From IMG/VR virus record IMGVR_UViG_3300046823_000218, positions 1-50,361 of that record: a stretch of 50,361 nt of DNA; one strand, 5' to 3'. The stretch is from a virus. Below the pieces are notes generated by a model. The model was given only the letters and a program-made list of their open reading frames with translations, searched no databases and was not told the origin of the DNA. Positions 1 to 50,361 of this stretch are shown here, piece after piece (within the stretch, counting starts at the first letter, position 1; each line of letters opens with the position of its first letter). The position numbers were made by a program, and so were the translations under genes.

Positions 1-306
1 GCCTTCCTGAACGCCTGGCGGCGTGCCTGCGGCTCCTTCCCCAGGCTCGCCTGGCGCCCCATCGCCTTCCTGAACGCCTGGCGGCGTGCCTGCGGCTCCT
101 TCCCCAGGCTCGCCTGGCGCCCCATCGCCTTCCTGAACGCCTGGCGGCGTGCCTGCGGCTCCTTCCCTAGGCTCGCCTGGCGCCCCATCGCCTTCCTGGC
201 CTTCCTGAGGCTCGCCTGGCGCCCCATCGCCTTCCTGGCCTTCCCCAGGCTCGCCTGGCGCCCCATCGCCTTCCTGGCCTTCCCCAGGCTCGCCTGGCGC
301 CCCGGC
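1..306 (-). repeat. Coding tandem-repeat array, left part: 3 x 63-bp units (1-189) followed by 3 x 39-bp derivative units (190-306)
   Basis: Direct reading. The unit gccttcctgaacgcctggcggcgtgcctgcggctccttccccaggctcgcctggcgccccatc is repeated head to tail (third copy carries a ccctagg variant), then shortened 39-bp derivatives follow. All units are multiples of 3 and stop-free on the minus strand (DGAPGEPGEGAAGTPPGVQEG / DGAPGEPGEGQEG). Confidence 0.95.
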
Positions 307-978
307 TGGTTGCTGCATGGTGCGTTCCATTGCGACCAGCTCTTGCGCCAGTCTCAGAACCGCCATGGTGCTGCGGCACTTAGGCAAGCCGCGCAACGCG
401 TAGTCCACAAGCCGCTTGACGTCCGGCGACAAGGACCCTGGCAGCATGCGGGCCGTTGGCACGTCATAGTCGTTCTGCAACCGGCCCAGGATGCAGACCA
501 CATAGGGCGCGTCGGCAACCTTGGCTCCGATCACGCGCCCGACCTTGGCGCTTTCCATGACCGCCTCAAAATGTTTCCGGTCACACAATGACGCCAGCAG
601 GTTTCGCAGGTTAGGGAAGGCGCCGTTCCGGATTTCCGTGCGCTCGATGCGCACGTCTTCCATCGCGTTGACCCAATGGCGCACGCGCGGTCCCAGTGCA
701 ACCGCGCGGCGCCAGTCGTTCCAATCCGTGTGCAGCACGTGGCAGCACTCGTGCGCGATGTAGGCTACCAGTCGGTCCGCCTCGGCGCGTGTGATCTGGC
801 TGTCGGCAGGAAGGCTCGGCATGTTCAGCGTCACGCGCGGGAATTGCCACGAGACGCTAGCAGTGGAACCACCATTGCACGTGGTCAGCACTTGCCAGGC
901 GCCTTTTACGCTCGCACGTCGTGCGAGTATCTTCATTGCGGTTTCCGAAGCGGCCGCAACGGTTTCAAAGTAGAGCAT
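1..978 (-). CDS. N-terminal part of an HExxH (zincin-like) / acidic-repeat / vWA protein. The ORF runs off the left edge and continues in frame at 50361..49100.
   Basis: ATG at 976-978, 13 nt after the stop of the upstream AAA+ gene, with GAGGA overlapping that stop. My translation MLYFETVAAASETAMKILARR...LVAYIAHECCHVLHTDW...MERTMQQPAGAPGEPGEGQEG is stop-free down to position 1. It is absent from the supplied ORF track because no stop is reached inside the window. HECCH lies at 739-753. Confidence 0.8.
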   Translation of the reverse strand, partial: MLYFETVAAASETAMKILARRASVKGAWQVLTTCNGGSTASVSWQFPRVTLNMPSLPADSQITRAEADRLVAYIAHECCHVLHTDWNDWRRAVALGPRVRHWVNAMEDVRIERTEIRNGAFPNLRNLLASLCDRKHFEAVMESAKVGRVIGAKVADAPYVVCILGRLQNDYDVPTARMLPGSLSPDVKRLVDYALRGLPKCRSTMAVLRLAQELVAMERTMQQPAGAPGEPGEGQEGDGAPGEPGEGQEGDGAPGEPQEGQEGDGAPGEPREGAAGTPPGVQEGDGAPGEPGEGAAGTPPGVQEGDGAPGEPGEGAAGTPPGVQEG

Positions 979-991
979 GGGCGTCTTGTCC

Positions 992-2527
992 TCAGTTCTG
1001 GAATTGTGATGCAGCGTCGCGTCCCGCGGCTGTGGCGTTGGTCAACGCCGGGTCCGGGTTCGCATCCGTCGTGACATCGACCGGGCTGTTATTCAGCGCT
1101 GCCGCAACCTGCGTCTTGTCATAGGCTAACAGACACTGTTGACGCAGCGTTTCGACGTCCTGTTCGCTGGCGCAATTCAGGACTGCGGCATGGAACGCGT
1201 CTTCAGCGTCAATGCCATCAGTCAGCAATTCCGCCCAGGACAGCAGCCGGCGTAGTCCGATGCCGGCGGTCAATTGCTGCCCCTCGGCCGCAGCGCGTGT
1301 GGTGGCCGCGGCACTTATCAGCAGTTCTGCCAACGCCGGCGTGCAACCGGTATAGGAAACCAAAATGTCCCGCTCTTGATCGGCCGGCATGAAATCAAAG
1401 CGGACGCGCACGCCAAAGCGATCCAAAAACGCTGCGTTCAACCGGTTGGTGTCGGTATAACCGCGCCGCGATCCCCCGCCCGTGCCGTTGGTGTTGTCGC
1501 ACGAGATAAACACAACGCCCTCGGCAACCTTCACGCGCCGGCCGGTTTCCGCAATGAACAGCACGCGGTTGGCCAGCACGTTCTGCAAGACGAACAAGGC
1601 GCCAGGACGCGCGACGCTCGGTTCATCGATGCAGATCACGCAACCGGGTGTCTGGATCGCGCGCGTCAACTGGCCATCCTGCCAGGCGACTGAACCATCC
1701 GCGGCTGGGACCGTCATGCCTACCAGCGTGGGACCGTCCGTCGTGCTGTCGCATGAAATCAACGCGAACGGCCGGCCGGTCCGCGCCGCTAATTGCTGGC
1801 TCCATTCCGTCTTGCCCGTTCCGGCCGCGCCGAACAGCAGCACGTTCCGCTTGCGCGCAACCTGCGTCAGCGCGATCGCGGTTGCCGGCTGCGGCCAGAC
1901 ATACCGGGGGTTCAACCCCGGAGTGTCAGGATGCGCGCCGTCCCATAGCTTCGTGGTCCGCTGTCCCAGCGCACCCTTCACGCCAAACAGCTGGCGCCAG
2001 GTTTCGTCTTTCCCCGTGCACTTGGCTTGGCGGACCGATGGCGCTGCACCCTTGGTCCCGCCCGATGCCGGGACTTCAACCGGGACTTCGATCCGCACCT
2101 CGACCGGCGGCTTGTTCGCTTGCGTGACCAGTTCGCGCAACCTGGCGTCAAGAGCGCCAAAGCCGCCCGAGACGATCAAGCCGCGGACCGCGGCAACCTC
2201 GGCTTCGATCTTATCCGTGGCCAGGTTCCCGGCCGGGTCCTCGTCCTCGTCTTCGTCCTCGGCCTTAGCTACGGCCGCATTGATGGTCCTGGTGATGCCA
2301 GGGTCGGAGTTTTCATCGCCTTCGATGGGGATATTTATCGACGTGGATGCCGCGGTGCCCATGATGGCGTCAGCGTCGATCCCCAGCGCTTGTGCGATCT
2401 GCACCAGGCGACCAAGGCGCAATTCCGAGACTTGTTCGCCGTTCAGAACGCGTCCGGCGTCAGGATGCGCGCGGACCGCGGCACGCAACGCGTTTCGGCG
2501 CATGGCCGATGGTGGCAAGGTATTCAT
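992..2527 (-). CDS. AAA+ ATPase, CobS/MoxR-like (AAA_5 type)
   Basis: Part of ORF 992..2905. The preferred start is ATG 2525-2527 (MNTLPPSAMRR), preceded by GGAAAG. Walker A is LLFGAAGTGKT and Walker B is CVICIDEP. The segment NRLNAAFLDRFGVRVRFDF is typical of CobS/MoxR. The longer upstream extension would cross the divergent control region. Confidence 0.85.
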   Translation of the reverse strand: MNTLPPSAMRRNALRAAVRAHPDAGRVLNGEQVSELRLGRLVQIAQALGIDADAIMGTAASTSINIPIEGDENSDPGITRTINAAVAKAEDEDEDEDPAGNLATDKIEAEVAAVRGLIVSGGFGALDARLRELVTQANKPPVEVRIEVPVEVPASGGTKGAAPSVRQAKCTGKDETWRQLFGVKGALGQRTTKLWDGAHPDTPGLNPRYVWPQPATAIALTQVARKRNVLLFGAAGTGKTEWSQQLAARTGRPFALISCDSTTDGPTLVGMTVPAADGSVAWQDGQLTRAIQTPGCVICIDEPSVARPGALFVLQNVLANRVLFIAETGRRVKVAEGVVFISCDNTNGTGGGSRRGYTDTNRLNAAFLDRFGVRVRFDFMPADQERDILVSYTGCTPALAELLISAAATTRAAAEGQQLTAGIGLRRLLSWAELLTDGIDAEDAFHAAVLNCASEQDVETLRQQCLLAYDKTQVAAALNNSPVDVTTDANPDPALTNATAAGRDAASQFQN

Positions 2528-2614
2528 TTTGGCGTCTTTCCATGTTGTGACAGTGTAGGCCCCGCCGTCGTGACAGCAACGACGGGACACAACAAATAGT
2601 AGGGTTGACACAAC
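2528..2614. promoter_or_regulatory. Divergent control region between the AAA+/vWA operon and the late operon
   Basis: 87-bp gap between divergent starts. Three copies of the heptamer are present (TGTTGTGAC at 2543-2551, GACACAACA at 2586-2594 and 2607-2615). There is also a 7-bp stem hairpin CCGTCGT-gacagca-ACGACGG (2565-2585). No sigma70 hexamers were confidently assigned. Confidence 0.5.
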
Positions 2615-3151
2615 ATGCCAAGGGTAAAGCGGCAGTCCGCCACAAATAATCCTGCCGTTCAGGACCGCATGGCGAACGTGCGAGCGAAGGCGCGTCGCTG
2701 CGTTTCGTGTGGGCATTTTGCGCGTTCTGGGTCCCGGTTCTGCATGTGGCACGATCCGGAGGCGAGGACAGCCGGCGGGATAAGCAAACAAGGCGTTGTC
2801 CCGGGCGGCAGGATAAGCAAACAGGGCGTTGTCCCGGGCGGTCCCGGACCGCAGGACATGCGGAACGGACATGGGATGGGTCTGCAAGGTCAGCCGGCTG
2901 GTCAACCCTCAGGTTATGACGTACGCTCAACCCTCGCCGCCATAGCATCGGACCCCGAAGCGAACGCTAACGCTAGGACAGCGGCGGCGAGAACATTGGC
3001 GGAGCTGGACGGGCTGCTCGGCCGTCATAGCGCCGCGCCTGAACGGACCGCGGACCGCCTGCTCTCGTCCCTGTCCCGGGTGGAGCTGGCGCGCGAACTG
3101 GCCAGGCTTAGGGCCTCTTGTGCCGAAGACAAGGCACCAAATGGCGGCTAA
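2615..3151 (+). CDS. Putative small terminase / DNA-binding packaging protein (basic N-terminus with Cys cluster)
   Basis: ORF track 178 aa. First gene of the late operon. Contains CVSCGHFARSGSRFCMWH (zinc-ribbon-like) and ANARTAAARTLAELDGLLG, which resembles the RxAAAxxLLDRG helix I recall from small-terminase families. The function is tentative. Confidence 0.7.
   Translation: MPRVKRQSATNNPAVQDRMANVRAKARRCVSCGHFARSGSRFCMWHDPEARTAGGISKQGVVPGGRISKQGVVPGGPGPQDMRNGHGMGLQGQPAGQPSGYDVRSTLAAIASDPEANANARTAAARTLAELDGLLGRHSAAPERTADRLLSSLSRVELARELARLRASCAEDKAPNGG
2778..2841 (+). repeat. In-frame 33-bp tandem duplication inside the TerS-like gene
   Basis: ggataagcaaacaaggcgttgtcccgggcgg (2778-2808) and ggataagcaaacagggcgttgtcccgggcgg (2811-2841). 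They encode GISKQGVVPGG / RISKQGVVPGG. Confidence 0.9.
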
Positions 3152-3190
3152 CCCCTTGGTCTTGCTACATGTCCGCTGTCCTTGCCAAGG

Positions 3191-3256
3191 CCCGGTCCCG
3201 GTCCCAGGACCAGGACCGCCCGGGCGCGCGCGGTCCCGGGACCAGGACCGCCCGGG
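3191..3256. repeat. Intergenic cluster of seven GGWCC sites (GGTCC x2, GGACC x2, GGTCC, GGACC x2), including a duplicated GGACCAGGACCGCCCGGG block
   Basis: Direct reading of cccggtcccggtcccaggaccaggaccgcccgggcgcgcgcggtcccgggaccaggaccgcccggg. It lies 40 nt after the TerS-like stop. ORFs 3118..3363 and 3120..3389 over it look spurious. Confidence 0.85.
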
Positions 3257-3361
3257 CCGACCGCCCCCCTCGGGGGGTCGCGGCCGCCGGCGTTATTCTC
3301 ATGATTGGCGCACCGACCACTCCGTTAGTTTTCAAACTTTCATTCCGCTTACCGAACGCCT

Positions 3362-3419
3362 AAACTCAAATCTCGTTACACTTTCTTGAGCAGCCAAACT
3401 CAAATTTCGTTACACTTTC
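3362..3419 (+). repeat. Two 24-bp direct repeats (23/24 identical, 34-bp period) in an AT-rich stretch upstream of the first tail-fibre gene
   Basis: aaactcaaatctcgttacactttc (3362-3385) and aaactcaaatttcgttacactttc (3396-3419). Confidence 0.9.
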
Positions 3420-3464
3420 CGCACGCCCAGGATATTTTGTTGCGCCAAAATCTGTGTCGGTTTA

Positions 3465-5999
3465 GTGTCGCGTCTCCGCTGGGGAGACACCGCCTTGGCA
3501 GCCGATGGCTCGTCGCGTCCTCGGGCACCGATGCCGGCCCCGCCGGACCGGGCGTTTTCGTTCACCGACTGGCAGGTCAGCAACCCCACGGCGCCCCCGC
3601 CGGGGGATAAGCTCGACGCCGAGTTCGACCGCACCAACCAAGCCGTAGAGGACCAGCTCACCTGGACCTCTGCCAGCCTGAACTCGGACGGCTCCATCCG
3701 CGACGGAATTATCGGCGAAAACAACCTGGTCCCGGGGCTTTTTGACGATCTGTCTGAGGGTGTGATCGACGACGTGCAGCCGCTCGTGGATACCGCTACC
3801 AATGCGGCGGGTGCGGCTCAGGCGTCCGCCAGCGCCGCCGCGGCCTCGGCGACCTCGGCGGCTGGCGCCAACACCGCGGCCCAGGGCGCCAATACGGCGG
3901 CGCAGGGAGCCGCGGGCGACGCCCGTCTCTCCGCGGCGAACGCCCAGGGTGCCAACACCGCGGCGCAGGGCGCGGCGGGTGACGCCCGCCTCTCCGTGGC
4001 AAACGCCCAGGGCGCCTCGGCTCTGGCGCAGGACTATGCCGACGTGACGCAGGCATGGGCCGAGCACATGCCGGACACCATCCCGCCGAACATCCTGGCG
4101 GTCATGGGGATCAGCGGCGACCATTGGTCCAGCCGCTGGTGGGCCAACCGTGCGGCGCAGATCGCGCTCACCACCGGCGGGCTGGTCACCGCTTCGCCCG
4201 CCCCGCCCGCCAACCCCTTCGATGGCCAGCTCTGGTGGGACAGCGTCGGCACGCAGCTCTACATCTACTACAACGACGGCAACTCGAAGCAGTGGGTCGC
4301 GGCGAGCAATTATGGCGCCGGCGCCGCCGGCCTCGGCGACGCGCCCAGCGACGGAACCGCCTATGGGCGGTTGAATGCGGCGTGGTCGCAGGTGCTGGTT
4401 CCTGCGGTTGGAACATTCACCGATGGCGGCGGCAGCTATCCTGCGCAGACGGTAACGCCGCTGCGGATGAGCGGCATGGCGTTCATCGGCAGCGGTTGGG
4501 ACAGCCAATACACGACATATGCCCAGAGCCCTGGCACCGGCACATGGATCAAGCGGACGTGGGAGGGGCTGCGCTATCTGGAGAAGGGCACGCAGCTGCG
4601 TGTGGGGTCCGCGATTGGCGGGGCCGCCGCGCTGTTCTTCTCAAGGCAAAGCGACAACGGGCAACTCTCGACCGATCCGTCAGTGATCGGCACCGTCAGC
4701 TTTTCCTACAACGACGTCGTCGGAACGCGCGGCAGCTGGGGTCATTATCTTGAAGCGCACCGAATTGCCGGGGCGGGTCCCGCGATTGGGCAGGAGATTG
4801 AGGTCGTTACTCACGGTGACGACGTTGTGCCTGTTGGTCCCTATGGCTACGTCGGCGGCGGCACGCCGCGCACGCTGGCATTTGGTTTGGGCATTGGCTG
4901 CGGCGGCGACAGCGGCACGGCTGGCACAGGGCCAACCTATAATGCCGGCAATCCAATCTATATCACGCCTAACCCTAACCGCTTCAAACTTGGCATCACT
5001 TTCCTTTATACTTCGCTGGTGCGAGATAACCCCGCAGACGAAACATCTCCAGCGCATGCTTTGCTAATGGGTAAGGGGCATCAGATCGAGTGGCACCGCG
5101 ATGTCAGCGGTAATCCTTCCTCGTATATCCGGTCTGACAATGACGGCACGATCAAAACGGCGCTGCTCTTCAAAGCCGATGGCCTGTATCTCACGTCTGC
5201 ACCGGACGAAGTGCCTATAGCTGGCTTTTTTCCGGTTGCTAATGCAGTAAACTATTTGCGCCACACAGGCGCGGCTGCTGGGTTCAATCCGCAGTTACAG
5301 TGTGGTGGTTCGGACCCGAATATTTCCCTCAACCTGGCGGGGAAGGGCACCGGCGGCGTGCGTCTGCTCGATGGCACCCCGACAGCCCAGGTTGTTGTTA
5401 GCACGGCTGGCACGGCGATCCAGAAGGTGGGTTTCAACGGCACGGCCCCGATCGTCAAGCCAACAATTACCGGCGCCCGCGGCGGTGTCCTTAACACGCC
5501 CGTGGCGGCGGTGGGCAACGGTGCCGACACGACCGAGGACACGTTGCAGACGTTCAGCGTGCCCGCGAATACGTTGCGCAATGTCGGTGATCGGATACGG
5601 ATCGTCGCCGGCGGAACGATGGCGGCGTCAACGGATAGCCGCATAGCGCGTATCCGGTTGGGCGCGCTGATCTATGCGCAGGTAACTGCTACGATCGCAT
5701 CAACAACAACATGGCGACTGGAATGCGATGTCGTCAAAACCGCTAACAATGCGCAGATGCGAACTGGTGTTGGATTGGCGACAAGTGCAGGCGTCACGAC
5801 GATAAACGGCGCGGACACGCTGACGGATACAGGCGCGCTCTCGCTGACTGTGACGGGCCAAAACACTACCAATTCGGTCGCTAGCTCGGTGGTCTGCAAC
5901 TACCTGCTGGCCGAGGCGCTGCCGATCACGCCGCCGATGTCATCGCTGACGGCAGCGCTGGCTGCGTATGGGCTGGTCACCGACAGCACGAGTGCATAG
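3465..5999 (+). CDS. Tail fibre protein
   Basis: ORF track 844 aa (GTG 3465; an in-frame ATG at 3531, MPAPPDRAFSFTDWQ, is an equally plausible start). The N-terminus is FxDxxxxxxxPPxGxKLDAEFD. There is an alanine-rich in-frame repeat (ANAQGANTAAQGAAGDARLS x2). The motif GQLWWDSVGTQLYIYYNDGNSKQWV is common in proteobacterial phage fibres. Confidence 0.85.
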   Translation: MSRLRWGDTALAADGSSRPRAPMPAPPDRAFSFTDWQVSNPTAPPPGDKLDAEFDRTNQAVEDQLTWTSASLNSDGSIRDGIIGENNLVPGLFDDLSEGVIDDVQPLVDTATNAAGAAQASASAAAASATSAAGANTAAQGANTAAQGAAGDARLSAANAQGANTAAQGAAGDARLSVANAQGASALAQDYADVTQAWAEHMPDTIPPNILAVMGISGDHWSSRWWANRAAQIALTTGGLVTASPAPPANPFDGQLWWDSVGTQLYIYYNDGNSKQWVAASNYGAGAAGLGDAPSDGTAYGRLNAAWSQVLVPAVGTFTDGGGSYPAQTVTPLRMSGMAFIGSGWDSQYTTYAQSPGTGTWIKRTWEGLRYLEKGTQLRVGSAIGGAAALFFSRQSDNGQLSTDPSVIGTVSFSYNDVVGTRGSWGHYLEAHRIAGAGPAIGQEIEVVTHGDDVVPVGPYGYVGGGTPRTLAFGLGIGCGGDSGTAGTGPTYNAGNPIYITPNPNRFKLGITFLYTSLVRDNPADETSPAHALLMGKGHQIEWHRDVSGNPSSYIRSDNDGTIKTALLFKADGLYLTSAPDEVPIAGFFPVANAVNYLRHTGAAAGFNPQLQCGGSDPNISLNLAGKGTGGVRLLDGTPTAQVVVSTAGTAIQKVGFNGTAPIVKPTITGARGGVLNTPVAAVGNGADTTEDTLQTFSVPANTLRNVGDRIRIVAGGTMAASTDSRIARIRLGALIYAQVTATIASTTTWRLECDVVKTANNAQMRTGVGLATSAGVTTINGADTLTDTGALSLTVTGQNTTNSVASSVVCNYLLAEALPITPPMSSLTAALAAYGLVTDSTSA

Positions 6000-6001
6000 C
6001 C

Positions 6002-9000
6002 ATGCCCTTCGATTTCCCCAGCGCGCCCACCGGCGGCCAGACCGTCACCACCCCCGGCGGAACTTACACCTGGGACGGTACCAAATGGGTTGCCTCCCCC
6101 GGCACCGGCGGCAGCGGGGGAGGCGGCACGCCTTCGTCCGCGCCCCCATTGATGAATAGCGTCGCCGATCCCGGCGCCGCCACCACTTATTCCCGCGGCG
6201 ATCACGTCCATCCGTCCGACGCGTCACGCATGCCGACGACGCCGCAGACGTTCGACAGCTACCTCTACGGCATCGCCCCGGACTTCAAGGTCGTCGCCGG
6301 TCCCGTCTCCTGGACCGGCACGCAGGTCACCGTCCAGGGCGCGACCTTCACCGCCGCCGACGTCAACAAGACCATCATCATGCCCGCCGGCGCCGATGCC
6401 GCCGGCAACAGCGTCCCGGCTCTCGTCAGGATCGTCAGCCCCGGCTTCACTAGCAACTGCACGGTCGACACGACCGCCGCGCATGCTTTCACCGGGGCCA
6501 GCCTCACCGTCACCACGGACGGCGGCCCCACCATCAACGCCTTCGGCGCCGGCGGCTCAGCGGTCTGGGACCTCCTCACCATGCAGGGCGGCGGCGTGAT
6601 CCGCCCGGCCCAGTTCGTCGTCCGGCAAATCCGGCCCACGAGCGCCGCAATCGTCTCGCCAGGCGGCGGCGGACCGCCCGGTGCCACCGTCTACCTGCGC
6701 GGCACCACCGGCTACGGGCGGCGGTCTCTCTGGCAGGGCGTCACCGACGCCAATGGCGTCTTGACCGGCCCCTTGACCCTCGTCGACCCGGGCGCGCTCT
6801 ACGAAAACCCCCGTGATCCTACCGCGGAGCCGCTTGCCGCCGATCAGCGTGCGCTCACGCTGCCGGGCAACTGGGCCGCCGGCGGCCCTGGTCCCTGGAC
6901 CATCACCCTCGATCCTAACCTTGTCGCCGCAGGCCCCGTGAAGCTGCTGCGCCTTGGCATGAGTGTCGCCGGCACCGGTATCCCCGGCGGCACGGTTATC
7001 ACTGCTATCTCGCCCGATTTCTATACGGTCACTCTCTCCAAAGCCCCCATCGTCGCCGGCCCCGGCAAGGTGACCTACACCGAGAACAAGGTGACCGCCT
7101 CGTTCCGCGCCACCTGGGCCAACAACAGCACCACGCTGACGGCCACGGCGGCGCTGCCGTCCTGGGTGGTCGCCGATCCCACCGCCGGCACGTTGATCGA
7201 GGGCGTGGGCCTTGTCGGCGCGGCGGACCCGCGGCAGCCGGACGCCGCCAACACCCGCATCGTTGCGCTGGATGTGACCCGCACGATCGTCACCATCTCG
7301 CAGCCCACCACGCAGGGCGTGACGCAGCCGGCTTTCGTCACAATGAACCCGTTCCTCAACGGGGTCACAGCGTCGCTCAACTTCGTGCCGCACACGCTCT
7401 ACCCCACCGACACCGGCGTTTACTCGTCCTGGCCGACATTCCCCGCCAGCGTCACCGGCGGCGCAAATCCCGGCATCACCATCACGCCGCCATCCCGCAC
7501 GCTACAAGTCGGTTATGGCACTGATAACGGCACCGCGTTTGAAAGCTGGGCCTCCGACGTGCGCGCGGCCTGCGCGGCCCAGCAGTCGCTGCCCAGCGGC
7601 CAGGGCATCTCGGTCGGCATCGAAGTGCTGCTACGCCCCGGCAATTATCTGAGCACGCGCGGCATCAATTTCGTCAACTGCCCCGGGCAGTCCGTGACGT
7701 TCAACATGGCTGGGGCGTCGATCCACTCGTGCGCGGCGGATAAGGTCGCGCTCGACATGCGCAAGGGGTCTTTCTGGGTTCTTGAGAACCCCACCATCTT
7801 CGGCGATCAGTATTTCCCGCCGCGCGTTGGCCTCGCCGTTGGCCGTATCGATACGACGCTATCGCATGGCGTGCACGTCCGCTCCTACAACGGTGGCGGC
7901 TTCTTCAACATGGCCGGGCTGTCGGTGCAGAACTGCGAAGGCGCGACCTTCACCGCGCCTAACGTCAGCAACCGCAAGGCTCCATCACGACCGGCGCCGC
8001 CGCCGATCCCGCCTGTCCCCGGCACGCGTGCCACCGGCACGTTCACCATCCTCGTTGACGCGTGGAGCCACTGGGACATCCCCTGCGAGTTCGCGTCGGT
8101 CACCATGGCGTCGAACGCGTTCCAAAGCTTTGACGGCCTGCGGATGATCACTGCATCCGCTTACGGTCAGTGCGGCGCGATCCCGTGGGCGATCAGCCCC
8201 GGCAACCAACTTCAAATAATCAACGGCTACTCCGCTTCATGGGGTGGCGCGGGCGTTCTCTATTTCGGCGATGGCGGCGTGCCTTGCGAAATTGAGATGC
8301 ACATGGAGGTGGCGGACGGACCTAACAACACCGATCAGACCGGCGGTCTGCAAGATGCGTTTCTGCTGGCGGGCATCAGCAACCCGATCATGCAGGCTGA
8401 TTTCTCGTTCCGTGAGTATGCGACAGATGCCCGCAACAGCATCATCGCCTGCGACACGCAAGCGATGTTCGGGCCGCGCGCCAACTCGCTGCAAACGAAC
8501 CTTGCCAACATCCGTGTCCTCAGCTTCCCCGTCAACGATGCACAGGTCTGGGATCGTTTTCCAACGCTTACAGTTGGCGGCCTGGCGACCATTACTGAGT
8601 GGGGCGGGGACGTCGTCCTCGGCGGCGTTAATTACGCCAGCAACGGGCATCTTCAGAACGTGCCTGCCAGCCGCTTCGGGTTGACCTGGCGCGGTGAAAC
8701 CAAGCACGATCTGCACCTTCTCGGGCAGGGTCATTTCAACGACCTTGTCATCGACAACAGCGCGATTTTTCAGGACGGCATCGTCATCAATGATGGCGGC
8801 GCGATCGTCAATGGCGGGCTGATCATCGGGCAGAGCGGCCTCCCGACCTTCGGTTCCTGGACGCAAAATCAGCTCCTCGTCGGCCAGACCGGCAGCATCT
8901 CCGCGCCGTCGACTGCCGTGCCGATCCTCTCCTTCGCTGGTCCTGGGAACACCGTGATCGACGGCGGCGGACCGATCACCGACAGCCGCTTCATCGTGCA

Positions 9001-10336
9001 TAACCGGGGCACGATCGATGTCGAGGGCTACGAGGGCGCAGGCCCCCTCCTGTTCCGTGTCAATGGCGCTATAACCGCCACGGGCACGGTCACTCTGGCC
9101 GCCGATCCGACCGCTTCCCTCCAAGCCGCTACCAAGCAGTATGTCGACAACCACGCTCCCCTCGGCGGGCCTTATCTGCCGACTGGCGGCGGCACGATGA
9201 CAGGGGCGCTGACTTACACGGCAACCGGCGGCACGACCGCACGCTCGGCGCAGGACCGCGCCGGCGACTTGACGAGCATCATGGATTTCGGTGGGCATCT
9301 CAACGGCACGATCAGCGATACCGCTGCGATCGGCGCGGCGCTCGCTGTCCTCGGCACCAACGAGCCGCTGGTCATGCCCCCCGGCGCGGCGTCGGTCGTG
9401 TGGGGCAGCGTGCAGAATACGACGCCTACCTCACCGGTTCTGTTCAAGGTCGACGGCGTGCTGTCCGGCGGCGTTGCCATGCTTCAGGCATATAACCGCG
9501 TCGGCAAAGGCGATCTGTTTGAAAACTTTTCCAACGGAACGAAGTTTCTCGCGGTTCGTTCCGGAAAAGCTGATAGCGGTGGCGTGCTGAGACTTGAGCA
9601 TAATCAAGTGCTCGGCGGCGGCACGGGCGGCTTCGTTAATAACATCCTCAACATCGTAGCGCAGGACAACACCGCCGCCGTCACGTCGATGGCTGGCATC
9701 AACGTAACGATGGACAGCTACAGCACCCAAGCCGGCTGGCCGCAGAATGTCGCTGGCTCTTTTACTTTGAATAAGCACGGTAAAGCCTGGACTGCTGCGG
9801 TTCATATAACTAACCAAGACGATCAGAACCTGCCCTCTTCAACGGGAGGGGTCGTGGTTGGAACGGAGATGGCCGTTCGTGTCAACGGCGTTGACGATGC
9901 GTTCAACGGCAGTGTTATCGGCAGCGCTGGTTCTCGTATGGGGATGCACATCTCCCTTTACGAATGGGGCGGCACCGGAGCCGTGCTACCGGGCGAAATT
10001 AGCTGGGGCATTCTGTTCGACGGATCGGTAAATTGCATCACCAAATCCATTCTCGGCGTCAGCACCGATATGAACACGTATCAGGTGCTGGATGCGCGCG
10101 GCGCGTTGCCGCCCTCGGGCTACACCTCGCCGGTTGCTGCGGTGCGCATGAGCAGCGGTCAGATTGTTGATTTCAACGGCGGCACGGCACTCAACAGCGC
10201 AGCGGGGGCTTACCTGCAATACCGCACCGCAACCGGGCGCTTGTATTATGTGGTCGCGGGCGTCGACCAGTGGAGCGTAGATGCCAGCGGCAATGTGCGA
10301 GCGCGCGGCACAGTAACCGGGAGCACCACGCCATGA
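6002..10336 (+). CDS. Large tail fibre/tailspike with two putative beta-helix (depolymerase-like) modules
   Basis: ORF track 1444 aa. N-terminus is PTGGQTVTTPGGTYTWDGTKWV plus YSRGDHVHP, a classic fibre N-terminal motif. The central region has beta-helix-like repeats. An ATKQYVD collar lies near aa 1043. It is followed by IMDFGGHLNGTISDTAAIGAAL, which resembles a pectate-lyase-type N-cap. Confidence 0.85.
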   Translation: MPFDFPSAPTGGQTVTTPGGTYTWDGTKWVASPGTGGSGGGGTPSSAPPLMNSVADPGAATTYSRGDHVHPSDASRMPTTPQTFDSYLYGIAPDFKVVAGPVSWTGTQVTVQGATFTAADVNKTIIMPAGADAAGNSVPALVRIVSPGFTSNCTVDTTAAHAFTGASLTVTTDGGPTINAFGAGGSAVWDLLTMQGGGVIRPAQFVVRQIRPTSAAIVSPGGGGPPGATVYLRGTTGYGRRSLWQGVTDANGVLTGPLTLVDPGALYENPRDPTAEPLAADQRALTLPGNWAAGGPGPWTITLDPNLVAAGPVKLLRLGMSVAGTGIPGGTVITAISPDFYTVTLSKAPIVAGPGKVTYTENKVTASFRATWANNSTTLTATAALPSWVVADPTAGTLIEGVGLVGAADPRQPDAANTRIVALDVTRTIVTISQPTTQGVTQPAFVTMNPFLNGVTASLNFVPHTLYPTDTGVYSSWPTFPASVTGGANPGITITPPSRTLQVGYGTDNGTAFESWASDVRAACAAQQSLPSGQGISVGIEVLLRPGNYLSTRGINFVNCPGQSVTFNMAGASIHSCAADKVALDMRKGSFWVLENPTIFGDQYFPPRVGLAVGRIDTTLSHGVHVRSYNGGGFFNMAGLSVQNCEGATFTAPNVSNRKAPSRPAPPPIPPVPGTRATGTFTILVDAWSHWDIPCEFASVTMASNAFQSFDGLRMITASAYGQCGAIPWAISPGNQLQIINGYSASWGGAGVLYFGDGGVPCEIEMHMEVADGPNNTDQTGGLQDAFLLAGISNPIMQADFSFREYATDARNSIIACDTQAMFGPRANSLQTNLANIRVLSFPVNDAQVWDRFPTLTVGGLATITEWGGDVVLGGVNYASNGHLQNVPASRFGLTWRGETKHDLHLLGQGHFNDLVIDNSAIFQDGIVINDGGAIVNGGLIIGQSGLPTFGSWTQNQLLVGQTGSISAPSTAVPILSFAGPGNTVIDGGGPITDSRFIVHNRGTIDVEGYEGAGPLLFRVNGAITATGTVTLAADPTASLQAATKQYVDNHAPLGGPYLPTGGGTMTGALTYTATGGTTARSAQDRAGDLTSIMDFGGHLNGTISDTAAIGAALAVLGTNEPLVMPPGAASVVWGSVQNTTPTSPVLFKVDGVLSGGVAMLQAYNRVGKGDLFENFSNGTKFLAVRSGKADSGGVLRLEHNQVLGGGTGGFVNNILNIVAQDNTAAVTSMAGINVTMDSYSTQAGWPQNVAGSFTLNKHGKAWTAAVHITNQDDQNLPSSTGGVVVGTEMAVRVNGVDDAFNGSVIGSAGSRMGMHISLYEWGGTGAVLPGEISWGILFDGSVNCITKSILGVSTDMNTYQVLDARGALPPSGYTSPVAAVRMSSGQIVDFNGGTALNSAAGAYLQYRTATGRLYYVVAGVDQWSVDASGNVRARGTVTGSTTP

Positions 10337-10361
10337 CATCGATTTCGGGAGTGTAAACACT

Positions 10362-10823
10362 ATGCCTTTTGATCCGGAGACCGTCTCTTTCCTGCCCAGT
10401 TACAGTGTGGGTCTCCTTCCGCCTGCTGATGGAAGTTTGCAACCGGGCATGCTGCACCTTGAGCTGGCGGCGACGCCCCGGCTCTGGGTCGGCACTCTCA
10501 CGGAACTGGGTTTCGAGGGGAATGTCGCCGTGCTGGTGGCGACGCCGCCGCTCATGGCGCCTCTCAACCGCACCGCGCCCTATGTGTTTCAGGACGGGGA
10601 CACGCTCACCTGCACCATGGGCACCTGGACGGGGGAGCCGACCGCCTACTCCTACGAGTGGACGCTCGACGGGGCCCCCGCAGGGGACGACAGTGATGTT
10701 CTCACCGTCACCACGGCCGAGGTCGGGCAGGTCGCCGTCTGCGTGGTGACGGCGACCAACGACACTGGGACCACCGAAGGCCCGCCGTCCAACGAAGTCA
10801 CGGTCGCGGAGATTGCGCCATGA
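10362..10823 (+). CDS. Small tail-associated protein with an Ig-like repeat
   Basis: ORF track 153 aa. The segment GDTLTCTMGTWTGEPTAYSYEWTLDGAPAGDDSDVLTVTTAEVGQVAVCVVTATNDTG matches the widespread G-x-W-x-G-x-P-x-YxYxW ... VTAxN Ig-like pattern. Confidence 0.75.
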   Translation: MPFDPETVSFLPSYSVGLLPPADGSLQPGMLHLELAATPRLWVGTLTELGFEGNVAVLVATPPLMAPLNRTAPYVFQDGDTLTCTMGTWTGEPTAYSYEWTLDGAPAGDDSDVLTVTTAEVGQVAVCVVTATNDTGTTEGPPSNEVTVAEIAP

Positions 10824-12544
10824 GCCGCGCGCAGCACGGCAGTGACGGGCGGTTCGTTGCCGCTCGCGAAGAAGCCGAACCCACGCCCCTGGCTGCGCCG
10901 CCTCAGCCGATGGGGACCGGCGTGATGCGGGTGCAGCAGAACCGCTACGACAACTGGGTCGCCTCCGGCGGCACGCCGGAAATCTATGGTCCTGTGGTGC
11001 TGCCGCCACGGGCGACCGAGCTGACCTTCCCTGTCCCGGTGGCCGTCAACTCGGACGGCTATGCGCGTCCGGGACCGTTCACGTCGCGCAGCGGGATCAA
11101 CCCCGCGGTGCACCTGACCAAATACACGGCCGCAGCCTCGCCGGTGGTTGTGATTGTCGGCGACAGCACGTCCACGCCCACGCCAAACCCGCTCACTCCG
11201 CTTGACGTTCTCTGGTTTCAGCTTCAGCGCCGGATGCGCGAGGACAACCCGACGAAGACGCACAGCTTCCAGAATTTCGCGATGGGCGGCAGTGCGATGT
11301 CCACCTTCATCGCGCCGCAGGTGCTTGCCGACGGCGTGCTGACGATCCCCACCTGGTATACCAACAACACCGTGGCTTGGTGGACCTACGTTCAGGCGGT
11401 GATGCCGGACCTGCTTTTCTTCAACTTTGGCGTCAACGACAGCTTCAACCTCAACGCCGTTACGCTGGCCAGCGCGCTGTCCATCGTCAACGGCTGGGGC
11501 ACTGTCCCGCCCGCGTGGCAGGCCAACACCGCCTACACGCGCAACGCTGTCATCCTCGATAGCAACGGCAGGATGCAGGTTATGGCAGCTAACTCTGGCA
11601 CGTCCGGAGCAAGCCCGCCGACGTGGCAGACATCGCTGCACTCGCCGACCGTGGACAACACCGCGACGTGGTTGGTGATGAGCGCCGGCACCTACACGGC
11701 GAAGAAGCCAGATATTGTGCTGATCACCAACAAATCCGCCAACCCATCGGCAGGGGGAAACTTCAGCGCAACGAAATATCAGATCGGACGCCTGGCCGCA
11801 GCTTCATTGCAGCGGACGGCAGCGCTCAGCGGCTACAATTTCGGCGTCTCCGGTCTGCCGCGGCTTGGTCTCATCGACATCGGCCGCGTGTTCCAACAGG
11901 CGGTCAACGGCATTGATCCCGGTGAGCAGGTGATGTCGCAAAGCATCACGGCGCCGGTCACGGTCACCACGTTCCCGTACATACTGCCGCAGACGGACGG
12001 TGACCTGGACATGACCTGGACCATTCCAGGTTCAAACCAGACCGTGTTGACGTGCACGTTCTATCTCGCCGCGGCGGACGGGTCGACCACGTCCCAGCAA
12101 TACACCAACTACATTAACATCGGCACCAGCACGGGCACGAACATCTTCGCCAACTACTTCCCGGCGTTGGGCTCACCTGCCATGCCAGGGGCGAACCAGG
12201 GTTTTGGCTGGGTGTCGACGGGCAACAACACGGTGCAGATCACCCTTCGGGGCACGCACCTTTACGTCCTGGTCAACGGCTTCGTGCTCTATAACGCTCT
12301 GGTGCCGCGCTACCGCAGCCCGTGCACGCCGTCGATGAACATTCTCAGCCCTCCCGGCGGTTTTAGTCCCATTCTCGTTAGTTACAATCTCTCAACGATG
12401 CAGAAAACCACGCCGTCGCTGACGGCGACCGAGACTTACGGTTCGCTCAATGGCCCGACCGGGGGCAACGGCATCAACCACGATGCCTCGGCGGCAATCG
12501 CTGGTATCGATGCGCGTGTGCTCGACGCCACCCAGTTTGCGTAA
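10820..12544 (+). CDS. Tail protein with SGNH/GDSL-hydrolase (esterase/deacetylase) motifs
   Basis: ORF track 574 aa; the ATG overlaps the upstream stop (ATGA). SGNH block I is VVIVGDSTS, block II is FAMGGS, and block III is FNFGVNDS. Confidence 0.8.
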   Translation: MSRAQHGSDGRFVAAREEAEPTPLAAPPQPMGTGVMRVQQNRYDNWVASGGTPEIYGPVVLPPRATELTFPVPVAVNSDGYARPGPFTSRSGINPAVHLTKYTAAASPVVVIVGDSTSTPTPNPLTPLDVLWFQLQRRMREDNPTKTHSFQNFAMGGSAMSTFIAPQVLADGVLTIPTWYTNNTVAWWTYVQAVMPDLLFFNFGVNDSFNLNAVTLASALSIVNGWGTVPPAWQANTAYTRNAVILDSNGRMQVMAANSGTSGASPPTWQTSLHSPTVDNTATWLVMSAGTYTAKKPDIVLITNKSANPSAGGNFSATKYQIGRLAAASLQRTAALSGYNFGVSGLPRLGLIDIGRVFQQAVNGIDPGEQVMSQSITAPVTVTTFPYILPQTDGDLDMTWTIPGSNQTVLTCTFYLAAADGSTTSQQYTNYINIGTSTGTNIFANYFPALGSPAMPGANQGFGWVSTGNNTVQITLRGTHLYVLVNGFVLYNALVPRYRSPCTPSMNILSPPGGFSPILVSYNLSTMQKTTPSLTATETYGSLNGPTGGNGINHDASAAIAGIDARVLDATQFA

Positions 12545-14109
12545 TGACCCCCACCGAACACCGCTACGAACTGGTCCTGAAACGGTTGATCGCGATCCTC
12601 GACGCCGAGCAGCAGATGCTTGCCTTCACGCGGCTGATGAAGCCGACCGCCGAGGACCCCGACGACCCCGACTGCACGCGCTATGACGCGCAGAAGTTCC
12701 ACAAGGTCATCTGCGCGGCGCTGGAGGAGCTGGAAGCCGGGCGCATCCGCCGGCTGATCATCAGCCTCCCACCGCGGCACGGCAAGACCGAGCTGGCGTC
12801 GAAGATGTTCCCGGCCTGGTTTGCCGGCCGCAACCCCCATCTATCCCTCATATTCGGCACCTATAACGAGAAATACTCCCAGGATGTGGGCCGTGCGGTC
12901 CGGGACATCATGTTGTCCCCGCCCTACGCCCAGGTCTTCCCGGACACGGTCCTGAAAGACGACAGCCTCGCTTCGGATCGGCTTCAGACCACCAAAGGGG
13001 GCATCCTCGCCTTCGTGGGCCGCGGCGGGACCACCACCGGGCGTGGCGGCGATGTGCTCATCGTCGATGACCCGCTCAAGGACCGTCAGGAAGCGGATAG
13101 CCCGACCATCCGGGACACGCTTTGGACCTGGTTTACGCAGGTCATCGGCTCCCGCCTTATGGACGAGACCGGCCGCATCATGCTCATCCAGACCCGGTGG
13201 CACCAGGACGACCTGGTCGGCCGGCTTACCGATCCGCTCAACAGTTTCTACGATGTCGACGAAGCCAAACAGTGGCACATCATCGATCTGCCGGCGCTCG
13301 CCATGGACCAGGACAATGATCCGCTCAGGCGCAAGCTGGGTGAACCGCTCTGGCCCACGCGGTTTGGCGAGGATTTCCTGGTCTCGATGCAGCGGCGCGA
13401 CGCGCGCGGCTTCTCGGCGCTCTACCAGGGGCGGCCTTCCCCCGCGGGCGGCACTTTCTTCAGTGCCGCCTGGCTGAAGACCTACAAGCCTGCCGATCTG
13501 CCCACCAACTTGCGCTTCTACGGCGCGTCAGACCATGCCGTCAGCCTCAAGCAATACGCGGACAAGACCTGCCTGCTGGTCGTCGGCATCGATGCCGAGG
13601 ACAACATCTACATCGTGCAGGACCTGCTGTGGCGGTCGGTGACGGCGGAACAGTGCGTCGAGGCGATGCTGCGCATGATGCGCGGCTACAAGCCGATGTT
13701 CTGGTGGGCCGAGCGCAGCATGATTTCCAAGTCGATCGGTCCCTTCCTGCGCAAGCGGATGTTGGAGACAAAAACCTATTGTTCGGTGATCGAGATGCAG
13801 CCGATTGCCGACAAGCAGACGCGCGCGCAGTCGATCCAAGGCCGCATGGCCATGGGCAAAGTGATCTTCCCGGAGCGGGCAGCGTGGTGGCCCGCGGCGC
13901 GGGACCAGCTCCTCAAGTTTCCGCACGACCAGCACGACGATTTCGTCGACGCCCTCGCCTATGTCGGCCTCGGCCTGACGTTGCAAGTCGGCGCCGCGCG
14001 GCCGGAGAAGAAGACCGTCGAGACCGAGGGCACGTTCGGCTTCATGCTGGCGCAGCGCACCCAGGCCGAGAAATCCGTGCGTCTCGGCTTCGGGACCGGA
14101 GGCTGGTAA
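12544..14109 (+). CDS. terL: Terminase large subunit
   Basis: ORF track 521 aa. Walker A-like LPPRHGKTE, Walker B VLIVDDPLKD, and IQTRWHQDDLVGRL. The C-terminal nuclease part contains DDFVDAL. It sits immediately upstream of the portal gene. Confidence 0.9.
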   Translation: MTPTEHRYELVLKRLIAILDAEQQMLAFTRLMKPTAEDPDDPDCTRYDAQKFHKVICAALEELEAGRIRRLIISLPPRHGKTELASKMFPAWFAGRNPHLSLIFGTYNEKYSQDVGRAVRDIMLSPPYAQVFPDTVLKDDSLASDRLQTTKGGILAFVGRGGTTTGRGGDVLIVDDPLKDRQEADSPTIRDTLWTWFTQVIGSRLMDETGRIMLIQTRWHQDDLVGRLTDPLNSFYDVDEAKQWHIIDLPALAMDQDNDPLRRKLGEPLWPTRFGEDFLVSMQRRDARGFSALYQGRPSPAGGTFFSAAWLKTYKPADLPTNLRFYGASDHAVSLKQYADKTCLLVVGIDAEDNIYIVQDLLWRSVTAEQCVEAMLRMMRGYKPMFWWAERSMISKSIGPFLRKRMLETKTYCSVIEMQPIADKQTRAQSIQGRMAMGKVIFPERAAWWPAARDQLLKFPHDQHDDFVDALAYVGLGLTLQVGAARPEKKTVETEGTFGFMLAQRTQAEKSVRLGFGTGGW

Positions 14110-14291
14110 TGCAGGAAAAAGCAATTGTTTACTTCGTGGTGGCGTGGCTCGCCTGCTGGTTGGTCGACCTCATCGTGATCGTCGCCCGCGGACCCCTATT
14201 GATCGATCCGATCCTCAAGTTTGCGATCGTGCTGTTGTGCTTGCTCGTCGTCCTGGTCGGCCTTTCCCGTCACGGATGGTTGCTCACGTAA
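14109..14291 (+). CDS. Small membrane protein (2 predicted TM helices)
   Basis: ATG 14109 overlaps the TerL stop (TAATG), and its stop abuts the portal ATG. Sequence is MQEKAIVYFVVAWLACWLVDLIVIVARGPLLIDPILKFAIVLLCLLVVLVGLSRHGWLLT. Confidence 0.6.
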   Translation: MQEKAIVYFVVAWLACWLVDLIVIVARGPLLIDPILKFAIVLLCLLVVLVGLSRHGWLLT

Positions 14292-16646
14292 ATGTCCGCA
14301 ACCGTAACCTCGCCGCCCATTGGCACCATGCCGGGCACGCTGGCGGGCGATGCGACGCCCGGCACGCATGGTCTTGTCCCGCCAGGACCAGCAACCGGTC
14401 CGCCGCAGGACCAGGACAAGAAATTCATCCAGCGGGACCAGCCCGACCCGGATGAACCTCGCCGCAAGCTCGTCAAGCGCTGGACCGATCGGGTTCTCCG
14501 CGCCAAGAAACACTGGGACCCGACGTTCAACCGCATGCGCGAGAACCAGCATTTCGTCGAGGGTCGGCAGTGGCCGGACATGCCGAAGCCGCACAGCGAA
14601 ATGGTCCGTGACGATCGCTACATCGCCAACATCTGCATCCGCCATGTGATCCAGCGCACGGCGGAACTCTATCCTAACAACCCGACCATGCAGGCGAAGC
14701 GCGCGCCCAAGCTGATCGCGACCACCTGGGACGGCACCGGGCAGCAGCTTCAGCAGGCGCAGCAGGCGATGCTGATGGCGGCGCAGCACGGCATGCCGCC
14801 CGATCCGCAGTCGCTGATGATCCTGCAAGACGCACAAGCCGTGCACCAGTTCGACCAGGTCATGGACCGCATCGGGTCGACCTTGAAAATGCTCTACGAC
14901 TACAATGTCCGCGAGCAGTCGCACTCGTTCAAGAACTGCATGAAGATGACCGTGCGGCGCGGCCTGATCACCGCGGTCGGCTACGTCAAGATCGGTTTTC
15001 AGCGGGCGATGCGCATGCGGCCGGAAATCGAAGCCCGCATCGCCGACATGTCGGAGCGCCTGGCGCACATCGAGCGGCTGGCGGCGGACATGGCCGACGA
15101 GGAAATCGAGCATGACAGCGCCGATGCCGAGGAGCTGCGGCTGGCGATCCAGTCGCTCGCCTCCGAGCCGCAGCTCATCATCCGCGAGGGCTTGACCTTC
15201 GACTACCCGGACAGCACCTCGATCATTCCCGACCCGCAATGCCGGTCTCTGCGTGGCTTCCTCGGCGCTGACTGGGTGGCGCAGGAATATCTGCTGACCC
15301 CCGACCAGATCGAAGAAATCTACATGGTCGATGTGGGCGACGGCTACACCGCCTACGACCAGGATGGGCTCTCGCAGGGGTTCGAGCTGGCCAAGCTCAG
15401 CCACTATTCGCAGGGCGACCGTGATGATGTGTCGACGCCCCTGGCGTGCGCCTGCGTCTGGGAAATCTACAACCGCAAGGATGGTCTCCTTTACGTCGTC
15501 TGTGATGGCTACAAGGATTTTCTTCAGGAGCCGGGACCGCCCGAGGTCGAAATCAGCCGCTTCTATCCGTGGTTCTCGTTCGTGTTCAATGAAGGCTACG
15601 ACCAGCAGCAGCTCTATCCGCAATCGGACATCGATCTGATCCGGGACATGCAGCTCGAACTCAACCGGGCGCGACAGGGCTTGCGTGAGCACCGGCGGGC
15701 CAACCGCCCGAAAACGGCGGTCGCCGCCGGCGTGCTCGAACAGGGCGACATGGATAAGCTGCGCACGCATCCGGCGAACGCGTTGCTTGAACTCAACTCG
15801 CTTTCGCCCGGGCAGAAGATCGACGACGTGTTGCAGGTCATCAAGATGCCACCGATCGACGCCGCTGTTTACGACACGGCGCCGGTGTTCGAGGACGTGC
15901 TGCGCGTGCTGGGGTCGGACCAGGCGGATCAGGGCACCACGTCGGATGCGACTGCGACCGAGGTTTCGGTCGCCCAGTTCAGCCAGAACACCGACACCGT
16001 CAGCATCGTCGACGACATCAACGACACGCTGTCCGAGCTGGCGCGCACGGCCTCGGAAATCCTCATCCTGAACGTGTCGCAGGAGACGGTGCAGAAGACG
16101 ATCGGCCCGGGCGCCGTGTGGCCGCAGATCAACGCGCAGATGGCGGCTGAGAACGTGTTTCTTGAGGTCGACCTCACTGCCAACGGTCCCGTCAACCGTC
16201 AGCAGGACGTGCAGCACCTGGTGCAACTGGTCCCCCTGCTTCAGCGCATCCCCGGCGTCTCGCCCGAGTGGCTGGCGAAACAGGTTATCCGGCGCATGGG
16301 CGATGATGTCGACATGTCCGAGGCGTTCGCCGAGGGGCTGCCGTCCATGGAAGCCCTCAACCAGCTCATGGGCAGGCCACCCGCGGCGCCAGGTGCTCCA
16401 GGACCAGGCGCCCCAGGACCGGGCGGCGCCGGCAAAGGTGCCCCGCGCCCGCCAGGACCAGGACAGGACCCTAACGCGCAGGGACCGGCTGGTTCACTTC
16501 CGGCACCCCCCGCACCAGGTATGACCCCCACCGGGCGGCTGGGACCTTTCACGCCGCCCATGCAGGTCTACGGTGCCAACGGCAACCGCCCCGGCACCGG
16601 CGGCGGAATGCCGCGTCCCAGTGGACAGGGCATGCCCACGCCTTAG
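14292..16646 (+). CDS. Portal protein (with Pro/Gly-rich C-terminal tail)
   Basis: ORF track 784 aa. The position directly after terL, the size, and RMRENQHFVEGRQW fit a portal protein. The C-terminus is APGAPGPGAPGPGGAGKGAPRPPGPGQDP. Confidence 0.8.
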   Translation: MSATVTSPPIGTMPGTLAGDATPGTHGLVPPGPATGPPQDQDKKFIQRDQPDPDEPRRKLVKRWTDRVLRAKKHWDPTFNRMRENQHFVEGRQWPDMPKPHSEMVRDDRYIANICIRHVIQRTAELYPNNPTMQAKRAPKLIATTWDGTGQQLQQAQQAMLMAAQHGMPPDPQSLMILQDAQAVHQFDQVMDRIGSTLKMLYDYNVREQSHSFKNCMKMTVRRGLITAVGYVKIGFQRAMRMRPEIEARIADMSERLAHIERLAADMADEEIEHDSADAEELRLAIQSLASEPQLIIREGLTFDYPDSTSIIPDPQCRSLRGFLGADWVAQEYLLTPDQIEEIYMVDVGDGYTAYDQDGLSQGFELAKLSHYSQGDRDDVSTPLACACVWEIYNRKDGLLYVVCDGYKDFLQEPGPPEVEISRFYPWFSFVFNEGYDQQQLYPQSDIDLIRDMQLELNRARQGLREHRRANRPKTAVAAGVLEQGDMDKLRTHPANALLELNSLSPGQKIDDVLQVIKMPPIDAAVYDTAPVFEDVLRVLGSDQADQGTTSDATATEVSVAQFSQNTDTVSIVDDINDTLSELARTASEILILNVSQETVQKTIGPGAVWPQINAQMAAENVFLEVDLTANGPVNRQQDVQHLVQLVPLLQRIPGVSPEWLAKQVIRRMGDDVDMSEAFAEGLPSMEALNQLMGRPPAAPGAPGPGAPGPGGAGKGAPRPPGPGQDPNAQGPAGSLPAPPAPGMTPTGRLGPFTPPMQVYGANGNRPGTGGGMPRPSGQGMPTP

Positions 16647-16658
16647 TAGGAGAAAATC

Positions 16659-17150
16659 ATGGCAACTAAAGTTCAAGTTACTGGTGGCGTGCTCGAGGTT
16701 GAGGCGATCATGGGGCCCACCCATCCGGACGCCGGTCTGCCGATCAAGCCGGCGCGCCCAGGCCACGATCTGCCAAGCTCTGACGCGCATCCCTGGGTGC
16801 CTGGGCATCTGCCCGACCCCGGACCGCCGGGTGTCTTCCCGCCATTGACGCCCAGCCATCCGATCCAGCCGGCGCCTCCGGGGACGCTGCCAGGGACAAT
16901 CTGGCCGCCGGTTGGTCACCCGAGCCATCCTCTGCCTGGCAGTCCCGGACACCCGTCCACTGGGCCGGTGCCTCCCGGCACAGTGACGCCGCCGATCGCC
17001 ACGCCGCCTCCCGTGGCCGGCACGCCGATCCCGCCTAAGACTTACTGGTTGGTCGCGGGCATCCCCGGTGTCGGCTGGCGTTACGTCGCGATCGATCCAT
17101 CACTCGTGGTCGGTGGCGGCCCGGCGCCGACGCCCGCACCGAAAGGCTAA
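16659..17150 (+). CDS. Proline/histidine-rich protein of unknown function
   Basis: ORF track 163 aa with a good RBS (taGGAGaaaatcATG). Contains repeated (G/S)HP and PPG motifs. The C-terminus is the ordered-looking KTYWLVAGIPGVGWRYVAIDPS. Confidence 0.65.
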   Translation: MATKVQVTGGVLEVEAIMGPTHPDAGLPIKPARPGHDLPSSDAHPWVPGHLPDPGPPGVFPPLTPSHPIQPAPPGTLPGTIWPPVGHPSHPLPGSPGHPSTGPVPPGTVTPPIATPPPVAGTPIPPKTYWLVAGIPGVGWRYVAIDPSLVVGGGPAPTPAPKG

Positions 17151-17156
17151 CCTACG

Positions 17157-17336
17157 GTGGAGGCGGTGAAGCTGGGCCGGCAGTTGATCGCTGTACTGCC
17201 GGCCCAGTTTCTCGCGATGCTGTTGCTCAATGTGCTGATCGTAGGCGGCTTCGTCTGGCACATGGACACCCAATTGCAAGCGCGCGAGCGGGTCCTCATC
17301 AAACTGATCGAGACCTGTAATGCCGCGGCGAGATAA
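17157..17336 (+). CDS. Small single-pass membrane protein (59 aa)
   Basis: My own translation from GTG 17157: VEAVKLGRQLIAVLPAQFLAMLLLNVLIVGGFVWHMDTQLQARERVLIKLIETCNAAAR. GAAAGG lies about 10 nt upstream. It falls below the ORF-track size cutoff. Confidence 0.4.
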   Translation: MEAVKLGRQLIAVLPAQFLAMLLLNVLIVGGFVWHMDTQLQARERVLIKLIETCNAAAR

Positions 17337-17365
17337 CCGGCTGCATTAGACGAAATATCAACAGG

Positions 17366-17554
17366 ATGGTCGAACGGTTTACCTTCACCGTGTGGGGCGT
17401 TCAGATGCGCTGTCACGTGCTGAACGATGGCCAGCGCGTCATCGACGCCGAGGACGCACAGAAGTTCTTCACGATGTTGGAGGAAGGGGCGCCCATCGCT
17501 AACGATGCCGAGCTGCAGGCGTTCACCGACTGGCTGGCCGGGAAGGCGCGGTGA
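17366..17554 (+). CDS. Hypothetical protein (62 aa)
   Basis: ORF track. The composition is non-biased and protein-like (MVERFTFTVWGVQMRCHVLNDGQRVIDAEDAQKFFTMLEEG...). Confidence 0.5.
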   Translation: MVERFTFTVWGVQMRCHVLNDGQRVIDAEDAQKFFTMLEEGAPIANDAELQAFTDWLAGKAR

Positions 17555-17618
17555 TGGCGCGCGCCCGGTGCGTGCCCGCGAGCGCTCTACCGTAGAGTGC
17601 TGCGATCGTCTGCATGCT

Positions 17619-17642
17619 GTGTTGTTACACGTGAAACAACAC
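17619..17642. promoter_or_regulatory. 24-bp near-perfect palindrome GTGTTGTTACAC/GTGAAACAACAC upstream of the scaffold gene
   Basis: 8-bp perfect arms GTGTTGTT / AACAACAC around a CACGTG-containing spacer. It lies in the 137-bp gap 17555-17691. Confidence 0.6.
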
Positions 17643-17691
17643 TAGACACGACACCGACGCGACATTTAGGGTTCTTCCTCGGAGAACCGAA

Positions 17692-18828
17692 GTGTCGGAA
17701 ACGACCTCCACCGCCACGGACAGCACGACCTCGACACCGGCGCCCTCGTCCAGCGCCGAACCCTCCGGCACGCCCTCCCCGAGCGCGCCGGCCGACGCCA
17801 CACCGCCCTCGTCAGGCAGCAGTGACAGCACGGCGCCCTCGTCAGGCGACAGCCGCCAGTCCGACCGTGAGCAGCTTCTTTCGGCAGTGCTCAAGGTTGT
17901 CCAGACCAGACCCGAAGCTCCTGCGCTCCCCACGGATGGTGAACCTCCCGTCGCGGACCAGGACCCCAAGGGCGCGGCGGACAGGGACAAGGCCGCGGCT
18001 TCGGAAACGGGTCAGGGAGCCACCCCCGCCCCGGATGAGACTTCCCAGGACAAGGACCCGACCGAAGGCGAGCTGAGGAAGCTCCGTCCCGAGACACGGA
18101 AGCGTTTTGAAACGCTCTTGTCCCAGCGCAACGAAGCGCGTCAGGCACTCGCGACCGTGCAGCCGGAGCTGGACCAGCACCGGCAGTTGCAGGGGTTTCT
18201 GCGGGAGCACCAGCTCGCCACCGACGATGTCAATCGTCTGCTGGGGGTTGGTTCGGCACTGCGGCGCGGCGATTACCGGGCCTTTCTGGAAGGCGTCACG
18301 CCTTATGTGATGGTCGCCCAGGAAGCACTCGGCATCCGCATCGCCCCCGATCTGCAAAAGCAGGTCGAGGAAGGCACGGTCAGCGAGGAGGCGGCGCGGG
18401 AAATGACCCGCGTGCGGCACCGCGCCAACCGGGCCGAGCACGAGCTGACGACCACGCGGCAGGCGCAGACTGCGGAGACGCAGCAGCGCAATGTCGGCGC
18501 CATTCGTGACGCGATCGACACTTGGGAAGCCGGCATCCGGACCAGGGACCCCGACTACGCCCACAAGTCGGTTGCCGTGCGTCGTTTCAGCCAGGCCCTG
18601 ATGCAGGAACGCGGCGTGCCCGCGACCGTGCAGCAGGCGGTGGAGCTGGTGAGAGCGGCCTATGAGGAAGCTTCACGCGAAATGCTGCGCGGCCGACCGG
18701 TCCCGCAACCGACGCGTCGCTCCCCCTCCGGCATCCAAACGACCACCACGGGGTCTGCCGCGCGGGAACCAACGTCCATGAAGGATGCTGCCTTACAGGC
18801 ACTCGCGAGCATGCGGCGGGCCTCCTGA
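17692..18828 (+). CDS. Putative scaffolding protein
   Basis: ORF track 378 aa (GTG start after GGAGAA). It sits between the portal and major capsid genes. The N-terminus is S/T/P-rich and disordered-looking, and the C-terminal half is helical and charged. Confidence 0.7.
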   Translation: MSETTSTATDSTTSTPAPSSSAEPSGTPSPSAPADATPPSSGSSDSTAPSSGDSRQSDREQLLSAVLKVVQTRPEAPALPTDGEPPVADQDPKGAADRDKAAASETGQGATPAPDETSQDKDPTEGELRKLRPETRKRFETLLSQRNEARQALATVQPELDQHRQLQGFLREHQLATDDVNRLLGVGSALRRGDYRAFLEGVTPYVMVAQEALGIRIAPDLQKQVEEGTVSEEAAREMTRVRHRANRAEHELTTTRQAQTAETQQRNVGAIRDAIDTWEAGIRTRDPDYAHKSVAVRRFSQALMQERGVPATVQQAVELVRAAYEEASREMLRGRPVPQPTRRSPSGIQTTTTGSAAREPTSMKDAALQALASMRRAS

Positions 18829-18847
18829 TCGTTCAGGGGCCTGACAG

Positions 18848-19930
18848 ATGGCGTTCACAGCAGGTGAAGTCACCAACATCGCCAACGCGACACTGGATTT
18901 CTATCTCAACAAGGGCGACACGTTCAAGCAGTCGATCCAGGCGAAGCCCTTGCTTCGGCTGCTCGAAGGCAGCGCCAAATCGTTCCCCGGCGGCAAGGGC
19001 AATATCTCGCTTGCCGTGAAGGGCAACTACGGCGCCGGTGGCGTCAACGACCACGTCGTCGGCTACACGCACAATGACGCCGTGAACTTCTACACGCCGG
19101 CCAACATCATGCGCTGCAACTATCCGTGGCGCGAGCATCACATCGGTCTGACGCTCACGCACACGGAACTGAAGATCGATGGCATCTCGGTCACCGACGA
19201 GGGCGGCGACGGTTCGAGCCTGTCTAACCACTCGGACCGCGAGGTCACGGTCCTGGTGAACCTGCTTCAGGACAAGCTGGAGGACTTCGGCGAACAGTAT
19301 GGCCGGTCCATGAACAACCTGTTCTGGGCTGACGGCACGGCCGATCCGAAGGCGCTGGCCGGCTTCCAGTCGATCATCCTGGACGTGCCCAACACCGGGA
19401 CCACCGGCGGCTTGTCCCGGTCCGCCAACACCTGGTGGCAGAACCGCGCCGCCACCGCGGCCTTCGGCACCGCCGGTGGGCGTGGGGCGATCACCTCGGC
19501 CACCACCAACGGCGGCGCCCTCTGGACCTTCTTGCAACAGGAATACCGGCAGCTCATCCGCTACGGTGGCCGGCCGACCAAGTTCCTGGCGGGGTCGGAT
19601 TTCATCACCGCGCTTGAGACCGAAATCCGCGCCAACGGCAACTACTCGATGACGGGCTTCACTGGCGGGCAGGACGGCTCGATGGGGCAAGTCAAGTTCG
19701 GCAGCAACACGATCGAATACGATCCGACGCTCGACACGCTGGGGCGCAACAAATACGGCTACTGGTGGGACCCGCGGCACATCTACCTGATGAAGCAGGA
19801 TGGGGAGTGGGATCACCGCTTCACGCCCTCGCGGCCCTACAACCAGTTCGTGCTTTACAAAAGCATGACGCACACAGGTCAAATCGTAGCACAACAGCTC
19901 AACTCGTCACTAGTTGTACAGATCAACTGA
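18848..19930 (+). CDS. Major capsid protein
   Basis: ORF track 360 aa. Supported by its position after the scaffold gene, its size, and a strong terminator immediately downstream. Confidence 0.8.
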   Translation: MAFTAGEVTNIANATLDFYLNKGDTFKQSIQAKPLLRLLEGSAKSFPGGKGNISLAVKGNYGAGGVNDHVVGYTHNDAVNFYTPANIMRCNYPWREHHIGLTLTHTELKIDGISVTDEGGDGSSLSNHSDREVTVLVNLLQDKLEDFGEQYGRSMNNLFWADGTADPKALAGFQSIILDVPNTGTTGGLSRSANTWWQNRAATAAFGTAGGRGAITSATTNGGALWTFLQQEYRQLIRYGGRPTKFLAGSDFITALETEIRANGNYSMTGFTGGQDGSMGQVKFGSNTIEYDPTLDTLGRNKYGYWWDPRHIYLMKQDGEWDHRFTPSRPYNQFVLYKSMTHTGQIVAQQLNSSLVVQIN

Positions 19931-19935
19931 CCAAC

Positions 19936-19973
19936 AGGACCGCCGTTCTTCGGAACGGCGGTCCTCGTTTGTG
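19936..19973 (+). terminator. Rho-independent-type terminator after the capsid gene
   Basis: 13-bp perfect stem AGGACCGCCGTTC / GAACGGCGGTCCT with a ttcg loop, followed by cgTTTgtg. Confidence 0.75.
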
Positions 19974-19993
19974 ACACGAGGAGAAGATTATTT

Positions 19994-20674
19994 ATGCCCA
20001 CCTATCAATTATTGCGCTGCATGGTTGCCCTCGGCGGGGACAAGGACAACGTCGTCGCCCGCCATCGCGGCAACCCGATCGCCTACCCGGAACTCGCGAT
20101 CCTGCAACACATGCACGGCTACGACGCGGTAACCGAGGTCTTCGTTCTCGGCACCGCCGACATGACCACGGACGAAATGCTGGCGCGGCTGCGCACGACT
20201 TACGACGACAAGTATCTCAAGGAAGTCTATCCGGGGACGCGGCCGAAGCTGCCCACCGATGATGCGGCGCTGCCGCACTGCACGCTGCCGATGTATGTGC
20301 CGAAACCCACGCGGCCGGACAATCCCGACCCGGTGCTGAAGCCGCTTACCGTGACCAGCCACCCGGGGGTGCAGGTCATCGAGCACGAGCTGCCCGTCGA
20401 GGAGCTGCCGCCCGAGCCGGAGCTGGATGAGGCGACGATCCGCGAGTTCGAGGAGCCGGAGCCGGAGAAGATCGACCTGGCGCAGGCAATGCGCCCGGCG
20501 GTGGCGGGGGGCATGTCCCTCAACCGTCCTACGGTCGAGGACCAGCCGCAGACGCGGGTCGGCTTCCGCGGCCAGGCGCGCCAGGCGCGGCGGACCGAGG
20601 CCCACTTGCCCGACGTCTCGGGACAACGCGAACGCCGGCCCGAGGAGCACGACCACGACCAGGCGCGGGGGTAA
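19994..20674 (+). CDS. Hypothetical structural-module protein
   Basis: ORF track 226 aa with RBS GAGGAGAA upstream. No motif was recognised. Confidence 0.7.
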   Translation: MPTYQLLRCMVALGGDKDNVVARHRGNPIAYPELAILQHMHGYDAVTEVFVLGTADMTTDEMLARLRTTYDDKYLKEVYPGTRPKLPTDDAALPHCTLPMYVPKPTRPDNPDPVLKPLTVTSHPGVQVIEHELPVEELPPEPELDEATIREFEEPEPEKIDLAQAMRPAVAGGMSLNRPTVEDQPQTRVGFRGQARQARRTEAHLPDVSGQRERRPEEHDHDQARG

Positions 20675-20680
20675 CCCTTC

Positions 20681-21430
20681 GTGCCCAAGCAGCTCCGTGA
20701 ATTGCTGTCCGACCTGCGGGCCGAGGTTGGTCACTCGACCAACGTCGCCCACGGGATCAACGATCGCGATACGCTGCTCTACTACATCAACCGCACGCAG
20801 CAGGACCTCTACCGGGACTATGACTGGCCGCAGCTCATCATCGACCGGGATGTGCAGTTGGCCGATGGGCAGCGTTATTATCCCTATCCAACGGATCTGA
20901 GTTTCGAGGACATCGGGCACATCTGGGTGCTGATCAACACCGTCTACAACGAACTGCTCTACGGCATCGGCCCCTACGAGATGATCCTCTGGAACTCGGA
21001 CAACGGGTTCAAGGCGTGGCCGACGCAAAAGTGGATGCACCACGCCGACGACAATACGTTCGAGCTGTGGCCGGTCCCGGACGGCACTGCGCAGGCCAAC
21101 AACGCGATCGTGCGGCTGCGCGGCACCAAGACGGTCCCCTGGATGGTGAATGACGCCGACCAGTGCGTGCTGCCGGACGCGCTCATCACCGCGTTCGCTG
21201 CGATCCCCATCCTGCGGCGGGACAACGCCAAGGACGGTGATGCGCAGCAGGCCCGCGCCGCCGAGCTGATGCGCCGGCACCGGGTCCTCCAGGCATCGAA
21301 GAAGCGGGTGCGGCCGATCGCCATCGGCGCCGGCGGCGGGGACGCACAGAGCCGGCCTGGTTCGCAGCCGGTGCTGGGCCTCGACTACATACCCCCGGGC
21401 TATGGCAGCGGCCCCGGCCGGGGGCCGTGA
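20681..21430 (+). CDS. Putative head-tail adaptor / tail tubular protein A (T7 gp11 position)
   Basis: ORF track 249 aa. The call rests on synteny (capsid - x - this - larger tail protein - internal virion proteins) and on size. It is based on position only. Confidence 0.6.
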   Translation: MPKQLRELLSDLRAEVGHSTNVAHGINDRDTLLYYINRTQQDLYRDYDWPQLIIDRDVQLADGQRYYPYPTDLSFEDIGHIWVLINTVYNELLYGIGPYEMILWNSDNGFKAWPTQKWMHHADDNTFELWPVPDGTAQANNAIVRLRGTKTVPWMVNDADQCVLPDALITAFAAIPILRRDNAKDGDAQQARAAELMRRHRVLQASKKRVRPIAIGAGGGDAQSRPGSQPVLGLDYIPPGYGSGPGRGP

Positions 21431-21433
21431 GCG

Positions 21434-21538
21434 ATGATGGTGCTGGACGTACCACTGTGGTCGCTCCTACTCGCCGCGTTCCTGGCGGGCGCTGCCGCGG
21501 GTTGGTTGGTTTCTGCGGCTGTCCACCATGCCCGCTGA
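21434..21538 (+). CDS. Possible 34-aa transmembrane micro-protein
   Basis: My translation is MMVLDVPLWSLLLAAFLAGAAAGWLVSAAVHHAR. It overlaps the next gene start by 11 nt. It is short, so support is weak. Confidence 0.25.
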   Translation: MMVLDVPLWSLLLAAFLAGAAAGWLVSAAVHHAR

Positions 21539-22970
21539 TGATGTTTTCACGATCAGCGATTTCCGCGGCGGCCTCGATGCGCGCAAGACTGCGCTGACGG
21601 CGCCCGAGGGCACGCTGCGCATCCTCGAAAACGCGGTCATCAACCAGGGCGGTGAAATCGAAAAGCGGCTGGCGTTCGTGCCTGTCTGCACGCTGCCGGC
21701 TGATGTTACTTTCATCTTCGGGCAGGGCAAGAACCTGCACGTGTTCACGCCGGTCCCGCTGGTGATCGACCCCGGGACATGCCCGGTGCCGATCGTGCAG
21801 CACAATATGTTCGGGGCGCTGTCCGAGGGTTTCACCGTCGACGATTGCGAGACCTATAAAGGCGGCTTTCAGCTTTCGGTCACCGGTTCTGTCACCGGCA
21901 ATAACTACGTGATCTGGGGCAACGACAGCGCCACGCCGCTCGTGCCCTACCTGCCTTTGTCGGATGCGGACGGCCAAATTCACGGCACGTTCTCGCGCAC
22001 CTTCCGCTCCAAGATGTATCGCATCGACGGCGAGTTCCTGCGCTTCTCCGGTGTCGGCGACCCTTCCGTGCTCGATCCGGCTTCGGTGCCCAACCCGGGC
22101 GCCGGCTTCACCGACATCGCCGAGCAGGACCCCGATGCCGAGGACCTGGCGGGCATGGAGGTCTACTACAACTCCATGGCGATCATGTCCCGGCTGTTGA
22201 CGACGCTCTGGACGCTCGACCCCGATCCGACCAAGGACCAGATCACGCAGACGCTGCGCATCGGCACCGTGGCGCCGCACTCGATCTTGCAGTTCGGCAC
22301 CGGCGATGTGTTGTTTCTCTCTGACAGCGGCGTGCGCAGCCTGCATGCGATGGCAATCAACCTCGCCGCCTCGGTGAGCGATGTCGGTTCGGCGATCGAC
22401 CCGATCCTGGCCCCGGTTATCCGGGACAACGCGGTCGCCGCCGCGAAAGCGCGCGCCACCATCCAGCCGATCTACGGGCGGTATTGGCTGCACCTCAATG
22501 GCAAAATCTATGTGCTGTCCTACTTTCCCGCCGGCAATATCACGGCCTGGTCGGTGCTCGATCCCGGCTTCGTCGTGCAAGAGTTCGCCGTCGTGCAGAA
22601 CATGGTTTTCGCGCGCGGCCCCGACAACACGCTTTACCTCTATGGCGGTCTCGACCTGAACACCTATGACAGTTGCACGGTCACGGTGCGCACGCCGCAT
22701 CAGGCGATCGAGACGCCGACCACCAACAAGCGGATCAAGTCGCTCGACGTGATGTGCATGGGCGCATGGTCGCTCAGCGCCGGGATGCTGCCGAACAATG
22801 TCGAGGCGTTCGAGCTGGTGGCGAACATCCAGGACAACACCTACGGTCTAAAGTCGATCCCGTTCGCCGGCTATGGCACGCATCTTGGTCTTCAGTTGGT
22901 GCACCAGGCGCCCGGGCCGGCCACGCTCGCCGCCATCCACGCCAACGTGCAGCCGGGGGTGGTGAAATGA
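21528..22970 (+). CDS. Putative tail tubular protein B / nozzle (T7 gp12 position)
   Basis: ORF track 480 aa. The call rests on synteny. The ISDFRGGLD start is reminiscent of podovirus tail tube proteins. Confidence 0.6.
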   Translation: MPADDVFTISDFRGGLDARKTALTAPEGTLRILENAVINQGGEIEKRLAFVPVCTLPADVTFIFGQGKNLHVFTPVPLVIDPGTCPVPIVQHNMFGALSEGFTVDDCETYKGGFQLSVTGSVTGNNYVIWGNDSATPLVPYLPLSDADGQIHGTFSRTFRSKMYRIDGEFLRFSGVGDPSVLDPASVPNPGAGFTDIAEQDPDAEDLAGMEVYYNSMAIMSRLLTTLWTLDPDPTKDQITQTLRIGTVAPHSILQFGTGDVLFLSDSGVRSLHAMAINLAASVSDVGSAIDPILAPVIRDNAVAAAKARATIQPIYGRYWLHLNGKIYVLSYFPAGNITAWSVLDPGFVVQEFAVVQNMVFARGPDNTLYLYGGLDLNTYDSCTVTVRTPHQAIETPTTNKRIKSLDVMCMGAWSLSAGMLPNNVEAFELVANIQDNTYGLKSIPFAGYGTHLGLQLVHQAPGPATLAAIHANVQPGVVK

Positions 22971-23494
22971 TCACCCTCAAGGGCGCGCCCTTCGCCGAGG
23001 AGGAGGTCCTGCACATCGTGCGCAACCTGCGCCCGCGGGACCAGGCGGAAATCTATGCGCTGCGCTGGGACAACGACCCGGGCAGGCTTGCCATCGAAAT
23101 CCTGGCCTACGCCGGCGCGATGTGGCGGATGTTCTGTTACGAGGCCGAGCCGGTGGCGATGGCCGGCGTGGTCCCGGTCCGCCCCGGCGTGGTCCTGGCC
23201 GGCGCCTTCGGGACCGAGCTGTGGCCGCACGTGGTCCGGCCGGTGACCCGGTTCGCGCGTGACTGGTCGATCCCGCGTTTGCGCAACGCTCACTACCATC
23301 GCGCCGAGACCTATGCCCTTGCCCGCAATGTCGACAGCCGCAAGTGGCTGGCCAGTCTGGGGGCGGTGGAGGAGGCGTATCTGCGCGGCTTCGGCCGTGA
23401 TCAGGAAGATTTCATTCTGTATGCATGGAGGCTGCAAGATGTGCATGGGAGGAGGCCACCCATCCTCGGGGCCGAACCATATGCTTCAGACTGA
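22967..23494 (+). CDS. Internal-virion-module protein with GNAT-like C-terminal signature (T7 gp13 position)
   Basis: ATG 22967 overlaps the upstream stop (ATGA); this is the in-frame part of ORF 22673..23494. Sequence includes MITLKGAPFAEEEVLHIVRNLRPRDQAEIYAL ... NVDSRKWLASLGAVEEAYLRGFGRDQEDFILYAW. Confidence 0.65.
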   Translation: MITLKGAPFAEEEVLHIVRNLRPRDQAEIYALRWDNDPGRLAIEILAYAGAMWRMFCYEAEPVAMAGVVPVRPGVVLAGAFGTELWPHVVRPVTRFARDWSIPRLRNAHYHRAETYALARNVDSRKWLASLGAVEEAYLRGFGRDQEDFILYAWRLQDVHGRRPPILGAEPYASD

Positions 23495-24347
23495 CCCGAC
23501 GACCGGCTACCAGTATTACACCGAGGAGGGCGTGCCCTTGGAGTATGCGGTCCGGGGCGCGAACACGGTCGCGCAGTATCAGACCATGGCCAACCAGGAC
23601 CTGTCCGACAAGCAGATCGCCGCGCAGAAGGAGATTTCGGACAAGCAGGACGCGTTCAACCGCCAGCAGCTCGCCGATCAGGAAGCCCAGCAAGCAGCGC
23701 AACAGAAGGCTGCCCAGGAGCAGGCCGATCGGCAGACCGCCTACGACACCGGCCGCGCGCAGAACCTCGCCGCCGGCTCGCAGGCGGTCAATGATGCGTT
23801 CAAGCAGTTCAACGACGATTATTTCAACAAATACGCGTCCGACTACATGAAGCAGGTCGGGGACCAGGTCTCCTATCAGAAGGACCAGGCGACCAAGACC
23901 ACCGGCTACGACATGGCGCGCGCCGGCCTCGCCGACAGCCAGGCGCATGTCAACCAGCTTGGGCTGTTGGAGGAGACCGCAGGGCGCACGCTCGCGGACG
24001 AGACGCAGCTCGCGCAAAACCAGGCCAACACGCTCAAGACCAACATACTCAACACCAAGACCGGCCTCCTGGATCAGGTGCAGGCGTCGGAGAGCATCGG
24101 CTCGCCCATCGCCGGCAGCACGATGGACGATGTGAATGCCGCCTTGCAGACGCAGCGCAGCTCGATTTCCGGGATTTCGTCCAGCGCCAACGACGCCGTG
24201 GCGGCAACCAGCGGCGTGCCGCAGGTGAGCACGCTGGGGAACATATTCGCCAGCGCCCTCTCCGGCGTCGGCAGCTACGGCAGCGGCGTGCAGGCGAATA
24301 ATACGCTCAAGGCTGCCGGCCTGAAACCGACCAGTCCCTTCGGGTGA
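23439..24347 (+). CDS. Gln/Ala-rich internal virion (ejection) protein
   Basis: In-frame ATG 23439, 8 nt after GGAGG, within ORF 23259..24347. Coiled-coil-like composition (QAAQQKAAQEQADRQ). Confidence 0.7.
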   Translation: MCMGGGHPSSGPNHMLQTDPTTGYQYYTEEGVPLEYAVRGANTVAQYQTMANQDLSDKQIAAQKEISDKQDAFNRQQLADQEAQQAAQQKAAQEQADRQTAYDTGRAQNLAAGSQAVNDAFKQFNDDYFNKYASDYMKQVGDQVSYQKDQATKTTGYDMARAGLADSQAHVNQLGLLEETAGRTLADETQLAQNQANTLKTNILNTKTGLLDQVQASESIGSPIAGSTMDDVNAALQTQRSSISGISSSANDAVAATSGVPQVSTLGNIFASALSGVGSYGSGVQANNTLKAAGLKPTSPFG

Positions 24348-25405
24348 AGCTGACCGTGGCGCCCTTCGTCATCTTCTCGTTGCCGCGCAGCCGGTCCCGC
24401 TGGCTGTCGTCCTTCCTGGGCTATGGCGACTGGCAGTGCGGGCATGACGAGGTGCGGCACTGCCGTTCGCTGGATGATGTCAAATCGTGGCTGGCGCAGC
24501 CCTGCACGGGGACTGTCGAAACCGCGGGTGCGGCTTTCTGGCGCCTGCTGTTGCAGTATCAGCCGGATGTCCGCGTGGCGACGATCCGCCGGCCGGTCGA
24601 CGAGGTCCTGCACTCGCTCAAGGCAACCGGCGTGGAGTTCAACCACACCCTCATGCCTTTGCTGCGGCACCTGGACCGCAAGCTGGACCAGGTCGAACAG
24701 CGTGTGCCGGGGGTGCGGTCGTTTACTTTCGCGGACCTCAACACCGAAGCGTCTTGTGCCGAGCTGTTTGAATATTGCCTGCCCTACCGGCACGACAGCG
24801 CCTGGTGGCAGCAGTTAGCGCCGCTCAACGTGCAAATCAACCTCGACCATATGATGCGCTACTATCACGCGCACCGGCGGCAGTTAGACAAGGTTACGAA
24901 GCAGGCGAAGCAGCGCATGCTGAGCGCATTGCAACGCTCCCCGGAAATTGAGGGCGTCACCTTTCAAACGGAAACCATGGCGTCCTACGAGGAAGCTATC
25001 CCCTTGTTTCGGGAGCATGCGGTCGTCACCGATCGATCGCCGGACGCCTATTTGTTCGTGAATGTCCCGTTGATGCAACAGCTAGAGCGGGCGGGCGCTT
25101 TGCAGATCATTACGGCTCGCAGCAACGGCAGGCTGTTCGGTTATTTGATGTCTGTCGTCGGGCCTTGCCTGGAGTTCGAGGACAAGACGGTCGCGGTGCA
25201 CACGGCGTTCTTCGCGTCGCCGCTGATCCAAAACCTCGGCATGAAGTTGCAGCGTGCCGCGATGGAAACCTTGCGCGAGCGTGGGGTCAGTGAGGTCCAT
25301 ATGCGCGCCGGCGTGCGCGGGTCCGGCCCCCGGCTGGGGGCGTTCTATCGGCGGATGGGTGCTGAGGATTTTGGCCACCTGTATCGGCTTAGCTTGGAGC
25401 AATAA
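24344..25405 (+). CDS. Two-domain enzyme-like protein: sulfotransferase-like N-domain + GNAT-like C-domain
   Basis: ORF track 353 aa (GTG overlapping the upstream TGA). FSLPRSRSRWL resembles the 5'-phosphosulfate loop PRSGST. IRRPVDEVLHS fits the RxPxDxxxS 3'-phosphate motif. The C-terminus IQNLGMKLQRAAMETLRERGV ... LGAFYRRMGAEDFGHLY is GNAT-like. Confidence 0.75.
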   Translation: MKLTVAPFVIFSLPRSRSRWLSSFLGYGDWQCGHDEVRHCRSLDDVKSWLAQPCTGTVETAGAAFWRLLLQYQPDVRVATIRRPVDEVLHSLKATGVEFNHTLMPLLRHLDRKLDQVEQRVPGVRSFTFADLNTEASCAELFEYCLPYRHDSAWWQQLAPLNVQINLDHMMRYYHAHRRQLDKVTKQAKQRMLSALQRSPEIEGVTFQTETMASYEEAIPLFREHAVVTDRSPDAYLFVNVPLMQQLERAGALQIITARSNGRLFGYLMSVVGPCLEFEDKTVAVHTAFFASPLIQNLGMKLQRAAMETLRERGVSEVHMRAGVRGSGPRLGAFYRRMGAEDFGHLYRLSLEQ

Positions 25406-25409
25406 GTCC

Positions 25410-26408
25410 ATGGGTATCTCCGCAGGAGCAGCCACAGCCATCGCCGCGGCCGCCAGCAGCGCCGCTGCAATCGGCGGCGGCATGATGAACGCCAACGCCC
25501 AGCGGAGTGCGGCCGACGCTACCGCCGCGCAGAACCGCGCCACCATGCTCGCGCAGAACCAGGGCTTCATGCAGCGCATGCTGGCGGCCAATGCGCAGAC
25601 CGAAAGCCAGCGGCAGGTCATGGAGCAGACGATGGCCGACCGCAACGCCGCCGCCACGCAGATGCGCGAGGGCCAGATGGCGGCGATGAAGCAGCAGCAG
25701 GACATCCTCGCGGCCGAGAACCAGACCGCGGATACCCTGCGCGCGCAGGGGGACACCCAGGCGCAGAACCTGATCGCGAGCACCAGCGGTCCCAACCTTG
25801 CCGCGGGACAAGCCGCGTCCCAGGACCAGGCGGCGGCGCTGCTGTCCAGCGCCACCGCGCCCTCGATCCTGGGACCTTCCGGGGGCACCGACCCGAGCGG
25901 CAGCGACCCCTCGACCAGGTCGGCGCTCGCGCGCCGGCTGGCCGAGGCAGCGACTAACTATCGCACCTATGGCAGCAAGGTGGGCGCGGTCACGTCCTAC
26001 AATCAGCCGATCACGATGGCCAACAACGCCATCGAGGCCAACAAGTTCGGGATCATGCCGGCGCAGGCCGCGGACGTGCTGCTCAGGAGCGGCGCACCCA
26101 TCCAGATGCAGCCGGCGGAAATCGCTTACACGGGCGCGACCAACCGGGGCACGGCGACCGACGCCCTGTTGCAGTCCCGCGGGCAAAGCGGTCTCGACGC
26201 GGCGTCGCTGTCTTATGGCAATGCCACTGACATATCCAACCTGGCGCAGACCGACGCCGACACGCTCGCCGCCAACAAGAACAAGCAGGCGCAGGAAAAT
26301 GCTGCCTACGCGCAGAGCCTGGCCACCCTGGTCTCCGGCGTCGGCAACCTCGGTCTCAAGGGGGCCGGCTATTACGGCGGCAGCCCCTTCTCGTCGAAGA
26401 CAGTGTAA
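25410..26408 (+). CDS. Ala/Gln-rich internal virion (ejection) protein
   Basis: ATG 25410 after GGAGC, in frame within ORF 25254..26408. Sequence begins MGISAGAATAIAAAASSAAAIGGGMMNANAQRS... Confidence 0.7.
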   Translation: MGISAGAATAIAAAASSAAAIGGGMMNANAQRSAADATAAQNRATMLAQNQGFMQRMLAANAQTESQRQVMEQTMADRNAAATQMREGQMAAMKQQQDILAAENQTADTLRAQGDTQAQNLIASTSGPNLAAGQAASQDQAAALLSSATAPSILGPSGGTDPSGSDPSTRSALARRLAEAATNYRTYGSKVGAVTSYNQPITMANNAIEANKFGIMPAQAADVLLRSGAPIQMQPAEIAYTGATNRGTATDALLQSRGQSGLDAASLSYGNATDISNLAQTDADTLAANKNKQAQENAAYAQSLATLVSGVGNLGLKGAGYYGGSPFSSKTV

Positions 26409-26420
26409 GGACCCTCGATC

Positions 26421-28511
26421 ATGCCCGTCACCTATTCGCCGGTCGGCGACTGGAACCAGGGGTTCAGCAACCTCGGCGCGGCTTTGTTCCCCAACCCCGC
26501 GGCGGTAGCGCAGGCTGGATACTACGGCGCCGAGCGGCGCCTGTCGTTGCTGAAAGGCAACGCAGCCATGGACGAGCAGGCAGCCAAGAATTGGCAGGAG
26601 GTATACACCCCTGGCACCGGCGTTACAGCGCCGCCGCAGCGCCAGTTCATCCACCCGCAAGGATCACCGGCTGATGCGCCGGCAGTCCTGGCAGACCCAC
26701 CTACCTTGCCGATCGTAGGCCAGACCCCGCCCTTGTCCTCGACTGTGGCTGGTCCTCCTGCTGCCGCCCCGAGTGGCAACGGCGTCCCACCGCCGACGCC
26801 GACGATCCCCCCGGCGCAGCTCGCCGACACGATCACGAACAGCAGCCTAACCCAAGGCAAACCCCCGGCCTCGTCTTCGCCGGCGCCGAACTCAGCGGTG
26901 CCCCCTGCGCCCAACACCACCGGATCGGATGGCAGCGTCCCTGGCAACGACGCCAGCAGCGCCGTCATTCATCCGGGGACGCTTCAGCAGTCCGGCGGCG
27001 GCGTGAAGATGGCGCCCCCGGCGCAGGCCAATGGTTCACCGGCGGCGCCGGCTTTCAATCCGCAGCTCATCGCCTGGAACCTGGCGCGTTCGGGCCTCGA
27101 CCACAACGCGGTGAACGCCCAGCTTTCGGCTTACGTGGTCACGGCCATGAAACAGGGCATCATCGACAAAGTCACCGGGGACAACGCCCTGTCTGCCTTC
27201 CAGGCCACCGGTCCGCTGCAAGCCGATGTCACCGTGCGGGGCCAGGATGTGGAGGCGGGGACCAGGCGGGCGGTCACCAGTATGGAGCAGGCAGGCGCGA
27301 ACCAGCGCCAGCAGATGGTGATCGCCGAGCAGCAACGGAAAGAGGGCGAAGAACTCGTTGTCATCCCTGGTGCGAAACCTGGGACCACCGTGGAGAAACG
27401 GCGCAAGGATTTGCAGCCGGGAGAAATCCCGATCGCGACGGCAGCCGAGCAGGCCGCGGGGCTAGCGATCATCCCTGTTATCGGGACTGACGGCAAGCTC
27501 ACGAGCGTCCGCGGCGACGACTATCAGAAGAACCCGGGCGCCTACGTGCGCGCGCCAGATGCTATTCTGAACGTCGACAAGGAAAATGTCGGCAAGGCTC
27601 AGTCCTCCGTGGACACAGCGATGGCGCGGATGTTTGCGCCGCCGCCGACCGTCCTTGGCACTCCATACACGCAACCGGCCCGAGCGCCTGGTGATGTCAA
27701 TGCGGCGATCGTCGCACGCACCGCGGAACTTATCACGGGGACCGAAAGTCGGTTCCGCAACCAGCCAGAGGCCGCGGCTAATCAGGCGATCCAGGAAGCG
27801 ATCAATGCAAAGCAACTGCCGAACGTCGACGATGCGGCAAAAGCCCGCGAATACTATACGACCCACAACCTGGCGCAGGCGCACATCTCGAAACAGTCCG
27901 ACCCGTATGGGACCAAGACGGGTGAGTTTTTCATCCTCGACAAGCCTGCCAACGTGGCGAAAACAGTGAGCGATGCCGCGGCTGGTGCAAGCGGGGTCAA
28001 AACCCCAGCCCAGACGACGACGCAGACACAAACCCCCGCACCCGGATCGACCAACGCGATCACCACACCGGTCACCCCACCGGTCACCCCACCGGTAGAC
28101 CCGCTCGCAACCGATCCTTCTCTGGGGGGCGACGCAACGTTGCAACCGAACTTAAGTTCAGTGTCCAATGTATTGCTCAAACCTGATCCGCGTTACTCCA
28201 CCCCGCAAACCCGCGGCGAGTTGCCGGCGCCGGTAGCGATGCCTGCCGAGCTGCCGTCCCTGTCGGACACCGTCGCGGCGCCGGTGACGGGCGTGCCGCA
28301 GCAGGCACCGCAAATGGCCTTCGCAGCGCCGTCCAACCCGCGGGTGTCCTTGCCGCAGGGTGCCCTCGATGTGGCGCCCGCCGGCGCTTTTGAGGGCCAG
28401 GTTGTCACTGGCGAGCGGGGGACCAGGGGTGTCGTGCACGGGGGCTTCGTCTATCCGCTGGTGCCAACGGCGCGGCAGGCCCGCCCGGCTGTCCTGAGCC
28501 AAGGCCGATGA
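26421..28511 (+). CDS. Internal virion (ejection) protein, 696 aa
   Basis: ORF track. Supported by position and by a central P/A/S-rich low-complexity region. Confidence 0.7.
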   Translation: MPVTYSPVGDWNQGFSNLGAALFPNPAAVAQAGYYGAERRLSLLKGNAAMDEQAAKNWQEVYTPGTGVTAPPQRQFIHPQGSPADAPAVLADPPTLPIVGQTPPLSSTVAGPPAAAPSGNGVPPPTPTIPPAQLADTITNSSLTQGKPPASSSPAPNSAVPPAPNTTGSDGSVPGNDASSAVIHPGTLQQSGGGVKMAPPAQANGSPAAPAFNPQLIAWNLARSGLDHNAVNAQLSAYVVTAMKQGIIDKVTGDNALSAFQATGPLQADVTVRGQDVEAGTRRAVTSMEQAGANQRQQMVIAEQQRKEGEELVVIPGAKPGTTVEKRRKDLQPGEIPIATAAEQAAGLAIIPVIGTDGKLTSVRGDDYQKNPGAYVRAPDAILNVDKENVGKAQSSVDTAMARMFAPPPTVLGTPYTQPARAPGDVNAAIVARTAELITGTESRFRNQPEAAANQAIQEAINAKQLPNVDDAAKAREYYTTHNLAQAHISKQSDPYGTKTGEFFILDKPANVAKTVSDAAAGASGVKTPAQTTTQTQTPAPGSTNAITTPVTPPVTPPVDPLATDPSLGGDATLQPNLSSVSNVLLKPDPRYSTPQTRGELPAPVAMPAELPSLSDTVAAPVTGVPQQAPQMAFAAPSNPRVSLPQGALDVAPAGAFEGQVVTGERGTRGVVHGGFVYPLVPTARQARPAVLSQGR

Positions 28512-29062
28512 GCTTCCTCGACACGCTGATCAACGCCGAAAGCGGCGGGAAAAACATCTCGGGCCTCGGCGGCGCGCAGGGCTATTTCCAGATCACGCCG
28601 GACACGTGGCGGGACTTCGCGCCGCACGTGAACATCGACCTCAGCCAGTATCCGAACCCCCTCAGCGCCCCTCTCCTGGTGCAGAAGCAGGTGGCCTCCG
28701 TGATCCCGGAGGGGCGCTGGGGGCCGCGCACGCAGCGCATCCTTCAGCAGAACTACGGCACGCTCGATCCGACCCTGCCGATGGGGCACTATATCGGGCT
28801 GTTCGGGGACAGCTCCGGCGCGCCACCCGCCGCGCCCGCCCCGGAGCCGCCCACGGGTTTCGGCCTGCCGTCCCCGGATGCGGTCAGCATGCCGTTGTCC
28901 CCGGCCATGCCCCAGGTCCCGGGGGATGTCACCACGCCCACGGCTGCCCCGCAGCAACGACTGCCCTTCGGCATGCCGCCGGCCTCGTTCGGTGACGACA
29001 TCACGCAGGCGGCGCAGCAGATGCAGCGACAGATCGACCCGCGGACGAGGTCGCGCGCGTGA
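28508..29062 (+). CDS. Lytic transglycosylase (SLT-type), probably virion-associated
   Basis: ORF track 184 aa. INAESGGKNISGLGGAQGYFQITPDTW matches the ES(G)G...G(L/Y)xQ(I/L) SLT catalytic pattern. The stop overlaps the start of the giant gene (GTGA). Confidence 0.8.
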   Translation: MSFLDTLINAESGGKNISGLGGAQGYFQITPDTWRDFAPHVNIDLSQYPNPLSAPLLVQKQVASVIPEGRWGPRTQRILQQNYGTLDPTLPMGHYIGLFGDSSGAPPAAPAPEPPTGFGLPSPDAVSMPLSPAMPQVPGDVTTPTAAPQQRLPFGMPPASFGDDITQAAQQMQRQIDPRTRSRA

Positions 29063-32000
29063 CGCCCTTCGATAACCCGCCGACCGAGAAGTTCTCGTTA
29101 ACGCCCCCGGCTTCGCCTGTCGCGACGACGGCGGCCCAAAGCACCGGACGAGATAGTAGTATTTTGTCAGTTTTGTCAGGTGCCTCGCAGGCGGTTACAC
29201 CGCAACCCTCTGTCCCAGGACCAGGACCAGGACCAGGACCAGCCCCAGGACCAGCCCCAGGACCAGCCCCAGGACCAGCCCCAGGACCAGCCCCACCGAC
29301 CGAGCGATTTTCGCTCCCCGACACCCAGCCGATGCCCACCGGGGCTGCGCCGGTCCCGGCCTCTGTCCCGGGGGACCAGACGGCCGCGGCCCCGCCCACC
29401 GAGCAGCCCCCGGAACAGTCCGCGCTGGGTTGGGTCGGGGACCAGCTCAGCAGCTTCGCCTCTGGTGCGTGGCAGGGCGTCAAATCCATCCCCGAGGCTT
29501 TCACCACACAGCCGTTCGCGCCGCCCACAGGGACCGAGGCCAAACCGCCCGGGGACTTCGCCGGTGCCACCGGCTACGGCATCACGAGTTCGGTCCCGAT
29601 GCTGGCCGGTGGCGCCGGAGGCGCCCTTCTCGGGACCGCGATCGGCGGTCCGCCCGGGGGCATCGCCGGGGGTGCCCTGGGCATGTTCGCCGGCACCGTG
29701 GTCCAGGAGCTGCGGCCGGGCTACGTGGCGGCGGTAAACTCCGGCCTGGACCATGACGCCGCGGTCAACCAGGCGATCACGCAGGCGCTCGCGCAAGGGA
29801 CGTTCAGCGGGCTGACGGCGCCGCTATTCGCGTGGGCGCCCTTCAAGGGCCTGGTGGGCAAGCTGTTGTTCACCAGCATGGCAACAGGTCCTGCCGTTGG
29901 TGCCGCGGGTCGGGTGGTGGTCCCGGCAGTCACCGGGCAGCCGATGCCCTCGGCGGAAGAACTCGCCAAGGGCGTGGGCCAGGACGTGATCACCGGGTTT
30001 ACCCTGGGCGGCGTGCACGAAGCCGGTCGGGCGATCGTAGGGCACGGCGCACCCGCCGCGAAGCCGGGGACCACGGTCAGGGGCCGGCTGCCGGTGCTAC
30101 CCGAGAGCACAGAGCCTCCACCGGGGGGCGCACCGGGCGCAGAGCCTCCACCAGCACCGGGGGCTGGGACAGAGCCTCCAGCGCCGTCACCCGCGCCTGA
30201 AGCTCCCGCAACTGATCTTCAGCCGCGTCCAGGCGAGCCTGTCCCCGGGACACCAACCCCGACCACCCCCACCGCTGTTGCTGATACCGGCGCTGAAGGA
30301 GCCGTTGCCAAAACTGAACCACCATCCCCCACACCTCCAACCGACGGAAGGACGCCCACCGATGTCGTCGATCACCCTACACCACCCGTGCCAGCAGCTC
30401 CTGCCCCTGAACCTGTCCCTGGTGTCGTCGAAACCCCCGCTGGACGCGGTGGCGTTCCTGTCTCGGAGGCCGGCACGCAGGAGGCCGGTGCTGGTGGCGG
30501 TCCAGCTCCTGCTGCCCCTGCCGGCGCCGATACTGGCGCCGCACCCGGCGTCGGTGAAACACGCCAAGCTGGCGGCGGACTGACGCCCCCGGCGCAAGAA
30601 CACCCGGCGCTCACTGCGCTCAAGCAGGTCGCGGACCCGATCAGCGCGAAAGACCTGATCCGGCAGAACCTTGACCTGCCCGACGCCGCCGCGGCGGCGA
30701 TGGTGGCCCCGGACGGGCGGATTTTCATGTTCCGCCCCGGCTACCATGACTATGCGACATCGCACGCCGATTTCGCGGTCCAGCACCCGGACCATCCGTT
30801 CATCGAACTCTCGTCCTTCGGCGGCAAGGAAATCGGTGCGTCGAAGCCCTCGCCGGGTGCACCGACTGACGCTCAGATGCGCACGATCAACGCGCTTCGG
30901 CAGCTCACGCAGCGTGAAGGAGGCAACCTAACCACCAGTTTTCAGCAAACCCCATCCCCCGCAGCACCCTCCGTAGTCGCTTCGTCAGCTTCTCCCGTGG
31001 AGCGGGCGACCGCCAAGGACCAGGCAGCGGTGGGAGCGCCCGGCGTTGAAGCAGCCGCCCCTGCCCGGGAAGCGGCTTCGGCGCCGGGCGTCACCCCTCC
31101 TGGTCTCCGGCCCGAGGACCAGGTCCGCGTCGGCCAGCTCGATCGGCAAATAACGCGCCTGCAAGAGGACATCGCCAAGGCTCCTGCTGGTCCTGCGCGC
31201 ACGACGCTGGAAGGCCAGCTCGAACGGCTGCAAGCGAGCCGGGCTGAAATCACCACCGGGACCGCCGCCAAGCCCGAGGCCCAGCCGGCGCTGGACAAGC
31301 TCAACAAGCAGATCGCGCCCTTGGAGGCGCGGGTCGAAAAGCTCGTCGCCAAGGAAAACCTCACGAAGGCCGAGCAGCGGGAGCTGGGGAACAAGCAGGA
31401 CCAGCTCGCGAAGCTGCGGGTGCAGCGGGACCAGCTCGTCGGCGCGTCCGATGCCGAGGGCCTCGCCAGCCGCCGGTGGCGCCCGCGCAACCTGAAGCCC
31501 TACGAGCCACCGCCGGAGCCGACGCTCACCCGGGACTTCCATCACTACCAGTTCCAGAACGGCACCAGCGTCTACTCGAAAGCGTTCGCCGATGCCGGCC
31601 ACGATCCCCGGTTAGCGACCAGCTATCCGGTGGCCAAGCAGCTCAAAATCCTCACCGAGCAGACGCAGCGGCAGTTCGGTTTCAAGAGCGTCAAGTTCAG
31701 TCCCGATCACCCCGGCGGCAAGGTGGCGATCGACGAGCTGTTGAACCTCTACCGCGGCATCCACGACATGATGGCGGCGCACAACCTGCCGCTCGATTAC
31801 GCCAGCATGGGCGGCAAGCTTCACCTGCAACTGGAACCGTTGCGCAGTGGTCCCAAAGCCTACTATGGCCAATATTCCTATGGCCCTCTCGGCCGGACCA
31901 TCCACATCGCCGGTGGCTCCAACGTGTTCGGTCACGAGTGGATACACGCGTTCGACCATGACCTCATCGAGCGCATGCAGCTCGACCCGCAGCGCACGAA

Positions 32001-35000
32001 CCTCCTGTCCCGGTTCACCCGGGACAAGGGCCTCGATCCCAAGGACGGCACGAAAGCCGCGTTCGCCAAGCTCCTCAACACGATGTTCTACGACGAGGGC
32101 GACCTCGCGCATCAGCGTATGCAGTTGCAACAGCTCGCCGGCGAAGTGCGCAAGGACGGCAGCCCCACCGAGATGGCGCGGATGGCACAGGAGAACCTGA
32201 AAGTAATCGAAAGCGGTAAGGCAATGAAAATGCAAATCAAGTCCAGCGAATACCGCAAGATGGCAAAGGAGTTTTCCCCTAACAACCCCTATTGGTCCGA
32301 CGAGGAGGAACTGCTGGCGCGCGCCGGGGAAAGCTACCTGGCCCGCGGCATGGAGCAGAACGGCGTTAACCCGCGTGGCGTGGTGATGCCCGATGAAGCC
32401 TACGCCCGCGGGTTGGACAAGCGCCTCAAAATGACATTTCCCAAGAACGACGAGCTCATGGCGATCCACGCGGCGTTCAAGGATGTCTTCGACGCGGCGC
32501 GGGCCGAGGGCATCTGGGGGTCGGCCGCCGCTGCCAAGTCTAACGACTACGGCATGGTCGACCCGAACGGCTTCATGCGCACCGCGCGGCTCGCCGGGGA
32601 CACGCCCACGCTGCGCAAGAAGGCCATCGAGTTCATGCAGGTTGGAAACAACCTGAAGCGCGTGCAGAAGAGCATGAAGGAGACCACGCCCTTCGACCGC
32701 TCGCGGCCGATCGCCGAGCGCAAATGGTCGAAGCGGGCCAGCCTCTGGGCGGGCCACGTGTTCAACTCGAAACTCGCCGCCATGGACGCCATTATCAAGG
32801 CGAACCCGGAAAGTGCCAGGCCATACCTGCAACAGATCAGGGACGCGTTCGGCTCCCAGCACGGGAGCGGCCGCGCCACCGGCGAGGGCATGGAACAGGA
32901 AAGCCGCGCGCAGGCTACAACCTGGCAGAACGGCCTCGCGGCGATCCTGCAAAAGCACGGCCTGTTAGAAAAGATGACCGACCTTCAGGACCGCATGATC
33001 GTCTGGGGACTGACCACCGGTGAGGACAATTATCGCGGCACGCCGATGCCGGACAACGTCAAGAGCGTGATCCAGGAAGCGCGGTTGCTGCACAACCAGG
33101 TCTTCGACACCGCCGAGCGTGCGAAGCTCGACATCGAATATGTCGGTCAGCAATATCCGCGCATCTATGATACGAGCAAGATCAACGCCAACCAGTCCAA
33201 CAAGGACGCTTTCACCGCCGATGCGACCAAGGTTTACAAGGTGGATTTCAACAACCAGGTGGGCGTCCCCGGGGACAAACCTGACGTGTTACTGAAAAAA
33301 TACCGGCAGCTCAGTCCCGGGGACAAGAGCGACATCGACACCAAAAATCCCGGCGTGAACGCCGGCATGAAAGAGCTGGGCAAGAACCTCCGGCGCCAGC
33401 GTGCGATTGAAAAACAACTGGCGGCGGGGCCAGACCCGGCGCTCAGCGCCGAGCTGGCGCAGTTGCAGGCCGAGGCGCGCCAGCTCGCCGAGGACCATCA
33501 CGATGCGATCGGGGACCACATTTCCAGCGAAGCCGCCATCGACTGGCAACTGCGCACGAGCAAAGGCTATCCCGGCGACTTCGAGAAAATCGGTCCCAGC
33601 GGACGGTTCTTGCAGCATCGCACCCTGCCGCCGGAAACCGACCGGCTCATGGAAAACTGGATGGTCCGGGACGTGCGCACGGTCCTGCCGCAATATTACG
33701 AGCAGGTCGCGCGCAAGGTGGCATACGCGAAGCGGCTTGGTCCCAAAGGCGAAATCCTGGAGAGCCTGCTCGACAATGCAGCCCGTCACGGCCTGATGCT
33801 CAACGATGGCCCGACCATGCGCGGTCTCGTCCAGCAGATCACCGGCTACGGCGAAGACGGCAACGCCACACACAATGTCATCGGCCCCCTGGCAAATAGC
33901 GTGAACGCCTACGGGGCGGCGTTGCTGATGCCGCGATCGATGTGGACCTCCCTGCACGAGTTTGCAGTCTCGGGCCTGGCCACCGGGGATCTGCGCGTGT
34001 CCCTGCGCTCGCTCGCCAACATCATGGGCGACATCATCGGCACGGGGGCAGCGCACGATCGCCGCGAGGTCGCAGACCTTGTGGGTGTCACCCAATCGAA
34101 ACTGGCCGAAAGCCTGATGACTGCGCGCATCGGCAGCGACTACCATGACAGCCCGCGCATCGCGTGGCTGATGCAGAAATACTATAAAATGATCGGCCTG
34201 ACCGGCCTGACCAACGCGATCCGCCGCGCCAATTTCGGGGCACTGAACTGGCACCTGCGGAACCAGTCCCGCAACCTGCTGTCCGCCGAGCAGGGGGCTT
34301 ACTGGGACCTGCGACGGGACCGGGCACGGCGGCTGTTCAACGAGATGGGCATCCCGCCTGCGGAGCACTTGGCGTTCGCCGCCGAGATGCTGACGCATGA
34401 TGGCGTGCCCGAGTTCAATTACCTGACCGATCCGAACAACGCCGGCTTCGCGCGGCTCTACGGGCGGGCGATGCGTCAGTTGTCCGACTGGTCCTCGCAG
34501 AACCCTTACAAGGGAGACCGGCCGGCGCTGGCCGAAACCCCGATGGGCCGGTTCGTCTGGCAGCTTCAACACTTCAACTACGCATTCCAGCGCAACGTGC
34601 TCGACCCGATGGTCCACAACATGGGGACCGACTTTGCCTTCATGCGCGACCGGGCGCTGGCACAAGGCGCCGGCTATCTTTCGTCGCGCCTGCACGGCAT
34701 CGGCGGACTGGCTAACGCGGGCGTAGGCTTTGCCGGCGCGGCGGGCCTTCTCGTGGCGTCGTCGCTCGTGACCACGATGCTGCGCGAGATGCTGTTCAAC
34801 GGGGACAAGCTGGACGAGCACAAAAAGAAAGGCGACCTCGGGGACTGGTTCACCGACCTGGCGATCCAACGTGCTGGTCTCTCGGGGTCGCTCGATCCCT
34901 TGGTCCAGATGGTCAACAATATGCGCTACAATGCCGACGCCAACAGCCTGATCGCCGGTGCCAGCCCCACCTTCATCGCCAAGAACCTCACTGACGTGAT

Positions 35001-35568
35001 CCGGGGCGTGCAGTCCGCATTCGACCCTGAGGCACCGGAGACCAACACCCGCGCGCATGACGCCACCAAGGCGCTCTACAACCTGGTGGGCATCCCGGCG
35101 ATGGCGATGATGTCGATGGGGATAGCAGGTGCGGGTGTGCCCCTGGTGACCCCAGGGGCCAGCTTCGCGTTCCAGAAACTGTCCTCCCAGCAAAGCGCCG
35201 AACACGCCGCCGACGTCACCGGTCCCAAGGGCGCGAAGCTGCCCAAGGGCGGCGAGGAGGACATGAATATGACCCCGGACCTGTCCTCCACGGCGGACGA
35301 GGGCATGAATATGACGCCCGACCTGCTTGCCGAACCCAAGCCCGGGGAGAAGACCGGCGGGACGGTGGGCGCCAGCGTGCCCTGGGGCTTCCTCGACGAC
35401 TTCATCGCACCCGCTGCACCGCTGGTGAAATCGGGCCTGGGCATCGTCCCTGGCTGGATGAAGGCGGGGGCAGTAGGTGCGGCAGGGCTTGCCGGTGCCA
35501 GCAGTTTCATGTCAAGGATGGAACCATACCGGAACGCACCCGCGCCGGAGACGCCCCGCTCCCGTTAG
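29059..35568 (+). CDS. Giant internal virion / ejection protein (2169 aa) with an HExxH zincin-like motif and C-terminal TM segments (T7 gp16 position)
   Basis: ORF track. PGPGPGPAPGPAPG... repeat at 29215-29298. Glycine-zipper TM-like segments are present. HIAGGSNVFGHEWIHAFDHD has its HEWIH at 31933-31947. C-terminal hydrophobic helices and an MNMTPDL x2 repeat are also present. Confidence 0.85.
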   Translation: MTPFDNPPTEKFSLTPPASPVATTAAQSTGRDSSILSVLSGASQAVTPQPSVPGPGPGPGPAPGPAPGPAPGPAPGPAPPTERFSLPDTQPMPTGAAPVPASVPGDQTAAAPPTEQPPEQSALGWVGDQLSSFASGAWQGVKSIPEAFTTQPFAPPTGTEAKPPGDFAGATGYGITSSVPMLAGGAGGALLGTAIGGPPGGIAGGALGMFAGTVVQELRPGYVAAVNSGLDHDAAVNQAITQALAQGTFSGLTAPLFAWAPFKGLVGKLLFTSMATGPAVGAAGRVVVPAVTGQPMPSAEELAKGVGQDVITGFTLGGVHEAGRAIVGHGAPAAKPGTTVRGRLPVLPESTEPPPGGAPGAEPPPAPGAGTEPPAPSPAPEAPATDLQPRPGEPVPGTPTPTTPTAVADTGAEGAVAKTEPPSPTPPTDGRTPTDVVDHPTPPVPAAPAPEPVPGVVETPAGRGGVPVSEAGTQEAGAGGGPAPAAPAGADTGAAPGVGETRQAGGGLTPPAQEHPALTALKQVADPISAKDLIRQNLDLPDAAAAAMVAPDGRIFMFRPGYHDYATSHADFAVQHPDHPFIELSSFGGKEIGASKPSPGAPTDAQMRTINALRQLTQREGGNLTTSFQQTPSPAAPSVVASSASPVERATAKDQAAVGAPGVEAAAPAREAASAPGVTPPGLRPEDQVRVGQLDRQITRLQEDIAKAPAGPARTTLEGQLERLQASRAEITTGTAAKPEAQPALDKLNKQIAPLEARVEKLVAKENLTKAEQRELGNKQDQLAKLRVQRDQLVGASDAEGLASRRWRPRNLKPYEPPPEPTLTRDFHHYQFQNGTSVYSKAFADAGHDPRLATSYPVAKQLKILTEQTQRQFGFKSVKFSPDHPGGKVAIDELLNLYRGIHDMMAAHNLPLDYASMGGKLHLQLEPLRSGPKAYYGQYSYGPLGRTIHIAGGSNVFGHEWIHAFDHDLIERMQLDPQRTNLLSRFTRDKGLDPKDGTKAAFAKLLNTMFYDEGDLAHQRMQLQQLAGEVRKDGSPTEMARMAQENLKVIESGKAMKMQIKSSEYRKMAKEFSPNNPYWSDEEELLARAGESYLARGMEQNGVNPRGVVMPDEAYARGLDKRLKMTFPKNDELMAIHAAFKDVFDAARAEGIWGSAAAAKSNDYGMVDPNGFMRTARLAGDTPTLRKKAIEFMQVGNNLKRVQKSMKETTPFDRSRPIAERKWSKRASLWAGHVFNSKLAAMDAIIKANPESARPYLQQIRDAFGSQHGSGRATGEGMEQESRAQATTWQNGLAAILQKHGLLEKMTDLQDRMIVWGLTTGEDNYRGTPMPDNVKSVIQEARLLHNQVFDTAERAKLDIEYVGQQYPRIYDTSKINANQSNKDAFTADATKVYKVDFNNQVGVPGDKPDVLLKKYRQLSPGDKSDIDTKNPGVNAGMKELGKNLRRQRAIEKQLAAGPDPALSAELAQLQAEARQLAEDHHDAIGDHISSEAAIDWQLRTSKGYPGDFEKIGPSGRFLQHRTLPPETDRLMENWMVRDVRTVLPQYYEQVARKVAYAKRLGPKGEILESLLDNAARHGLMLNDGPTMRGLVQQITGYGEDGNATHNVIGPLANSVNAYGAALLMPRSMWTSLHEFAVSGLATGDLRVSLRSLANIMGDIIGTGAAHDRREVADLVGVTQSKLAESLMTARIGSDYHDSPRIAWLMQKYYKMIGLTGLTNAIRRANFGALNWHLRNQSRNLLSAEQGAYWDLRRDRARRLFNEMGIPPAEHLAFAAEMLTHDGVPEFNYLTDPNNAGFARLYGRAMRQLSDWSSQNPYKGDRPALAETPMGRFVWQLQHFNYAFQRNVLDPMVHNMGTDFAFMRDRALAQGAGYLSSRLHGIGGLANAGVGFAGAAGLLVASSLVTTMLREMLFNGDKLDEHKKKGDLGDWFTDLAIQRAGLSGSLDPLVQMVNNMRYNADANSLIAGASPTFIAKNLTDVIRGVQSAFDPEAPETNTRAHDATKALYNLVGIPAMAMMSMGIAGAGVPLVTPGASFAFQKLSSQQSAEHAADVTGPKGAKLPKGGEEDMNMTPDLSSTADEGMNMTPDLLAEPKPGEKTGGTVGASVPWGFLDDFIAPAAPLVKSGLGIVPGWMKAGAVGAAGLAGASSFMSRMEPYRNAPAPETPRSR

Positions 35569-35585
35569 TAAAAGGTATCTGTCAC

Positions 35586-35786
35586 ATGGACCGCAAAGAA
35601 CGCGAAATCCGCGACTGGCTTGGCATGTCGCTGTTCTTCATCTGCATCGGCTTCTTCATCTGCTGGTTGGAAGGCGACCTTTCCCCCTTCATGGTGTTCG
35701 GTATCCTGATCGGCATGCCTCTGTTCGTCGGGGTGATCGGTGTCCTGAGTAACCTGCTTGAAAGCCACAAAAAGCCCCTTTCTTAG
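35586..35786 (+). CDS. Holin-like small membrane protein (2 TM)
   Basis: ORF track 66 aa. It has a charged N-terminus, two hydrophobic helices and a charged C-terminus. It is the last gene of the late operon. Confidence 0.55.
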   Translation: MDRKEREIRDWLGMSLFFICIGFFICWLEGDLSPFMVFGILIGMPLFVGVIGVLSNLLESHKKPLS

Positions 35787-35792
35787 GGGTTT
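35772..35792 (+). terminator. Hairpin at the end of the late operon (overlaps the stop codon)
   Basis: AAGCCCCT-ttctt-AGGGGTTT (one G-U pair). Further hairpins follow: GCCGAATTCGGC near 35800-35811 and CCCGCT-cctt-AGCGGG near 35861-35876. Confidence 0.5.
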
Positions 35793-35962
35793 CGTAGAGT
35801 GCCGAAATTCGGCTCTCACACAGCGAACAGCAACAATCAAATCAAACGCTTACGAGGAGGGCCCGCTCCTTAGCGGGGACGGGTGCAAGACACACACAAC
35901 ACAGTAGAAATCCCTTTGTTTGCCGCGGTTTGCGAGTAAATAGGGCGAATTCCAACCGTCCG

Positions 35963-36019
35963 TTGTTGTGCATTGTTGTGCATGTCAAGCCCCTAAATTA
36001 ACGCACAACACGCACAAAA
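35963..36019. repeat. TTGTTGTGCA x2 perfect tandem (35963-35982) facing inverted GCACAACA / GCACAAAA copies (36003-36019)
   Basis: Direct reading, in the convergent gap between the late and early operons. The right arm overlaps the last codons of gene 35998..36252. Confidence 0.85.
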
Positions 36020-36252
36020 TCCCGCCGGCGTGTAGTGGATGAAACGCGTTTTTCCTTACCGCATCGAGGTTTTTTGTCCGGTGCCGAATGCTCGGCACTC
36101 ACTTCCTGAGCGCGCAACAACGCCGTATCTTTCACCAACTCAAAGAACACTTCCCGGACCAGCGGCGACGTTTCCGCCAGCATAACGCTGACCCGGCCCA
36201 GGGCTTCGGAGATTGCCTCAAGGTCTTTGGCTTCCCGCGGCGTCAGCTTCAT
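35998..36252 (-). CDS. Hypothetical protein (84 aa), last gene of the leftward early operon
   Basis: In-frame ATG 36252 of ORF 35998..36369, 7 nt after the polymerase stop and preceded by AAAGGA. Sequence begins MKLTPREAKDLEAISEALGRV... Confidence 0.55.
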   Translation of the reverse strand: MKLTPREAKDLEAISEALGRVSVMLAETSPLVREVFFELVKDTALLRAQEVSAEHSAPDKKPRCGKEKRVSSTTRRRDFVRVVR

Positions 36253-36259
36253 CTGACAG

Positions 36260-38194
36260 CTATCCTTTCTGATACCGACTTGCAACGAAGCCCGCCGCCC
36301 CCATAGGCAAACCCTGCGCCCAGAACGGCGTCTGCGCCATGACCTGTTGCATATCCCGATAGACCGCATCGGCCTGGTCCACGGGGACCTCGGCGATCAG
36401 CTCGTCATGCACGGTCCCGGTGAGCGGCGTGCCCCACGCGTCCAGCTCGATCATCGCGTCCGCCATCACGTCGCGCGCCGTGGCCTGGACGATGTTCTCG
36501 ACCAGCTTCCCGGGCCAGGACCGCAGGCGCGTCCAGCCAGAGCTGCCGCCGGCGGGTCCCATGTAGGTGAACTCGGCATGCCCGTTGTCCGGGTTCGCCT
36601 CGACGCGAGGGTGCCGGTAGACGAGATGCCTGCCGCTGGGCAGGCGCACGGTGACCATCCCCGGCCGGCGGACGAAAACGAGGCGTCCCAGCCGCTCCTG
36701 GGCGCCGACGCGTGCGGTGACCCGCATCAGCACCCGGTGCGCTTCCCACCAGAAGTCCACGATCCGGCTGTTGGTCTGGCGCCATGCGGCGACGAGGCGT
36801 TCACACTCGTCGATTTCCAGGACCAGCCCAAAGCCGGCGGCGGTGAGCCGGAAACGTTCTGGTCCCATGCCGAAGCCGCAGGCCAAAACGAGCACCTTGC
36901 CCAGTTGCCGGTTGAGACTGCCGACCTTGCGTGCGGTCTCGACGTAGATGTCCTTGCCGGTGGCGAACACCGTCAGCACGTCCTGCTGTCCCGCCAGCCA
37001 CGCCAGGACCCGGGCCTCGATCTGGGACAGGTCCACCACCACGAGCTTGTGCCCCGGCGCCGCTTGGATCGTGGACCGCAAGCACGACGCCAGCACCCCC
37101 ATGGGGCTGTCCTGGAACAAGAGCGTCAGGTCCTCAACACCAGCATTGCGCCGGAGGATCGCGACCAGGGCGTCCTGCACGGCCTCGGGGGTGATCGATC
37201 CCCGGAACAGGTTCTGCGGTTGCAGCCGGCGGCCGGCCCAGCGCCCCGTCCTGCCGGCGCCATAGTATTGGAAGCACCCCCGCACGCGCCCGTCCGGGGA
37301 CTGTGCCGACAGGATGGCGTCCAGCTTGGCCACCGAGGACCGGGAGGCGTCCAGGCGGGCCTGTAGCGCCGCCCTGGGACCGTCTGCGAGGCTCGGGTCC
37401 AACAAGGCGCGGGCGACGGTGCCGCGGCGCAGATCGGGCAGGTCGACGCCCCGATCGGTCAGCCATTCGCGGAGCTTGGCGACCTGGTTAGGCGTGGTCA
37501 CCTGGCCGTTGGTCAGGCGGACCAGCTCCCGGGACAAGCCCAGCTTCGCCTGTCCCGCGAGGACGTGCAGCCTGCCCACCAAGAGGGTGTCGACGTTGAG
37601 ACCCCGCTGGTTGATCCGGTGGTCGGCCTCGAAGACCTTGCGCTCGCGCGGGGACAGCTCCGGGATCGCACGGTCCAGCTCACGCTCGGCCTGCACGTCG
37701 GTCACGCAGTAAGCCGTCAGCCGGGTGAAGTGCTCGACGGAGGTCTCGTGCCACCATTCCGGGGCGCCCGTGACGACGTCGAACGACCGCGGCCGCGCCA
37801 TGCGCAGCATCAGGTCGCGCGCACCCTTGTCCTTGGGGATCGAGAGCTTTGCGGCGGCGGAAATTTCTTCGAGGCCCGCCGGGTAGCCTGCCACCAGGGC
37901 GCGCGCCATGGTGCAGGACCACTGGGAGAGGGGGATCGTCGGCCAGGTGCCCAGCTTCTGGCGATAGACGTTGAACTCGAACAGATAATTGTGTGCCACC
38001 ACGACGGCACCGGCGCGGATCGCGTTGATGAAATCTTTAGGCGCGGGTCCGCCAGTCCAAACTTGAACGTCGTTATCGTCGATCGCAAAGCATAGAACTG
38101 TGACGCGGGTATCGGGATGCTCGGCATAGGCTTGCGCTCCGGTCTTGCGCAGGTCGGCGGTGGATGCTGTCTCACAGTCCAACACCAGGCGCAC
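36260..38194 (-). CDS. Family A DNA polymerase with 3'-5' exonuclease domain
   Basis: ORF track 644 aa (GTG start). Exo I is LVLDCETAS, motif A is VVVDLSQIEARVLAW, motif B is RQLGKVLVLACGFGMG, and motif C is TVHDELIAEV. Confidence 0.92.
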   Translation of the reverse strand: MRLVLDCETASTADLRKTGAQAYAEHPDTRVTVLCFAIDDNDVQVWTGGPAPKDFINAIRAGAVVVAHNYLFEFNVYRQKLGTWPTIPLSQWSCTMARALVAGYPAGLEEISAAAKLSIPKDKGARDLMLRMARPRSFDVVTGAPEWWHETSVEHFTRLTAYCVTDVQAERELDRAIPELSPRERKVFEADHRINQRGLNVDTLLVGRLHVLAGQAKLGLSRELVRLTNGQVTTPNQVAKLREWLTDRGVDLPDLRRGTVARALLDPSLADGPRAALQARLDASRSSVAKLDAILSAQSPDGRVRGCFQYYGAGRTGRWAGRRLQPQNLFRGSITPEAVQDALVAILRRNAGVEDLTLLFQDSPMGVLASCLRSTIQAAPGHKLVVVDLSQIEARVLAWLAGQQDVLTVFATGKDIYVETARKVGSLNRQLGKVLVLACGFGMGPERFRLTAAGFGLVLEIDECERLVAAWRQTNSRIVDFWWEAHRVLMRVTARVGAQERLGRLVFVRRPGMVTVRLPSGRHLVYRHPRVEANPDNGHAEFTYMGPAGGSSGWTRLRSWPGKLVENIVQATARDVMADAMIELDAWGTPLTGTVHDELIAEVPVDQADAVYRDMQQVMAQTPFWAQGLPMGAAGFVASRYQKG

Positions 38195-38197
38195 AGA

Positions 38198-38365
38198 TCA
38201 CAACCGCCCAGCCAGCACCATCACGACCACGATGATCAACACGATGAACAGCAAGCCGCCGCCGCCGAAATAATACTGCGGGTAAGCCTCGTGCCAGCCG
38301 CTGTGAAAACCGAACCCGCCGCCAAAGAGCAGCAGGATCAGCAGGATGAGCAGGACCAGATACAC
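38198..38365 (-). CDS. Small hydrophobic membrane protein (55 aa)
   Basis: My translation from GTG 38365 (after AAAGGAG): VYLVLLILLILLLFGGGFGFHSGWHEAYPQYYFGGGGLLFIVLIIVVVMVLAGRL. The stop lies 3 nt before the polymerase start. Confidence 0.45.
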   Translation of the reverse strand: MYLVLLILLILLLFGGGFGFHSGWHEAYPQYYFGGGGLLFIVLIIVVVMVLAGRL

Positions 38366-38389
38366 GTTAGAACTCCTTTACGAGGACCG

Positions 38390-38470
38390 TCACAGCAGCC
38401 ACCACAGGAGAAAAACTAACAACGTGCCGTCGACCAGCCACACTATGAATGTGTCCAGCCGAGGTTTCAT
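38390..38470 (-). CDS. Possible 26-aa hydrophobic micro-protein
   Basis: ATG overlaps the upstream stop (ATGA). Sequence is MKPRLDTFIVWLVDGTLLVFLLWWLL. It is very short, so the call is tentative. Confidence 0.25.
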   Translation of the reverse strand: MKPRLDTFIVWLVDGTLLVFLLWWLL

Positions 38471-38682
38471 AAGTTTGAATACTCGCGCTCGCATGCGCGC
38501 ACGTCAATGTAGGCAGCGTGCTCCGGCTCACCGGGCCAGTGTTTGACGTAAATGGCGTCCTCAGCTTCCATCAGCCACGCAGCAACGTCGTCGGGTCTGA
38601 GGCCCCGGGACAGCGCATAGGACATGAACGCTGTCCGGTAAGCCGCAAACCAATCGTCGCACCACCAATATTCGGCGCTCAT
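38467..38682 (-). CDS. Hypothetical protein (71 aa)
   Basis: ORF track. Protein-like composition (MSAEYWWCDDWFAAYRTAFMSYALSRGLRPDD...). Confidence 0.6.
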   Translation of the reverse strand: MSAEYWWCDDWFAAYRTAFMSYALSRGLRPDDVAAWLMEAEDAIYVKHWPGEPEHAAYIDVRACEREYSNL

Positions 38683-38864
38683 CCGGTGTCATCCGGGAGC
38701 TGACCCGGCACCACTTCCAGGACCGGCGGCAACTGCAACCAGTCGGTGATGTTGTGCTTGACCGCCAGGCGCCAGAGAGTGCCGTCGCTGCACAGCGCAT
38801 AGACCACATCACGACCGCCGTCGTTGGCGACCGCGACCTGCACGATCGGCTTAGAAAGGGGCAT
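38679..38864 (-). CDS. Hypothetical protein (61 aa)
   Basis: In-frame ATG 38864 of ORF 38679..38966, overlapping the SSB gene end by 14 nt. Sequence begins MPLSKPIVQVAVANDGGRDVVYALCSDGTLWRLAV... Confidence 0.5.
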   Translation of the reverse strand: MPLSKPIVQVAVANDGGRDVVYALCSDGTLWRLAVKHNITDWLQLPPVLEVVPGQLPDDTG

Positions 38865-39417
38865 CTTCGTCGACCAGCTCGCCGGCGTCGACGACATCAT
38901 CGAAATCATCCTCGGCGGCAACGCGCCCATCGAGACGCACGCCATCGGTGCGGGTGATCTGCACATTGTTGAGCGCGAACGAGACGCCCTTGTTGCCCGA
39001 GTTGTTATAGCCGAAGGGCGCGACGGTAGCGCGTGCCATTTGTCCCGCCCACACGTCAGCGGGAACGGTTATCTCCCGCCGGTGCGCGTCGACCACCCCC
39101 GGCCGGTCCTTGGACCAGGCCGCGATATATACGCCGCCCTCGATGTCGTAGCCCTTGTATTTCTTCTCGGCGCAGCGACGGAACGGCAACCGCAAGGTGG
39201 CCACGAAAGCCTTATCCTCGTGCTTTCTGGCGCCGAAGGTCTCATCGATCTGGTCGGCGACCGCACGGCGCAGTGCTGCGAACTCGGGCGTGCTCTGGGC
39301 CACCTTGTCGAACAGCAGACTGATCGAGAAGACCGCCTCCGCCCCCATCGCGCGCGGCTTGGGGACGAACAACCGTGGGAAACTCAGGATGCCGATCGGT
39401 GTGCGAAGGCTAGCCAT
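38851..39417 (-). CDS. ssDNA-binding protein, T7 gp2.5-like (DUF2815-type)
   Basis: ORF track 188 aa with RBS GAGGAGGGG. The N-terminus is GILSFPRLFVPKP. The acidic C-terminal tail ends in Phe (DDFDDVVDAGELVDEDAPF), the hallmark of gp2.5-type SSBs. Confidence 0.8.
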   Translation of the reverse strand: MASLRTPIGILSFPRLFVPKPRAMGAEAVFSISLLFDKVAQSTPEFAALRRAVADQIDETFGARKHEDKAFVATLRLPFRRCAEKKYKGYDIEGGVYIAAWSKDRPGVVDAHRREITVPADVWAGQMARATVAPFGYNNSGNKGVSFALNNVQITRTDGVRLDGRVAAEDDFDDVVDAGELVDEDAPF

Positions 39418-39421
39418 AGGG

Positions 39422-40612
39422 TTACCCCTCCTCTGGAAAATCGGATGCGATGTCGTTCGGGACCAGCTTGACGCCGGACGAATGGCTTTCGACCAAGGGC
39501 GCGAATGTCCGCCGCCAGAGGTCTTCCTTACGTCGGGCCTTCATTAGTTTTTCGATCTGCGCCGGTGAGCGCAGGGAGACATCGTAAGCCTCATCGAGAG
39601 TGAAACCGTTTTGCAGGACCAGCCCGCCGGTGCGCTTCTCGTCGGCCCAGCGGCGAACGGGGCGCGTCGGTCCCAGCGTCCAGCCGGGCACACGCACCTG
39701 TTTCTCAAGTTGCTCGACGGCGAAGGCGCGGAGCGCCTTGATCCAGGTCTCGGCCTGGTCGGCGATAGTCAACCACTTACCAAGCACGGCGGGATCGCTG
39801 GGCAGCGATATGCCATCGTCGGAAAAATCCCGCTGCGCCACCGCGACCGCCTTTTGATAAAGCTCGGGACAAGCGAAACTCGCAGGACAGAACCGACACC
39901 ATGGTCCTGGGACCAGCGGCGCGTCAGGCGCGGCCGCGCGCTGCACGCCCGGGATGAGCACATCATCCACCCACATGACCACGTCGAGCACATCGAGTGT
40001 CACGCTGCGGATTTTCTCAGGCGTGCGCGCGTGCGGCTGCACCACGGTGAGCGTCACACGCTCAATCGGATCACGGTCAGGATCATCCAGCTCGACCAGG
40101 ACACCCGCCGCGTAGAACAGCATCTGTGCGTTGTCCTTGGGGTCCACCAGGATGCCGACGCCGTTCTTGAAGTCGACGATTTCGAGTTCGGCCTTGTCGT
40201 GAAACGCCGCGTCGACGCGGCCGAACATGCGCACCGGTGGCTTGAAGTCTGTGTCAGCGAAATAGGCATCCAGTGCGACCCGGAACTCGGCACGCACGAA
40301 CCGGCCGCGGGCGATCTGCTGGCCCACGTAATCGAGCATCAGGTTCACGCCGGCGACGAAATCCTCGTCGACCTCGATCACATGCTGCTCGACCTGCCGG
40401 AGGCTCCCGGCCTCTGTCTCCGGGATCACCAGGGGCGTGTCGTTGATCTGGTGGTCGGTGATCGCTTCCTCGATGTAAGTATGCGCGAGCGTGCCCCGGG
40501 CCGCGTAGATCGACGAGGGCCGCGCCGGCGCCTGGCGCGTCAGGTTGAAGCTGCCAGGACAAGCCAGCCAGCGATGCGCGCCGGACGCGCCGAGAAGCGA
40601 ATGCTCGCTCAC
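39422..40612 (-). CDS. PD-(D/E)XK nuclease, Cas4-like / DUF2800-type with 4-Cys cluster
   Basis: ORF track 396 aa. The N-terminus is LGASGAHRWLACPGS, with EIVDFKNG...Y also present. The C-terminus CRFCPASFAC completes the Cx(n)CxxCx5C arrangement. Confidence 0.8.
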   Translation of the reverse strand: MSEHSLLGASGAHRWLACPGSFNLTRQAPARPSSIYAARGTLAHTYIEEAITDHQINDTPLVIPETEAGSLRQVEQHVIEVDEDFVAGVNLMLDYVGQQIARGRFVRAEFRVALDAYFADTDFKPPVRMFGRVDAAFHDKAELEIVDFKNGVGILVDPKDNAQMLFYAAGVLVELDDPDRDPIERVTLTVVQPHARTPEKIRSVTLDVLDVVMWVDDVLIPGVQRAAAPDAPLVPGPWCRFCPASFACPELYQKAVAVAQRDFSDDGISLPSDPAVLGKWLTIADQAETWIKALRAFAVEQLEKQVRVPGWTLGPTRPVRRWADEKRTGGLVLQNGFTLDEAYDVSLRSPAQIEKLMKARRKEDLWRRTFAPLVESHSSGVKLVPNDIASDFPEEG

Positions 40613-41127
40613 ACGGCGACCTTGGTCTTCTCGGCCAGCGCCATCACGGCGGTGAAAAACTCATGGCCCCTGGCGGGAGGCACATCGGCGAACTTGGCGA
40701 CCTGGAACTGGGCTTGAAGCGCTTTCACCTCGCGCTTGAAGCCGGCGTTGTAGATCGTGCGGACCGAGACCAGCCCGCGGTCCCGGGCCTCGGTCGGGGA
40801 CATGCTGCCCTCGGGGACGCCCTCGTCGGCCAGCTCGTCGGCGAGCGGATCATCTGCCTCGCCCGGATCAGAGTTCAGATCATCCTCGACGGCGGCAGCC
40901 GCCGCGGGCTTGGTCTTGCCGTTACCAGGCGGGCGACCACGCGGCTTCGGTGCATTGACGTTCGCCGGGGGCGCACGCGGAGGAGCGTCAACGCCCCTGA
41001 CGATCACATTGGTTTCGACGCCCAGCTCTTTGAGCGTCTTCACCGCGGCGAGAAGGCTGCCGAAGACGTCAAGATTTTCGCTGCCGAAATCATATTCAAG
41101 TTGCAGATGAACAACGAGCATGGGCAT
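40609..41127 (-). CDS. Hypothetical protein with an AT-hook-like PRGRP core and an acidic linker
   Basis: ORF track 172 aa with RBS GAAGGAA. Contains NAPKPRGRPPGNGKTKP followed by DDLNSDPGEADDPLADELADE. Confidence 0.65.
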   Translation of the reverse strand: MPMLVVHLQLEYDFGSENLDVFGSLLAAVKTLKELGVETNVIVRGVDAPPRAPPANVNAPKPRGRPPGNGKTKPAAAAAVEDDLNSDPGEADDPLADELADEGVPEGSMSPTEARDRGLVSVRTIYNAGFKREVKALQAQFQVAKFADVPPARGHEFFTAVMALAEKTKVAV

Positions 41128-42691
41128 GAATGTTTCCTTCGGGTAAGATTATCGGGTCGACCTCCACGGCCTTGCGCCGGAACACGCTCATAATTCGTTG
41201 GTCCAGGGTGCCGGGGATGTAGAGGAAGGTGGCGAGCACGCTGTCCTGCTGTCCCAGCCGGTGGGCGCGGTCGATCGCCTGGCGGTTTTCACCGGGGACC
41301 CACGATGGCTCGACCATGACCACCTCGCTGGCAGCGGTCAGCGTGATCGCGGTGCCGGCGGCGAGGATTTGGCCGATGAGAACACGGACCAGAGGGTGGT
41401 TTTGGAACAAAAACGCATCGTCACTGCGTGCTGAGGCGGACGTAGCGCCGGTGATAATTACGGGCTTGAACTCGGCCAGCCGCTCGTGCAGCCGTCGCAG
41501 GACCTCGATGTGCCAGCCGAAGACCAGGATTTTCTGCATCCCGCAGGCCAGGCGCTCGATGATCCAATCGGCAGCGGGATCGGCCTTCAGCACGCCGAGT
41601 TCGCGCCGCAAGGTGGTGACAGCGCCGGGGCCTTCATCGTCGTGCGTACGCAGCGCGCGAACGAAGGCATCGTCATCGGCGGCCCGCGTGTGCTCCATCA
41701 GAGTGACACCGCGGCGCCAGATCACGGGGTCGACCTTGCGGATGGTCACGGCCGAGACCGGGAGGGGGATGTCCTGGGTGACCAGCGGCGGCAGCTCGGG
41801 CAGGACCATGGCCTTGGTCCGCCGCAGGACATAGGGTCCGACGCGTTCACGCAGCCAGGCTTGGTTCTTCGAGCGCACGATCTGGCGCCCGTAGATCGTG
41901 TCCCGATAGTCGGTGACCCGCTCCTGGAACTCGGCCTCGGTGAGGCTGCGCAGCGGCGGCTGCGCGGGACCGATGGTCGGGACCGCGGTCCTCTTACCCC
42001 TGGGGACCACGCCGGACGGGTAGGACCGCAGCGGCGCCCGCGGGACCAGCAGCGTGGTCGGCCACAGCGTGCGCAGGTGTTGAAAGAGTTCGCCGGCGTG
42101 GTTGGGGGTGATCGTGCCGGTCAGCAGCAACACCCGCTCGCACGCCGCCTGGATACCCTCGCCGGAGCCGCGTGCCCCATAGACCGCCAGGGTGCGGTTC
42201 GAGCGGTTCTTGAGATAGTGCGCCTCGTCGAGGATCAGCAGGTCCCAGCGGCGCTCGGCGAGTGCCTTGGTCCAGGCCGGACGGCTGCCGCTCCGGTCGG
42301 AGAGGGCGTCGTAAGAGATAAGGACGATGAGTTCGGGCCGGTCGAGGAGCGCGAAGCGATCCCGCAGCAAGGGCATGCCCGGCTCGATGATCAGGACGTG
42401 CCGGGACCATTGCGGGACCCAGCGTTCGATTTCCTGGGACCAGACGCGGCGAGCACCCGCCGGCGAGACCACCAGCATCCGGCGGACGTCAAGGTTCACG
42501 GCCGTGAGCAGCGCGGTTGCAGTTTTACCGAGACCCGGCTCATCGAGGATCGCCGCTGCGCGCGTGTCCGCCTCGTGTAGCTTAGAAGTCGCCCACACGG
42601 AGCCAGCCCGTTGGTAAGGCCGCAGGCTGCGTGAGAACAACAACTTGTCGACTGCGGAGGGGTGCGCACCGCGCGCGGCGGCCATAGACAT
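41096..42691 (-). CDS. SNF2-family helicase/ATPase
   Basis: Part of ORF 41096..42829. Start chosen at ATG 42691 (MSMAAARG...); the start is uncertain, with alternatives at 42685, 42766 and 42829. Motif I is DEPGLGKT, motif II is LLILDEAHYLKN, and the C-terminal helicase motif is QAIDRAHRLGQ. Confidence 0.85.
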   Translation of the reverse strand: MSMAAARGAHPSAVDKLLFSRSLRPYQRAGSVWATSKLHEADTRAAAILDEPGLGKTATALLTAVNLDVRRMLVVSPAGARRVWSQEIERWVPQWSRHVLIIEPGMPLLRDRFALLDRPELIVLISYDALSDRSGSRPAWTKALAERRWDLLILDEAHYLKNRSNRTLAVYGARGSGEGIQAACERVLLLTGTITPNHAGELFQHLRTLWPTTLLVPRAPLRSYPSGVVPRGKRTAVPTIGPAQPPLRSLTEAEFQERVTDYRDTIYGRQIVRSKNQAWLRERVGPYVLRRTKAMVLPELPPLVTQDIPLPVSAVTIRKVDPVIWRRGVTLMEHTRAADDDAFVRALRTHDDEGPGAVTTLRRELGVLKADPAADWIIERLACGMQKILVFGWHIEVLRRLHERLAEFKPVIITGATSASARSDDAFLFQNHPLVRVLIGQILAAGTAITLTAASEVVMVEPSWVPGENRQAIDRAHRLGQQDSVLATFLYIPGTLDQRIMSVFRRKAVEVDPIILPEGNIHAHARCSSAT

Positions 42692-42779
42692 GAAGGGGAT
42701 ATTCTTCACCGCGGAAAAGTTTGCTGTCAACAGAAAATCCACACAACACAACGCAACTTCTACCATCAATATGTTGTGG

Positions 42780-43265
42780 CTAGACAGGCTCCTGCGCACC
42801 AAACAAAGCCAACAGTGCGGCTTCGGCACGACCCTCGTCCTTCACGCGGCCGAACAGGTGCGCCTGGCGGGGAAACCAGTCGAGGGCGCGGCGGCGGCTT
42901 TCCTGCTTGTCCCGGCCAAGACGGAAAGACTTTTTCCACTCCACGGGGGTCACGTAGCAGCGGGGGACCTGGGCCATCGCCAGGACACCGCGGACCAGGC
43001 CCACGGCGATCCCGAACTTGAACATCGAGGTGACACCCTGCCCCGGACGGGCGCCGACCAGCTCGATCCAGGCGACATCGATGGGTGCCAGGCGCAGGAC
43101 CAGGTCGGCGATCCCGGCCTCGGAAAGCTCCCGCCGGTCCTTGCCGCCCTTGCGGAACGCGGTAACGGGCATGTCGGCGAGGTCGACGAGAGTATGCAGG
43201 TCCCGGGTGTCGATCAGCGCGAACGCCCCGCCGGCGCCAGGATCGACGCCCAGGACCCGCGACAC
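42780..43265 (-). CDS. RuvC-like Holliday-junction resolvase
   Basis: ORF track 161 aa (GTG start). Contains LGVDPGAGGAFALID, WIELVGARPGQG and DEGRAEAALLA (acidic catalytic residues in RuvC order). Confidence 0.8.
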   Translation of the reverse strand: MSRVLGVDPGAGGAFALIDTRDLHTLVDLADMPVTAFRKGGKDRRELSEAGIADLVLRLAPIDVAWIELVGARPGQGVTSMFKFGIAVGLVRGVLAMAQVPRCYVTPVEWKKSFRLGRDKQESRRRALDWFPRQAHLFGRVKDEGRAEAALLALFGAQEPV

Positions 43266-43268
43266 AGT

Positions 43269-43499
43269 TCAGTGCATCTCAAGTTGGTCGGTGAAGAATA
43301 TCAGCGGGTTGTGGCCTTCGCGGCTCAGCGCGTAGAGCACCGCGGGCAATATGCGCCCGGGTATCGCCGCCCGCTGCTGCCACATCTGCACGGTGGAGTA
43401 AGGGGTGCCATGGTCCGGGACATACCAGTCCAGCAGGTCCAGGAGCGCCTTAGGACCGCCGGCGGTTTCCATCAGGAAAGGGACATCCAGCTCGATCAT
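43269..43499 (-). CDS. Cro-like small HTH regulator (YdaS/Cro type)
   Basis: In-frame ATG 43499 of ORF 43269..43580 (alternative start ATG 43538). MIELDVPFLMETAGGPKALLDLL...STVQMWQQRAAIPGRILPAV fits the Cro/YdaS pattern. It is divergent from the cI-like gene. Confidence 0.65.
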   Translation of the reverse strand: MIELDVPFLMETAGGPKALLDLLDWYVPDHGTPYSTVQMWQQRAAIPGRILPAVLYALSREGHNPLIFFTDQLEMH

Positions 43500-43815
43500 T
43501 CTTTGAACGCAGTGTTGTGCCACGTTGTGCCGCCCCATAGAACAACACACACCGCGTTGTTGGCAAGCCCCGCGTGACATGTGGGTCAGAGAAGCTACGC
43601 CAGGCTGCGAACGTGTAACGACAGGTTGTTGTCATAGGCCAGGTGTAACTTACGGTTGCATTCGTAGCAGTCAACGTTACCCAAGCAGCTAGACAACAAA
43701 GTGTTGTGTTGCCTGGCATGTTAAGACGACACACGTGAGCAAACCAAAAGGTAGCGTTAACGTGGTGGTATTACTCACAAAATCGTCTTGCACCCGCGTC
43801 GAAAGGATCACAACA
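43500..43815. promoter_or_regulatory. Lysogeny-switch intergenic region with several repeat families
   Basis: It lies between the divergent Cro-like and cI-like genes. GTTGTGCC x2 at 43514-43521 and 43524-43531. GTGTAAC-N4-GGTTG x2 at 43613-43628 and 43643-43658, exactly 30 bp apart. Palindrome ACAACAaagTGTTGT at 43693-43707. CACAACA abuts the cI ATG at 43809-43815. Confidence 0.7.
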
Positions 43816-44397
43816 ATGGCGATGTTGGCTGTAACCAGAGCGGTCATGCGCCGCTCTCACAACAAGAAGTTGACTAGAACGAAGGGCTACAAAGTGCCGG
43901 CTACCACTCCTACCCCACCGCCTGCCATGACCTCGCCACCCCCACTGGCGCATCGGGTTGAACACCAGGAGTTCGCTGCAACACTGCGAGAACGGATGGA
44001 AACGCTTCGGCTGTCGGCCTCGGACCTGGCCCGCCGGGTCTGGGGCGAGATTAAAGACAGCCGCGGCTACATGGTCGCGCGCAACCGCGACCGGATCGGT
44101 CACTACCTGGCCGGTGTTAGTTTCCCCGACGAGGACAATTTGCGAAAGCTGTCTGAAGTTCTGGAAATCCCCTATGACAGACTGCTCACGATGAAGCCCG
44201 CGGGAGGCCCGGCGATGCCCTCGATCGGCAATAATAACGTTGGGCGTGGCACCGTGGACACTCAGCTCAGCATCCTGACCGGCGAGCCAGGGATGGCGGT
44301 CCTGCAACTGCGCCGGAAGATGCGGTTAGCTACCGCGTTGAAGATCATCGAGATGCTCAAGGACGATGATGAAAACCAAGCTGCTGACCCAGGCTGA
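43816..44397 (+). CDS. cI-like repressor (XRE-family HTH)
   Basis: In-frame ATG 43816, 8 nt after GAAAGGA, within ORF 43735..44397. The HTH is LRERMETLRLSASDLARRV...IGHYLAGVSFPDEDNLRKLSEVLEIPYDRLL. Confidence 0.8.
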   Translation: MAMLAVTRAVMRRSHNKKLTRTKGYKVPATTPTPPPAMTSPPPLAHRVEHQEFAATLRERMETLRLSASDLARRVWGEIKDSRGYMVARNRDRIGHYLAGVSFPDEDNLRKLSEVLEIPYDRLLTMKPAGGPAMPSIGNNNVGRGTVDTQLSILTGEPGMAVLQLRRKMRLATALKIIEMLKDDDENQAADPG

Positions 44398-44725
44398 GGT
44401 GGCAAGGATTTTACGCCGATCGGTTGCAACCGTCGCCCGTCTGCGCCGGTCCGGGGACCTTGAATGGCTGCCCGGGCGTCCCGTCATGATCCCAGATGAA
44501 AGTCTCCAAAGATGGCTGTCACAACGCATATCGCTCGCCGCCCTGCGCGCTCAGTCGCGGTCCTCAAGTCACAAAATCCTCTCGTCCGAACTGCGAAACT
44601 ACGTGCGAATAGCCGTGGCTCTTGGGAAATCCACTACTCGGAGCCAAAGGCCAACGGACCCGGCTGGCGCACCAAAGTCGTCTCCACCCGCACGAGGGAC
44701 TACACCGAGGCGCAGAGGTTCCTAG
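44366..44725 (+). CDS. Excisionase-like / MerR-type HTH protein. Only the first ~55 codons look protein-like; the tail overlaps int out of frame.
   Basis: ORF track 119 aa. MMKTKLLTQAEVARILRRSVATVARLRRSGDLEWLPGRPVMIPDESLQRWL matches the excisionase-family HTH pattern. The remainder is an S/R/P-rich shadow of the int frame. Confidence 0.55.
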   Translation: MMKTKLLTQAEVARILRRSVATVARLRRSGDLEWLPGRPVMIPDESLQRWLSQRISLAALRAQSRSSSHKILSSELRNYVRIAVALGKSTTRSQRPTDPAGAPKSSPPARGTTPRRRGS

Positions 44726-45612
44726 ACCAGTTCATCGAGCGGGCGCTCGAACTTGAGAACCCGAGTGTCGCGGCGGACCAGCTCACGGTCGAGGATGTGT
44801 GCCGCGAATATCTGCTCAGCCGGCCGCAGCAGGCACTGTCGTTGGCGCTGGTCCGTAAGCATTTGGGCCATGTGCGCATCGTCGACATCACGCCGACGCT
44901 TGTGGAGCGTTTCCGGCAGGCGTTCGGCGGCTACAAGAACAACACCCTGCGGAGAAGGCTGGGCGCCCTCAAGGCAGCGATCAACCTGGCCCGCAAGACG
45001 GGCAAGATAAACGTGCTGCCCTATATCGATCTGCCACGGCCGGGTGTCGGCCGGACCGTGTGGATGACGAAAGCCCAGCTCACAATGGTCTGGGACAAGG
45101 TGCAAGAGCTGGCCGAGAATAATCCGGGACCGGTGACGCATGCGCTCAAAGTGTTTGTGTATCTCGCCATGTTCGGTCCGCGGCGCGAGGCGATCCGTGA
45201 GTTGACCTGGGACCGGGTCGACTTCGAACACCGCACGCTCAACTTCAAGAACCCGGACCGCGAAGAAACCAAGAAACGCCGGCCGATCTGCCCGCTCAAC
45301 GACCAGAATGTGCGCCAGCTAAAAGAATGGTGGCTCGCAGCGGGCTGTCCCGTCAGCGGTAGAGTAATCGCTATCAGCGACGACACGCTCAAGAACCACT
45401 TCCGTGCGTTTATGGCGGACCTGGGGCTGCCGTGGGTTACGTCGCACGTGTTCAGGCACACGAAGGCGACGCACATGCTGATGGATGGCGAGACTATCCA
45501 CAACGTCGCCCTTTGGCTGGCAGACACGGTGGACACGATCGAGAAAACCTACTCACACGTCTTGTCGCAGGACCTCCGAGATGTCGCAGAACGGTGGAGG
45601 ATCGACGCGTGA
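44512..45612 (+). CDS. int: Tyrosine integrase
   Basis: ORF track 366 aa. A stop lies 12 nt upstream in frame, so ATG 44512 is the first possible start. Catalytic pattern: R (MFGPRREAIREL), HxxR (HVFRHT), Y (EKTYSHV). Confidence 0.9.
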   Translation: MAVTTHIARRPARSVAVLKSQNPLVRTAKLRANSRGSWEIHYSEPKANGPGWRTKVVSTRTRDYTEAQRFLDQFIERALELENPSVAADQLTVEDVCREYLLSRPQQALSLALVRKHLGHVRIVDITPTLVERFRQAFGGYKNNTLRRRLGALKAAINLARKTGKINVLPYIDLPRPGVGRTVWMTKAQLTMVWDKVQELAENNPGPVTHALKVFVYLAMFGPRREAIRELTWDRVDFEHRTLNFKNPDREETKKRRPICPLNDQNVRQLKEWWLAAGCPVSGRVIAISDDTLKNHFRAFMADLGLPWVTSHVFRHTKATHMLMDGETIHNVALWLADTVDTIEKTYSHVLSQDLRDVAERWRIDA

Positions 45613-46117
45613 AGCGGCTTCGCAAAGCAGCGTCGATAGTGGGCAGCATACTCGTGCTGCTCATCTTCGGGTTCTTGGTTTTCTACGGCAACGTGGGCTG
45701 GACGATCAGATGATCGACTTTGTGGTCCGGCTGCTTGAAACCGTCGCGGTGTTTTACCTCGGAGACGACAGGCCGGCGAGCTGTCACCCCCGCCGGCCTG
45801 TGTTTGGCTCCCGCTAAGCCACCCTCGCCGGTGACCGCCGCGCAGTTTGTGCAGGAGCACAAACCGTGAGGGTGGCGGCAGGACGCCTGTTGGACCCCGT
45901 CCACGGCGAAAGACGCCCAGACGCCGCGGGGCAAGGTCTGAAGCAGACATATCGCCGGTATGTCGACCGGGTGCAAGACCCCCAGGGGTTGGGGGTCTTG
46001 ACTGTTCTGTGAAGGCCCGCGCAGCCTCGTCCGGTCCTTGTCCTGCGCGACAACCTGACGACGACCGCCGCGCGACAAACGACGCACAGCGTTGGGCCGA
46101 TCAGGAGCAGGAGCGAA
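45613..46117. other. Structured 0.5-kb non-coding region downstream of int (attP candidate)
   Basis: No protein-like ORF. Hairpin 45768-45801 (11-bp stem ACAGGCCGGCG/CGCCGGCCTGT followed by GTTTGG). Nested inverted repeats GCCACCCTC (45818-45826) ... GTTTGTGC-agga-GCACAAAC (45845-45864) ... GAGGGTGGC (45868-45876). 10-bp stem CAAGACCCCC/GGGGGTCTTG at 45974-46000. Confidence 0.5.
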
Positions 46118-48499
46118 ATGAGCAGCGCATCCAGTGGCGGGGGAACTCTGTCCACGGCGAGGCCGATGAACAACCGGAGTTTTTTGCAGTTGGTGTTCGG
46201 GAAAGGATGGGGAAACGCGCATGTGTGCGCGGTCCCGGGAGACCCGAGGGCGACGAGCACGCCCCGGGAAAGCTGGGCCGGGGGGTGGGCTTCGGGCTGG
46301 CTCAGGCACCTGTCCCAGGACACGAACAATTACTACTGCGTGAGCATGTTCGTAGGGGACCGGCGCGTCGAGGAAGACTTCAAGGCGCTGTGGGTCCTGG
46401 CGGTCGACGATGTCGGCCCCAAGATCGACGCGGCGGCGGTCGAGGCGCTCCTGGGGGAGCCCACGTTTCGGATCGAGACCTCGCGGGATAATTTTCAGTG
46501 GGGGTATCGCCTCGAAGCGCCGATCGTGCACGTCGGCGTCGCCCGTGCCCTCGTGCACGCCGTCCGCGTGGCGCTGACGGGACCAGGGGGCCAGGACCCG
46601 GGCATGGAAGGCGTCACGAGGTATATGCGCCTGCCGGTGGGGCGGAATGGGAAGGGCGGGGCGGACTGGACGGTGCGGTCCGAGTGGACCGGCCGGGTGA
46701 TGACGGAGCAGGAGGTGGAAGGTCTAAGGGGGCGGCTCGGGGTGGCCGCCGATGATGATCCAAGCTGGTCCCAGGACAAGGCTGCGGTCCGGGGACCGGC
46801 GGGCACGGGGGACATCGACGAGGGCGACCCGTTTCTCAAAGCGTTCCGCGAACTGGGTCGGGTGCTCTCGCAGCCGCGGGACAGCATGGGCTGGGGCGTC
46901 GACGTGCGGTGTCCCTGGGACGAGGAGCACACGGACCGTGCGGACAGCGGGACGTTCTTCGCACCGGGCCGGGGCTTCAGGTGTCACCACGGGCACTGTG
47001 CCGGGCGTGGGCTGCCTGACCTGCGCGAGCGGCTGACGGAGTTGGTGATCGAGGACAGCGGTGGGCTGGTGACAACCCTGGCGCAGATCGATTTCGACGA
47101 TGTCGACCTGGCGGACCCGGTGCTTGGGCGGCTGATCCCGGTGGGCAACTCACCACGGTTCGCCGCGGATGTGGCGGGTGAGTTCGTCGAGCGGCACGTG
47201 CACGAGCTGCGGCAGGACCACACGAGCGACAACACGCTGGTCCGGGACCAGCGGAAGGGATGGAGGACCGATGTGACCGGGTCGGCCTTCGATTGGGCGC
47301 TGCGCGCCTGTAAACGCCGGTTTCAACAGCAGCAGAAAGAGGGAAGTATGGACAGGATTAGCGATGCAGTTTCGATCGAACGTGCAGCCCGGGCGATATT
47401 GAAGATTGCGAGGCACGACCCGCGCATTGCCACCACGATCCATGACTGGGACAACGATCCCGTCGCGATGTCCGCCGCGGGTGTGCACGTTGATCTGCGC
47501 ACCGGCTCGACGCGGCCGCTCGAACCGACCGACCTGATGCTTCGTCGTGCTTCAGTGCCGCCGGTGCGGATACCCACGCCCATCTGGGACAAGTTCATGT
47601 GGGAGACCTTCGACGGGGACACGGATTTAATTACGTTCGTGCACCAGTGGTTCGGATATTGCCTGTCCGGGGACACGTCCGCCGAGAAGCTGGCGTTCTT
47701 GCACGGGACCGGCGGCAACGGCAAAGGCGTCGTGATCCACACCGTCAGCGAAATCGCCGGTAGCTACGCGGTGATGTTGGGCAGCGATATGTTCATGCAG
47801 CGCAAGCACGAGGAACACCCCACGGAAATTGCACGGCTAGCGGGGGCGCGCATGGCGATCGGCAGTGAGATTTCAGACGGTGCGCGTTGGAACCTGCGCC
47901 GGCTGAAGGAGCTAACGGGGCACGAGGGGAACCTGCACGGCCGGTTCATGCGGCGGGATTTCTTCGAGTTCAAGCCGACCCATAAGCTCACGCTGGTCGG
48001 CAACCACAAGCCGGCGATCGGGCACGTGGACCCGGCCATCGCACGGCGCCTGCTGATGCTACCGTTCGAGCACATGCCGAAGAAGATGGACCCGTCCCTC
48101 AAGGACCGGCTGGTCCCGGAGTATCCCGGGATTTTATGGAAGCTGATCGAGGGCTGCGGCGAGGTCCTGGCGGCACTTGCCGATGGAGGTGCAGGCTTTG
48201 GGTCCCTGATCCCACAAGCTGTTGTGAAGGCATCACGGGAATATTTCGTCGAGGAGGACAACGTTGCGTTGTGGATGAGCGAGCAGTGTGAAGCCGGGAC
48301 CGGGTATTCAATGATGAGCAACGAGGCTCACACCAACTACGAAGCGTGGTGCGGGGACGAGGGGCTGCCGCCGGTTTCGCAACGGATGTTCAAGGATGCG
48401 GCTGTGCGCGCCGCCGAAATCGCTGGTATGTCAATTACTTGCAGGCGCACGAAGAAGGGTGTTGTGCTGGTGGGGGCACGGCTCAAGCCTGTGAACTGA
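46118..48499 (+). CDS. Primase-helicase: RepB'-type primase domain + Cys/His zinc motif + D5/P4-type SF3 helicase
   Basis: ORF track 793 aa with RBS GGAGCGAA. Contains LAVDDVG...RIETSRDNFQWGYRL...RYMRLPVGRNGK, CPWDEEHT...FRCHHGHC, Walker A HGTGGNGKG and Walker B-like ARMAIGSE. Confidence 0.88.
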   Translation: MSSASSGGGTLSTARPMNNRSFLQLVFGKGWGNAHVCAVPGDPRATSTPRESWAGGWASGWLRHLSQDTNNYYCVSMFVGDRRVEEDFKALWVLAVDDVGPKIDAAAVEALLGEPTFRIETSRDNFQWGYRLEAPIVHVGVARALVHAVRVALTGPGGQDPGMEGVTRYMRLPVGRNGKGGADWTVRSEWTGRVMTEQEVEGLRGRLGVAADDDPSWSQDKAAVRGPAGTGDIDEGDPFLKAFRELGRVLSQPRDSMGWGVDVRCPWDEEHTDRADSGTFFAPGRGFRCHHGHCAGRGLPDLRERLTELVIEDSGGLVTTLAQIDFDDVDLADPVLGRLIPVGNSPRFAADVAGEFVERHVHELRQDHTSDNTLVRDQRKGWRTDVTGSAFDWALRACKRRFQQQQKEGSMDRISDAVSIERAARAILKIARHDPRIATTIHDWDNDPVAMSAAGVHVDLRTGSTRPLEPTDLMLRRASVPPVRIPTPIWDKFMWETFDGDTDLITFVHQWFGYCLSGDTSAEKLAFLHGTGGNGKGVVIHTVSEIAGSYAVMLGSDMFMQRKHEEHPTEIARLAGARMAIGSEISDGARWNLRRLKELTGHEGNLHGRFMRRDFFEFKPTHKLTLVGNHKPAIGHVDPAIARRLLMLPFEHMPKKMDPSLKDRLVPEYPGILWKLIEGCGEVLAALADGGAGFGSLIPQAVVKASREYFVEEDNVALWMSEQCEAGTGYSMMSNEAHTNYEAWCGDEGLPPVSQRMFKDAAVRAAEIAGMSITCRRTKKGVVLVGARLKPVN

Positions 48500-48518
48500 C
48501 GTTACGATACAAAAATGA

Positions 48519-48652
48519 GGGTGTAGGGGTGTAGGGTAAACCCGGTAACCGCATATGTACATAGTGGGTGGTGCATAATATGTGTGTAGGGGGGTATATA
48601 TTTTCACCCTTGTGAGTATCGGGAGACCCTACACACCCTACACCCCTACACC
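48519..48652. promoter_or_regulatory. Putative replication origin: GTGTAGGG iterons (3 forward, 3 inverted) flanking AT-rich DNA
   Basis: Forward copies at 48521, 48529 and 48584. Inverted CCCTACAC copies at 48627, 48636 and 48644. AT-rich stretches catatgtacatag / cataatatgtgtg / tatatatttt lie between them. The region starts 20 nt after the primase-helicase stop. Confidence 0.65.
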
Positions 48653-48674
48653 AACCGACATTCTGTTGGGCAGC

Positions 48675-48762
48675 TTTCGCCGGTATGTTGAAGGGGTAGG
48701 GGGGCGGCGGATGAGGGCGCGCGCCGGACGATTTTCGCCGGTATGTCGATGGGGCAGGGGGG
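48675..48762 (+). repeat. Two 30-bp direct repeats, 58-bp period
   Basis: tttcgccggtatgttgaaggggtagggggg (48675-48704) and tttcgccggtatgtcgatggggcagggggg (48733-48762). Confidence 0.85.
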
Positions 48763-48804
48763 CGCGCGCCGGCTCGCCTTCGTACGGCGCCTCGCTTGCC
48801 GCAC

Positions 48805-48836
48805 GTCCGGACCGGACCGGGACCGGGACCGGGACC
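48805..48836. repeat. Five phased GGACC sites (5-6 bp period)
   Basis: gtccGGACCGGACCgGGACCgGGACCgGGACCagcc, in intergenic DNA between the origin-like region and gene 48883..49089. Confidence 0.85.
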
Positions 48837-48882
48837 AGCCGCGGCGGCTCAGCGTTGGGCCGGCGTGCCCGGCGCCCCCCTC

Positions 48883-49089
48883 CTATGGGCTCAGCGGGGA
48901 GGGGCGCTTGACCAGCTCGCGGAGCCAGTCGAGCATGCGCCGCGCCTCTGCGGCGGGAAGCGGCGCTTCGCCGGCGAACGCCTCGGCGACGTCGAGAAAA
49001 TCATCGATCCCCTTGCGCTCACGCGAGTTGGCGCTTTGCCAGGGATAGCGGTTCCATGGGTGGTTCGGGTCCGTCGTGGGCGTGGTCAT
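48883..49089 (-). CDS. Hypothetical protein (68 aa), last gene of the AAA+/vWA operon
   Basis: In-frame ATG 49089 of ORF 48883..49113, preceded by GGGAGG, 10 nt after the vWA gene stop. Sequence begins MTTPTTDPNHPWNRYPWQSANSRERKGIDDFLDVAEAF... Confidence 0.6.
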   Translation of the reverse strand: MTTPTTDPNHPWNRYPWQSANSRERKGIDDFLDVAEAFAGEAPLPAAEARRMLDWLRELVKRPSPLSP

Positions 49090-49099
49090 CCTTGCCTCC

Positions 49100-50361
49100 C
49101 TAGTCGGCGCCACGTTGGTTCGCGTCTTCCAGCATGGCGGTCAGGACCCGCATCCCCTCGCGCGCCAGGTGCGCCAGGTCTGTGATGTTTTCGGAGTAAC
49201 CGGGCGGGAACGCGTCCACCACTTCCGGGCACGCCATGCCCAGGCCCACGGTTTCCACGCCCATGTCGGCGGCGATATTGCACGCGGCCGTGACTGCCCT
49301 GGCGCCCAGCTCACAAGCGCCATCGGTCAGGACCAGCAGGATGCGGCGGGTCGCGTTGGCTTCCCGCAGATACTCGGCCGCGCCAATGATCGATTGCGAC
49401 AGGGGCGTGTAAGAATGTCCGTACGCATGGCTGATAATGGCGGCGCTTTCGGCAACGCTCACGGTCCAGTCTTTCAGCAGCCAAATATCGGCATGGTGCA
49501 TCTTGGCGCGGACGTTTTCGACAGGCGTGTGGAACGCTGCCACTGCTACCTTGGCATTGGCGCTTTCCGCGGCTTTGGCGACAGCCCATGCCGTGGCCTT
49601 GGCCATGTCCATGCGGGTTCCCTTGCCGGCGTTAAAGTCATCTACGCCAGCGTTCATGGAACCGGACCCGTCGATCAAGACCAGCAACGCGGTATCGATC
49701 CCAGGCGTATCGTCCCGCTTGGAAAACACGTCCAGGGCCCCGGCGCGCATGCGGACCAACGCGCGGCGGTCCAGCCGGCCGCTGGTTTCATGGTGCGTGC
49801 GGCGGTGCACTTCATCGCTCACAAGCAACCGTGAAACCTGCCCGTGCAAGACGCTGTTCGCGGTCAGCAGCGCGTTCAGCCGTTCTGCGGCGGCTTGATT
49901 GCGGTCCGATGGCCGTGGGTCCTGCCGTCCGATCCTGGCGCGCGTCGTGTTCAGCACGTGTTCGGCGCTGCCGCTCAGGTGGGTTTTGAGATTATCGATG
50001 CCGGCGCGCCTGGCGATTTGGCGGACCATGTCTTCCAGCGTGTTGGCGTTGGGGTCCAGCTCGGGACCGTGACCGGCTTCATCCTCAGGCGTCCCAGGCG
50101 CCCCCTCGCCTTCCTCTGGCGCCTCATCGCCTTCCTCTGGCGCCCCATCGCCTTCCTGAACGCCTGGCGGCGTGCCTGCGGCTCCTTCCCCAGGCTCGCC
50201 TGGCGCCCCATCGCCTTCCTGAACGCCTGGCGGCGTGCCTGCGGCTCCTTCCCTAGGCTCGCCTGGCGCCCCATCGCCTTCCTGGCCTTCCTGAGGCTCG
50301 CCTGGCGCCCCATCGCCTTCCTGAACGCCTGGCGGCGTGCCTGCGGCTCCTTCCCCAGGCT
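49100..50361 (-). CDS. C-terminal part of the HExxH / acidic-repeat / vWA protein (continues from 978..1 through the window junction)
   Basis: ORF track lists 49100..50029. The same frame stays open upstream through the repeats (…GVQEGDGAPEEGDEAPEEGEGAPGTPEDEAGHGPELDPNANTLEDMVRQ…) to the window edge. vWA MIDAS LVLIDGSGSM has its DxSxS at 49658-49672. Confidence 0.85.
   Translation of the reverse strand, partial: PGEGAAGTPPGVQEGDGAPGEPQEGQEGDGAPGEPREGAAGTPPGVQEGDGAPGEPGEGAAGTPPGVQEGDGAPEEGDEAPEEGEGAPGTPEDEAGHGPELDPNANTLEDMVRQIARRAGIDNLKTHLSGSAEHVLNTTRARIGRQDPRPSDRNQAAAERLNALLTANSVLHGQVSRLLVSDEVHRRTHHETSGRLDRRALVRMRAGALDVFSKRDDTPGIDTALLVLIDGSGSMNAGVDDFNAGKGTRMDMAKATAWAVAKAAESANAKVAVAAFHTPVENVRAKMHHADIWLLKDWTVSVAESAAIISHAYGHSYTPLSQSIIGAAEYLREANATRRILLVLTDGACELGARAVTAACNIAADMGVETVGLGMACPEVVDAFPPGYSENITDLAHLAREGMRVLTAMLEDANQRGAD
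50108..50361 (-). repeat. Coding tandem-repeat array, right part: 2 x 21 bp, 2 x 63 bp, 1 x 39 bp, then 47 bp of a 63-bp unit identical to window positions 1-47
   Basis: Direct reading. The units are 50108-50128, 50129-50149, 50150-50212, 50213-50275 (ccctagg variant), 50276-50314 and 50315-50361. Confidence 0.9.

Follow-up and report, generated by a model that had tools for sequence, protein, structure and literature searches.

Gene pairs resembling cobS and cobT are widespread in tailed viruses. As a rule, their annotation is that of auxiliary metabolic genes for vitamin B12, and viromic surveys count them as such. Viral cobST have been described as two-gene clusters for which a cobaltochelatase role is favoured, and the 'peptidase' label carried by viral CobT was regarded as an annotation error (Liu et al., 2021; PMC8651126). 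The genes of Microcystis phage Mae-Yong1326-1 were annotated with the same viral cobST cobaltochelatase role (PMC9503304). In group 2.2 jumbo phages, a MoxR AAA+ ATPase is encoded beside a vWA protein with an N-terminal metallopeptidase domain, and a chaperone function with proteolytic processing was proposed for this module (Iyer et al., 2021; PMC7824862). The general mechanism of MoxR-vWA systems has also been laid out (PMC7159879). For cellular CobT, the contact with the small domain of CobS, the entry of a CobT 'shaft' into the CobS ring and a crystal structure of the N-terminal domain (CobT_N), likened to peptidase M48C, were described in a preprint (10.64898/2026.07.21.739949).

A further pair of this kind is encoded on IMGVR_UViG_3300046823_000218, a viral sequence of 50,361 nt that was analysed at its full length and is here called the window. 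The source is a temperate phage of about 50 kb from a poorly sampled lineage. Besides the pair, the window codes for a terminase, a portal, a major head protein, a tail fibre and an integrase. A megablast search with window positions 1-20000 against 50,697 phage records returned no nucleotide-level relative, and the sole relative found among these deposited records was Mae-Yong1326-1. A scan of 185,579 species genomes gave only nine distant loci (29-46% identity), from betaproteobacterial, Acidimicrobiaceae and other assemblies, and did not pinpoint a host. In four betaproteobacterial loci, the ATPase gene lies about 8 kb from the adaptor homologue rather than adjacent to it.

The pair consists of an ATPase gene and, downstream, the gene of its presumed adaptor. 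Both genes, and all features within them given below, are on the minus strand. The ATPase gene (992..2527) encodes a CobS/MoxR-type motor of 511 aa, the open reading frame and start codon of which were set with the help of a homologue alignment. Its TGA stop codon (992-994) is separated by 13 nt from the ATG of the adaptor (976-978), and a GAGGA Shine-Dalgarno sequence before the adaptor start overlaps the ATPase stop. An 87-nt divergent intergenic region (2528..2614) separates the ATPase gene from the first plus-strand open reading frame, and a putative element, a 17-nt imperfect inverted repeat, has its copies at 2536-2552 and 2606-2622. No consensus match to a sigma-70-like promoter was found in this region, and scans for sigma-70 promoters and terminators around both genes gave nothing above shuffled expectation. 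None of the analyses put an origin in this region. Translation confirmed the adjacency, the 13-nt spacing and the Walker motifs of the initial annotation, as well as HECCH and DGSGS at the coordinates assigned to them there.

The adaptor gene runs from its start at 978 down to base 1, resumes at the other end of the window and continues down to 49100. The last 47 nt of the window are identical to the first 47 nt, and removal of this overlap yields a single open reading frame of 730 aa. Plain joining of the window ends was also tried; it splits the adaptor into two frames, which the 47-nt overlap resolves. Because the gene spans the window ends, the range of 1-2527 given earlier for the pair misses the C-terminal third of the adaptor (49100-50361). 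The practical gain for this window is a correct adaptor gene model over the contig junction. The product comprises an HExxH domain, an acidic Gly/Pro/Glu linker and a vWA domain whose MIDAS is complete, so that the three-part protein proposed in the initial annotation is borne out.

The linker is 178 aa long as reconstructed, with 56 Gly, 33 Glu, 32 Pro, 10 Asp and 2 Arg. Its first part (aa 223-326; 1..312) is built of 39- and 63-nt tandem repeats, detected as TRF arrays at 1-198 and 161-303, and its second part (aa 327-400; 50093..50361) holds further TRF arrays at 50097-50343, the last 47 nt being the duplicate of window positions 1-47. The window junction sits within the 63-nt tandem repeat. 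A metagenomic copy, P0001, is only 654 aa long and 100% identical to the query over the aligned non-repeat part. The position of the junction and the shorter length of P0001 make the repeat number in the window uncertain.

The ATPase was matched by the Pfam families AAA_5 (aa 228-371; 63.7 bits, cut-off 22) and CbbQ_C, the CbbQ/NirQ/NorQ-type C-terminal small domain (aa 385-458; 41.3 bits, cut-off 20.6). It also matched phrog_249 (3.4e-50) and, in the PDB, midasin AAA (8.8e-31), CobS (6.5e-19), NorQ (1.3e-17) and CbbQ (5.6e-17). The Walker A motif GAAGTGKT (aa 233-240; 1808..1831) is nearly invariant in the homologue alignment, as are the D, E and P of the Walker B motif ICIDEP (aa 298-303; 1619..1636). 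Together with the NCBIfam result given below, these matches place the protein in the MoxR/CobS/midasin clade of AAA+ proteins, in agreement with its initial assignment as an AAA_5 ATPase of CobS/MoxR type.

Such an ATPase beside a CobT-like protein could be taken for one of two genuine viral cobaltochelatase subunits, which would dock on a CobN of the host and boost cobalamin, for example for a B12-dependent ribonucleotide reductase; the HExxH motif of the adaptor would then be structural or a relic. The homology of the pair to CobS and CobT favours this explanation, as does the role put forward for viral cobST (PMC8651126) and used in annotating Mae-Yong1326-1. However, the ATPase scored 64.9 bits against the CobS equivalog model TIGR01650, for which the cut-off is 558.55. 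It also carries an N-terminal extension of about 170 aa (approximately aa 1-170; 2018..2527) with no counterpart in canonical CobS (328 aa), the CobS match beginning only at aa 198. The extension is kept in 97 full-length homologues and was modelled by AF2 as a confident four-helix domain (aa 1-65), acidic disorder (66-97) and a helical hairpin (98-137). A fold search of the extension against the PDB gave nothing significant, with weak likeness to small HTH-like helical domains. A CobN-like gene was not recognized in the window either, and a Pfam search of ten further window open reading frames for CobN or a prohead protease gave zero matches. One window open reading frame of 1444 aa has no Pfam match, and the sole match of another, of 2169 aa, is a virion structural PHROG.

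The evidence from the adaptor bears on the cobaltochelatase explanation in both directions. Its vWA domain (49103..49699; stop codon at 49100-49102) was matched by VWA_2 at aa 536-658 with 26.5 bits. The MIDAS consists of D541-x-S-x-S (DGSGS; 49658..49672), T629 within TPLS (49397..49408) and D657 within LTDG (49319..49330), and these residues are invariant or nearly so over hundreds of homologues, like HExxH and NxxED...E. Directly before the vWA domain lies a segment (aa 481-531, VLHGQ...DDTPG; 49700..49852) that aligns to CobT 356-415 and is probably the counterpart of the CobT shaft; it is among the most conserved blocks of the homologue alignment. A profile of 49 diverse adaptor members matched Brucella CobT (9uka_G) with an E-value of 3.2e-49, collinearly over positions 95-609 versus residues 94-622, the alignment taking in the CobT MIDAS residues D422, S424, S426 and D546. 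The same profile matched NorD at about 1e-15. Judged by its sequence, the adaptor is a divergent CobT homologue, and the tripartite architecture with acidic linker and MIDAS that it has in common with CobT speaks for a chelatase subunit. In the Pfam scan, however, the window protein itself was above threshold for neither CobT family: PF06213 (CobT) was absent and CobT_C (PF11775) scored 15 bits, below the cut-off of 21. Some homologues passed marginally, P0019 for example with 27.4 versus 26.1, and among the 49 distant relatives CobT_C was found in 26 and PF06213 in four, with a best E-value of 1.7e-10.

The N-terminal domain of the adaptor (aa 1-222; 313..978) was modelled by AF2 with a pLDDT of 93 as a CobT_N-like, zincin-type domain, in which helix a1 is followed by a three-stranded sheet and seven helices. 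The crystal structure of CobT_N has nearly the same topology, with eight helices after the sheet (preprint 10.64898/2026.07.21.739949). Against BFVD, the model matched viral 'CobT' and VWFA proteins (E 1.6e-8 to 6e-4; TM on the query 0.55-0.79). A Foldseek search against the PDB gave no significant match (best E 0.26), the weak ones being mostly zinc peptidases. None of the 50 PDB matches listed was a CobT chain, possibly due to absence of the CobT_N crystal structure from the database copy, or to poor modelling of the N-domain in the cryo-EM entries. Sequence searches with the N-domain gave little: a single-sequence search of the PDB returned chance antibody matches only, a 24-sequence profile returned only spurious armadillo-repeat matches, and the CobT_N HMM matched weakly (E 0.77). 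With hhalign, a narrow phage N-domain profile aligned collinearly, though weakly, to a Rhizobiales CobT_N profile (E 0.032, probability 1.6%). PHROG 459, 'peptidase', matches the adaptor at aa 74-114. The motif TRAEAD (775..792) contains R64 and D68, both invariant in 30 homologues, which from the alignments appear equivalent to R76 and D80 of CobT, in the counterpart sequence TRGLGD, where they form a salt bridge to the CobS small domain. The conservation of these two residues, like that of the CobS-binding residues of CobT, again fits the cobaltochelatase explanation, and it also speaks for a coupling of ATPase and adaptor as such.

The HExxH motif itself (HECCH; H76-E77-x-x-H80; 739..753) is part of the modelled helix 64-83 and is invariant in three adaptor alignments. 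The next long helix (97-118) carries NAMEDVRIE (N104, E107-D108, R110 and E112; 643..669), a candidate 'glutamate helix' with the third ligand, and this segment aligns with FDAVEQARVEA of CobT. Residues H76, E77, H80, N104, E107, D108 and E112 are invariant in the 49 diverse members, which are 23-38% identical to the window protein. HExxH and NxxED...E are kept almost universally. HExxH is present in 79 of 80 IMG/VR viral loci, and 190 of the 212 proteins of the family have it; the others are fragments, except for three sequences in which the motif reads HExxxH. None of 120 canonical CobT sequences has HExxH, the equivalent site reading RACHDxRIH or QARHNPRIH, so that the distinction originally drawn between this protein and canonical CobT holds. 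In zincins, the glutamate of HExxH is the general base and not a metal ligand. Its invariance here, although it is no ligand, argues for catalysis, and a peptidase output of the adaptor, raised as a possibility in the initial annotation, is plausible. Of the outcome that was there named as a refutation, an N-domain falling in canonical CobT and lacking metal-binding geometry, one half has come about: the domain appears to be of CobT_N type, but its metal-binding and catalytic motif is intact. Canonical CobT works without HExxH, while the viral family strictly keeps the whole signature including the non-ligand glutamate, and with the results for the ATPase, Pfam and CobN we consider the cobaltochelatase explanation unlikely.

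The invariant glutamate also bears on a second alternative, in which the pair would be a metal-insertion chaperone of the NorQ/NorD or CoxD/CoxE kind, serving some other metalloprotein, with HExxH...E holding a metal for delivery. The solved structures closest to the pair include NorD and NorQ, and MoxR-vWA pairs commonly mature metal centres (preprint 10.64898/2026.07.21.739949; PMC7159879). This explanation leaves the invariance of Glu77, in zincins the catalytic base rather than a ligand, unaccounted for, and neither the window nor related loci have a candidate metalloenzyme gene next to the pair. We regard it as improbable.

The survey of co-occurrence in related phages proposed earlier was carried out on IMG/VR. 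Immediately upstream, in the same orientation, an AAA gene is present at 72 of 72 viral loci, and a vWA domain is encoded downstream at 51 of 51. The synteny is conserved in relatives, including Mae-Yong1326-1. The pair is thus no variable moron but a fixed, syntenic core module in this phage lineage, and it is likewise fixed on many other viral contigs; its description as an accessory module is not supported. A third alternative is the earlier proposal that a DUF2201_N/DUF2201-type HExxH-vWA protein and its MoxR partner form a conflict module acting in anti-defence or host takeover. The layout of an HExxH domain and a vWA domain paired with a MoxR ATPase is analogous, the divergent orientation to the structural genes is real, and vWA-MoxR conflict systems exist (PMC7159879). 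Nevertheless, no Pfam match to DUF2201_N or DUF2201 was obtained for the window protein (E<=1), 30 close homologues (E<=0.01) or 49 distant ones (E<=0.001), 79 homologues in all, and the family links instead to CobT, through PF06213 and CobT_C in relatives and through Brucella CobT. PADLOC gave only an IetA match at the P-loop level (20.9 bits, aa 218-261, the Walker A region) for the ATPase and nothing for the adaptor. PADLOC thus lends no support to membership of a conflict system, and we regard this alternative as highly improbable.

The explanation that we prefer, with moderate confidence, is that the pair is a phage CobS/CobT-type motor and adaptor in which the CobT_N-type domain remains an intact zincin metallopeptidase. 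By analogy with CobST, NorQD and CbbQO, the ATPase would form a hexameric ring. The N-domain of the adaptor would dock on the small (CbbQ_C) domain of the ATPase, and the conserved pre-vWA shaft would go into the ring pore. With its MIDAS face, the vWA domain may then capture an acidic residue of a putative protein client, and ATP hydrolysis would pull the adaptor and thereby remodel the client. The HExxH domain, on its long, flexible, acidic Gly/Pro/Glu tether, could cleave the client or the adaptor itself. As client, a phage structural or assembly protein is preferred, followed by a host protein; insertion of cobalt with a hijacked host CobN is less likely. Since HExxH is intact in the adaptor and in all relatives examined and is lost in CobT, a protein-remodelling and cutting machine is more likely than a vitamin B12 enzyme.

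More tentatively, viral 'CobT' proteins in general may be active zincin proteases on an AAA+ motor, which grip and cut, and cellular CobT a derivative with a decayed protease site; we hold this wider idea to be possible, somewhat short of probable. It suggests an evolutionary route to the chelatase adaptor CobT. If it is true, viral cobS/cobT are routinely miscounted as cobalamin auxiliary metabolic genes, and ATP-dependent phage proteases of a new class, with a phage or host target, would be open to study. The viral zinc-protease signature, without counterpart in true CobT, and the peptidase-like CobT_N fold already place a concrete, testable doubt on the B12 annotation.

Among the known systems, CobS/CobT of Brucella (PDB 9ujv and 9uka series) belongs to the same AAA+ clade, with a CbbQ_C-type small domain, and its CobT likewise consists of an N-domain, an acidic disordered linker and a shaft with vWA/MIDAS; the ATPase-contacting TRxxxD residues are conserved in the phage adaptor. 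The phage proteins differ in the intact HExxH...NxxED...E, where CobT has RACHDxRIH...DAVEQ, in a linker of Gly/Pro/Glu tandem repeats instead of a D/E/S-rich one, in the 170-aa extension of an ATPase far under the CobS equivalog threshold, and in the lack of a recognized CobN partner in the phage genome. NorQ/NorD and CbbQ/CbbO likewise combine a motor of this AAA+ clade with an adaptor, and both NorD and NorQ were matched significantly in the PDB, but the adaptors NorD and CbbO are without the HExxH N-domain, and their clients, NorB and Rubisco, are not encoded in this phage. PF13203 (DUF2201_N) and PF09967 (VWA-like DUF2201), which we take to be a putative metallopeptidase domain and a vWA-like domain, are similar in layout, with no detectable sequence match to the phage adaptor in Pfam scans.

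The jumbo-phage module of Iyer and colleagues, likened here by its description, has the same three-part logic, although the present phage is temperate and of 50 kb. The viral cobST clusters have the same two-gene order on tailed-virus genomes, and the structural matches in BFVD include 'CobT' of uncultured phages and haloarchaeal virus proteins. Mae-Yong1326-1 has the order CobS, CobT, primase-type ATPase and integrase in common with the window, but identity is only 30% for the adaptor N-domain and 48% for the ATPase core. This architecture is thus known from earlier papers, both under the name of viral cobST and as MoxR with a metallopeptidase-vWA protein, and the present locus adds one more case. 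With respect to the B12 role and the dismissal of the 'peptidase' label as an error in the cobST papers, the motif analysis presented here argues the opposite.

The ATPase and the adaptor are encoded by two adjacent genes on the minus strand. The ATPase gene (992-2527) codes for a 511-residue protein with Walker A (GAAGTGKT) at residues 233-240 and Walker B (ICIDEP) at residues 298-303, and its start at 2527 is in line with where about 100 full-length homologues begin. Its TGA stop codon lies at 992-994; the adaptor ATG (976-978), with GAGGA ahead of it, follows 13 nt on. The terminal 47 nt of the window (50315-50361) exactly match positions 1-47, an overlap that marks the contig as circularly closed or terminally redundant. 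When the window ends are joined directly, the two halves of the adaptor fall in different frames; once the overlap is removed, a single unbroken ORF of 730 residues runs from 978 through base 1 and ends at 49100. The gene pair and motifs described in the initial annotation were confirmed, and its interpretation was supported in part; HECCH (an HExxH motif) lies at 739-753 and the MIDAS motif DGSGS at 49658-49672, both on the minus strand. Its three-part adaptor architecture (HExxH domain, acidic repeat linker and vWA domain with MIDAS) was also upheld. The linker is the middle 178 residues, Gly/Pro/Glu-rich and net acidic (33 Glu and 10 Asp versus 2 Arg), and is coded by 39-nt and 63-nt tandem repeats; its repeat copy number and length in the window are unreliable, because the contig junction sits within the 63-nt repeat and a metagenomic copy of the adaptor, P0001, is shorter. 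This copy has 654 residues, 76 fewer than the window adaptor; where the query aligns outside the repeats, the identity is 100%.

The earlier assignment of the ATPase to the AAA_5/CobS/MoxR type agrees with its Pfam matches, which are AAA_5 (63.7 bits) and the CbbQ/NirQ/NorQ C-terminal small domain (41.3 bits). Its closest solved structures are midasin AAA modules, CobS, NorQ and CbbQ. In PHROGs the protein matched phrog_249 (3.4e-50), which is labelled 'porphyrin biosynthesis' and is taken to be viral CobS. Against the CobS equivalog model it scored 64.9 bits, far under the threshold of 558.55. In contrast to the 328-residue CobS, the ATPase carries a conserved N-terminal extension of about 170 residues (residues 1-170; 2018-2527, minus strand). 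The extension was modelled as a confident four-helix domain (residues 1-65), followed by an acidic disordered stretch and a helical hairpin. A structure search with it returned no significant fold match and only weak likeness to HTH-like domains.

The window adaptor itself gave a near-threshold Pfam match to VWA_2, a sub-threshold match to CobT_C and nothing else. Its PHROG matches were phrog_1576 (unknown function) and, over residues 74-114, phrog_459 ('peptidase'). Sixty-nine close homologues were found, many from contigs of 44-54 kb, and searching exhaustively with an N-domain profile gave 975 clusters at E<=0.001, mostly of 550-715-residue proteins. When 49 diverse members were compared with Pfam, 26 matched CobT_C and four matched CobT. 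The profile of these 49 members aligned with residues 94-622 of the solved Brucella CobT chain (9uka_G) in one collinear alignment (E 3.2e-49), and it aligned to NorD as well. In the AF2 model (pLDDT 93), the N-domain begins with a helix, which leads into a three-stranded sheet and then seven more helices. Nearly the same topology, with eight helices after the sheet, is seen in the crystal structure of CobT_N, which has been compared to peptidase M48C (10.64898/2026.07.21.739949). The model also matches predicted viral structures named CobT, cobalamin biosynthesis protein or VWFA-domain protein, including those of haloarchaeal viruses treated by Liu et al. (PMC8651126). Sequence alone ties the N-domain only weakly to canonical CobT_N; the connection depends on the wider profile, together with the Pfam matches in relatives and the shared topology. 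On these grounds the adaptor is a divergent CobT homologue. The initial annotation had instead proposed a DUF2201-type partner. This assignment was not upheld: in Pfam, neither DUF2201_N nor DUF2201 matched the window protein, and DUF2201 matched none of the 49 diverse members.

The initial annotation had also set the adaptor apart from canonical CobT, and here the motif comparison agrees. HExxH is present in 190 of 212 phage-type family proteins, the rest being N-terminally truncated fragments and three proteins with HExxxH, whereas it occurs in none of 120 canonical CobT sequences retrieved using the solved Brucella protein. The equivalent segment in the latter reads RACHDxRIH or QARHNPRIH. 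Among 80 viral loci from IMG/VR, which were located via the downstream motif, 79 carry HExxH and the remaining one HExxxH. Eight columns (H76, E77, H80, T84, N104, E107, D108 and E112) are invariant in members that are 23-38% identical to the window protein. The AF2 model places HExxH in helix 64-83, with the N..ED...E block in the long helix that comes next (97-118). An HExxH helix with an acidic block on the following helix is the arrangement of gluzincin-type peptidases. In zincins the HExxH glutamate serves as catalytic base and does not bind the metal, so the invariance of E77 points to hydrolysis, beyond mere metal binding. A Foldseek search of the N-domain against solved structures gave no significant match; the weak matches were mostly zinc peptidases (MATCAP, M61, minigluzincins, M1 aminopeptidases, ZMPSTE24 and Spartan). 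The possible peptidase output that was initially suggested is upheld.

A different role was proposed by Liu et al. (PMC8651126), in which viral CobST hijacks host CobN and raises cobalamin, the 'peptidase' annotation being an error. The motif comparison sides with the protease reading, which it favours over the chelatase reading as far as sequence can indicate. Also, no CobN was found among the window ORFs by PHROG/Pfam annotation, which is weak evidence against the chelatase role. Iyer et al. read an analogous jumbo-phage pair as a protease-bearing machine and put forward a role in virion assembly that involves proteolytic processing (PMC7824862). No recognisable prohead protease was found among the window ORFs, which leaves room for a role in virion maturation. 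PADLOC gave no link of the pair to known defence systems.

The two genes occur as a pair. All 72/72 IMG/VR loci with enough upstream sequence have an AAA_5-type gene immediately upstream in the same orientation, and a vWA domain lies within 2 kb downstream in 51/51 loci with enough downstream sequence. These contigs vary in size and identity falls as low as 26%; pairing kept across such divergence indicates an old, obligate unit. Together with the synteny kept in relatives, it speaks against the 'accessory' status first given to the module. Residues R64 and D68 are invariant in close adaptor homologues and probably correspond to CobT R76 and D80, which salt-bridge to the CobS small domain (10.64898/2026.07.21.739949). 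Similarly, the strongly conserved residues 481-531, preceding the vWA domain, would be the counterpart of the CobT 'shaft', which enters the nucleotide-bound CobS ring (10.64898/2026.07.21.739949). Adaptor relatives of about 30% identity were also seen on large betaproteobacterial contigs (loci L007, L008, L011 and L013), with a related AAA gene about 8 kb upstream, not adjacent; these are possibly prophages in which the genes are arranged differently.

About 50 kb in size, the window is the genome of a tailed phage. It encodes a large terminase (12544-14109), portal, major head protein, tail fibre, family-A DNA polymerase, exonuclease, helicase, tyrosine integrase (44512-45612), primase-helicase (46118-48499) and a 2169-residue virion structural protein (29059-35568). 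Close to its N-terminus the virion protein has a short CCAGGA/CCAGCC (Pro-Gly-rich) tandem repeat (29215-29295). Three plus-strand ORFs of the structural region, 6002-10336 (1444 residues), 10820-12544 (574 residues) and 26421-28511 (696 residues), had no PHROG/Pfam match. The gene pair is convergent with the primase gene and divergent from a plus-strand block, which begins at 2615 and has the tail-fibre gene (3465-5999) among its members. The adjacent origin and separate control region initially proposed for the pair were not supported; no sigma-70-like promoter was found in the 87-nt divergent intergenic region (2528-2614). A zinc-ribbon-like segment, CxxC...CxxH, opens the first ORF of this block (2615-3151, 178 residues), and a 33-nt tandem duplication (2773-2838) within the ORF encodes GGISKQGVVPG twice; the ORF had no match in Pfam or PHROG. 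Just upstream of the tail-fibre gene, the stretches 3193-3262 and 3362-3419 hold a GC-rich palindromic region and, after it, a 24-nt direct repeat in two copies, AAACTCAAAT(C/T)TCGTTACACTTTC; these may be a regulatory or packaging signal. A 600-nt gap (48500-49099) separates the convergent primase and adaptor genes. It holds a perfect 18-nt inverted repeat (48520-48537/48635-48652) and 32-nt direct repeats (48675-48706/48733-48764), which are terminator, origin or attachment-site candidates; no canonical intrinsic terminator was detected in the gap. Megablast of window 1-20000 against 50,697 deposited phage records gave no relative at the nucleotide level. In the same records the N-domain had one protein-level relative, the 'CobT' of Microcystis phage Mae-Yong1326-1, whose local order is as in the window: CobS, CobT, primase-type ATPase, integrase and repressor. 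The synteny recurs on two metagenomic contigs (50.7 and 52.1 kb), where tail-fibre-type genes are likewise divergent.

HExxH is intact across the viral homologues and lost in canonical CobT, and this contrast opens the B12 role long assumed for viral cobST to direct testing. By analogy, the model with most support is a motor-adaptor machine like CobST, NorQD and CbbQO. The ATPase, as a hexamer, would hold the adaptor shaft, the MIDAS face of the vWA domain would capture a client, ATP hydrolysis would remodel it and the tethered zincin domain would add a proteolytic step. The general scheme of MoxR-vWA remodelling has been described (PMC7159879) and is also discussed in a preprint (10.64898/2026.07.21.739949). 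As a whole, the module adds a divergent new member to a kind that the literature already describes.

What the first reader, a model, noticed from the sequence alone, without database searches (positions are those of the whole stretch)
24344..25405. Sulfotransferase-like / GNAT-like fusion protein embedded among the ejection proteins
Seen in the sequence:
- The N-terminal half carries FSLPRSRSRWL (compare the PRSGST-type 5'-phosphosulfate loop, here with G-to-R and T-to-R changes).
- It also carries IRRPVDEVLHS, a good fit to the RxPxDxxxS 3'-phosphate-binding motif of PAPS sulfotransferases.
- The C-terminal half has a GNAT-like core (IQNLGMKLQRAAMETLRERGV ... LGAFYRRMGAEDFGHLY).
- The start overlaps the stop of the preceding internal-virion gene, and the next ejection protein follows 4 nt later. 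It is therefore expressed, and possibly packaged, with them.
- The gene two positions upstream (22967..23494) also ends in a GNAT-like signature.

T7-type internal-core modules are not known to me to contain small-molecule transferases of this kind.

Inference: this is an injected or virion-maturation enzyme that acylates or sulfonates a host envelope or cytoplasmic target or a virion protein. Alternatively it is a degenerate sulfotransferase fold used only for nucleotide binding.
Basis: partly seen in the sequence, partly recalled or inferred. Interest (0 to 1): 0.68.

Follow-up and report, generated by a model that had tools for sequence, protein, structure and literature searches.

The report
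Two-domain transferase in phage ejection operon
A conserved phage gene fuses a sulfotransferase-like domain to an acetyltransferase domain, sits where short-tailed phages keep the helper gene for their DNA-ejection proteins, and its presence predicts that the next ejection protein begins with glycine, which suggests an enzyme that modifies that protein's first residue.

Summary
The ORF is real (24344..25405, 353 aa; a start at 24356 is possible). More than 1000 full-length homologues exist.

The context is not exotic. The gene occupies the "IVP-A slot", the known position of an acetyltransferase-like, non-structural assembly gene (T7 gp13) directly upstream of the small pore-forming ejection protein IVP-B.

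- Its GNAT half belongs to phrog_1249, a family that also occurs alone in that slot.
- The sulfotransferase-like domain is also found fused to the other slot family, phrog_308 (gp13-like). The window carries a phrog_308 gene separately at 22967..23494.

New result: the gene downstream of this fusion starts M-G in 94 of 100 distinct cases, against 1 of 52 IVP-B homologues in phages that lack it. This holds across at least 9 gain or loss events.

- phrog_308 genes are followed by M-C (14 of 16, including T7 gp14).
- phrog_1249 alone is followed by M-A or M-V (8 of 8).

Best reading: a dedicated enzyme that acts on the N-terminal glycine of the ejection protein. The chemistry, the role of the sulfotransferase-like domain and packaging are unproven.

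The parts
22967..23494 (+). IVP-A-type gene (T7 gp13 family, phrog_308). First enzyme-like gene of the ejection-protein module.
   Evidence: phrog_308 'internal virion protein', E 2.8e-11. My IVP-A HMM scores 6e-33. The Mae-Yong1326-1 homologue is annotated N-acetyltransferase.
23439..24347 (+). ejA, a Gln-rich internal or ejection-type protein. The likely start gives N-terminus M-C-M-G-G-G, and the gene overlaps the IVP-A 3' end by 56 nt.
   Evidence: The start is conserved as [ATG/TTG]-TGC in homologues: L006 MCMGGG, L009 MCLGGH, L010 MCFGGG. Synteny with L005-L011.
24344..25405 (+). The finding ('T'): a sulfotransferase-like plus GNAT fusion protein, 353 aa. An alternative GTG start lies at 24356.
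24344..24934 (+). Sulfotransferase-like domain, residues 1 to about 197.
   Evidence: AF2 model pLDDT 86.8. Best PDB folds are sulfotransferases at TM 0.5-0.57. BFVD top hits are phage 'sulfotransferase family' proteins, E 2e-8. Pfam Sulfotransfer_4 scores 23.2 against a cut-off of 22.8.
24383..24403 (+). P-loop-like strand-loop-helix P14-R15-S16-R17-S18-R19-W20. It sits at the 5'-phosphosulfate-loop position, with Arg where sulfotransferases have Gly.
   Evidence: P14, R15, R17 and W20 are invariant and S16 is conserved in at least 90%. It lies between strand 8-12 and helix 18-24 of the model.
24587..24616 (+). R82-R83-P-V-D-E-V-L-H-S91, the 3'-phosphate-binding-type motif.
   Evidence: R82, R83 and S91 are invariant. 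It aligns to VRDPVQWHRS of the sulfotransferase SgdX2, 8y9p. It spans strand 77-82 and helix 85-93.
24950..25402 (+). GNAT domain of the phrog_1249 type.
   Evidence: Foldseek GNAT hits, E 1e-7. phrog_1249, E 6.7e-6 to 3.7e-5. My HMM of this domain finds stand-alone GNATs in the same slot at 1e-10 to 1e-17.
25410..26408 (+). ejB, the IVP-B-like small ejection protein. Its N-terminus is MGISAGAATAIAAAASSAAAIGGG. It is the proposed substrate.
   Evidence: ATG lies 4 nt after the T stop, with GGAG 11 nt upstream. The same N-terminal pattern is seen in 94 of 100 downstream genes.
26421..28511 (+). ejC, a 696-aa ejection-type protein in the IVP-C position.
   Evidence: ORF. Weak synteny matches in L007, L009, L010 and L027.
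28508..29062 (+). Small transglycosylase-like protein.
   Evidence: Weak Pfam Transglycosylas hit, E 0.029. An SLT gene sits in the same position in L001.
29059..35568 (+). Giant 2169-aa internal or polyvalent protein with an LPD1 domain, in the IVP-D position.
   Evidence: Pfam LPD1, 33.6 bits against a cut-off of 27. The counterpart in Mae-Yong1326-1 is a 2442-aa 'peptidoglycan transglycosylase'.

Best explanation
T is a dedicated maturation enzyme of the ejection-protein (IVP) operon. It is a variant of the 'IVP-A slot' acetyltransferase-like assembly factor.

**Shown**
- T has a sulfotransferase-like domain followed by a GNAT domain.
- It lies immediately upstream of the small hydrophobic ejection protein IVP-B (T7 gp14 / P22 gp7 type).
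- Its GNAT half is of the type that also occurs alone in that slot.
- The sulfotransferase-like domain is independently fused to the other slot family (gp13-like).
- The kind of enzyme in the slot co-varies with residue 2 of the downstream protein, and T goes with Gly.

**Inferred**
- After the host removes the initiator Met, T recognises the free N-terminal Gly of IVP-B in the cytoplasm during assembly.
- Its GNAT domain then transfers an acyl group (acetyl or longer) from acyl-CoA to that amine.
- This prepares the protein for packaging and/or for membrane insertion at infection.
- The sulfotransferase-like domain either clamps the 3'-phospho-ADP part of the cofactor or substrate, or adds a second PAPS-dependent modification.
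- By analogy with T7 gp13, T probably acts before or during assembly rather than as a major virion component.
For: **Folds:**

**Cofactor-type motifs are invariant** in 42 diverse homologues: P14-R15-S16-R17, R82-R83...S91, H34, E59, G299, Q303, with Y335 conserved in at least 90%.

**T is conserved where its neighbours are not.**
- T is 49-57% identical in phages whose other virion proteins show no detectable similarity to the window's. This fits an enzyme under strong constraint.
- Of 84 loci carrying T, 56 have the same family (phrog_598 'DNA ejection') as the +1 gene. Neck genes (Ad3 adaptor, Hc3 head closure) lie upstream.
- Cultured relatives that lack T keep the order gp10 - small gene - gp7 - gp20 - gp16.

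**Fusions.** Both phrog_308-ST and phrog_308-ST-GNAT proteins exist, and they sit in the canonical IVP-A position.

**Literature.** IVP-A is a non-structural, acetyltransferase-like IVP assembly protein (PMC4819975).

**N-terminus covariation**
- Downstream of ST-GNAT genes, 94 of 100 distinct N-termini are M-G-[LIAV]-[AG]-A-A.
- Among IVP-B homologues without T, 1 of 52 has Gly at position 2. They have S, P, T or A instead, and W or F nearby in 33 of 52. Fisher p = 2e-32.
- On a tree of IVP-B cores with the N-terminus removed, T presence changes at least 9 times and tracks G2.
- The T-lacking relative Mae-Yong1326-1 has MCEPAS where the window has MGISAG.
- phrog_308 is followed by M-C in 14 of 16 cases, including T7 gp14.
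- phrog_1249 alone is followed by M-A or M-V in 8 of 8 cases.

**N-terminal maturation of IVP-B has a precedent.** In P22 gp7 the first 20 residues are removed by host OpdA (record note).
Against: - No biochemical or proteomic data exist. No cultured phage in the GenBank collection carries T.
- Covariation would also arise if T only binds the N-terminus as a chaperone.
- Four genuine exceptions have T followed by M-A or M-T.
- phrog_308-ST fusions that lack the C-terminal GNAT are followed mostly by M-P-[ST], not M-G. The contribution of each domain is therefore unclear.
- The P-loop carries an invariant Arg where sulfotransferases have Gly.
- The GNAT pyrophosphate loop is R/Q-x-x-G-x-K rather than ...G/A.
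- The window protein scores below the Pfam GNAT cut-off.
- T's GNAT shows no profile similarity to phrog_308 (hhalign probability 0.4).
- Start codons in metagenomic loci were assigned by my own rule. The NJ tree is crude.
Confidence: 0.5

Rival explanations
1. T is a non-catalytic assembly chaperone. It binds the N-terminal segment of IVP-B and keeps this membrane-seeking protein soluble until it is packaged. The enzyme folds are relics.
For: T7 IVP-A is known only as a morphogenesis factor that is absent from virions, with no demonstrated enzymatic activity (PMC4819975). Covariation with the N-terminus fits binding as well as catalysis. The P-loop and the CoA loop both deviate from consensus.
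Against: Cofactor-type motifs are invariant across phages whose ejection proteins are unalignable. A chaperone for fast-evolving clients would be expected to drift with them. Specificity for one residue lacking a side chain (Gly) is typical of an active site, not of a binding groove.
Confidence: 0.2
2. T is a packaged, injected effector. It acetylates and/or sulfates a host target (envelope component, defence protein or signalling nucleotide) early in infection.
For: The gene lies inside the ejection-protein module, next to a giant LPD1 polyvalent protein. High conservation across diverse phages would fit a conserved host target.
Against: - T occupies exactly the slot of the non-structural IVP-A and is fused to IVP-A in some phages.
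- There are no PADLOC hits.
- PAPS and acyl-CoA are cytoplasmic, so a periplasmic target is implausible.
- This reading does not explain the link to Gly2.
Confidence: 0.1
3. T is a genuine PAPS sulfotransferase plus acetyltransferase. It decorates another virion protein or a glycan or small molecule, in the manner of a moron or lysogenic-conversion gene, and is unrelated to IVP-B.
For: Pfam Sulfotransfer_4 scores above its cut-off. Sources name some homologues 'sulfotransferase' or 'GNAT N-acetyltransferase'. Stand-alone sulfotransferase-family genes occur in other phages.
Against: T is fixed between the neck or tail genes and IVP-B in about 150 loci, mostly with a 0-4 nt spacing that suggests translational coupling. 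That is unlike a moron. The fusions to IVP-A and the Gly2 covariation are left unexplained.
Confidence: 0.1

Closest known systems
IVP-A, 'internal virion protein A' (T7 gp13, P22 gp14; phrog_308)
   Same: - Sits at the head of the ejection-protein operon, directly before IVP-B.
- Reported as acetyltransferase-like (PMC4819975).
- Physically fused to T's sulfotransferase-like domain in some phages.
   Different: - No sequence or profile similarity to T's GNAT.
- IVP-A has one domain of about 140-175 aa.
- It is followed by M-C proteins, not M-G.
- The window has it as a separate gene two positions upstream.
phrog_1249 stand-alone phage acetyltransferases (e.g. Pseudomonas phage PfAn1 'putative acetyltransferase', Vibrio phage 1.253.O GNAT protein)
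   Same: Homologous to T's C-terminal half. Same position immediately upstream of IVP-B.
   Different: They lack the sulfotransferase-like domain. The downstream protein starts M-A or M-V rather than M-G.
PAPS sulfotransferases of the Sulfotransfer_3/4 type (tyrosylprotein sulfotransferases TPST1/2, Schistosoma sulfotransferase, SgdX2, Cpz8)
   Same: Same fold, a P-loop-like strand-loop-helix, the R...S 3'-phosphate motif, and an invariant acidic residue or His at candidate catalytic-base positions.
   Different: - T's domain is only about 200 aa, against 250-300.
- It has an invariant Arg in place of the loop Gly.
- TM-scores are modest (0.5-0.57).
- No activity is shown.
- It is fused to a GNAT and sits in a virion-assembly operon.
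N-myristoyltransferase and the viral entry proteins it modifies; RTX-toxin acyltransferase HlyC. All recalled from general knowledge and not tested here.
   Same: These work like the proposed mechanism. A GNAT-fold enzyme acylates a pore- or membrane-active protein. NMT strictly needs an N-terminal Gly after Met removal. hlyC lies just upstream of its substrate gene.
   Different: NMT is a twin-GNAT eukaryotic enzyme. HlyC acylates internal Lys residues from acyl-ACP. T has no detectable sequence relation to either, no Pfam NMT hit was seen, and the acyl donor is unknown.

Membership tests
PAPS-dependent sulfotransferase superfamily | Sulfotransferase alpha/beta fold | tested here: met
   The N-domain model has pLDDT 86.8. 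Foldseek PDB ranks 1-23 are all sulfotransferases (probability 1.0, TMq 0.5-0.57) and P-loop kinases follow. BFVD top hits are phage 'sulfotransferase family' proteins.
PAPS-dependent sulfotransferase superfamily | 5'-phosphosulfate-binding loop, P-[KR]-[ST]-G-[ST]-[ST] type | tested here: inconclusive
   L-P14-R15-S16-R17-[ST]18-x-W20 sits between strand 1 and helix 1, with P, R, R and W invariant. The canonical Gly is an invariant Arg. The consensus motif is recalled from general knowledge.
PAPS-dependent sulfotransferase superfamily | 3'-phosphate-binding motif (Arg at the strand end, Ser in the following helix) | tested here: met
   R82, R83 and S91 are invariant in 42 sequences. The motif aligns with VRDPVQWHRS of SgdX2. 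The Ser is Ala in some phrog_308-ST fusions.
PAPS-dependent sulfotransferase superfamily | Catalytic base (His, Glu or Asp) facing the acceptor | tested here: inconclusive
   Invariant H34 (in CGH[DE]E) and E59 (in VET) are candidates.
PAPS-dependent sulfotransferase superfamily | Curated profile score | tested here: met
   Pfam Sulfotransfer_4 scores 23.2 bits against a cut-off of 22.8. The match covers residues 42-122 only, so it is marginal.
PAPS-dependent sulfotransferase superfamily | PAPS binding and sulfate transfer | not testable with these tools
   Needs biochemistry.
GNAT acyltransferases | GNAT fold | tested here: met
   The full-length model has pLDDT 88.9. The top 50 Foldseek PDB hits are GNAT-containing proteins, E 1e-7 to 7e-6.
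GNAT acyltransferases | CoA pyrophosphate loop Q/R-x-x-G-x-G/A, and the motif-B Tyr | tested here: inconclusive
   The loop reads [RQ]-x-L-G299-M-K301, with G299 invariant and the last position Lys. Y335 in FYRRLGA is conserved in at least 90%. The motif definitions come from general knowledge.
GNAT acyltransferases | Curated profile score | tested here: not met
   Acetyltransf_6 scores 17.9 against a cut-off of 22 for the window protein. Relatives do pass: P0232 scores 28.3 on Acetyltransf_1 against 20.7.
IVP-A (T7 gp13 / phrog_308) | Sequence membership | tested here: not met
   T has no phrog_308 hit. hhalign of T's GNAT against IVP-A gives probability 0.4. The neighbouring gene 22967..23494 is a member (E 2.8e-11).
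IVP-A (T7 gp13 / phrog_308) | Position: first gene of the IVP operon, immediately upstream of IVP-B | tested here: met
   The +1 gene is phrog_598 'DNA ejection' or an IVP-B-like protein, mostly 0-4 nt away, in about 150 loci.
IVP-A (T7 gp13 / phrog_308) | Required for assembly but absent from the virion | not testable with these tools
   Needs genetics and virion proteomics.
phrog_1249 phage acetyltransferases | Profile match of the C-terminal half | tested here: met
   E 3.7e-5 for the full protein and 6.7e-6 for the C half. An HMM of T's C half finds stand-alone members at 1e-10 to 1e-17.

The most novel reading that the evidence does not exclude
Short-tailed phages encode their own N-terminal protein-modifying enzymes. 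The GNAT-type proteins in the IVP-A slot, T7 gp13 included, would covalently modify (acylate or lipidate) the first residue of the pore-forming ejection protein IVP-B.
- That residue is Cys for the gp13 family.
- It is Ala or Val for phrog_1249.
- It is Gly for the sulfotransferase-like/GNAT fusion found here.

This would be a bacterial-virus counterpart of the N-myristoylated entry proteins of animal viruses. The sulfotransferase-like domain would act as a repurposed 3'-phosphoadenosine (CoA or PAPS) module.
Probability: 0.3. Interest if true: 0.9.

Novelty: new variant of a known kind. Interest (0 to 1): 0.72.

Why it matters
The role of IVP-A (T7 gp13, P22 gp14) in building the DNA-ejection machinery has been unexplained for decades. 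It is needed, it is not in the virion, and it looks like an acetyltransferase.

This family and the residue-2 rule turn that question into a direct experiment. Check the N-terminus of IVP-B by mass spectrometry with and without the upstream enzyme. This can be done at once in T7 (gp13 and gp14, which starts Met-Cys).

If modification is found, three things follow:
- It would reveal a phage-encoded N-terminal modification system for membrane-inserting proteins.
- It would show a new use of the sulfotransferase fold.
- It would give a sequence rule for annotating ejection proteins in metagenomic phages.

Tried and rejected
- **Relatives in cultured phages.** tblastn of T and of a fusion's ST domain against 50,697 GenBank phage records found nothing at E<=1e-3 or E<=0.1. 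At E<=10 only weak C-terminal matches to SP6/K1E-type acetyltransferases appeared.
- **NCBIfam:** nothing useful.
- **PADLOC:** no hit.
- **PDB sequence search.** The best 'hit' is a spurious repeat match to a de novo designed helical bundle (9u78). The real but weak hits are SgdX2, Naa30 and the Schistosoma sulfotransferase.
- **Is T's GNAT simply an IVP-A?** Rejected, since hhalign found no similarity.
- **Does T always accompany an IVP-A gene?** Rejected. Only the window's own lineage (L005-L011, L023) has a separate phrog_308 gene.
- **Literature.** Searches for sulfotransferase with internal virion or ejection proteins, for acylation of the N-terminal Gly or Cys of ejection proteins, and for SgdX2 found nothing relevant.
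- **Xanthomonas FoX4 sulfotransferase.** I looked for its context by guessing an accession and fetched FoX5, a myovirus, instead. This was uninformative.
- **Broad IMG/VR scans.** Two broad alignments (IVP-B A6, IVP-A A4) were too divergent for the scanner.
- **P22.** gp14/gp7 does not follow the M-C rule. gp7 starts MLYAFT and loses 20 residues.
Full report
**1. The observation**

The ORF 24344..25405 (+) is present. It is 353 aa with a GTG start.
- Its GTG overlaps the TGA of the upstream ORF.
- The next gene's ATG (25410) follows the TAA by 4 nt and has a GGAG 11 nt upstream.
- An in-frame GTG at 24356 would give MAPFVIF and 349 aa, as in the closest homologues. The exact start is therefore uncertain.

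The gene is real and under strong selection.
- 1068 proteins match at E<=1e-3.
- The best 120 are mostly full-length proteins of about 340-380 aa with the same two halves; a few are truncated. Some are named 'GNAT superfamily N-acetyltransferase' or 'sulfotransferase' by their sources.
- In 42 diverse members the invariant residues are P14, R15, R17, W20, H34, R41, E59, T60, R82, R83, S91, K113, G299, Q303, G328, P329, R337, G339 and others.

**2. Folds**

Profile searches:
- Pfam gives Sulfotransfer_4 just above its cut-off (23.2 against 22.8, residues 42-122).
- Pfam gives a sub-threshold GNAT hit.
- PHROGs gives phrog_10855 and phrog_38824 for the N half and phrog_1249 'acetyltransferase' for the C half.

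Structure prediction:
- AlphaFold2 on the 42-sequence alignment gives pLDDT 88.9 and pTM 0.79.
- Foldseek against the PDB returns GNAT-containing proteins for the C half, E about 1e-7.
- The N half modelled alone (pLDDT 86.8) has sulfotransferases as its best 23 PDB matches. They include the Schistosoma sulfotransferase, TPST1/2, SgdX2 and Cpz8, with probability 1.0 and TM 0.5-0.57. P-loop kinases come next.
- Its best viral matches are phage 'sulfotransferase family' proteins.

Motif positions:
- The P14-R15-S16-R17 loop lies between strand 1 and helix 1.
- R82-R83...S91 spans a strand end and the next helix. These are the structural positions of the two PAPS-binding motifs. That assignment combines with general knowledge of the family.
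- One departure stands out: the loop has an invariant Arg where sulfotransferases have Gly.

Catalysis is not shown.

**3. What the surroundings are**

The window is a temperate podovirus genome with these genes:

| Gene | Coordinates |
|---|---|
| Terminase | 12544..14109 |
| Portal-size gene | 14292..16646 |
| Capsid | 18848..19930 |
| SU10-type adaptor | 20681..21430 |
| Integrase | 44512..45612 |
| Family A DNA polymerase | 36260..38194, minus strand |

- Its closest cultured relative by capsid is Microcystis phage Mae-Yong1326-1 (61%).
- That phage has the same module: stabilisation protein, N-acetyltransferase, three small or medium proteins, and a giant transglycosylase. It has no counterpart of T.

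The window gene 22967..23494 is a phrog_308 'internal virion protein', the T7 gp13 family.

The literature describes this 'IVP-A' as follows (PMC4819975):
- It is non-structural.
- It is acetyltransferase-like.
- It acts as an assembly factor at the head of the IVP operon, directly before IVP-B (T7 gp14 / P22 gp7).

**4. Where T sits in other phages**

IMG/VR holds at least 186 contigs with a T homologue.
- T is 49-57% identical in phages whose other structural proteins have no detectable similarity to the window's.
- In these phages the order is: capsid, Ad3 adaptor, Hc3 head closure (P22 gp10-like), small tail genes, T, phrog_598 'DNA ejection' (P22 gp7-like), a protein of about 550 aa, then one of about 750 aa.
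- Cultured relatives that lack T keep the same order without it. These are DSL-LC05, Rhodoferax P26218, Vibrio VvAW1 and Xylella Xfas53.
- Only the window's own lineage also has a separate phrog_308 gene.
- Prophage copies occur in Sphingomonas, Acetobacteraceae, Acidocella, Azospirillum rugosum, Nevskia, Steroidobacteraceae and Beijerinckiaceae.

**5. Domain fusions**

A profile of the N domain, searched against 1.84 billion representative proteins, finds 1887 proteins. The architectures are:
- ST-GNAT, about 350 aa
- ST alone, about 200 aa
- X-ST, about 360 aa
- X-ST-GNAT, about 510 aa

X is phrog_308, that is IVP-A. These fusions lie between a large upstream gene (possibly tail tube B) and an IVP-B-size gene.

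T's C half is unrelated to phrog_308 at profile level. It is homologous to stand-alone phrog_1249 GNATs that also sit immediately upstream of IVP-B, for example in Pseudomonas phage PfAn1 and in Zobellviridae.

The sulfotransferase-like domain has thus been joined to two different families of slot GNATs, on opposite sides. This is strong evidence that it works together with them in IVP maturation.

**6. The new lead: covariation with the N-terminus of the next protein**

| Enzyme in the slot | N-terminus of the downstream protein | Count |
|---|---|---|
| ST-GNAT (T) | M-G-[LIAV]-[AG]-A-A; aromatic residue at positions 2-7 in only 3 | 94 of 100 distinct |
| None of these types (IVP-B homologues in contigs or phages without T) | G2 rare; S, P, T or A instead; W or F nearby in 33 | 1 of 52 with G2 |
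| phrog_308 (gp13-like) | M-C | 14 of 16 phages sampled |
| phrog_1249 alone | M-A or M-V | 8 of 8 |
| phrog_308-ST | mostly M-P-[ST]-x-[ST]-[LI]-P | see call |
| phrog_308-ST-GNAT | M-G | 1 case |

Further points on this pattern:
- Fisher p for the first two rows is 2e-32, uncorrected for phylogeny.
- On a neighbour-joining tree of IVP-B cores with the first 35 residues removed, T presence needs at least 9 changes. T-positive/G2 and T-negative/non-G2 tips interleave.
- Another 24 T-positive M-G proteins belong to IVP-B families too different to align.
- Four genuine exceptions are M-A or M-T.
- The M-C group is diverse. It includes T7 gp14 (MCWAAA), an epsilon15-like phage, pelagiphages, cyanophages and Mae-Yong1326-1.
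- None of the 52 controls starts M-C.

The window itself holds two such pairs in tandem:
- IVP-A, followed by ejA (MCMGGG; start 23439, conserved as ATG or TTG followed by TGC in homologues).
- T, followed by ejB (MGISAG).

Mae-Yong1326-1, which lacks T, has MCEPAS at the corresponding protein.

**7. Interpretation**

All these position-2 residues allow removal of the initiator Met (general knowledge). The residue exposed at the N-terminus is therefore what tracks the enzyme type.

The simplest reading is that slot enzymes act on, or at least bind, the N-terminus of IVP-B. T is the Gly-specific version.
- A GNAT acting on an N-terminal Gly recalls N-myristoyltransferase.
- An acyltransferase gene just upstream of a pore-former recalls hlyC and hlyA.
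- Replacement of near-terminal Trp or Phe by Gly in T-carrying phages would fit a lipid anchor taking over from aromatic anchors.

These three points are analogies from general knowledge, not tests.

The sulfotransferase-like domain retains the features that bind a 3'-phosphoadenosine 5'-diphospho-type nucleotide. PAPS and CoA share that moiety. It may therefore be a true sulfotransferase or a nucleotide clamp for the acyl donor. I could not decide between these.

N-terminal maturation of IVP-B has a precedent in P22, where gp7 loses 20 residues to host OpdA. P22 itself does not follow the M-C rule.

**8. Rivals**
- A non-catalytic chaperone would also give covariation. It fits poorly with invariant cofactor motifs in an otherwise fast-evolving module.
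- An injected host-directed effector is not excluded. It has no positive support: there is no PADLOC hit, the slot is that of a non-structural protein, and this reading does not explain Gly2.
- A moron-type glycan or small-molecule transferase is unlikely, given the fixed and tightly coupled position.

**9. Novelty**
- No cultured phage record contains a detectable homologue of the ST-like domain in this context.
- No paper in the library links sulfotransferases with internal virion proteins, or N-terminal Gly or Cys with ejection proteins.

The thing is a new variant of a known kind, an IVP-A-slot GNAT with an added sulfotransferase-like domain. The residue-2 rule is, as far as I can tell, unreported. 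It is directly testable, including in T7.

Noticed in passing
window 22967..23494 and 23439..24347; loci L261-L274, L004: The gene after a phrog_308 (T7 gp13-like) IVP-A starts Met-Cys in 14 of 16 diverse podophages. Examples are T7 gp14 MCWAAA, phiV10-like MCDPVI, HTVC025P MCVEPT and Mae-Yong1326-1 MCRLPG / MCEPAS. The exceptions are Pseudomonas Ab31 (MG) and phage jiawei (MA). None of the 52 IVP-B homologues lacking such an enzyme starts MC.
   Followed up: partly
L277-L280, L103, L137, L148, L167: Stand-alone phrog_1249 GNAT genes lie directly upstream of IVP-B in PfAn1, Zobellviridae and other phages. The downstream protein then starts M-A or M-V in 8 of 8 cases.
   Followed up: partly
L085, L181, L184, L191, L195, L198: phrog_308 / sulfotransferase-like fusions without the C-terminal GNAT are followed by proteins starting M-P-[ST]-[AV]-[ST]-[LI]-P. 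This is a third N-terminal pattern, with conserved hydroxyl residues.
   Followed up: no
window 23439..23494: ejA appears to start 56 nt inside the 3' end of the IVP-A gene. In this overlap the ejA frame (CKMCMGGG) is the conserved one, and the IVP-A tail differs between close relatives.
   Followed up: partly
L098 1920..2393, L100 1926..2420, L099 1530..2405: In many P22-like phages that lack T, the gene before IVP-B is a 157-164 aa protein with a cupin-like H..H..E/G pattern. It is annotated 'tail fiber adhesin / short tail fiber' (phrog_24280, phrog_12032). This is another occupant of the same slot.
   Followed up: no
window 29059..35568: A giant 2169-aa protein with an LPD1 'large polyvalent protein' domain and a (PGPA)n low-complexity stretch near 29200-29300. 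It is preceded by a separate small transglycosylase-like gene (28508..29062). In Mae-Yong1326-1 a single 2442-aa 'peptidoglycan transglycosylase' gene occupies this position.
   Followed up: no
window 992..2905 (-), 36260..48499: The rest of the window looks like a complete temperate podophage. It has a CobS-like AAA_5/CbbQ_C ATPase, family A DNA polymerase, DUF2800/PD-(D/E)XK nuclease, SNF2 helicase, tyrosine integrase (44512..45612) and a D5_N primase-helicase. There are no tRNA genes.
   Followed up: partly
window 10820..12544: A 574-aa protein just upstream of the terminase has a weak GDSL/SGNH lipase-like hit (E 0.0012, below the cut-off). It may be a tail-associated esterase.
   Followed up: no
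T residues 30-51 (window 24431..24496): The segment HDEVRHCRSLDDVKSWLAQP gives a misleadingly strong PDB sequence hit (E 1e-7 to 1e-10) to a de novo designed repeat helical bundle (9u78). The score is inflated by the target's internal repeats and is not homology.
   Followed up: yes
L190: In one IMG/VR contig the sulfotransferase-like and GNAT halves appear as two separate, overlapping ORFs. The second starts MLQLERWATFYPECIALFDAHNTEVGESPT. This is either a split gene or a frameshift.
   Followed up: no

Follow-up and report, generated by a model that had tools for sequence, protein, structure and literature searches.

In phage T7 the lytic transglycosylase forms the N-terminus of gp16 itself, which to our knowledge contains no zincin domain. 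Like gp16, Bbp10 of Bordetella phage BPP-1 is the largest protein of its phage, is encoded last in an ejection gene set and is associated with a transglycosylase; in BPP-1 this is a separate upstream gene product (Bbp11, 720 aa) followed by the 2052-aa HExxH protein Bbp10. Giant multidomain polyvalent proteins encoded in phage virion modules and bearing the LPD1 domain were described by Iyer, Burroughs, Anand, de Souza and Aravind (2017, J Bacteriol; PMC5512222), together with a widespread phage-type metallopeptidase (MPTase) that has an aspartate three residues after its HExxH motif. CLCA_X (CLCA-like; NF041907) is a predicted zincin family whose members come mainly from phages, prophages and plasmids and often lie within proteins of >1000 aa that contain no other known domain (Lenart 2013, PLoS One; PMC3650047). 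The LPD1-bearing gp47 of phage phi24B has been identified in virions by mass spectrometry, is invisible in cryo-EM and has been proposed to be an ejection protein (bioRxiv 10.64898/2026.04.10.717836). The ArdC-type MPTase (MPTase-PolyVal, PF18818) is represented by the crystal structure of R388 ArdC, a 300-aa conjugative-plasmid protein with a ssDNA-binding domain (PMC7213743).

The window analysed here is a viral stretch of 50,361 nucleotides (IMG/VR record IMGVR_UViG_3300046823_000218) with matches to large terminase, portal, major head protein and tail fibre elsewhere along its length, and its gene order is shared with related viral contigs of 47-52 kb. Two adjacent genes (28508-29062 and 29059-35568; Table 1) come last in the virion (ejection) operon of this short-tailed, temperate phage. 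Both open reading frames were found as the first-pass annotation had described them, a separate 184-aa gene and a 2169-aa gene, with a GTGA junction at which stop and start overlap. An ATGA sequence at the preceding junction couples the 184-aa gene translationally to the 696-aa gene, which keeps synteny with related loci (L003, L010, L012) and occupies the position of a middle ejection protein; its product has no match in Pfam, PHROG or NCBIfam.

Table 1. Features of the ejection operon end, in window coordinates
Feature	Coordinates	Strand	Basis or remark
696-aa gene	26421..28511	+	immediately 5' of the 184-aa gene; ORF call
184-aa gene, ATG start	28508..29062	+	Rpf/SLT-like lytic transglycosylase
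Transglycosylase features: ES catalytic motif (E11), P-rich linker, conserved C-terminal amphipathic tail	28508..29062	+	family alignment
2169-aa gene, GTG start	29059..35568	+	giant polyvalent, most likely internal virion (ejection) protein
PG/PA dipeptide repeat, aa 53-78	29215..29292	+	sequence
Glycine-zipper, weakly hydrophobic domain, aa 131-345	29449..30093	+	in 16/161 relatives
Orphan segment between low-complexity linkers, aa 521-640	30619..30978	+	matched by 0/161 relatives
Charged, heptad-like, coiled-coil-like stretch, aa about 690-810	31126..31488	+	weak coiled-coil-type Pfam matches only
Zincin-like (gluzincin-type) metallopeptidase module, aa 827-1196	31537..32646	+	HEWxHAxDH half + LPD1; alignments, AlphaFold2, hhalign
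HEWIHAFDH	31933..31959	+	predicted metal ligands H959, H963; predicted catalytic base E960
Pfam LPD1 (PF18796), aa 1075-1148	32281..32502	+	33.6 bits vs cut-off 27
Predicted glutamate helix YWSDEEELLARAGE, aa 1078-1091	32290..32331	+	Y1078, E1084, R1088 invariant
Conserved all-alpha C-terminal frame, aa 1230-2060	32746..35238	+	in 143-150/161 relatives
Hydrophobic helix 1, aa 1878-1915	34690..34803	+	Kyte-Doolittle peak 1.68
Hydrophobic helix 2, aa 2004-2039	35068..35175	+	Kyte-Doolittle peak 1.68
Two MNMTPDL copies, aa 2069-2075 and 2083-2089	35263..35325	+	predicted disordered
Weaker hydrophobic, Gly-rich helix pair, aa 2111-2147	35389..35499	+	C-terminal tail

The 2169-aa product most likely resides inside the virion and is ejected along with the DNA, and it clearly adds one more member to a known and very abundant class of proteins, the frame spanning aa 827-2060 being shared with 6,870 cluster representatives (E <= 1e-3). 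Its overall interpretation as a three-part, phage-type polyvalent protein that enters the cell with the DNA and carries a self-cutting protease is, in our judgement, likely to be right. The resemblance to polyvalent proteins suggested in the first-pass annotation is borne out by an LPD1 match above the gathering score and by relatives with ddrB-ParB, ART-PolyVal or InPase domains. Like the phi24B gp47/933W-type LPD5-LPD1-LPD38 protein, it exceeds 2000 aa, contains LPD1 and belongs to a temperate short-tailed phage, but Pfam finds in it none of the LPD5, LPD38 and MuF-C domains of gp47. The layout of BPP-1 is the same, with a far larger transglycosylase. Like gp16 and Bbp10, the 2169-aa protein is the largest of its set, encoded last and associated with a transglycosylase. 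The comparison with T7 gp16 that had been drawn earlier holds for position, which is analogous, and fails for likeness, as no solved chain, those of gp16 included, resembles the 2169-aa protein in sequence or fold.

The HEWIH motif was found where it had been reported (nt 31933-31947, aa 959-963) and is the sole HExxH in the protein. HExxH is invariant across 61 diverse loci; none of H959, E960, W961, H963, D966, Y1078, E1084 and R1088 varies among 61 sequences that are as little as 19% identical in pairs, and LPD1 is matched in 61/61 members of the set designated A2. In all 161 relatives compared, HE[W/Y/F]xH[A/G]xD is followed further along by an ExxARxxE helix. No set shows any variation at D966 and H967 is nearly invariant, while A964 is invariant in a 17-sequence set and replaced by glycine in 4/161 relatives. 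Conservation of the proposed active site in homologues, a check named by the first-pass annotation, thus extends from H959, E960 and H963 to D966. The 370-residue module comprises the HEWxHAxDH active-site helix, an insert of ~110 residues and the glutamate helix. The HExxH half lies outside every Pfam model, and LPD1, which Pfam lists as a domain of unknown function, behaves here as the half that carries the glutamate helix; all eight LPD1 matches examined in bacterial genomes have HEWxHAxD 72-183 residues upstream. The spacing of HExxH and Asp exactly matches that of the phage-type MPTase (PMC5512222), but the His described there as closing strand 2 is not conserved in this family.

The AlphaFold2 model of aa 827-1196 (pLDDT 91.4, pTM 0.88) contains, in module numbering, a helix (61-81), three strands (95-100, 111-116, 119-125), the HExxH helix (131-146) and a further helix (256-274), an order that corresponds to the zincin core as described in PMC5512222. 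In hhalign the insert-spliced module aligned with 18 PF18818 sequences at 90.5% (E 1.4e-6), a result that rests on a splice chosen by the analyst; the un-spliced N-half alone gave 72.8% (E 3.2e-5), and reversed, column-shuffled and unrelated controls gave <=0.8%. The alignment to ArdC takes in the strand, the helix bearing HExxH and the glutamate helix with Y..EE(L/M).A, E1084 falling on ArdC E229, a crystallographic metal ligand, and the predicted roles of H959, E960 and H963 as ligands and base follow from their alignment to ArdC H201, E202 and H205. The two proteins differ in that about 25 residues separate the two helices in ArdC and about 120 here, in the absence of a direct HMMER match between the module and PF18818, and in overall size and domain content. 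CLCA_X has a conserved Asp shortly after HExxH, as here, and matched aa 897-1010 below threshold (E 3.5e-5); its score of 23 against a cut-off of 260 bits makes it a distant relative at best. In Bbp10, a CLCA_X seed with the motif HESGH, only the helix EQFARGFEAYL matched our family profile. Foldseek gave several weak matches in BFVD, which were zincins, and no significant match in the PDB (best E 0.14, to MATCAP, a zincin), so that the expected zincin fold is supported indirectly, by element order and ArdC-type alignment, but not by a significant structural match to the PDB. The embedded metallopeptidase proposed in the first pass gains support from the invariant motifs, the zincin element order and the MPTase-PolyVal alignment, and by profile and model the module is a predicted gluzincin-like metallopeptidase with profile-level homology to ArdC-type MPTase.

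The role proposed by Iyer et al. suggests that the protease probably processes the 2169-aa protein itself. The protein would be packed within the capsid and would exit by way of the tail on infection, accompanied by the small Rpf/SLT-like transglycosylase, which may open the peptidoglycan while the C-terminal frame helps to form a trans-envelope conduit for the DNA; the protease, exactly at the boundary between variable and constant parts, would cut its own protein before packaging or after ejection, and the N-terminal part would thereby be freed. Alternatively, the protease may be an injected effector that after ejection cleaves a host protein (of defence, or a repressor) and leaves its own polypeptide uncut, one of the options listed by Iyer et al. 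(PMC5512222). The protease domain of ArdC is reported to be required against host restriction in the recipient (PMC7213743), and the module also occurs on its own in small forms (open frames of 283 and 485 aa, proteins of 305 and 355 aa), but no substrate is known and the module sits at a fixed variable/constant junction in thousands of giant proteins, a position more in line with action in cis; we consider the effector role unlikely. Somewhat less likely still is a cell-wall enzyme that works in the periplasm beside the transglycosylase, cutting the peptide stems of peptidoglycan or the lipoprotein links of the envelope so that the conduit can cross the wall. This is what the phi24B preprint proposes for the metallopeptidase of gp47 (bioRxiv 10.64898/2026.04.10.717836), and in closer relatives the module always adjoins or neighbours a muralytic gene; the families closest to it by profile (ArdC-type MPTase and, weakly, IrrE- and SprT-type), however, act on cytoplasmic proteins rather than murein, and it does not resemble the wall peptidases of the M15 or M23 type. 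We find it improbable that the HExxH module is a non-catalytic, metal-stabilised structural fold kept within the ejection protein: no LPD1-bearing protein has demonstrated activity, and N4 vRNAP retains its MPTase domain yet is packaged unprocessed (PMC5512222), but neither the general base E960 nor any of the pocket residues D966, Y1078 and R1088 varies at overall identities of 19-30%, the pattern expected of an active enzyme.

The N-terminal 826 residues differ among the 161 relatives and are lineage-specific, consisting of a repeat, a glycine-zipper domain, low-complexity linkers, an orphan segment and a coiled coil. Most of the elements listed in the first pass were recovered here: the PGPAPG repeat (aa 53-78), the glycine-zipper membrane-like segments (11 GxxxG motifs within aa 161-260) and the coiled-coil region, a charged heptad-like stretch. 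The P/A/T-rich low complexity is likewise present (aa 1-130, 346-520 and about 641-700), with an extent nearer 350-500 than the ~600 residues estimated. Relatives carry ddrB-ParB, ART-PolyVal or InPase (pyrophosphatase) domains in this part, whereas Pfam recognises no enzyme or effector domain in that of the 2169-aa protein. The orphan segment, which has no Pfam match and would by its composition be a folded domain, is possibly the phage's own cargo domain.

From the protease module to the C-terminus the family spans 764-1038 aa (52 loci), and this constant part amounts here to a C-terminal frame of about 900 residues. The frame matches PHROG 30152 'virion structural protein' at aa 1533-1856 and shares an aligned block with Mae-Yong1326-1, and the protein also matches KPP25-type virion proteins. 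The frame was modelled at pLDDT 84.7, with the C-terminal 940 aa as a compact bundle (pTM 0.81); it matches no PDB structure and resembles no solved ejection protein. That the protein is instead the tape measure of a long-tailed phage, with muralytic and protease parts at the tail tip, is very improbable, for despite its great length, mostly helical character and glycine-rich hydrophobic segments, and a 340-nm tail reported for Mae-Yong1326-1, the only cultured relative, which a 2441-aa tape measure would fit, the gene ends its late operon and has neither a tail-tube gene nor a chaperone pair nor baseplate genes around it, the Mae-Yong gene set includes short-tailed-phage parts ('tail tubular protein', 'packaged DNA stabilization protein'), the bundle is no long coiled coil, relatives carry ddrB-ParB, ART and InPase cargo, and the LPD1-bearing gp47 is a short-tailed phage protein. 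The three C-terminal hydrophobic helices listed earlier were found, the third being weaker, as were both MNMTPDL copies. The C-terminal tail is common to only 10/161 relatives (seen in P0006, P0014 and P0021), and aa 2067-2134 have pLDDT below 50.

The 184-aa protein is, by family alignment, a divergent Rpf/SLT-like transglycosylase visible at family level only. Alone (P0002) it is below threshold in Pfam, PHROG and PDB, with a PF06737 match of 0.029 (15.5 bits; cut-off 27); six of seven family members match PF06737 (best 1.8e-11), and hhalign aligned the family with SLT-type upstream genes at 89.7%. The earlier SLT assignment thus stands as regards transglycosylase at family level, with Rpf-type PF06737 nearer than SLT. 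E11, S12, G25, Q28, T33 and W34 are invariant in the family, which shares with PF06737 and SLT (PF01464) the motif ES...G(Y/F)(Y/F)Q(I/F)..(T)W with its invariant Glu, and differs in a short, divergent post-motif region. Where a transglycosylase was found among relatives, two proteins carry it in fused form and 12 related loci, like the window, encode it on its own; a separate gene is therefore the usual state, and the special "split" suggested earlier is not upheld. Canonical SLT genes of sister phages occupy the same genomic position and share the same C-terminal tail motif.

The giant protein contains a gluzincin-like module that, in sequence comparisons, is conserved throughout its family, with every predicted catalytic position invariant. 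The first-pass annotation had read its HExxH motif (HEWIH, the only one in the protein) as part of an embedded metallopeptidase; in an alignment of 61 sequences, with identity to the window protein down to 19%, H959, E960 and H963 are invariant, as are W961, D966, Y1078, E1084 and R1088 (numbered from the GTG start codon), and all 161 family proteins examined (median length 2169 aa) combine HE[W/Y/F]xH[A/G]xD with ExxARxxE at a spacing of 56-150 residues. A word-based search yielded 22 homologues, mostly on contigs of 47-51 kb; pattern scans located related stretches both in IMG/VR (at least 253) and in species genomes (at least 156); and when 1.84 billion cluster representatives were searched with a profile, 6,870 proteins reached E <= 1e-3, and 3,461 of them E <= 1e-30.

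Structure prediction is consistent with a zincin fold for this module (aa 827-1196). An AlphaFold2 model from the 61-sequence alignment (pLDDT 91.4, pTM 0.88) consists, by DSSP and in module numbering, of a helix (61-81), three strands (95-100, 111-116 and 119-125), the helix on which HEWIH sits (131-146), a helical insert and a helix (256-274) bearing E1084, R1088 and E1091; the zincin core, with its N-terminal helix and three-stranded sheet ahead of the active-site helix, is present in the model. The order of elements is that of the core described by Iyer et al. (2017; PMC5512222), in which a three-stranded sheet has one flanking helix on its N-terminal side and two on its C-terminal side, the last two being separated by variable inserts, and HEWIHAFD fits their phage-type MPTase variant, which has an Asp three residues after HExxH. 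Foldseek gives no significant match of the model to the PDB (best E 0.14, the metalloprotease MATCAP); in BFVD, the significant matches are family members and one 'phage head morphogenesis domain' protein, and weak matches (E 0.3-1) include IrrE-, SprT-, lethal-factor-, M48- and M61-type zincins. In hhalign comparisons with 18 ArdC-type MPTase-PolyVal domains (PF18818) taken from bacterial genomes, the un-spliced module aligns with 42% probability over the 'Y.p...I.lP ... HE..H' region, its N-terminal half with 72.8% (E 3.2e-5) and the module with insert columns removed with 88-90.5% (E 1.4e-6 to 3.1e-6); reversed, column-shuffled and unrelated control profiles reach at most 0.8%. The spliced alignment places E1084 on the second Glu of the ArdC 'EEL' motif, E229, which in the ArdC crystal structure holds the metal together with H201 and H205, E202 being the catalytic base (PMC7213743); the invariant E1084, on the predicted glutamate helix, is the candidate third metal ligand of the module. 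A match to the NCBIfam family CLCA_X (aa 897-1010, E 3.5e-5) is below the family cut-off; this family, described in 2013 (PMC3650047), comprises predicted zincins encoded by phages and plasmids, in which HExxH is followed by a conserved Asp.

The sole region of the module recognized by Pfam is LPD1 (PF18796; aa 1075-1148, 33.6 bits against a cut-off of 27), a 'domain of unknown function' matched by all 61 aligned relatives. The HExxH half has no Pfam match in any of these 61, and sub-fragments of the giant protein searched at E <= 10 gave nothing beyond LPD1 and coiled-coil noise. When the Pfam model alone was used to search bacterial genomes, it gave eight LPD1 matches, all of which are preceded in frame by HEWxHAxD at a distance of 72-183 residues. 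Because LPD1 is always paired with the invariant HEWxHAxD helix, it does not behave, at the level of sequence, as an independent domain, but as the C-terminal half, with the glutamate helix, of a single protease-like module. Short HEWxH-LPD1 frames or proteins, drawn from bacterial genomes and metagenomes, include a 485-aa frame in a Lachnospiraceae genome, a 283-aa frame in an Aliidiomarina genome, and the proteins P0085 (355 aa) and P0150 (305 aa); since versions of 283-485 aa exist, the module occurs outside giant proteins too.

Segment-wise searches against 161 relatives show a giant protein that varies in its N-terminal part and is constant in its C-terminal part, the putative protease lying at the boundary, in a family of about 6,900 protein clusters. 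Of the 161 relatives, all match aa 827-1196, 150 match aa 1501-1870 and 143 match aa 1871-2060. Segments of the N-terminal part recur seldom or not at all, the glycine-zipper domain being present in 16 relatives; the C-terminal tail is found in 10. In 52 loci, 764-1038 aa separate the end of the module from the stop codon. The N-terminal parts of some 34-35 relatives carry ddrB-ParB (17), InPase (3), LPD5 (2), ART-PolyVal (1) and FtsK_gamma (1). The N-terminal 826 aa of the window protein itself have no Pfam match; it comprises the protease module and regions without an assigned domain, effector domains being seen in relatives only. One orphan segment (aa 521-640), matched in none of the 161 relatives and by no Pfam family, may be a private cargo domain of this phage. 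It is non-repetitive and flanked by low-complexity linkers. The C-terminal 940 aa are predicted to form an all-alpha bundle (pLDDT 84.7, pTM 0.81), for which Foldseek finds no match in the PDB, the best chance-level ones being membrane transporters; aa ~1507-1856 match PHROG 30152 ('virion structural protein') and virion proteins of KPP25-like Pseudomonas podophages. The features listed by the first-pass annotation were recovered: a PG/PA repeat, a glycine-zipper stretch with 11 GxxxG motifs, a duplicated MNMTPDL peptide, and three C-terminal hydrophobic helices, the third weaker. Low complexity is likewise present, over ~350-500 residues rather than the ~600 claimed.

Both predicted genes exist as described, including the overlap (GTGA) of the stop codon of the 184-aa gene with the GTG of the giant gene. 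An ATGA overlap also joins the upstream 696-aa gene to the 184-aa gene; as both junctions overlap, the three genes are probably translated as a coupled unit, which forms the end of the virion operon. The window, a complete virus record of 50,361 bp with about 65% G+C, has a late operon that includes the large terminase and ends in the giant gene, with matches also to portal, major head protein and tail fibre; 3' of the giant gene lie a 66-aa ORF and then a convergent gap. The order from head genes to giant gene is conserved in three related viral contigs (L003, L010 and L012) and in the Microcystis phage Mae-Yong1326-1. The region has no blastn match among 50,697 phage records, and a search of 185,579 species genomes turned up no close prophage; its best match, in a Pontibacterium MAG, is 30% identical.

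The 184-aa protein searched alone gives nothing above threshold (PF06737, the Rpf-type transglycosylase family, scores 15.5 bits against a gathering threshold of 27; E 0.029). Homologues at the same position in sister contigs share invariant E11, S12, G25, Q28, T33 and W34, and the catalytic ES Glu followed by G-x-x-Q...TW is present in this family, six of whose seven members match PF06737 at E <= 1 (best 1.8e-11) and two of which match SLT (PF01464). Other sister phages have a canonical SLT at the same gene position, and hhalign aligns the family with the SLT-type genes at 89.7% over the catalytic motif; against the PDB, the family profile yields lysozyme and transglycosylase matches only, all sub-significant. 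An amphipathic C-terminal tail resembling 'SLADAFxQAA' is common to the Rpf-type and SLT-type small transglycosylases. The window copy of this tail is degenerate (ASFGDDITQAAQQMQ). A separate transglycosylase gene abuts or overlaps the giant ORF in 12 loci besides the window, and a transglycosylase is fused to the giant N-terminus in two cases (locus L014 and the relative P0021); thus the separate gene is the common state, and fusion also occurs. In the remaining loci, two narrow profiles detected no transglycosylase, which is not evidence of absence.

Coordinates of features in the window (nt, with aa of the giant protein where applicable) and in compared loci
Feature	Location	Remarks
Gene upstream of terminase	window 10820-12544	574 aa
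Gene with sulfotransferase and GNAT matches	window 24344-25405	
Small transglycosylase gene	window 28508-29062	ATG start, 184 aa
ATGA overlap	window 28508-28511	
Tail of small transglycosylase	window 28940-29059	
Tail-bearing small transglycosylases of related loci	L003:6813-7370; L004:1976-2644; L010:7040-7696; L012:6774-7271; L045:6153-6866	ending …SLADAFxQAA…Q
Giant gene	window 29059-35568	GTG start, 2169 aa
GTGA overlap	window 29059-29062	
PG/PA repeat	aa 53-78	
Glycine-zipper stretch	aa 161-260	
Orphan segment	window 30619-30978	
HEWIH	window 31933-31947	aa 959-963
C-terminal 940 aa	window 32746-35565	
C-terminal hydrophobic helices	aa 1878-1915; 2004-2039; 2111-2147	
MNMTPDL peptides	starting aa 2069 and aa 2083	
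66-aa ORF	window 35586-35786	two hydrophobic helices (MDRKEREIRDWLGMSLFFICIGFFICWLEGDLSPFMVFGILIGMPLFVGVIGVLSNLLESHKKPLS); directly after giant gene, closes late operon
HEWxH-LPD1 frame, Lachnospiraceae	L165, 382-1836	
HEWxH-LPD1 frame, Aliidiomarina	L166, 901-1749	
Mae-Yong1326-1 ORF38	L001:8416-15741	
bbp10-bbp11, BPP-1	L189:6187-14504	

For T7 gp16, which the first pass used for comparison, no sequence or fold homology was found: phmmer and hmmsearch with both proteins and the giant-protein profile gave the giant protein no PDB match by sequence, and the models of aa 827-1196 and 1230-2169 had no match by fold. As neither model has a significant Foldseek match, no homology to T7 gp16 or another solved ejection protein is claimed. 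Unlike proteins of the T7 gp16 type, which carry an N-terminal transglycosylase in the same polypeptide, the giant protein lacks one, the transglycosylase being a separate gene. It agrees with the polyvalent class of Iyer et al. (2017) in that it carries the class-defined LPD1 above cut-off and is encoded among structural genes, as expected of the class. Bordetella phage BPP-1 is arranged analogously: Bbp11, which bears a transglycosylase, precedes Bbp10, a 2052-aa protein with an HExxH. Bbp10, a seed of the CLCA_X family (PMC3650047), bears no annotation beyond 'crystallin beta/gamma motif-containing protein', and has HESGH and an 'EQFARGFEAYL' helix resembling the LPD1 glutamate helix. Direct homology to Bbp10 is not demonstrable, the profile having matched the glutamate-helix motif only. 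ORF38 of Mae-Yong1326-1 (OP028995) is a 2441-aa homologue of the giant protein. HELGH, a second HExxH that it contains, lies within 'LKTILHELGHVVVW' and has no Pfam coverage. Its label 'peptidoglycan transglycosylase' is unsupported: Pfam finds LPD1 only, and the small transglycosylase is not alignable with it. Many of the best BLAST matches of this phage are alphaproteobacteria.

We infer that the giant protein is packed in the head and then ejected with the DNA, by analogy with phi24B gp47, which was found in virions by mass spectrometry (it is not visible in the cryo-EM map; bioRxiv 10.64898/2026.04.10.717836), and from the PHROG and KPP25 annotations. The small transglycosylase would open the wall, the hydrophobic C-terminal frame may add to the conduit, and the protease may cut its own polypeptide, as Iyer et al. 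(PMC5512222) proposed for the class, citing the processing of P1 DdrB. Alternatives to self-cutting are that the module is a wall endopeptidase, that it is an effector directed at the host, or that it is a catalytically dead scaffold. Least probable is that the giant protein is a tape measure protein: the description of Mae-Yong1326-1 reports a 340-nm flexible tail, but in the window the giant gene comes last in the late operon, before a membrane ORF and a convergent gap, and no tail-tube or chaperone family was detected; we reject this reading because the gene order speaks against it, as do the compactness of the predicted fold and the cargo domains found in relatives. The 340-nm tail is odd beside the gene set of Mae-Yong1326-1, which is short-tailed in look.

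Ejection followed by self-cutting can be extended to a joint reading, which we hold tentatively and think rather unlikely in its entirety: LPD1 would represent the glutamate helix of a gluzincin that an insert of 56-183 residues splits into two halves; the protease would act as a cargo-release switch, its self-cleavage after ejection freeing the N-terminal cargo in the cell; and the amphipathic tail would be a docking peptide that loads the small transglycosylase onto the giant protein for co-packaging.

Thousands of short-tailed phages devote 10-20% of their genome to giant LPD1-bearing proteins, and to our knowledge the function of the protease-like module in these proteins has been assayed by no one. 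The window protein permits a clean dissection into variable N-terminus, protease and constant all-alpha frame, and offers precise residues for mutation (E960, H959, H963 and E1084). The class itself is known computationally, as CLCA_X since 2013 (PMC3650047) and as polyvalent proteins since 2017 (PMC5512222), and experimentally for phi24B since 2026 (bioRxiv 10.64898/2026.04.10.717836); the window protein adds to it and leaves the view of phage ejection unchanged. The refinements are modest: LPD1 and the HEWxH helix occur as a pair, the protease module lies at the junction, and the transglycosylases have a tail in common.

Elsewhere in the window, one gene has two Pfam matches, sulfotransferase and GNAT, and the gene that immediately precedes the terminase (574 aa) gives a weak Pfam match to GDSL-lipase/acylhydrolase (E 0.0012, below cut-off).
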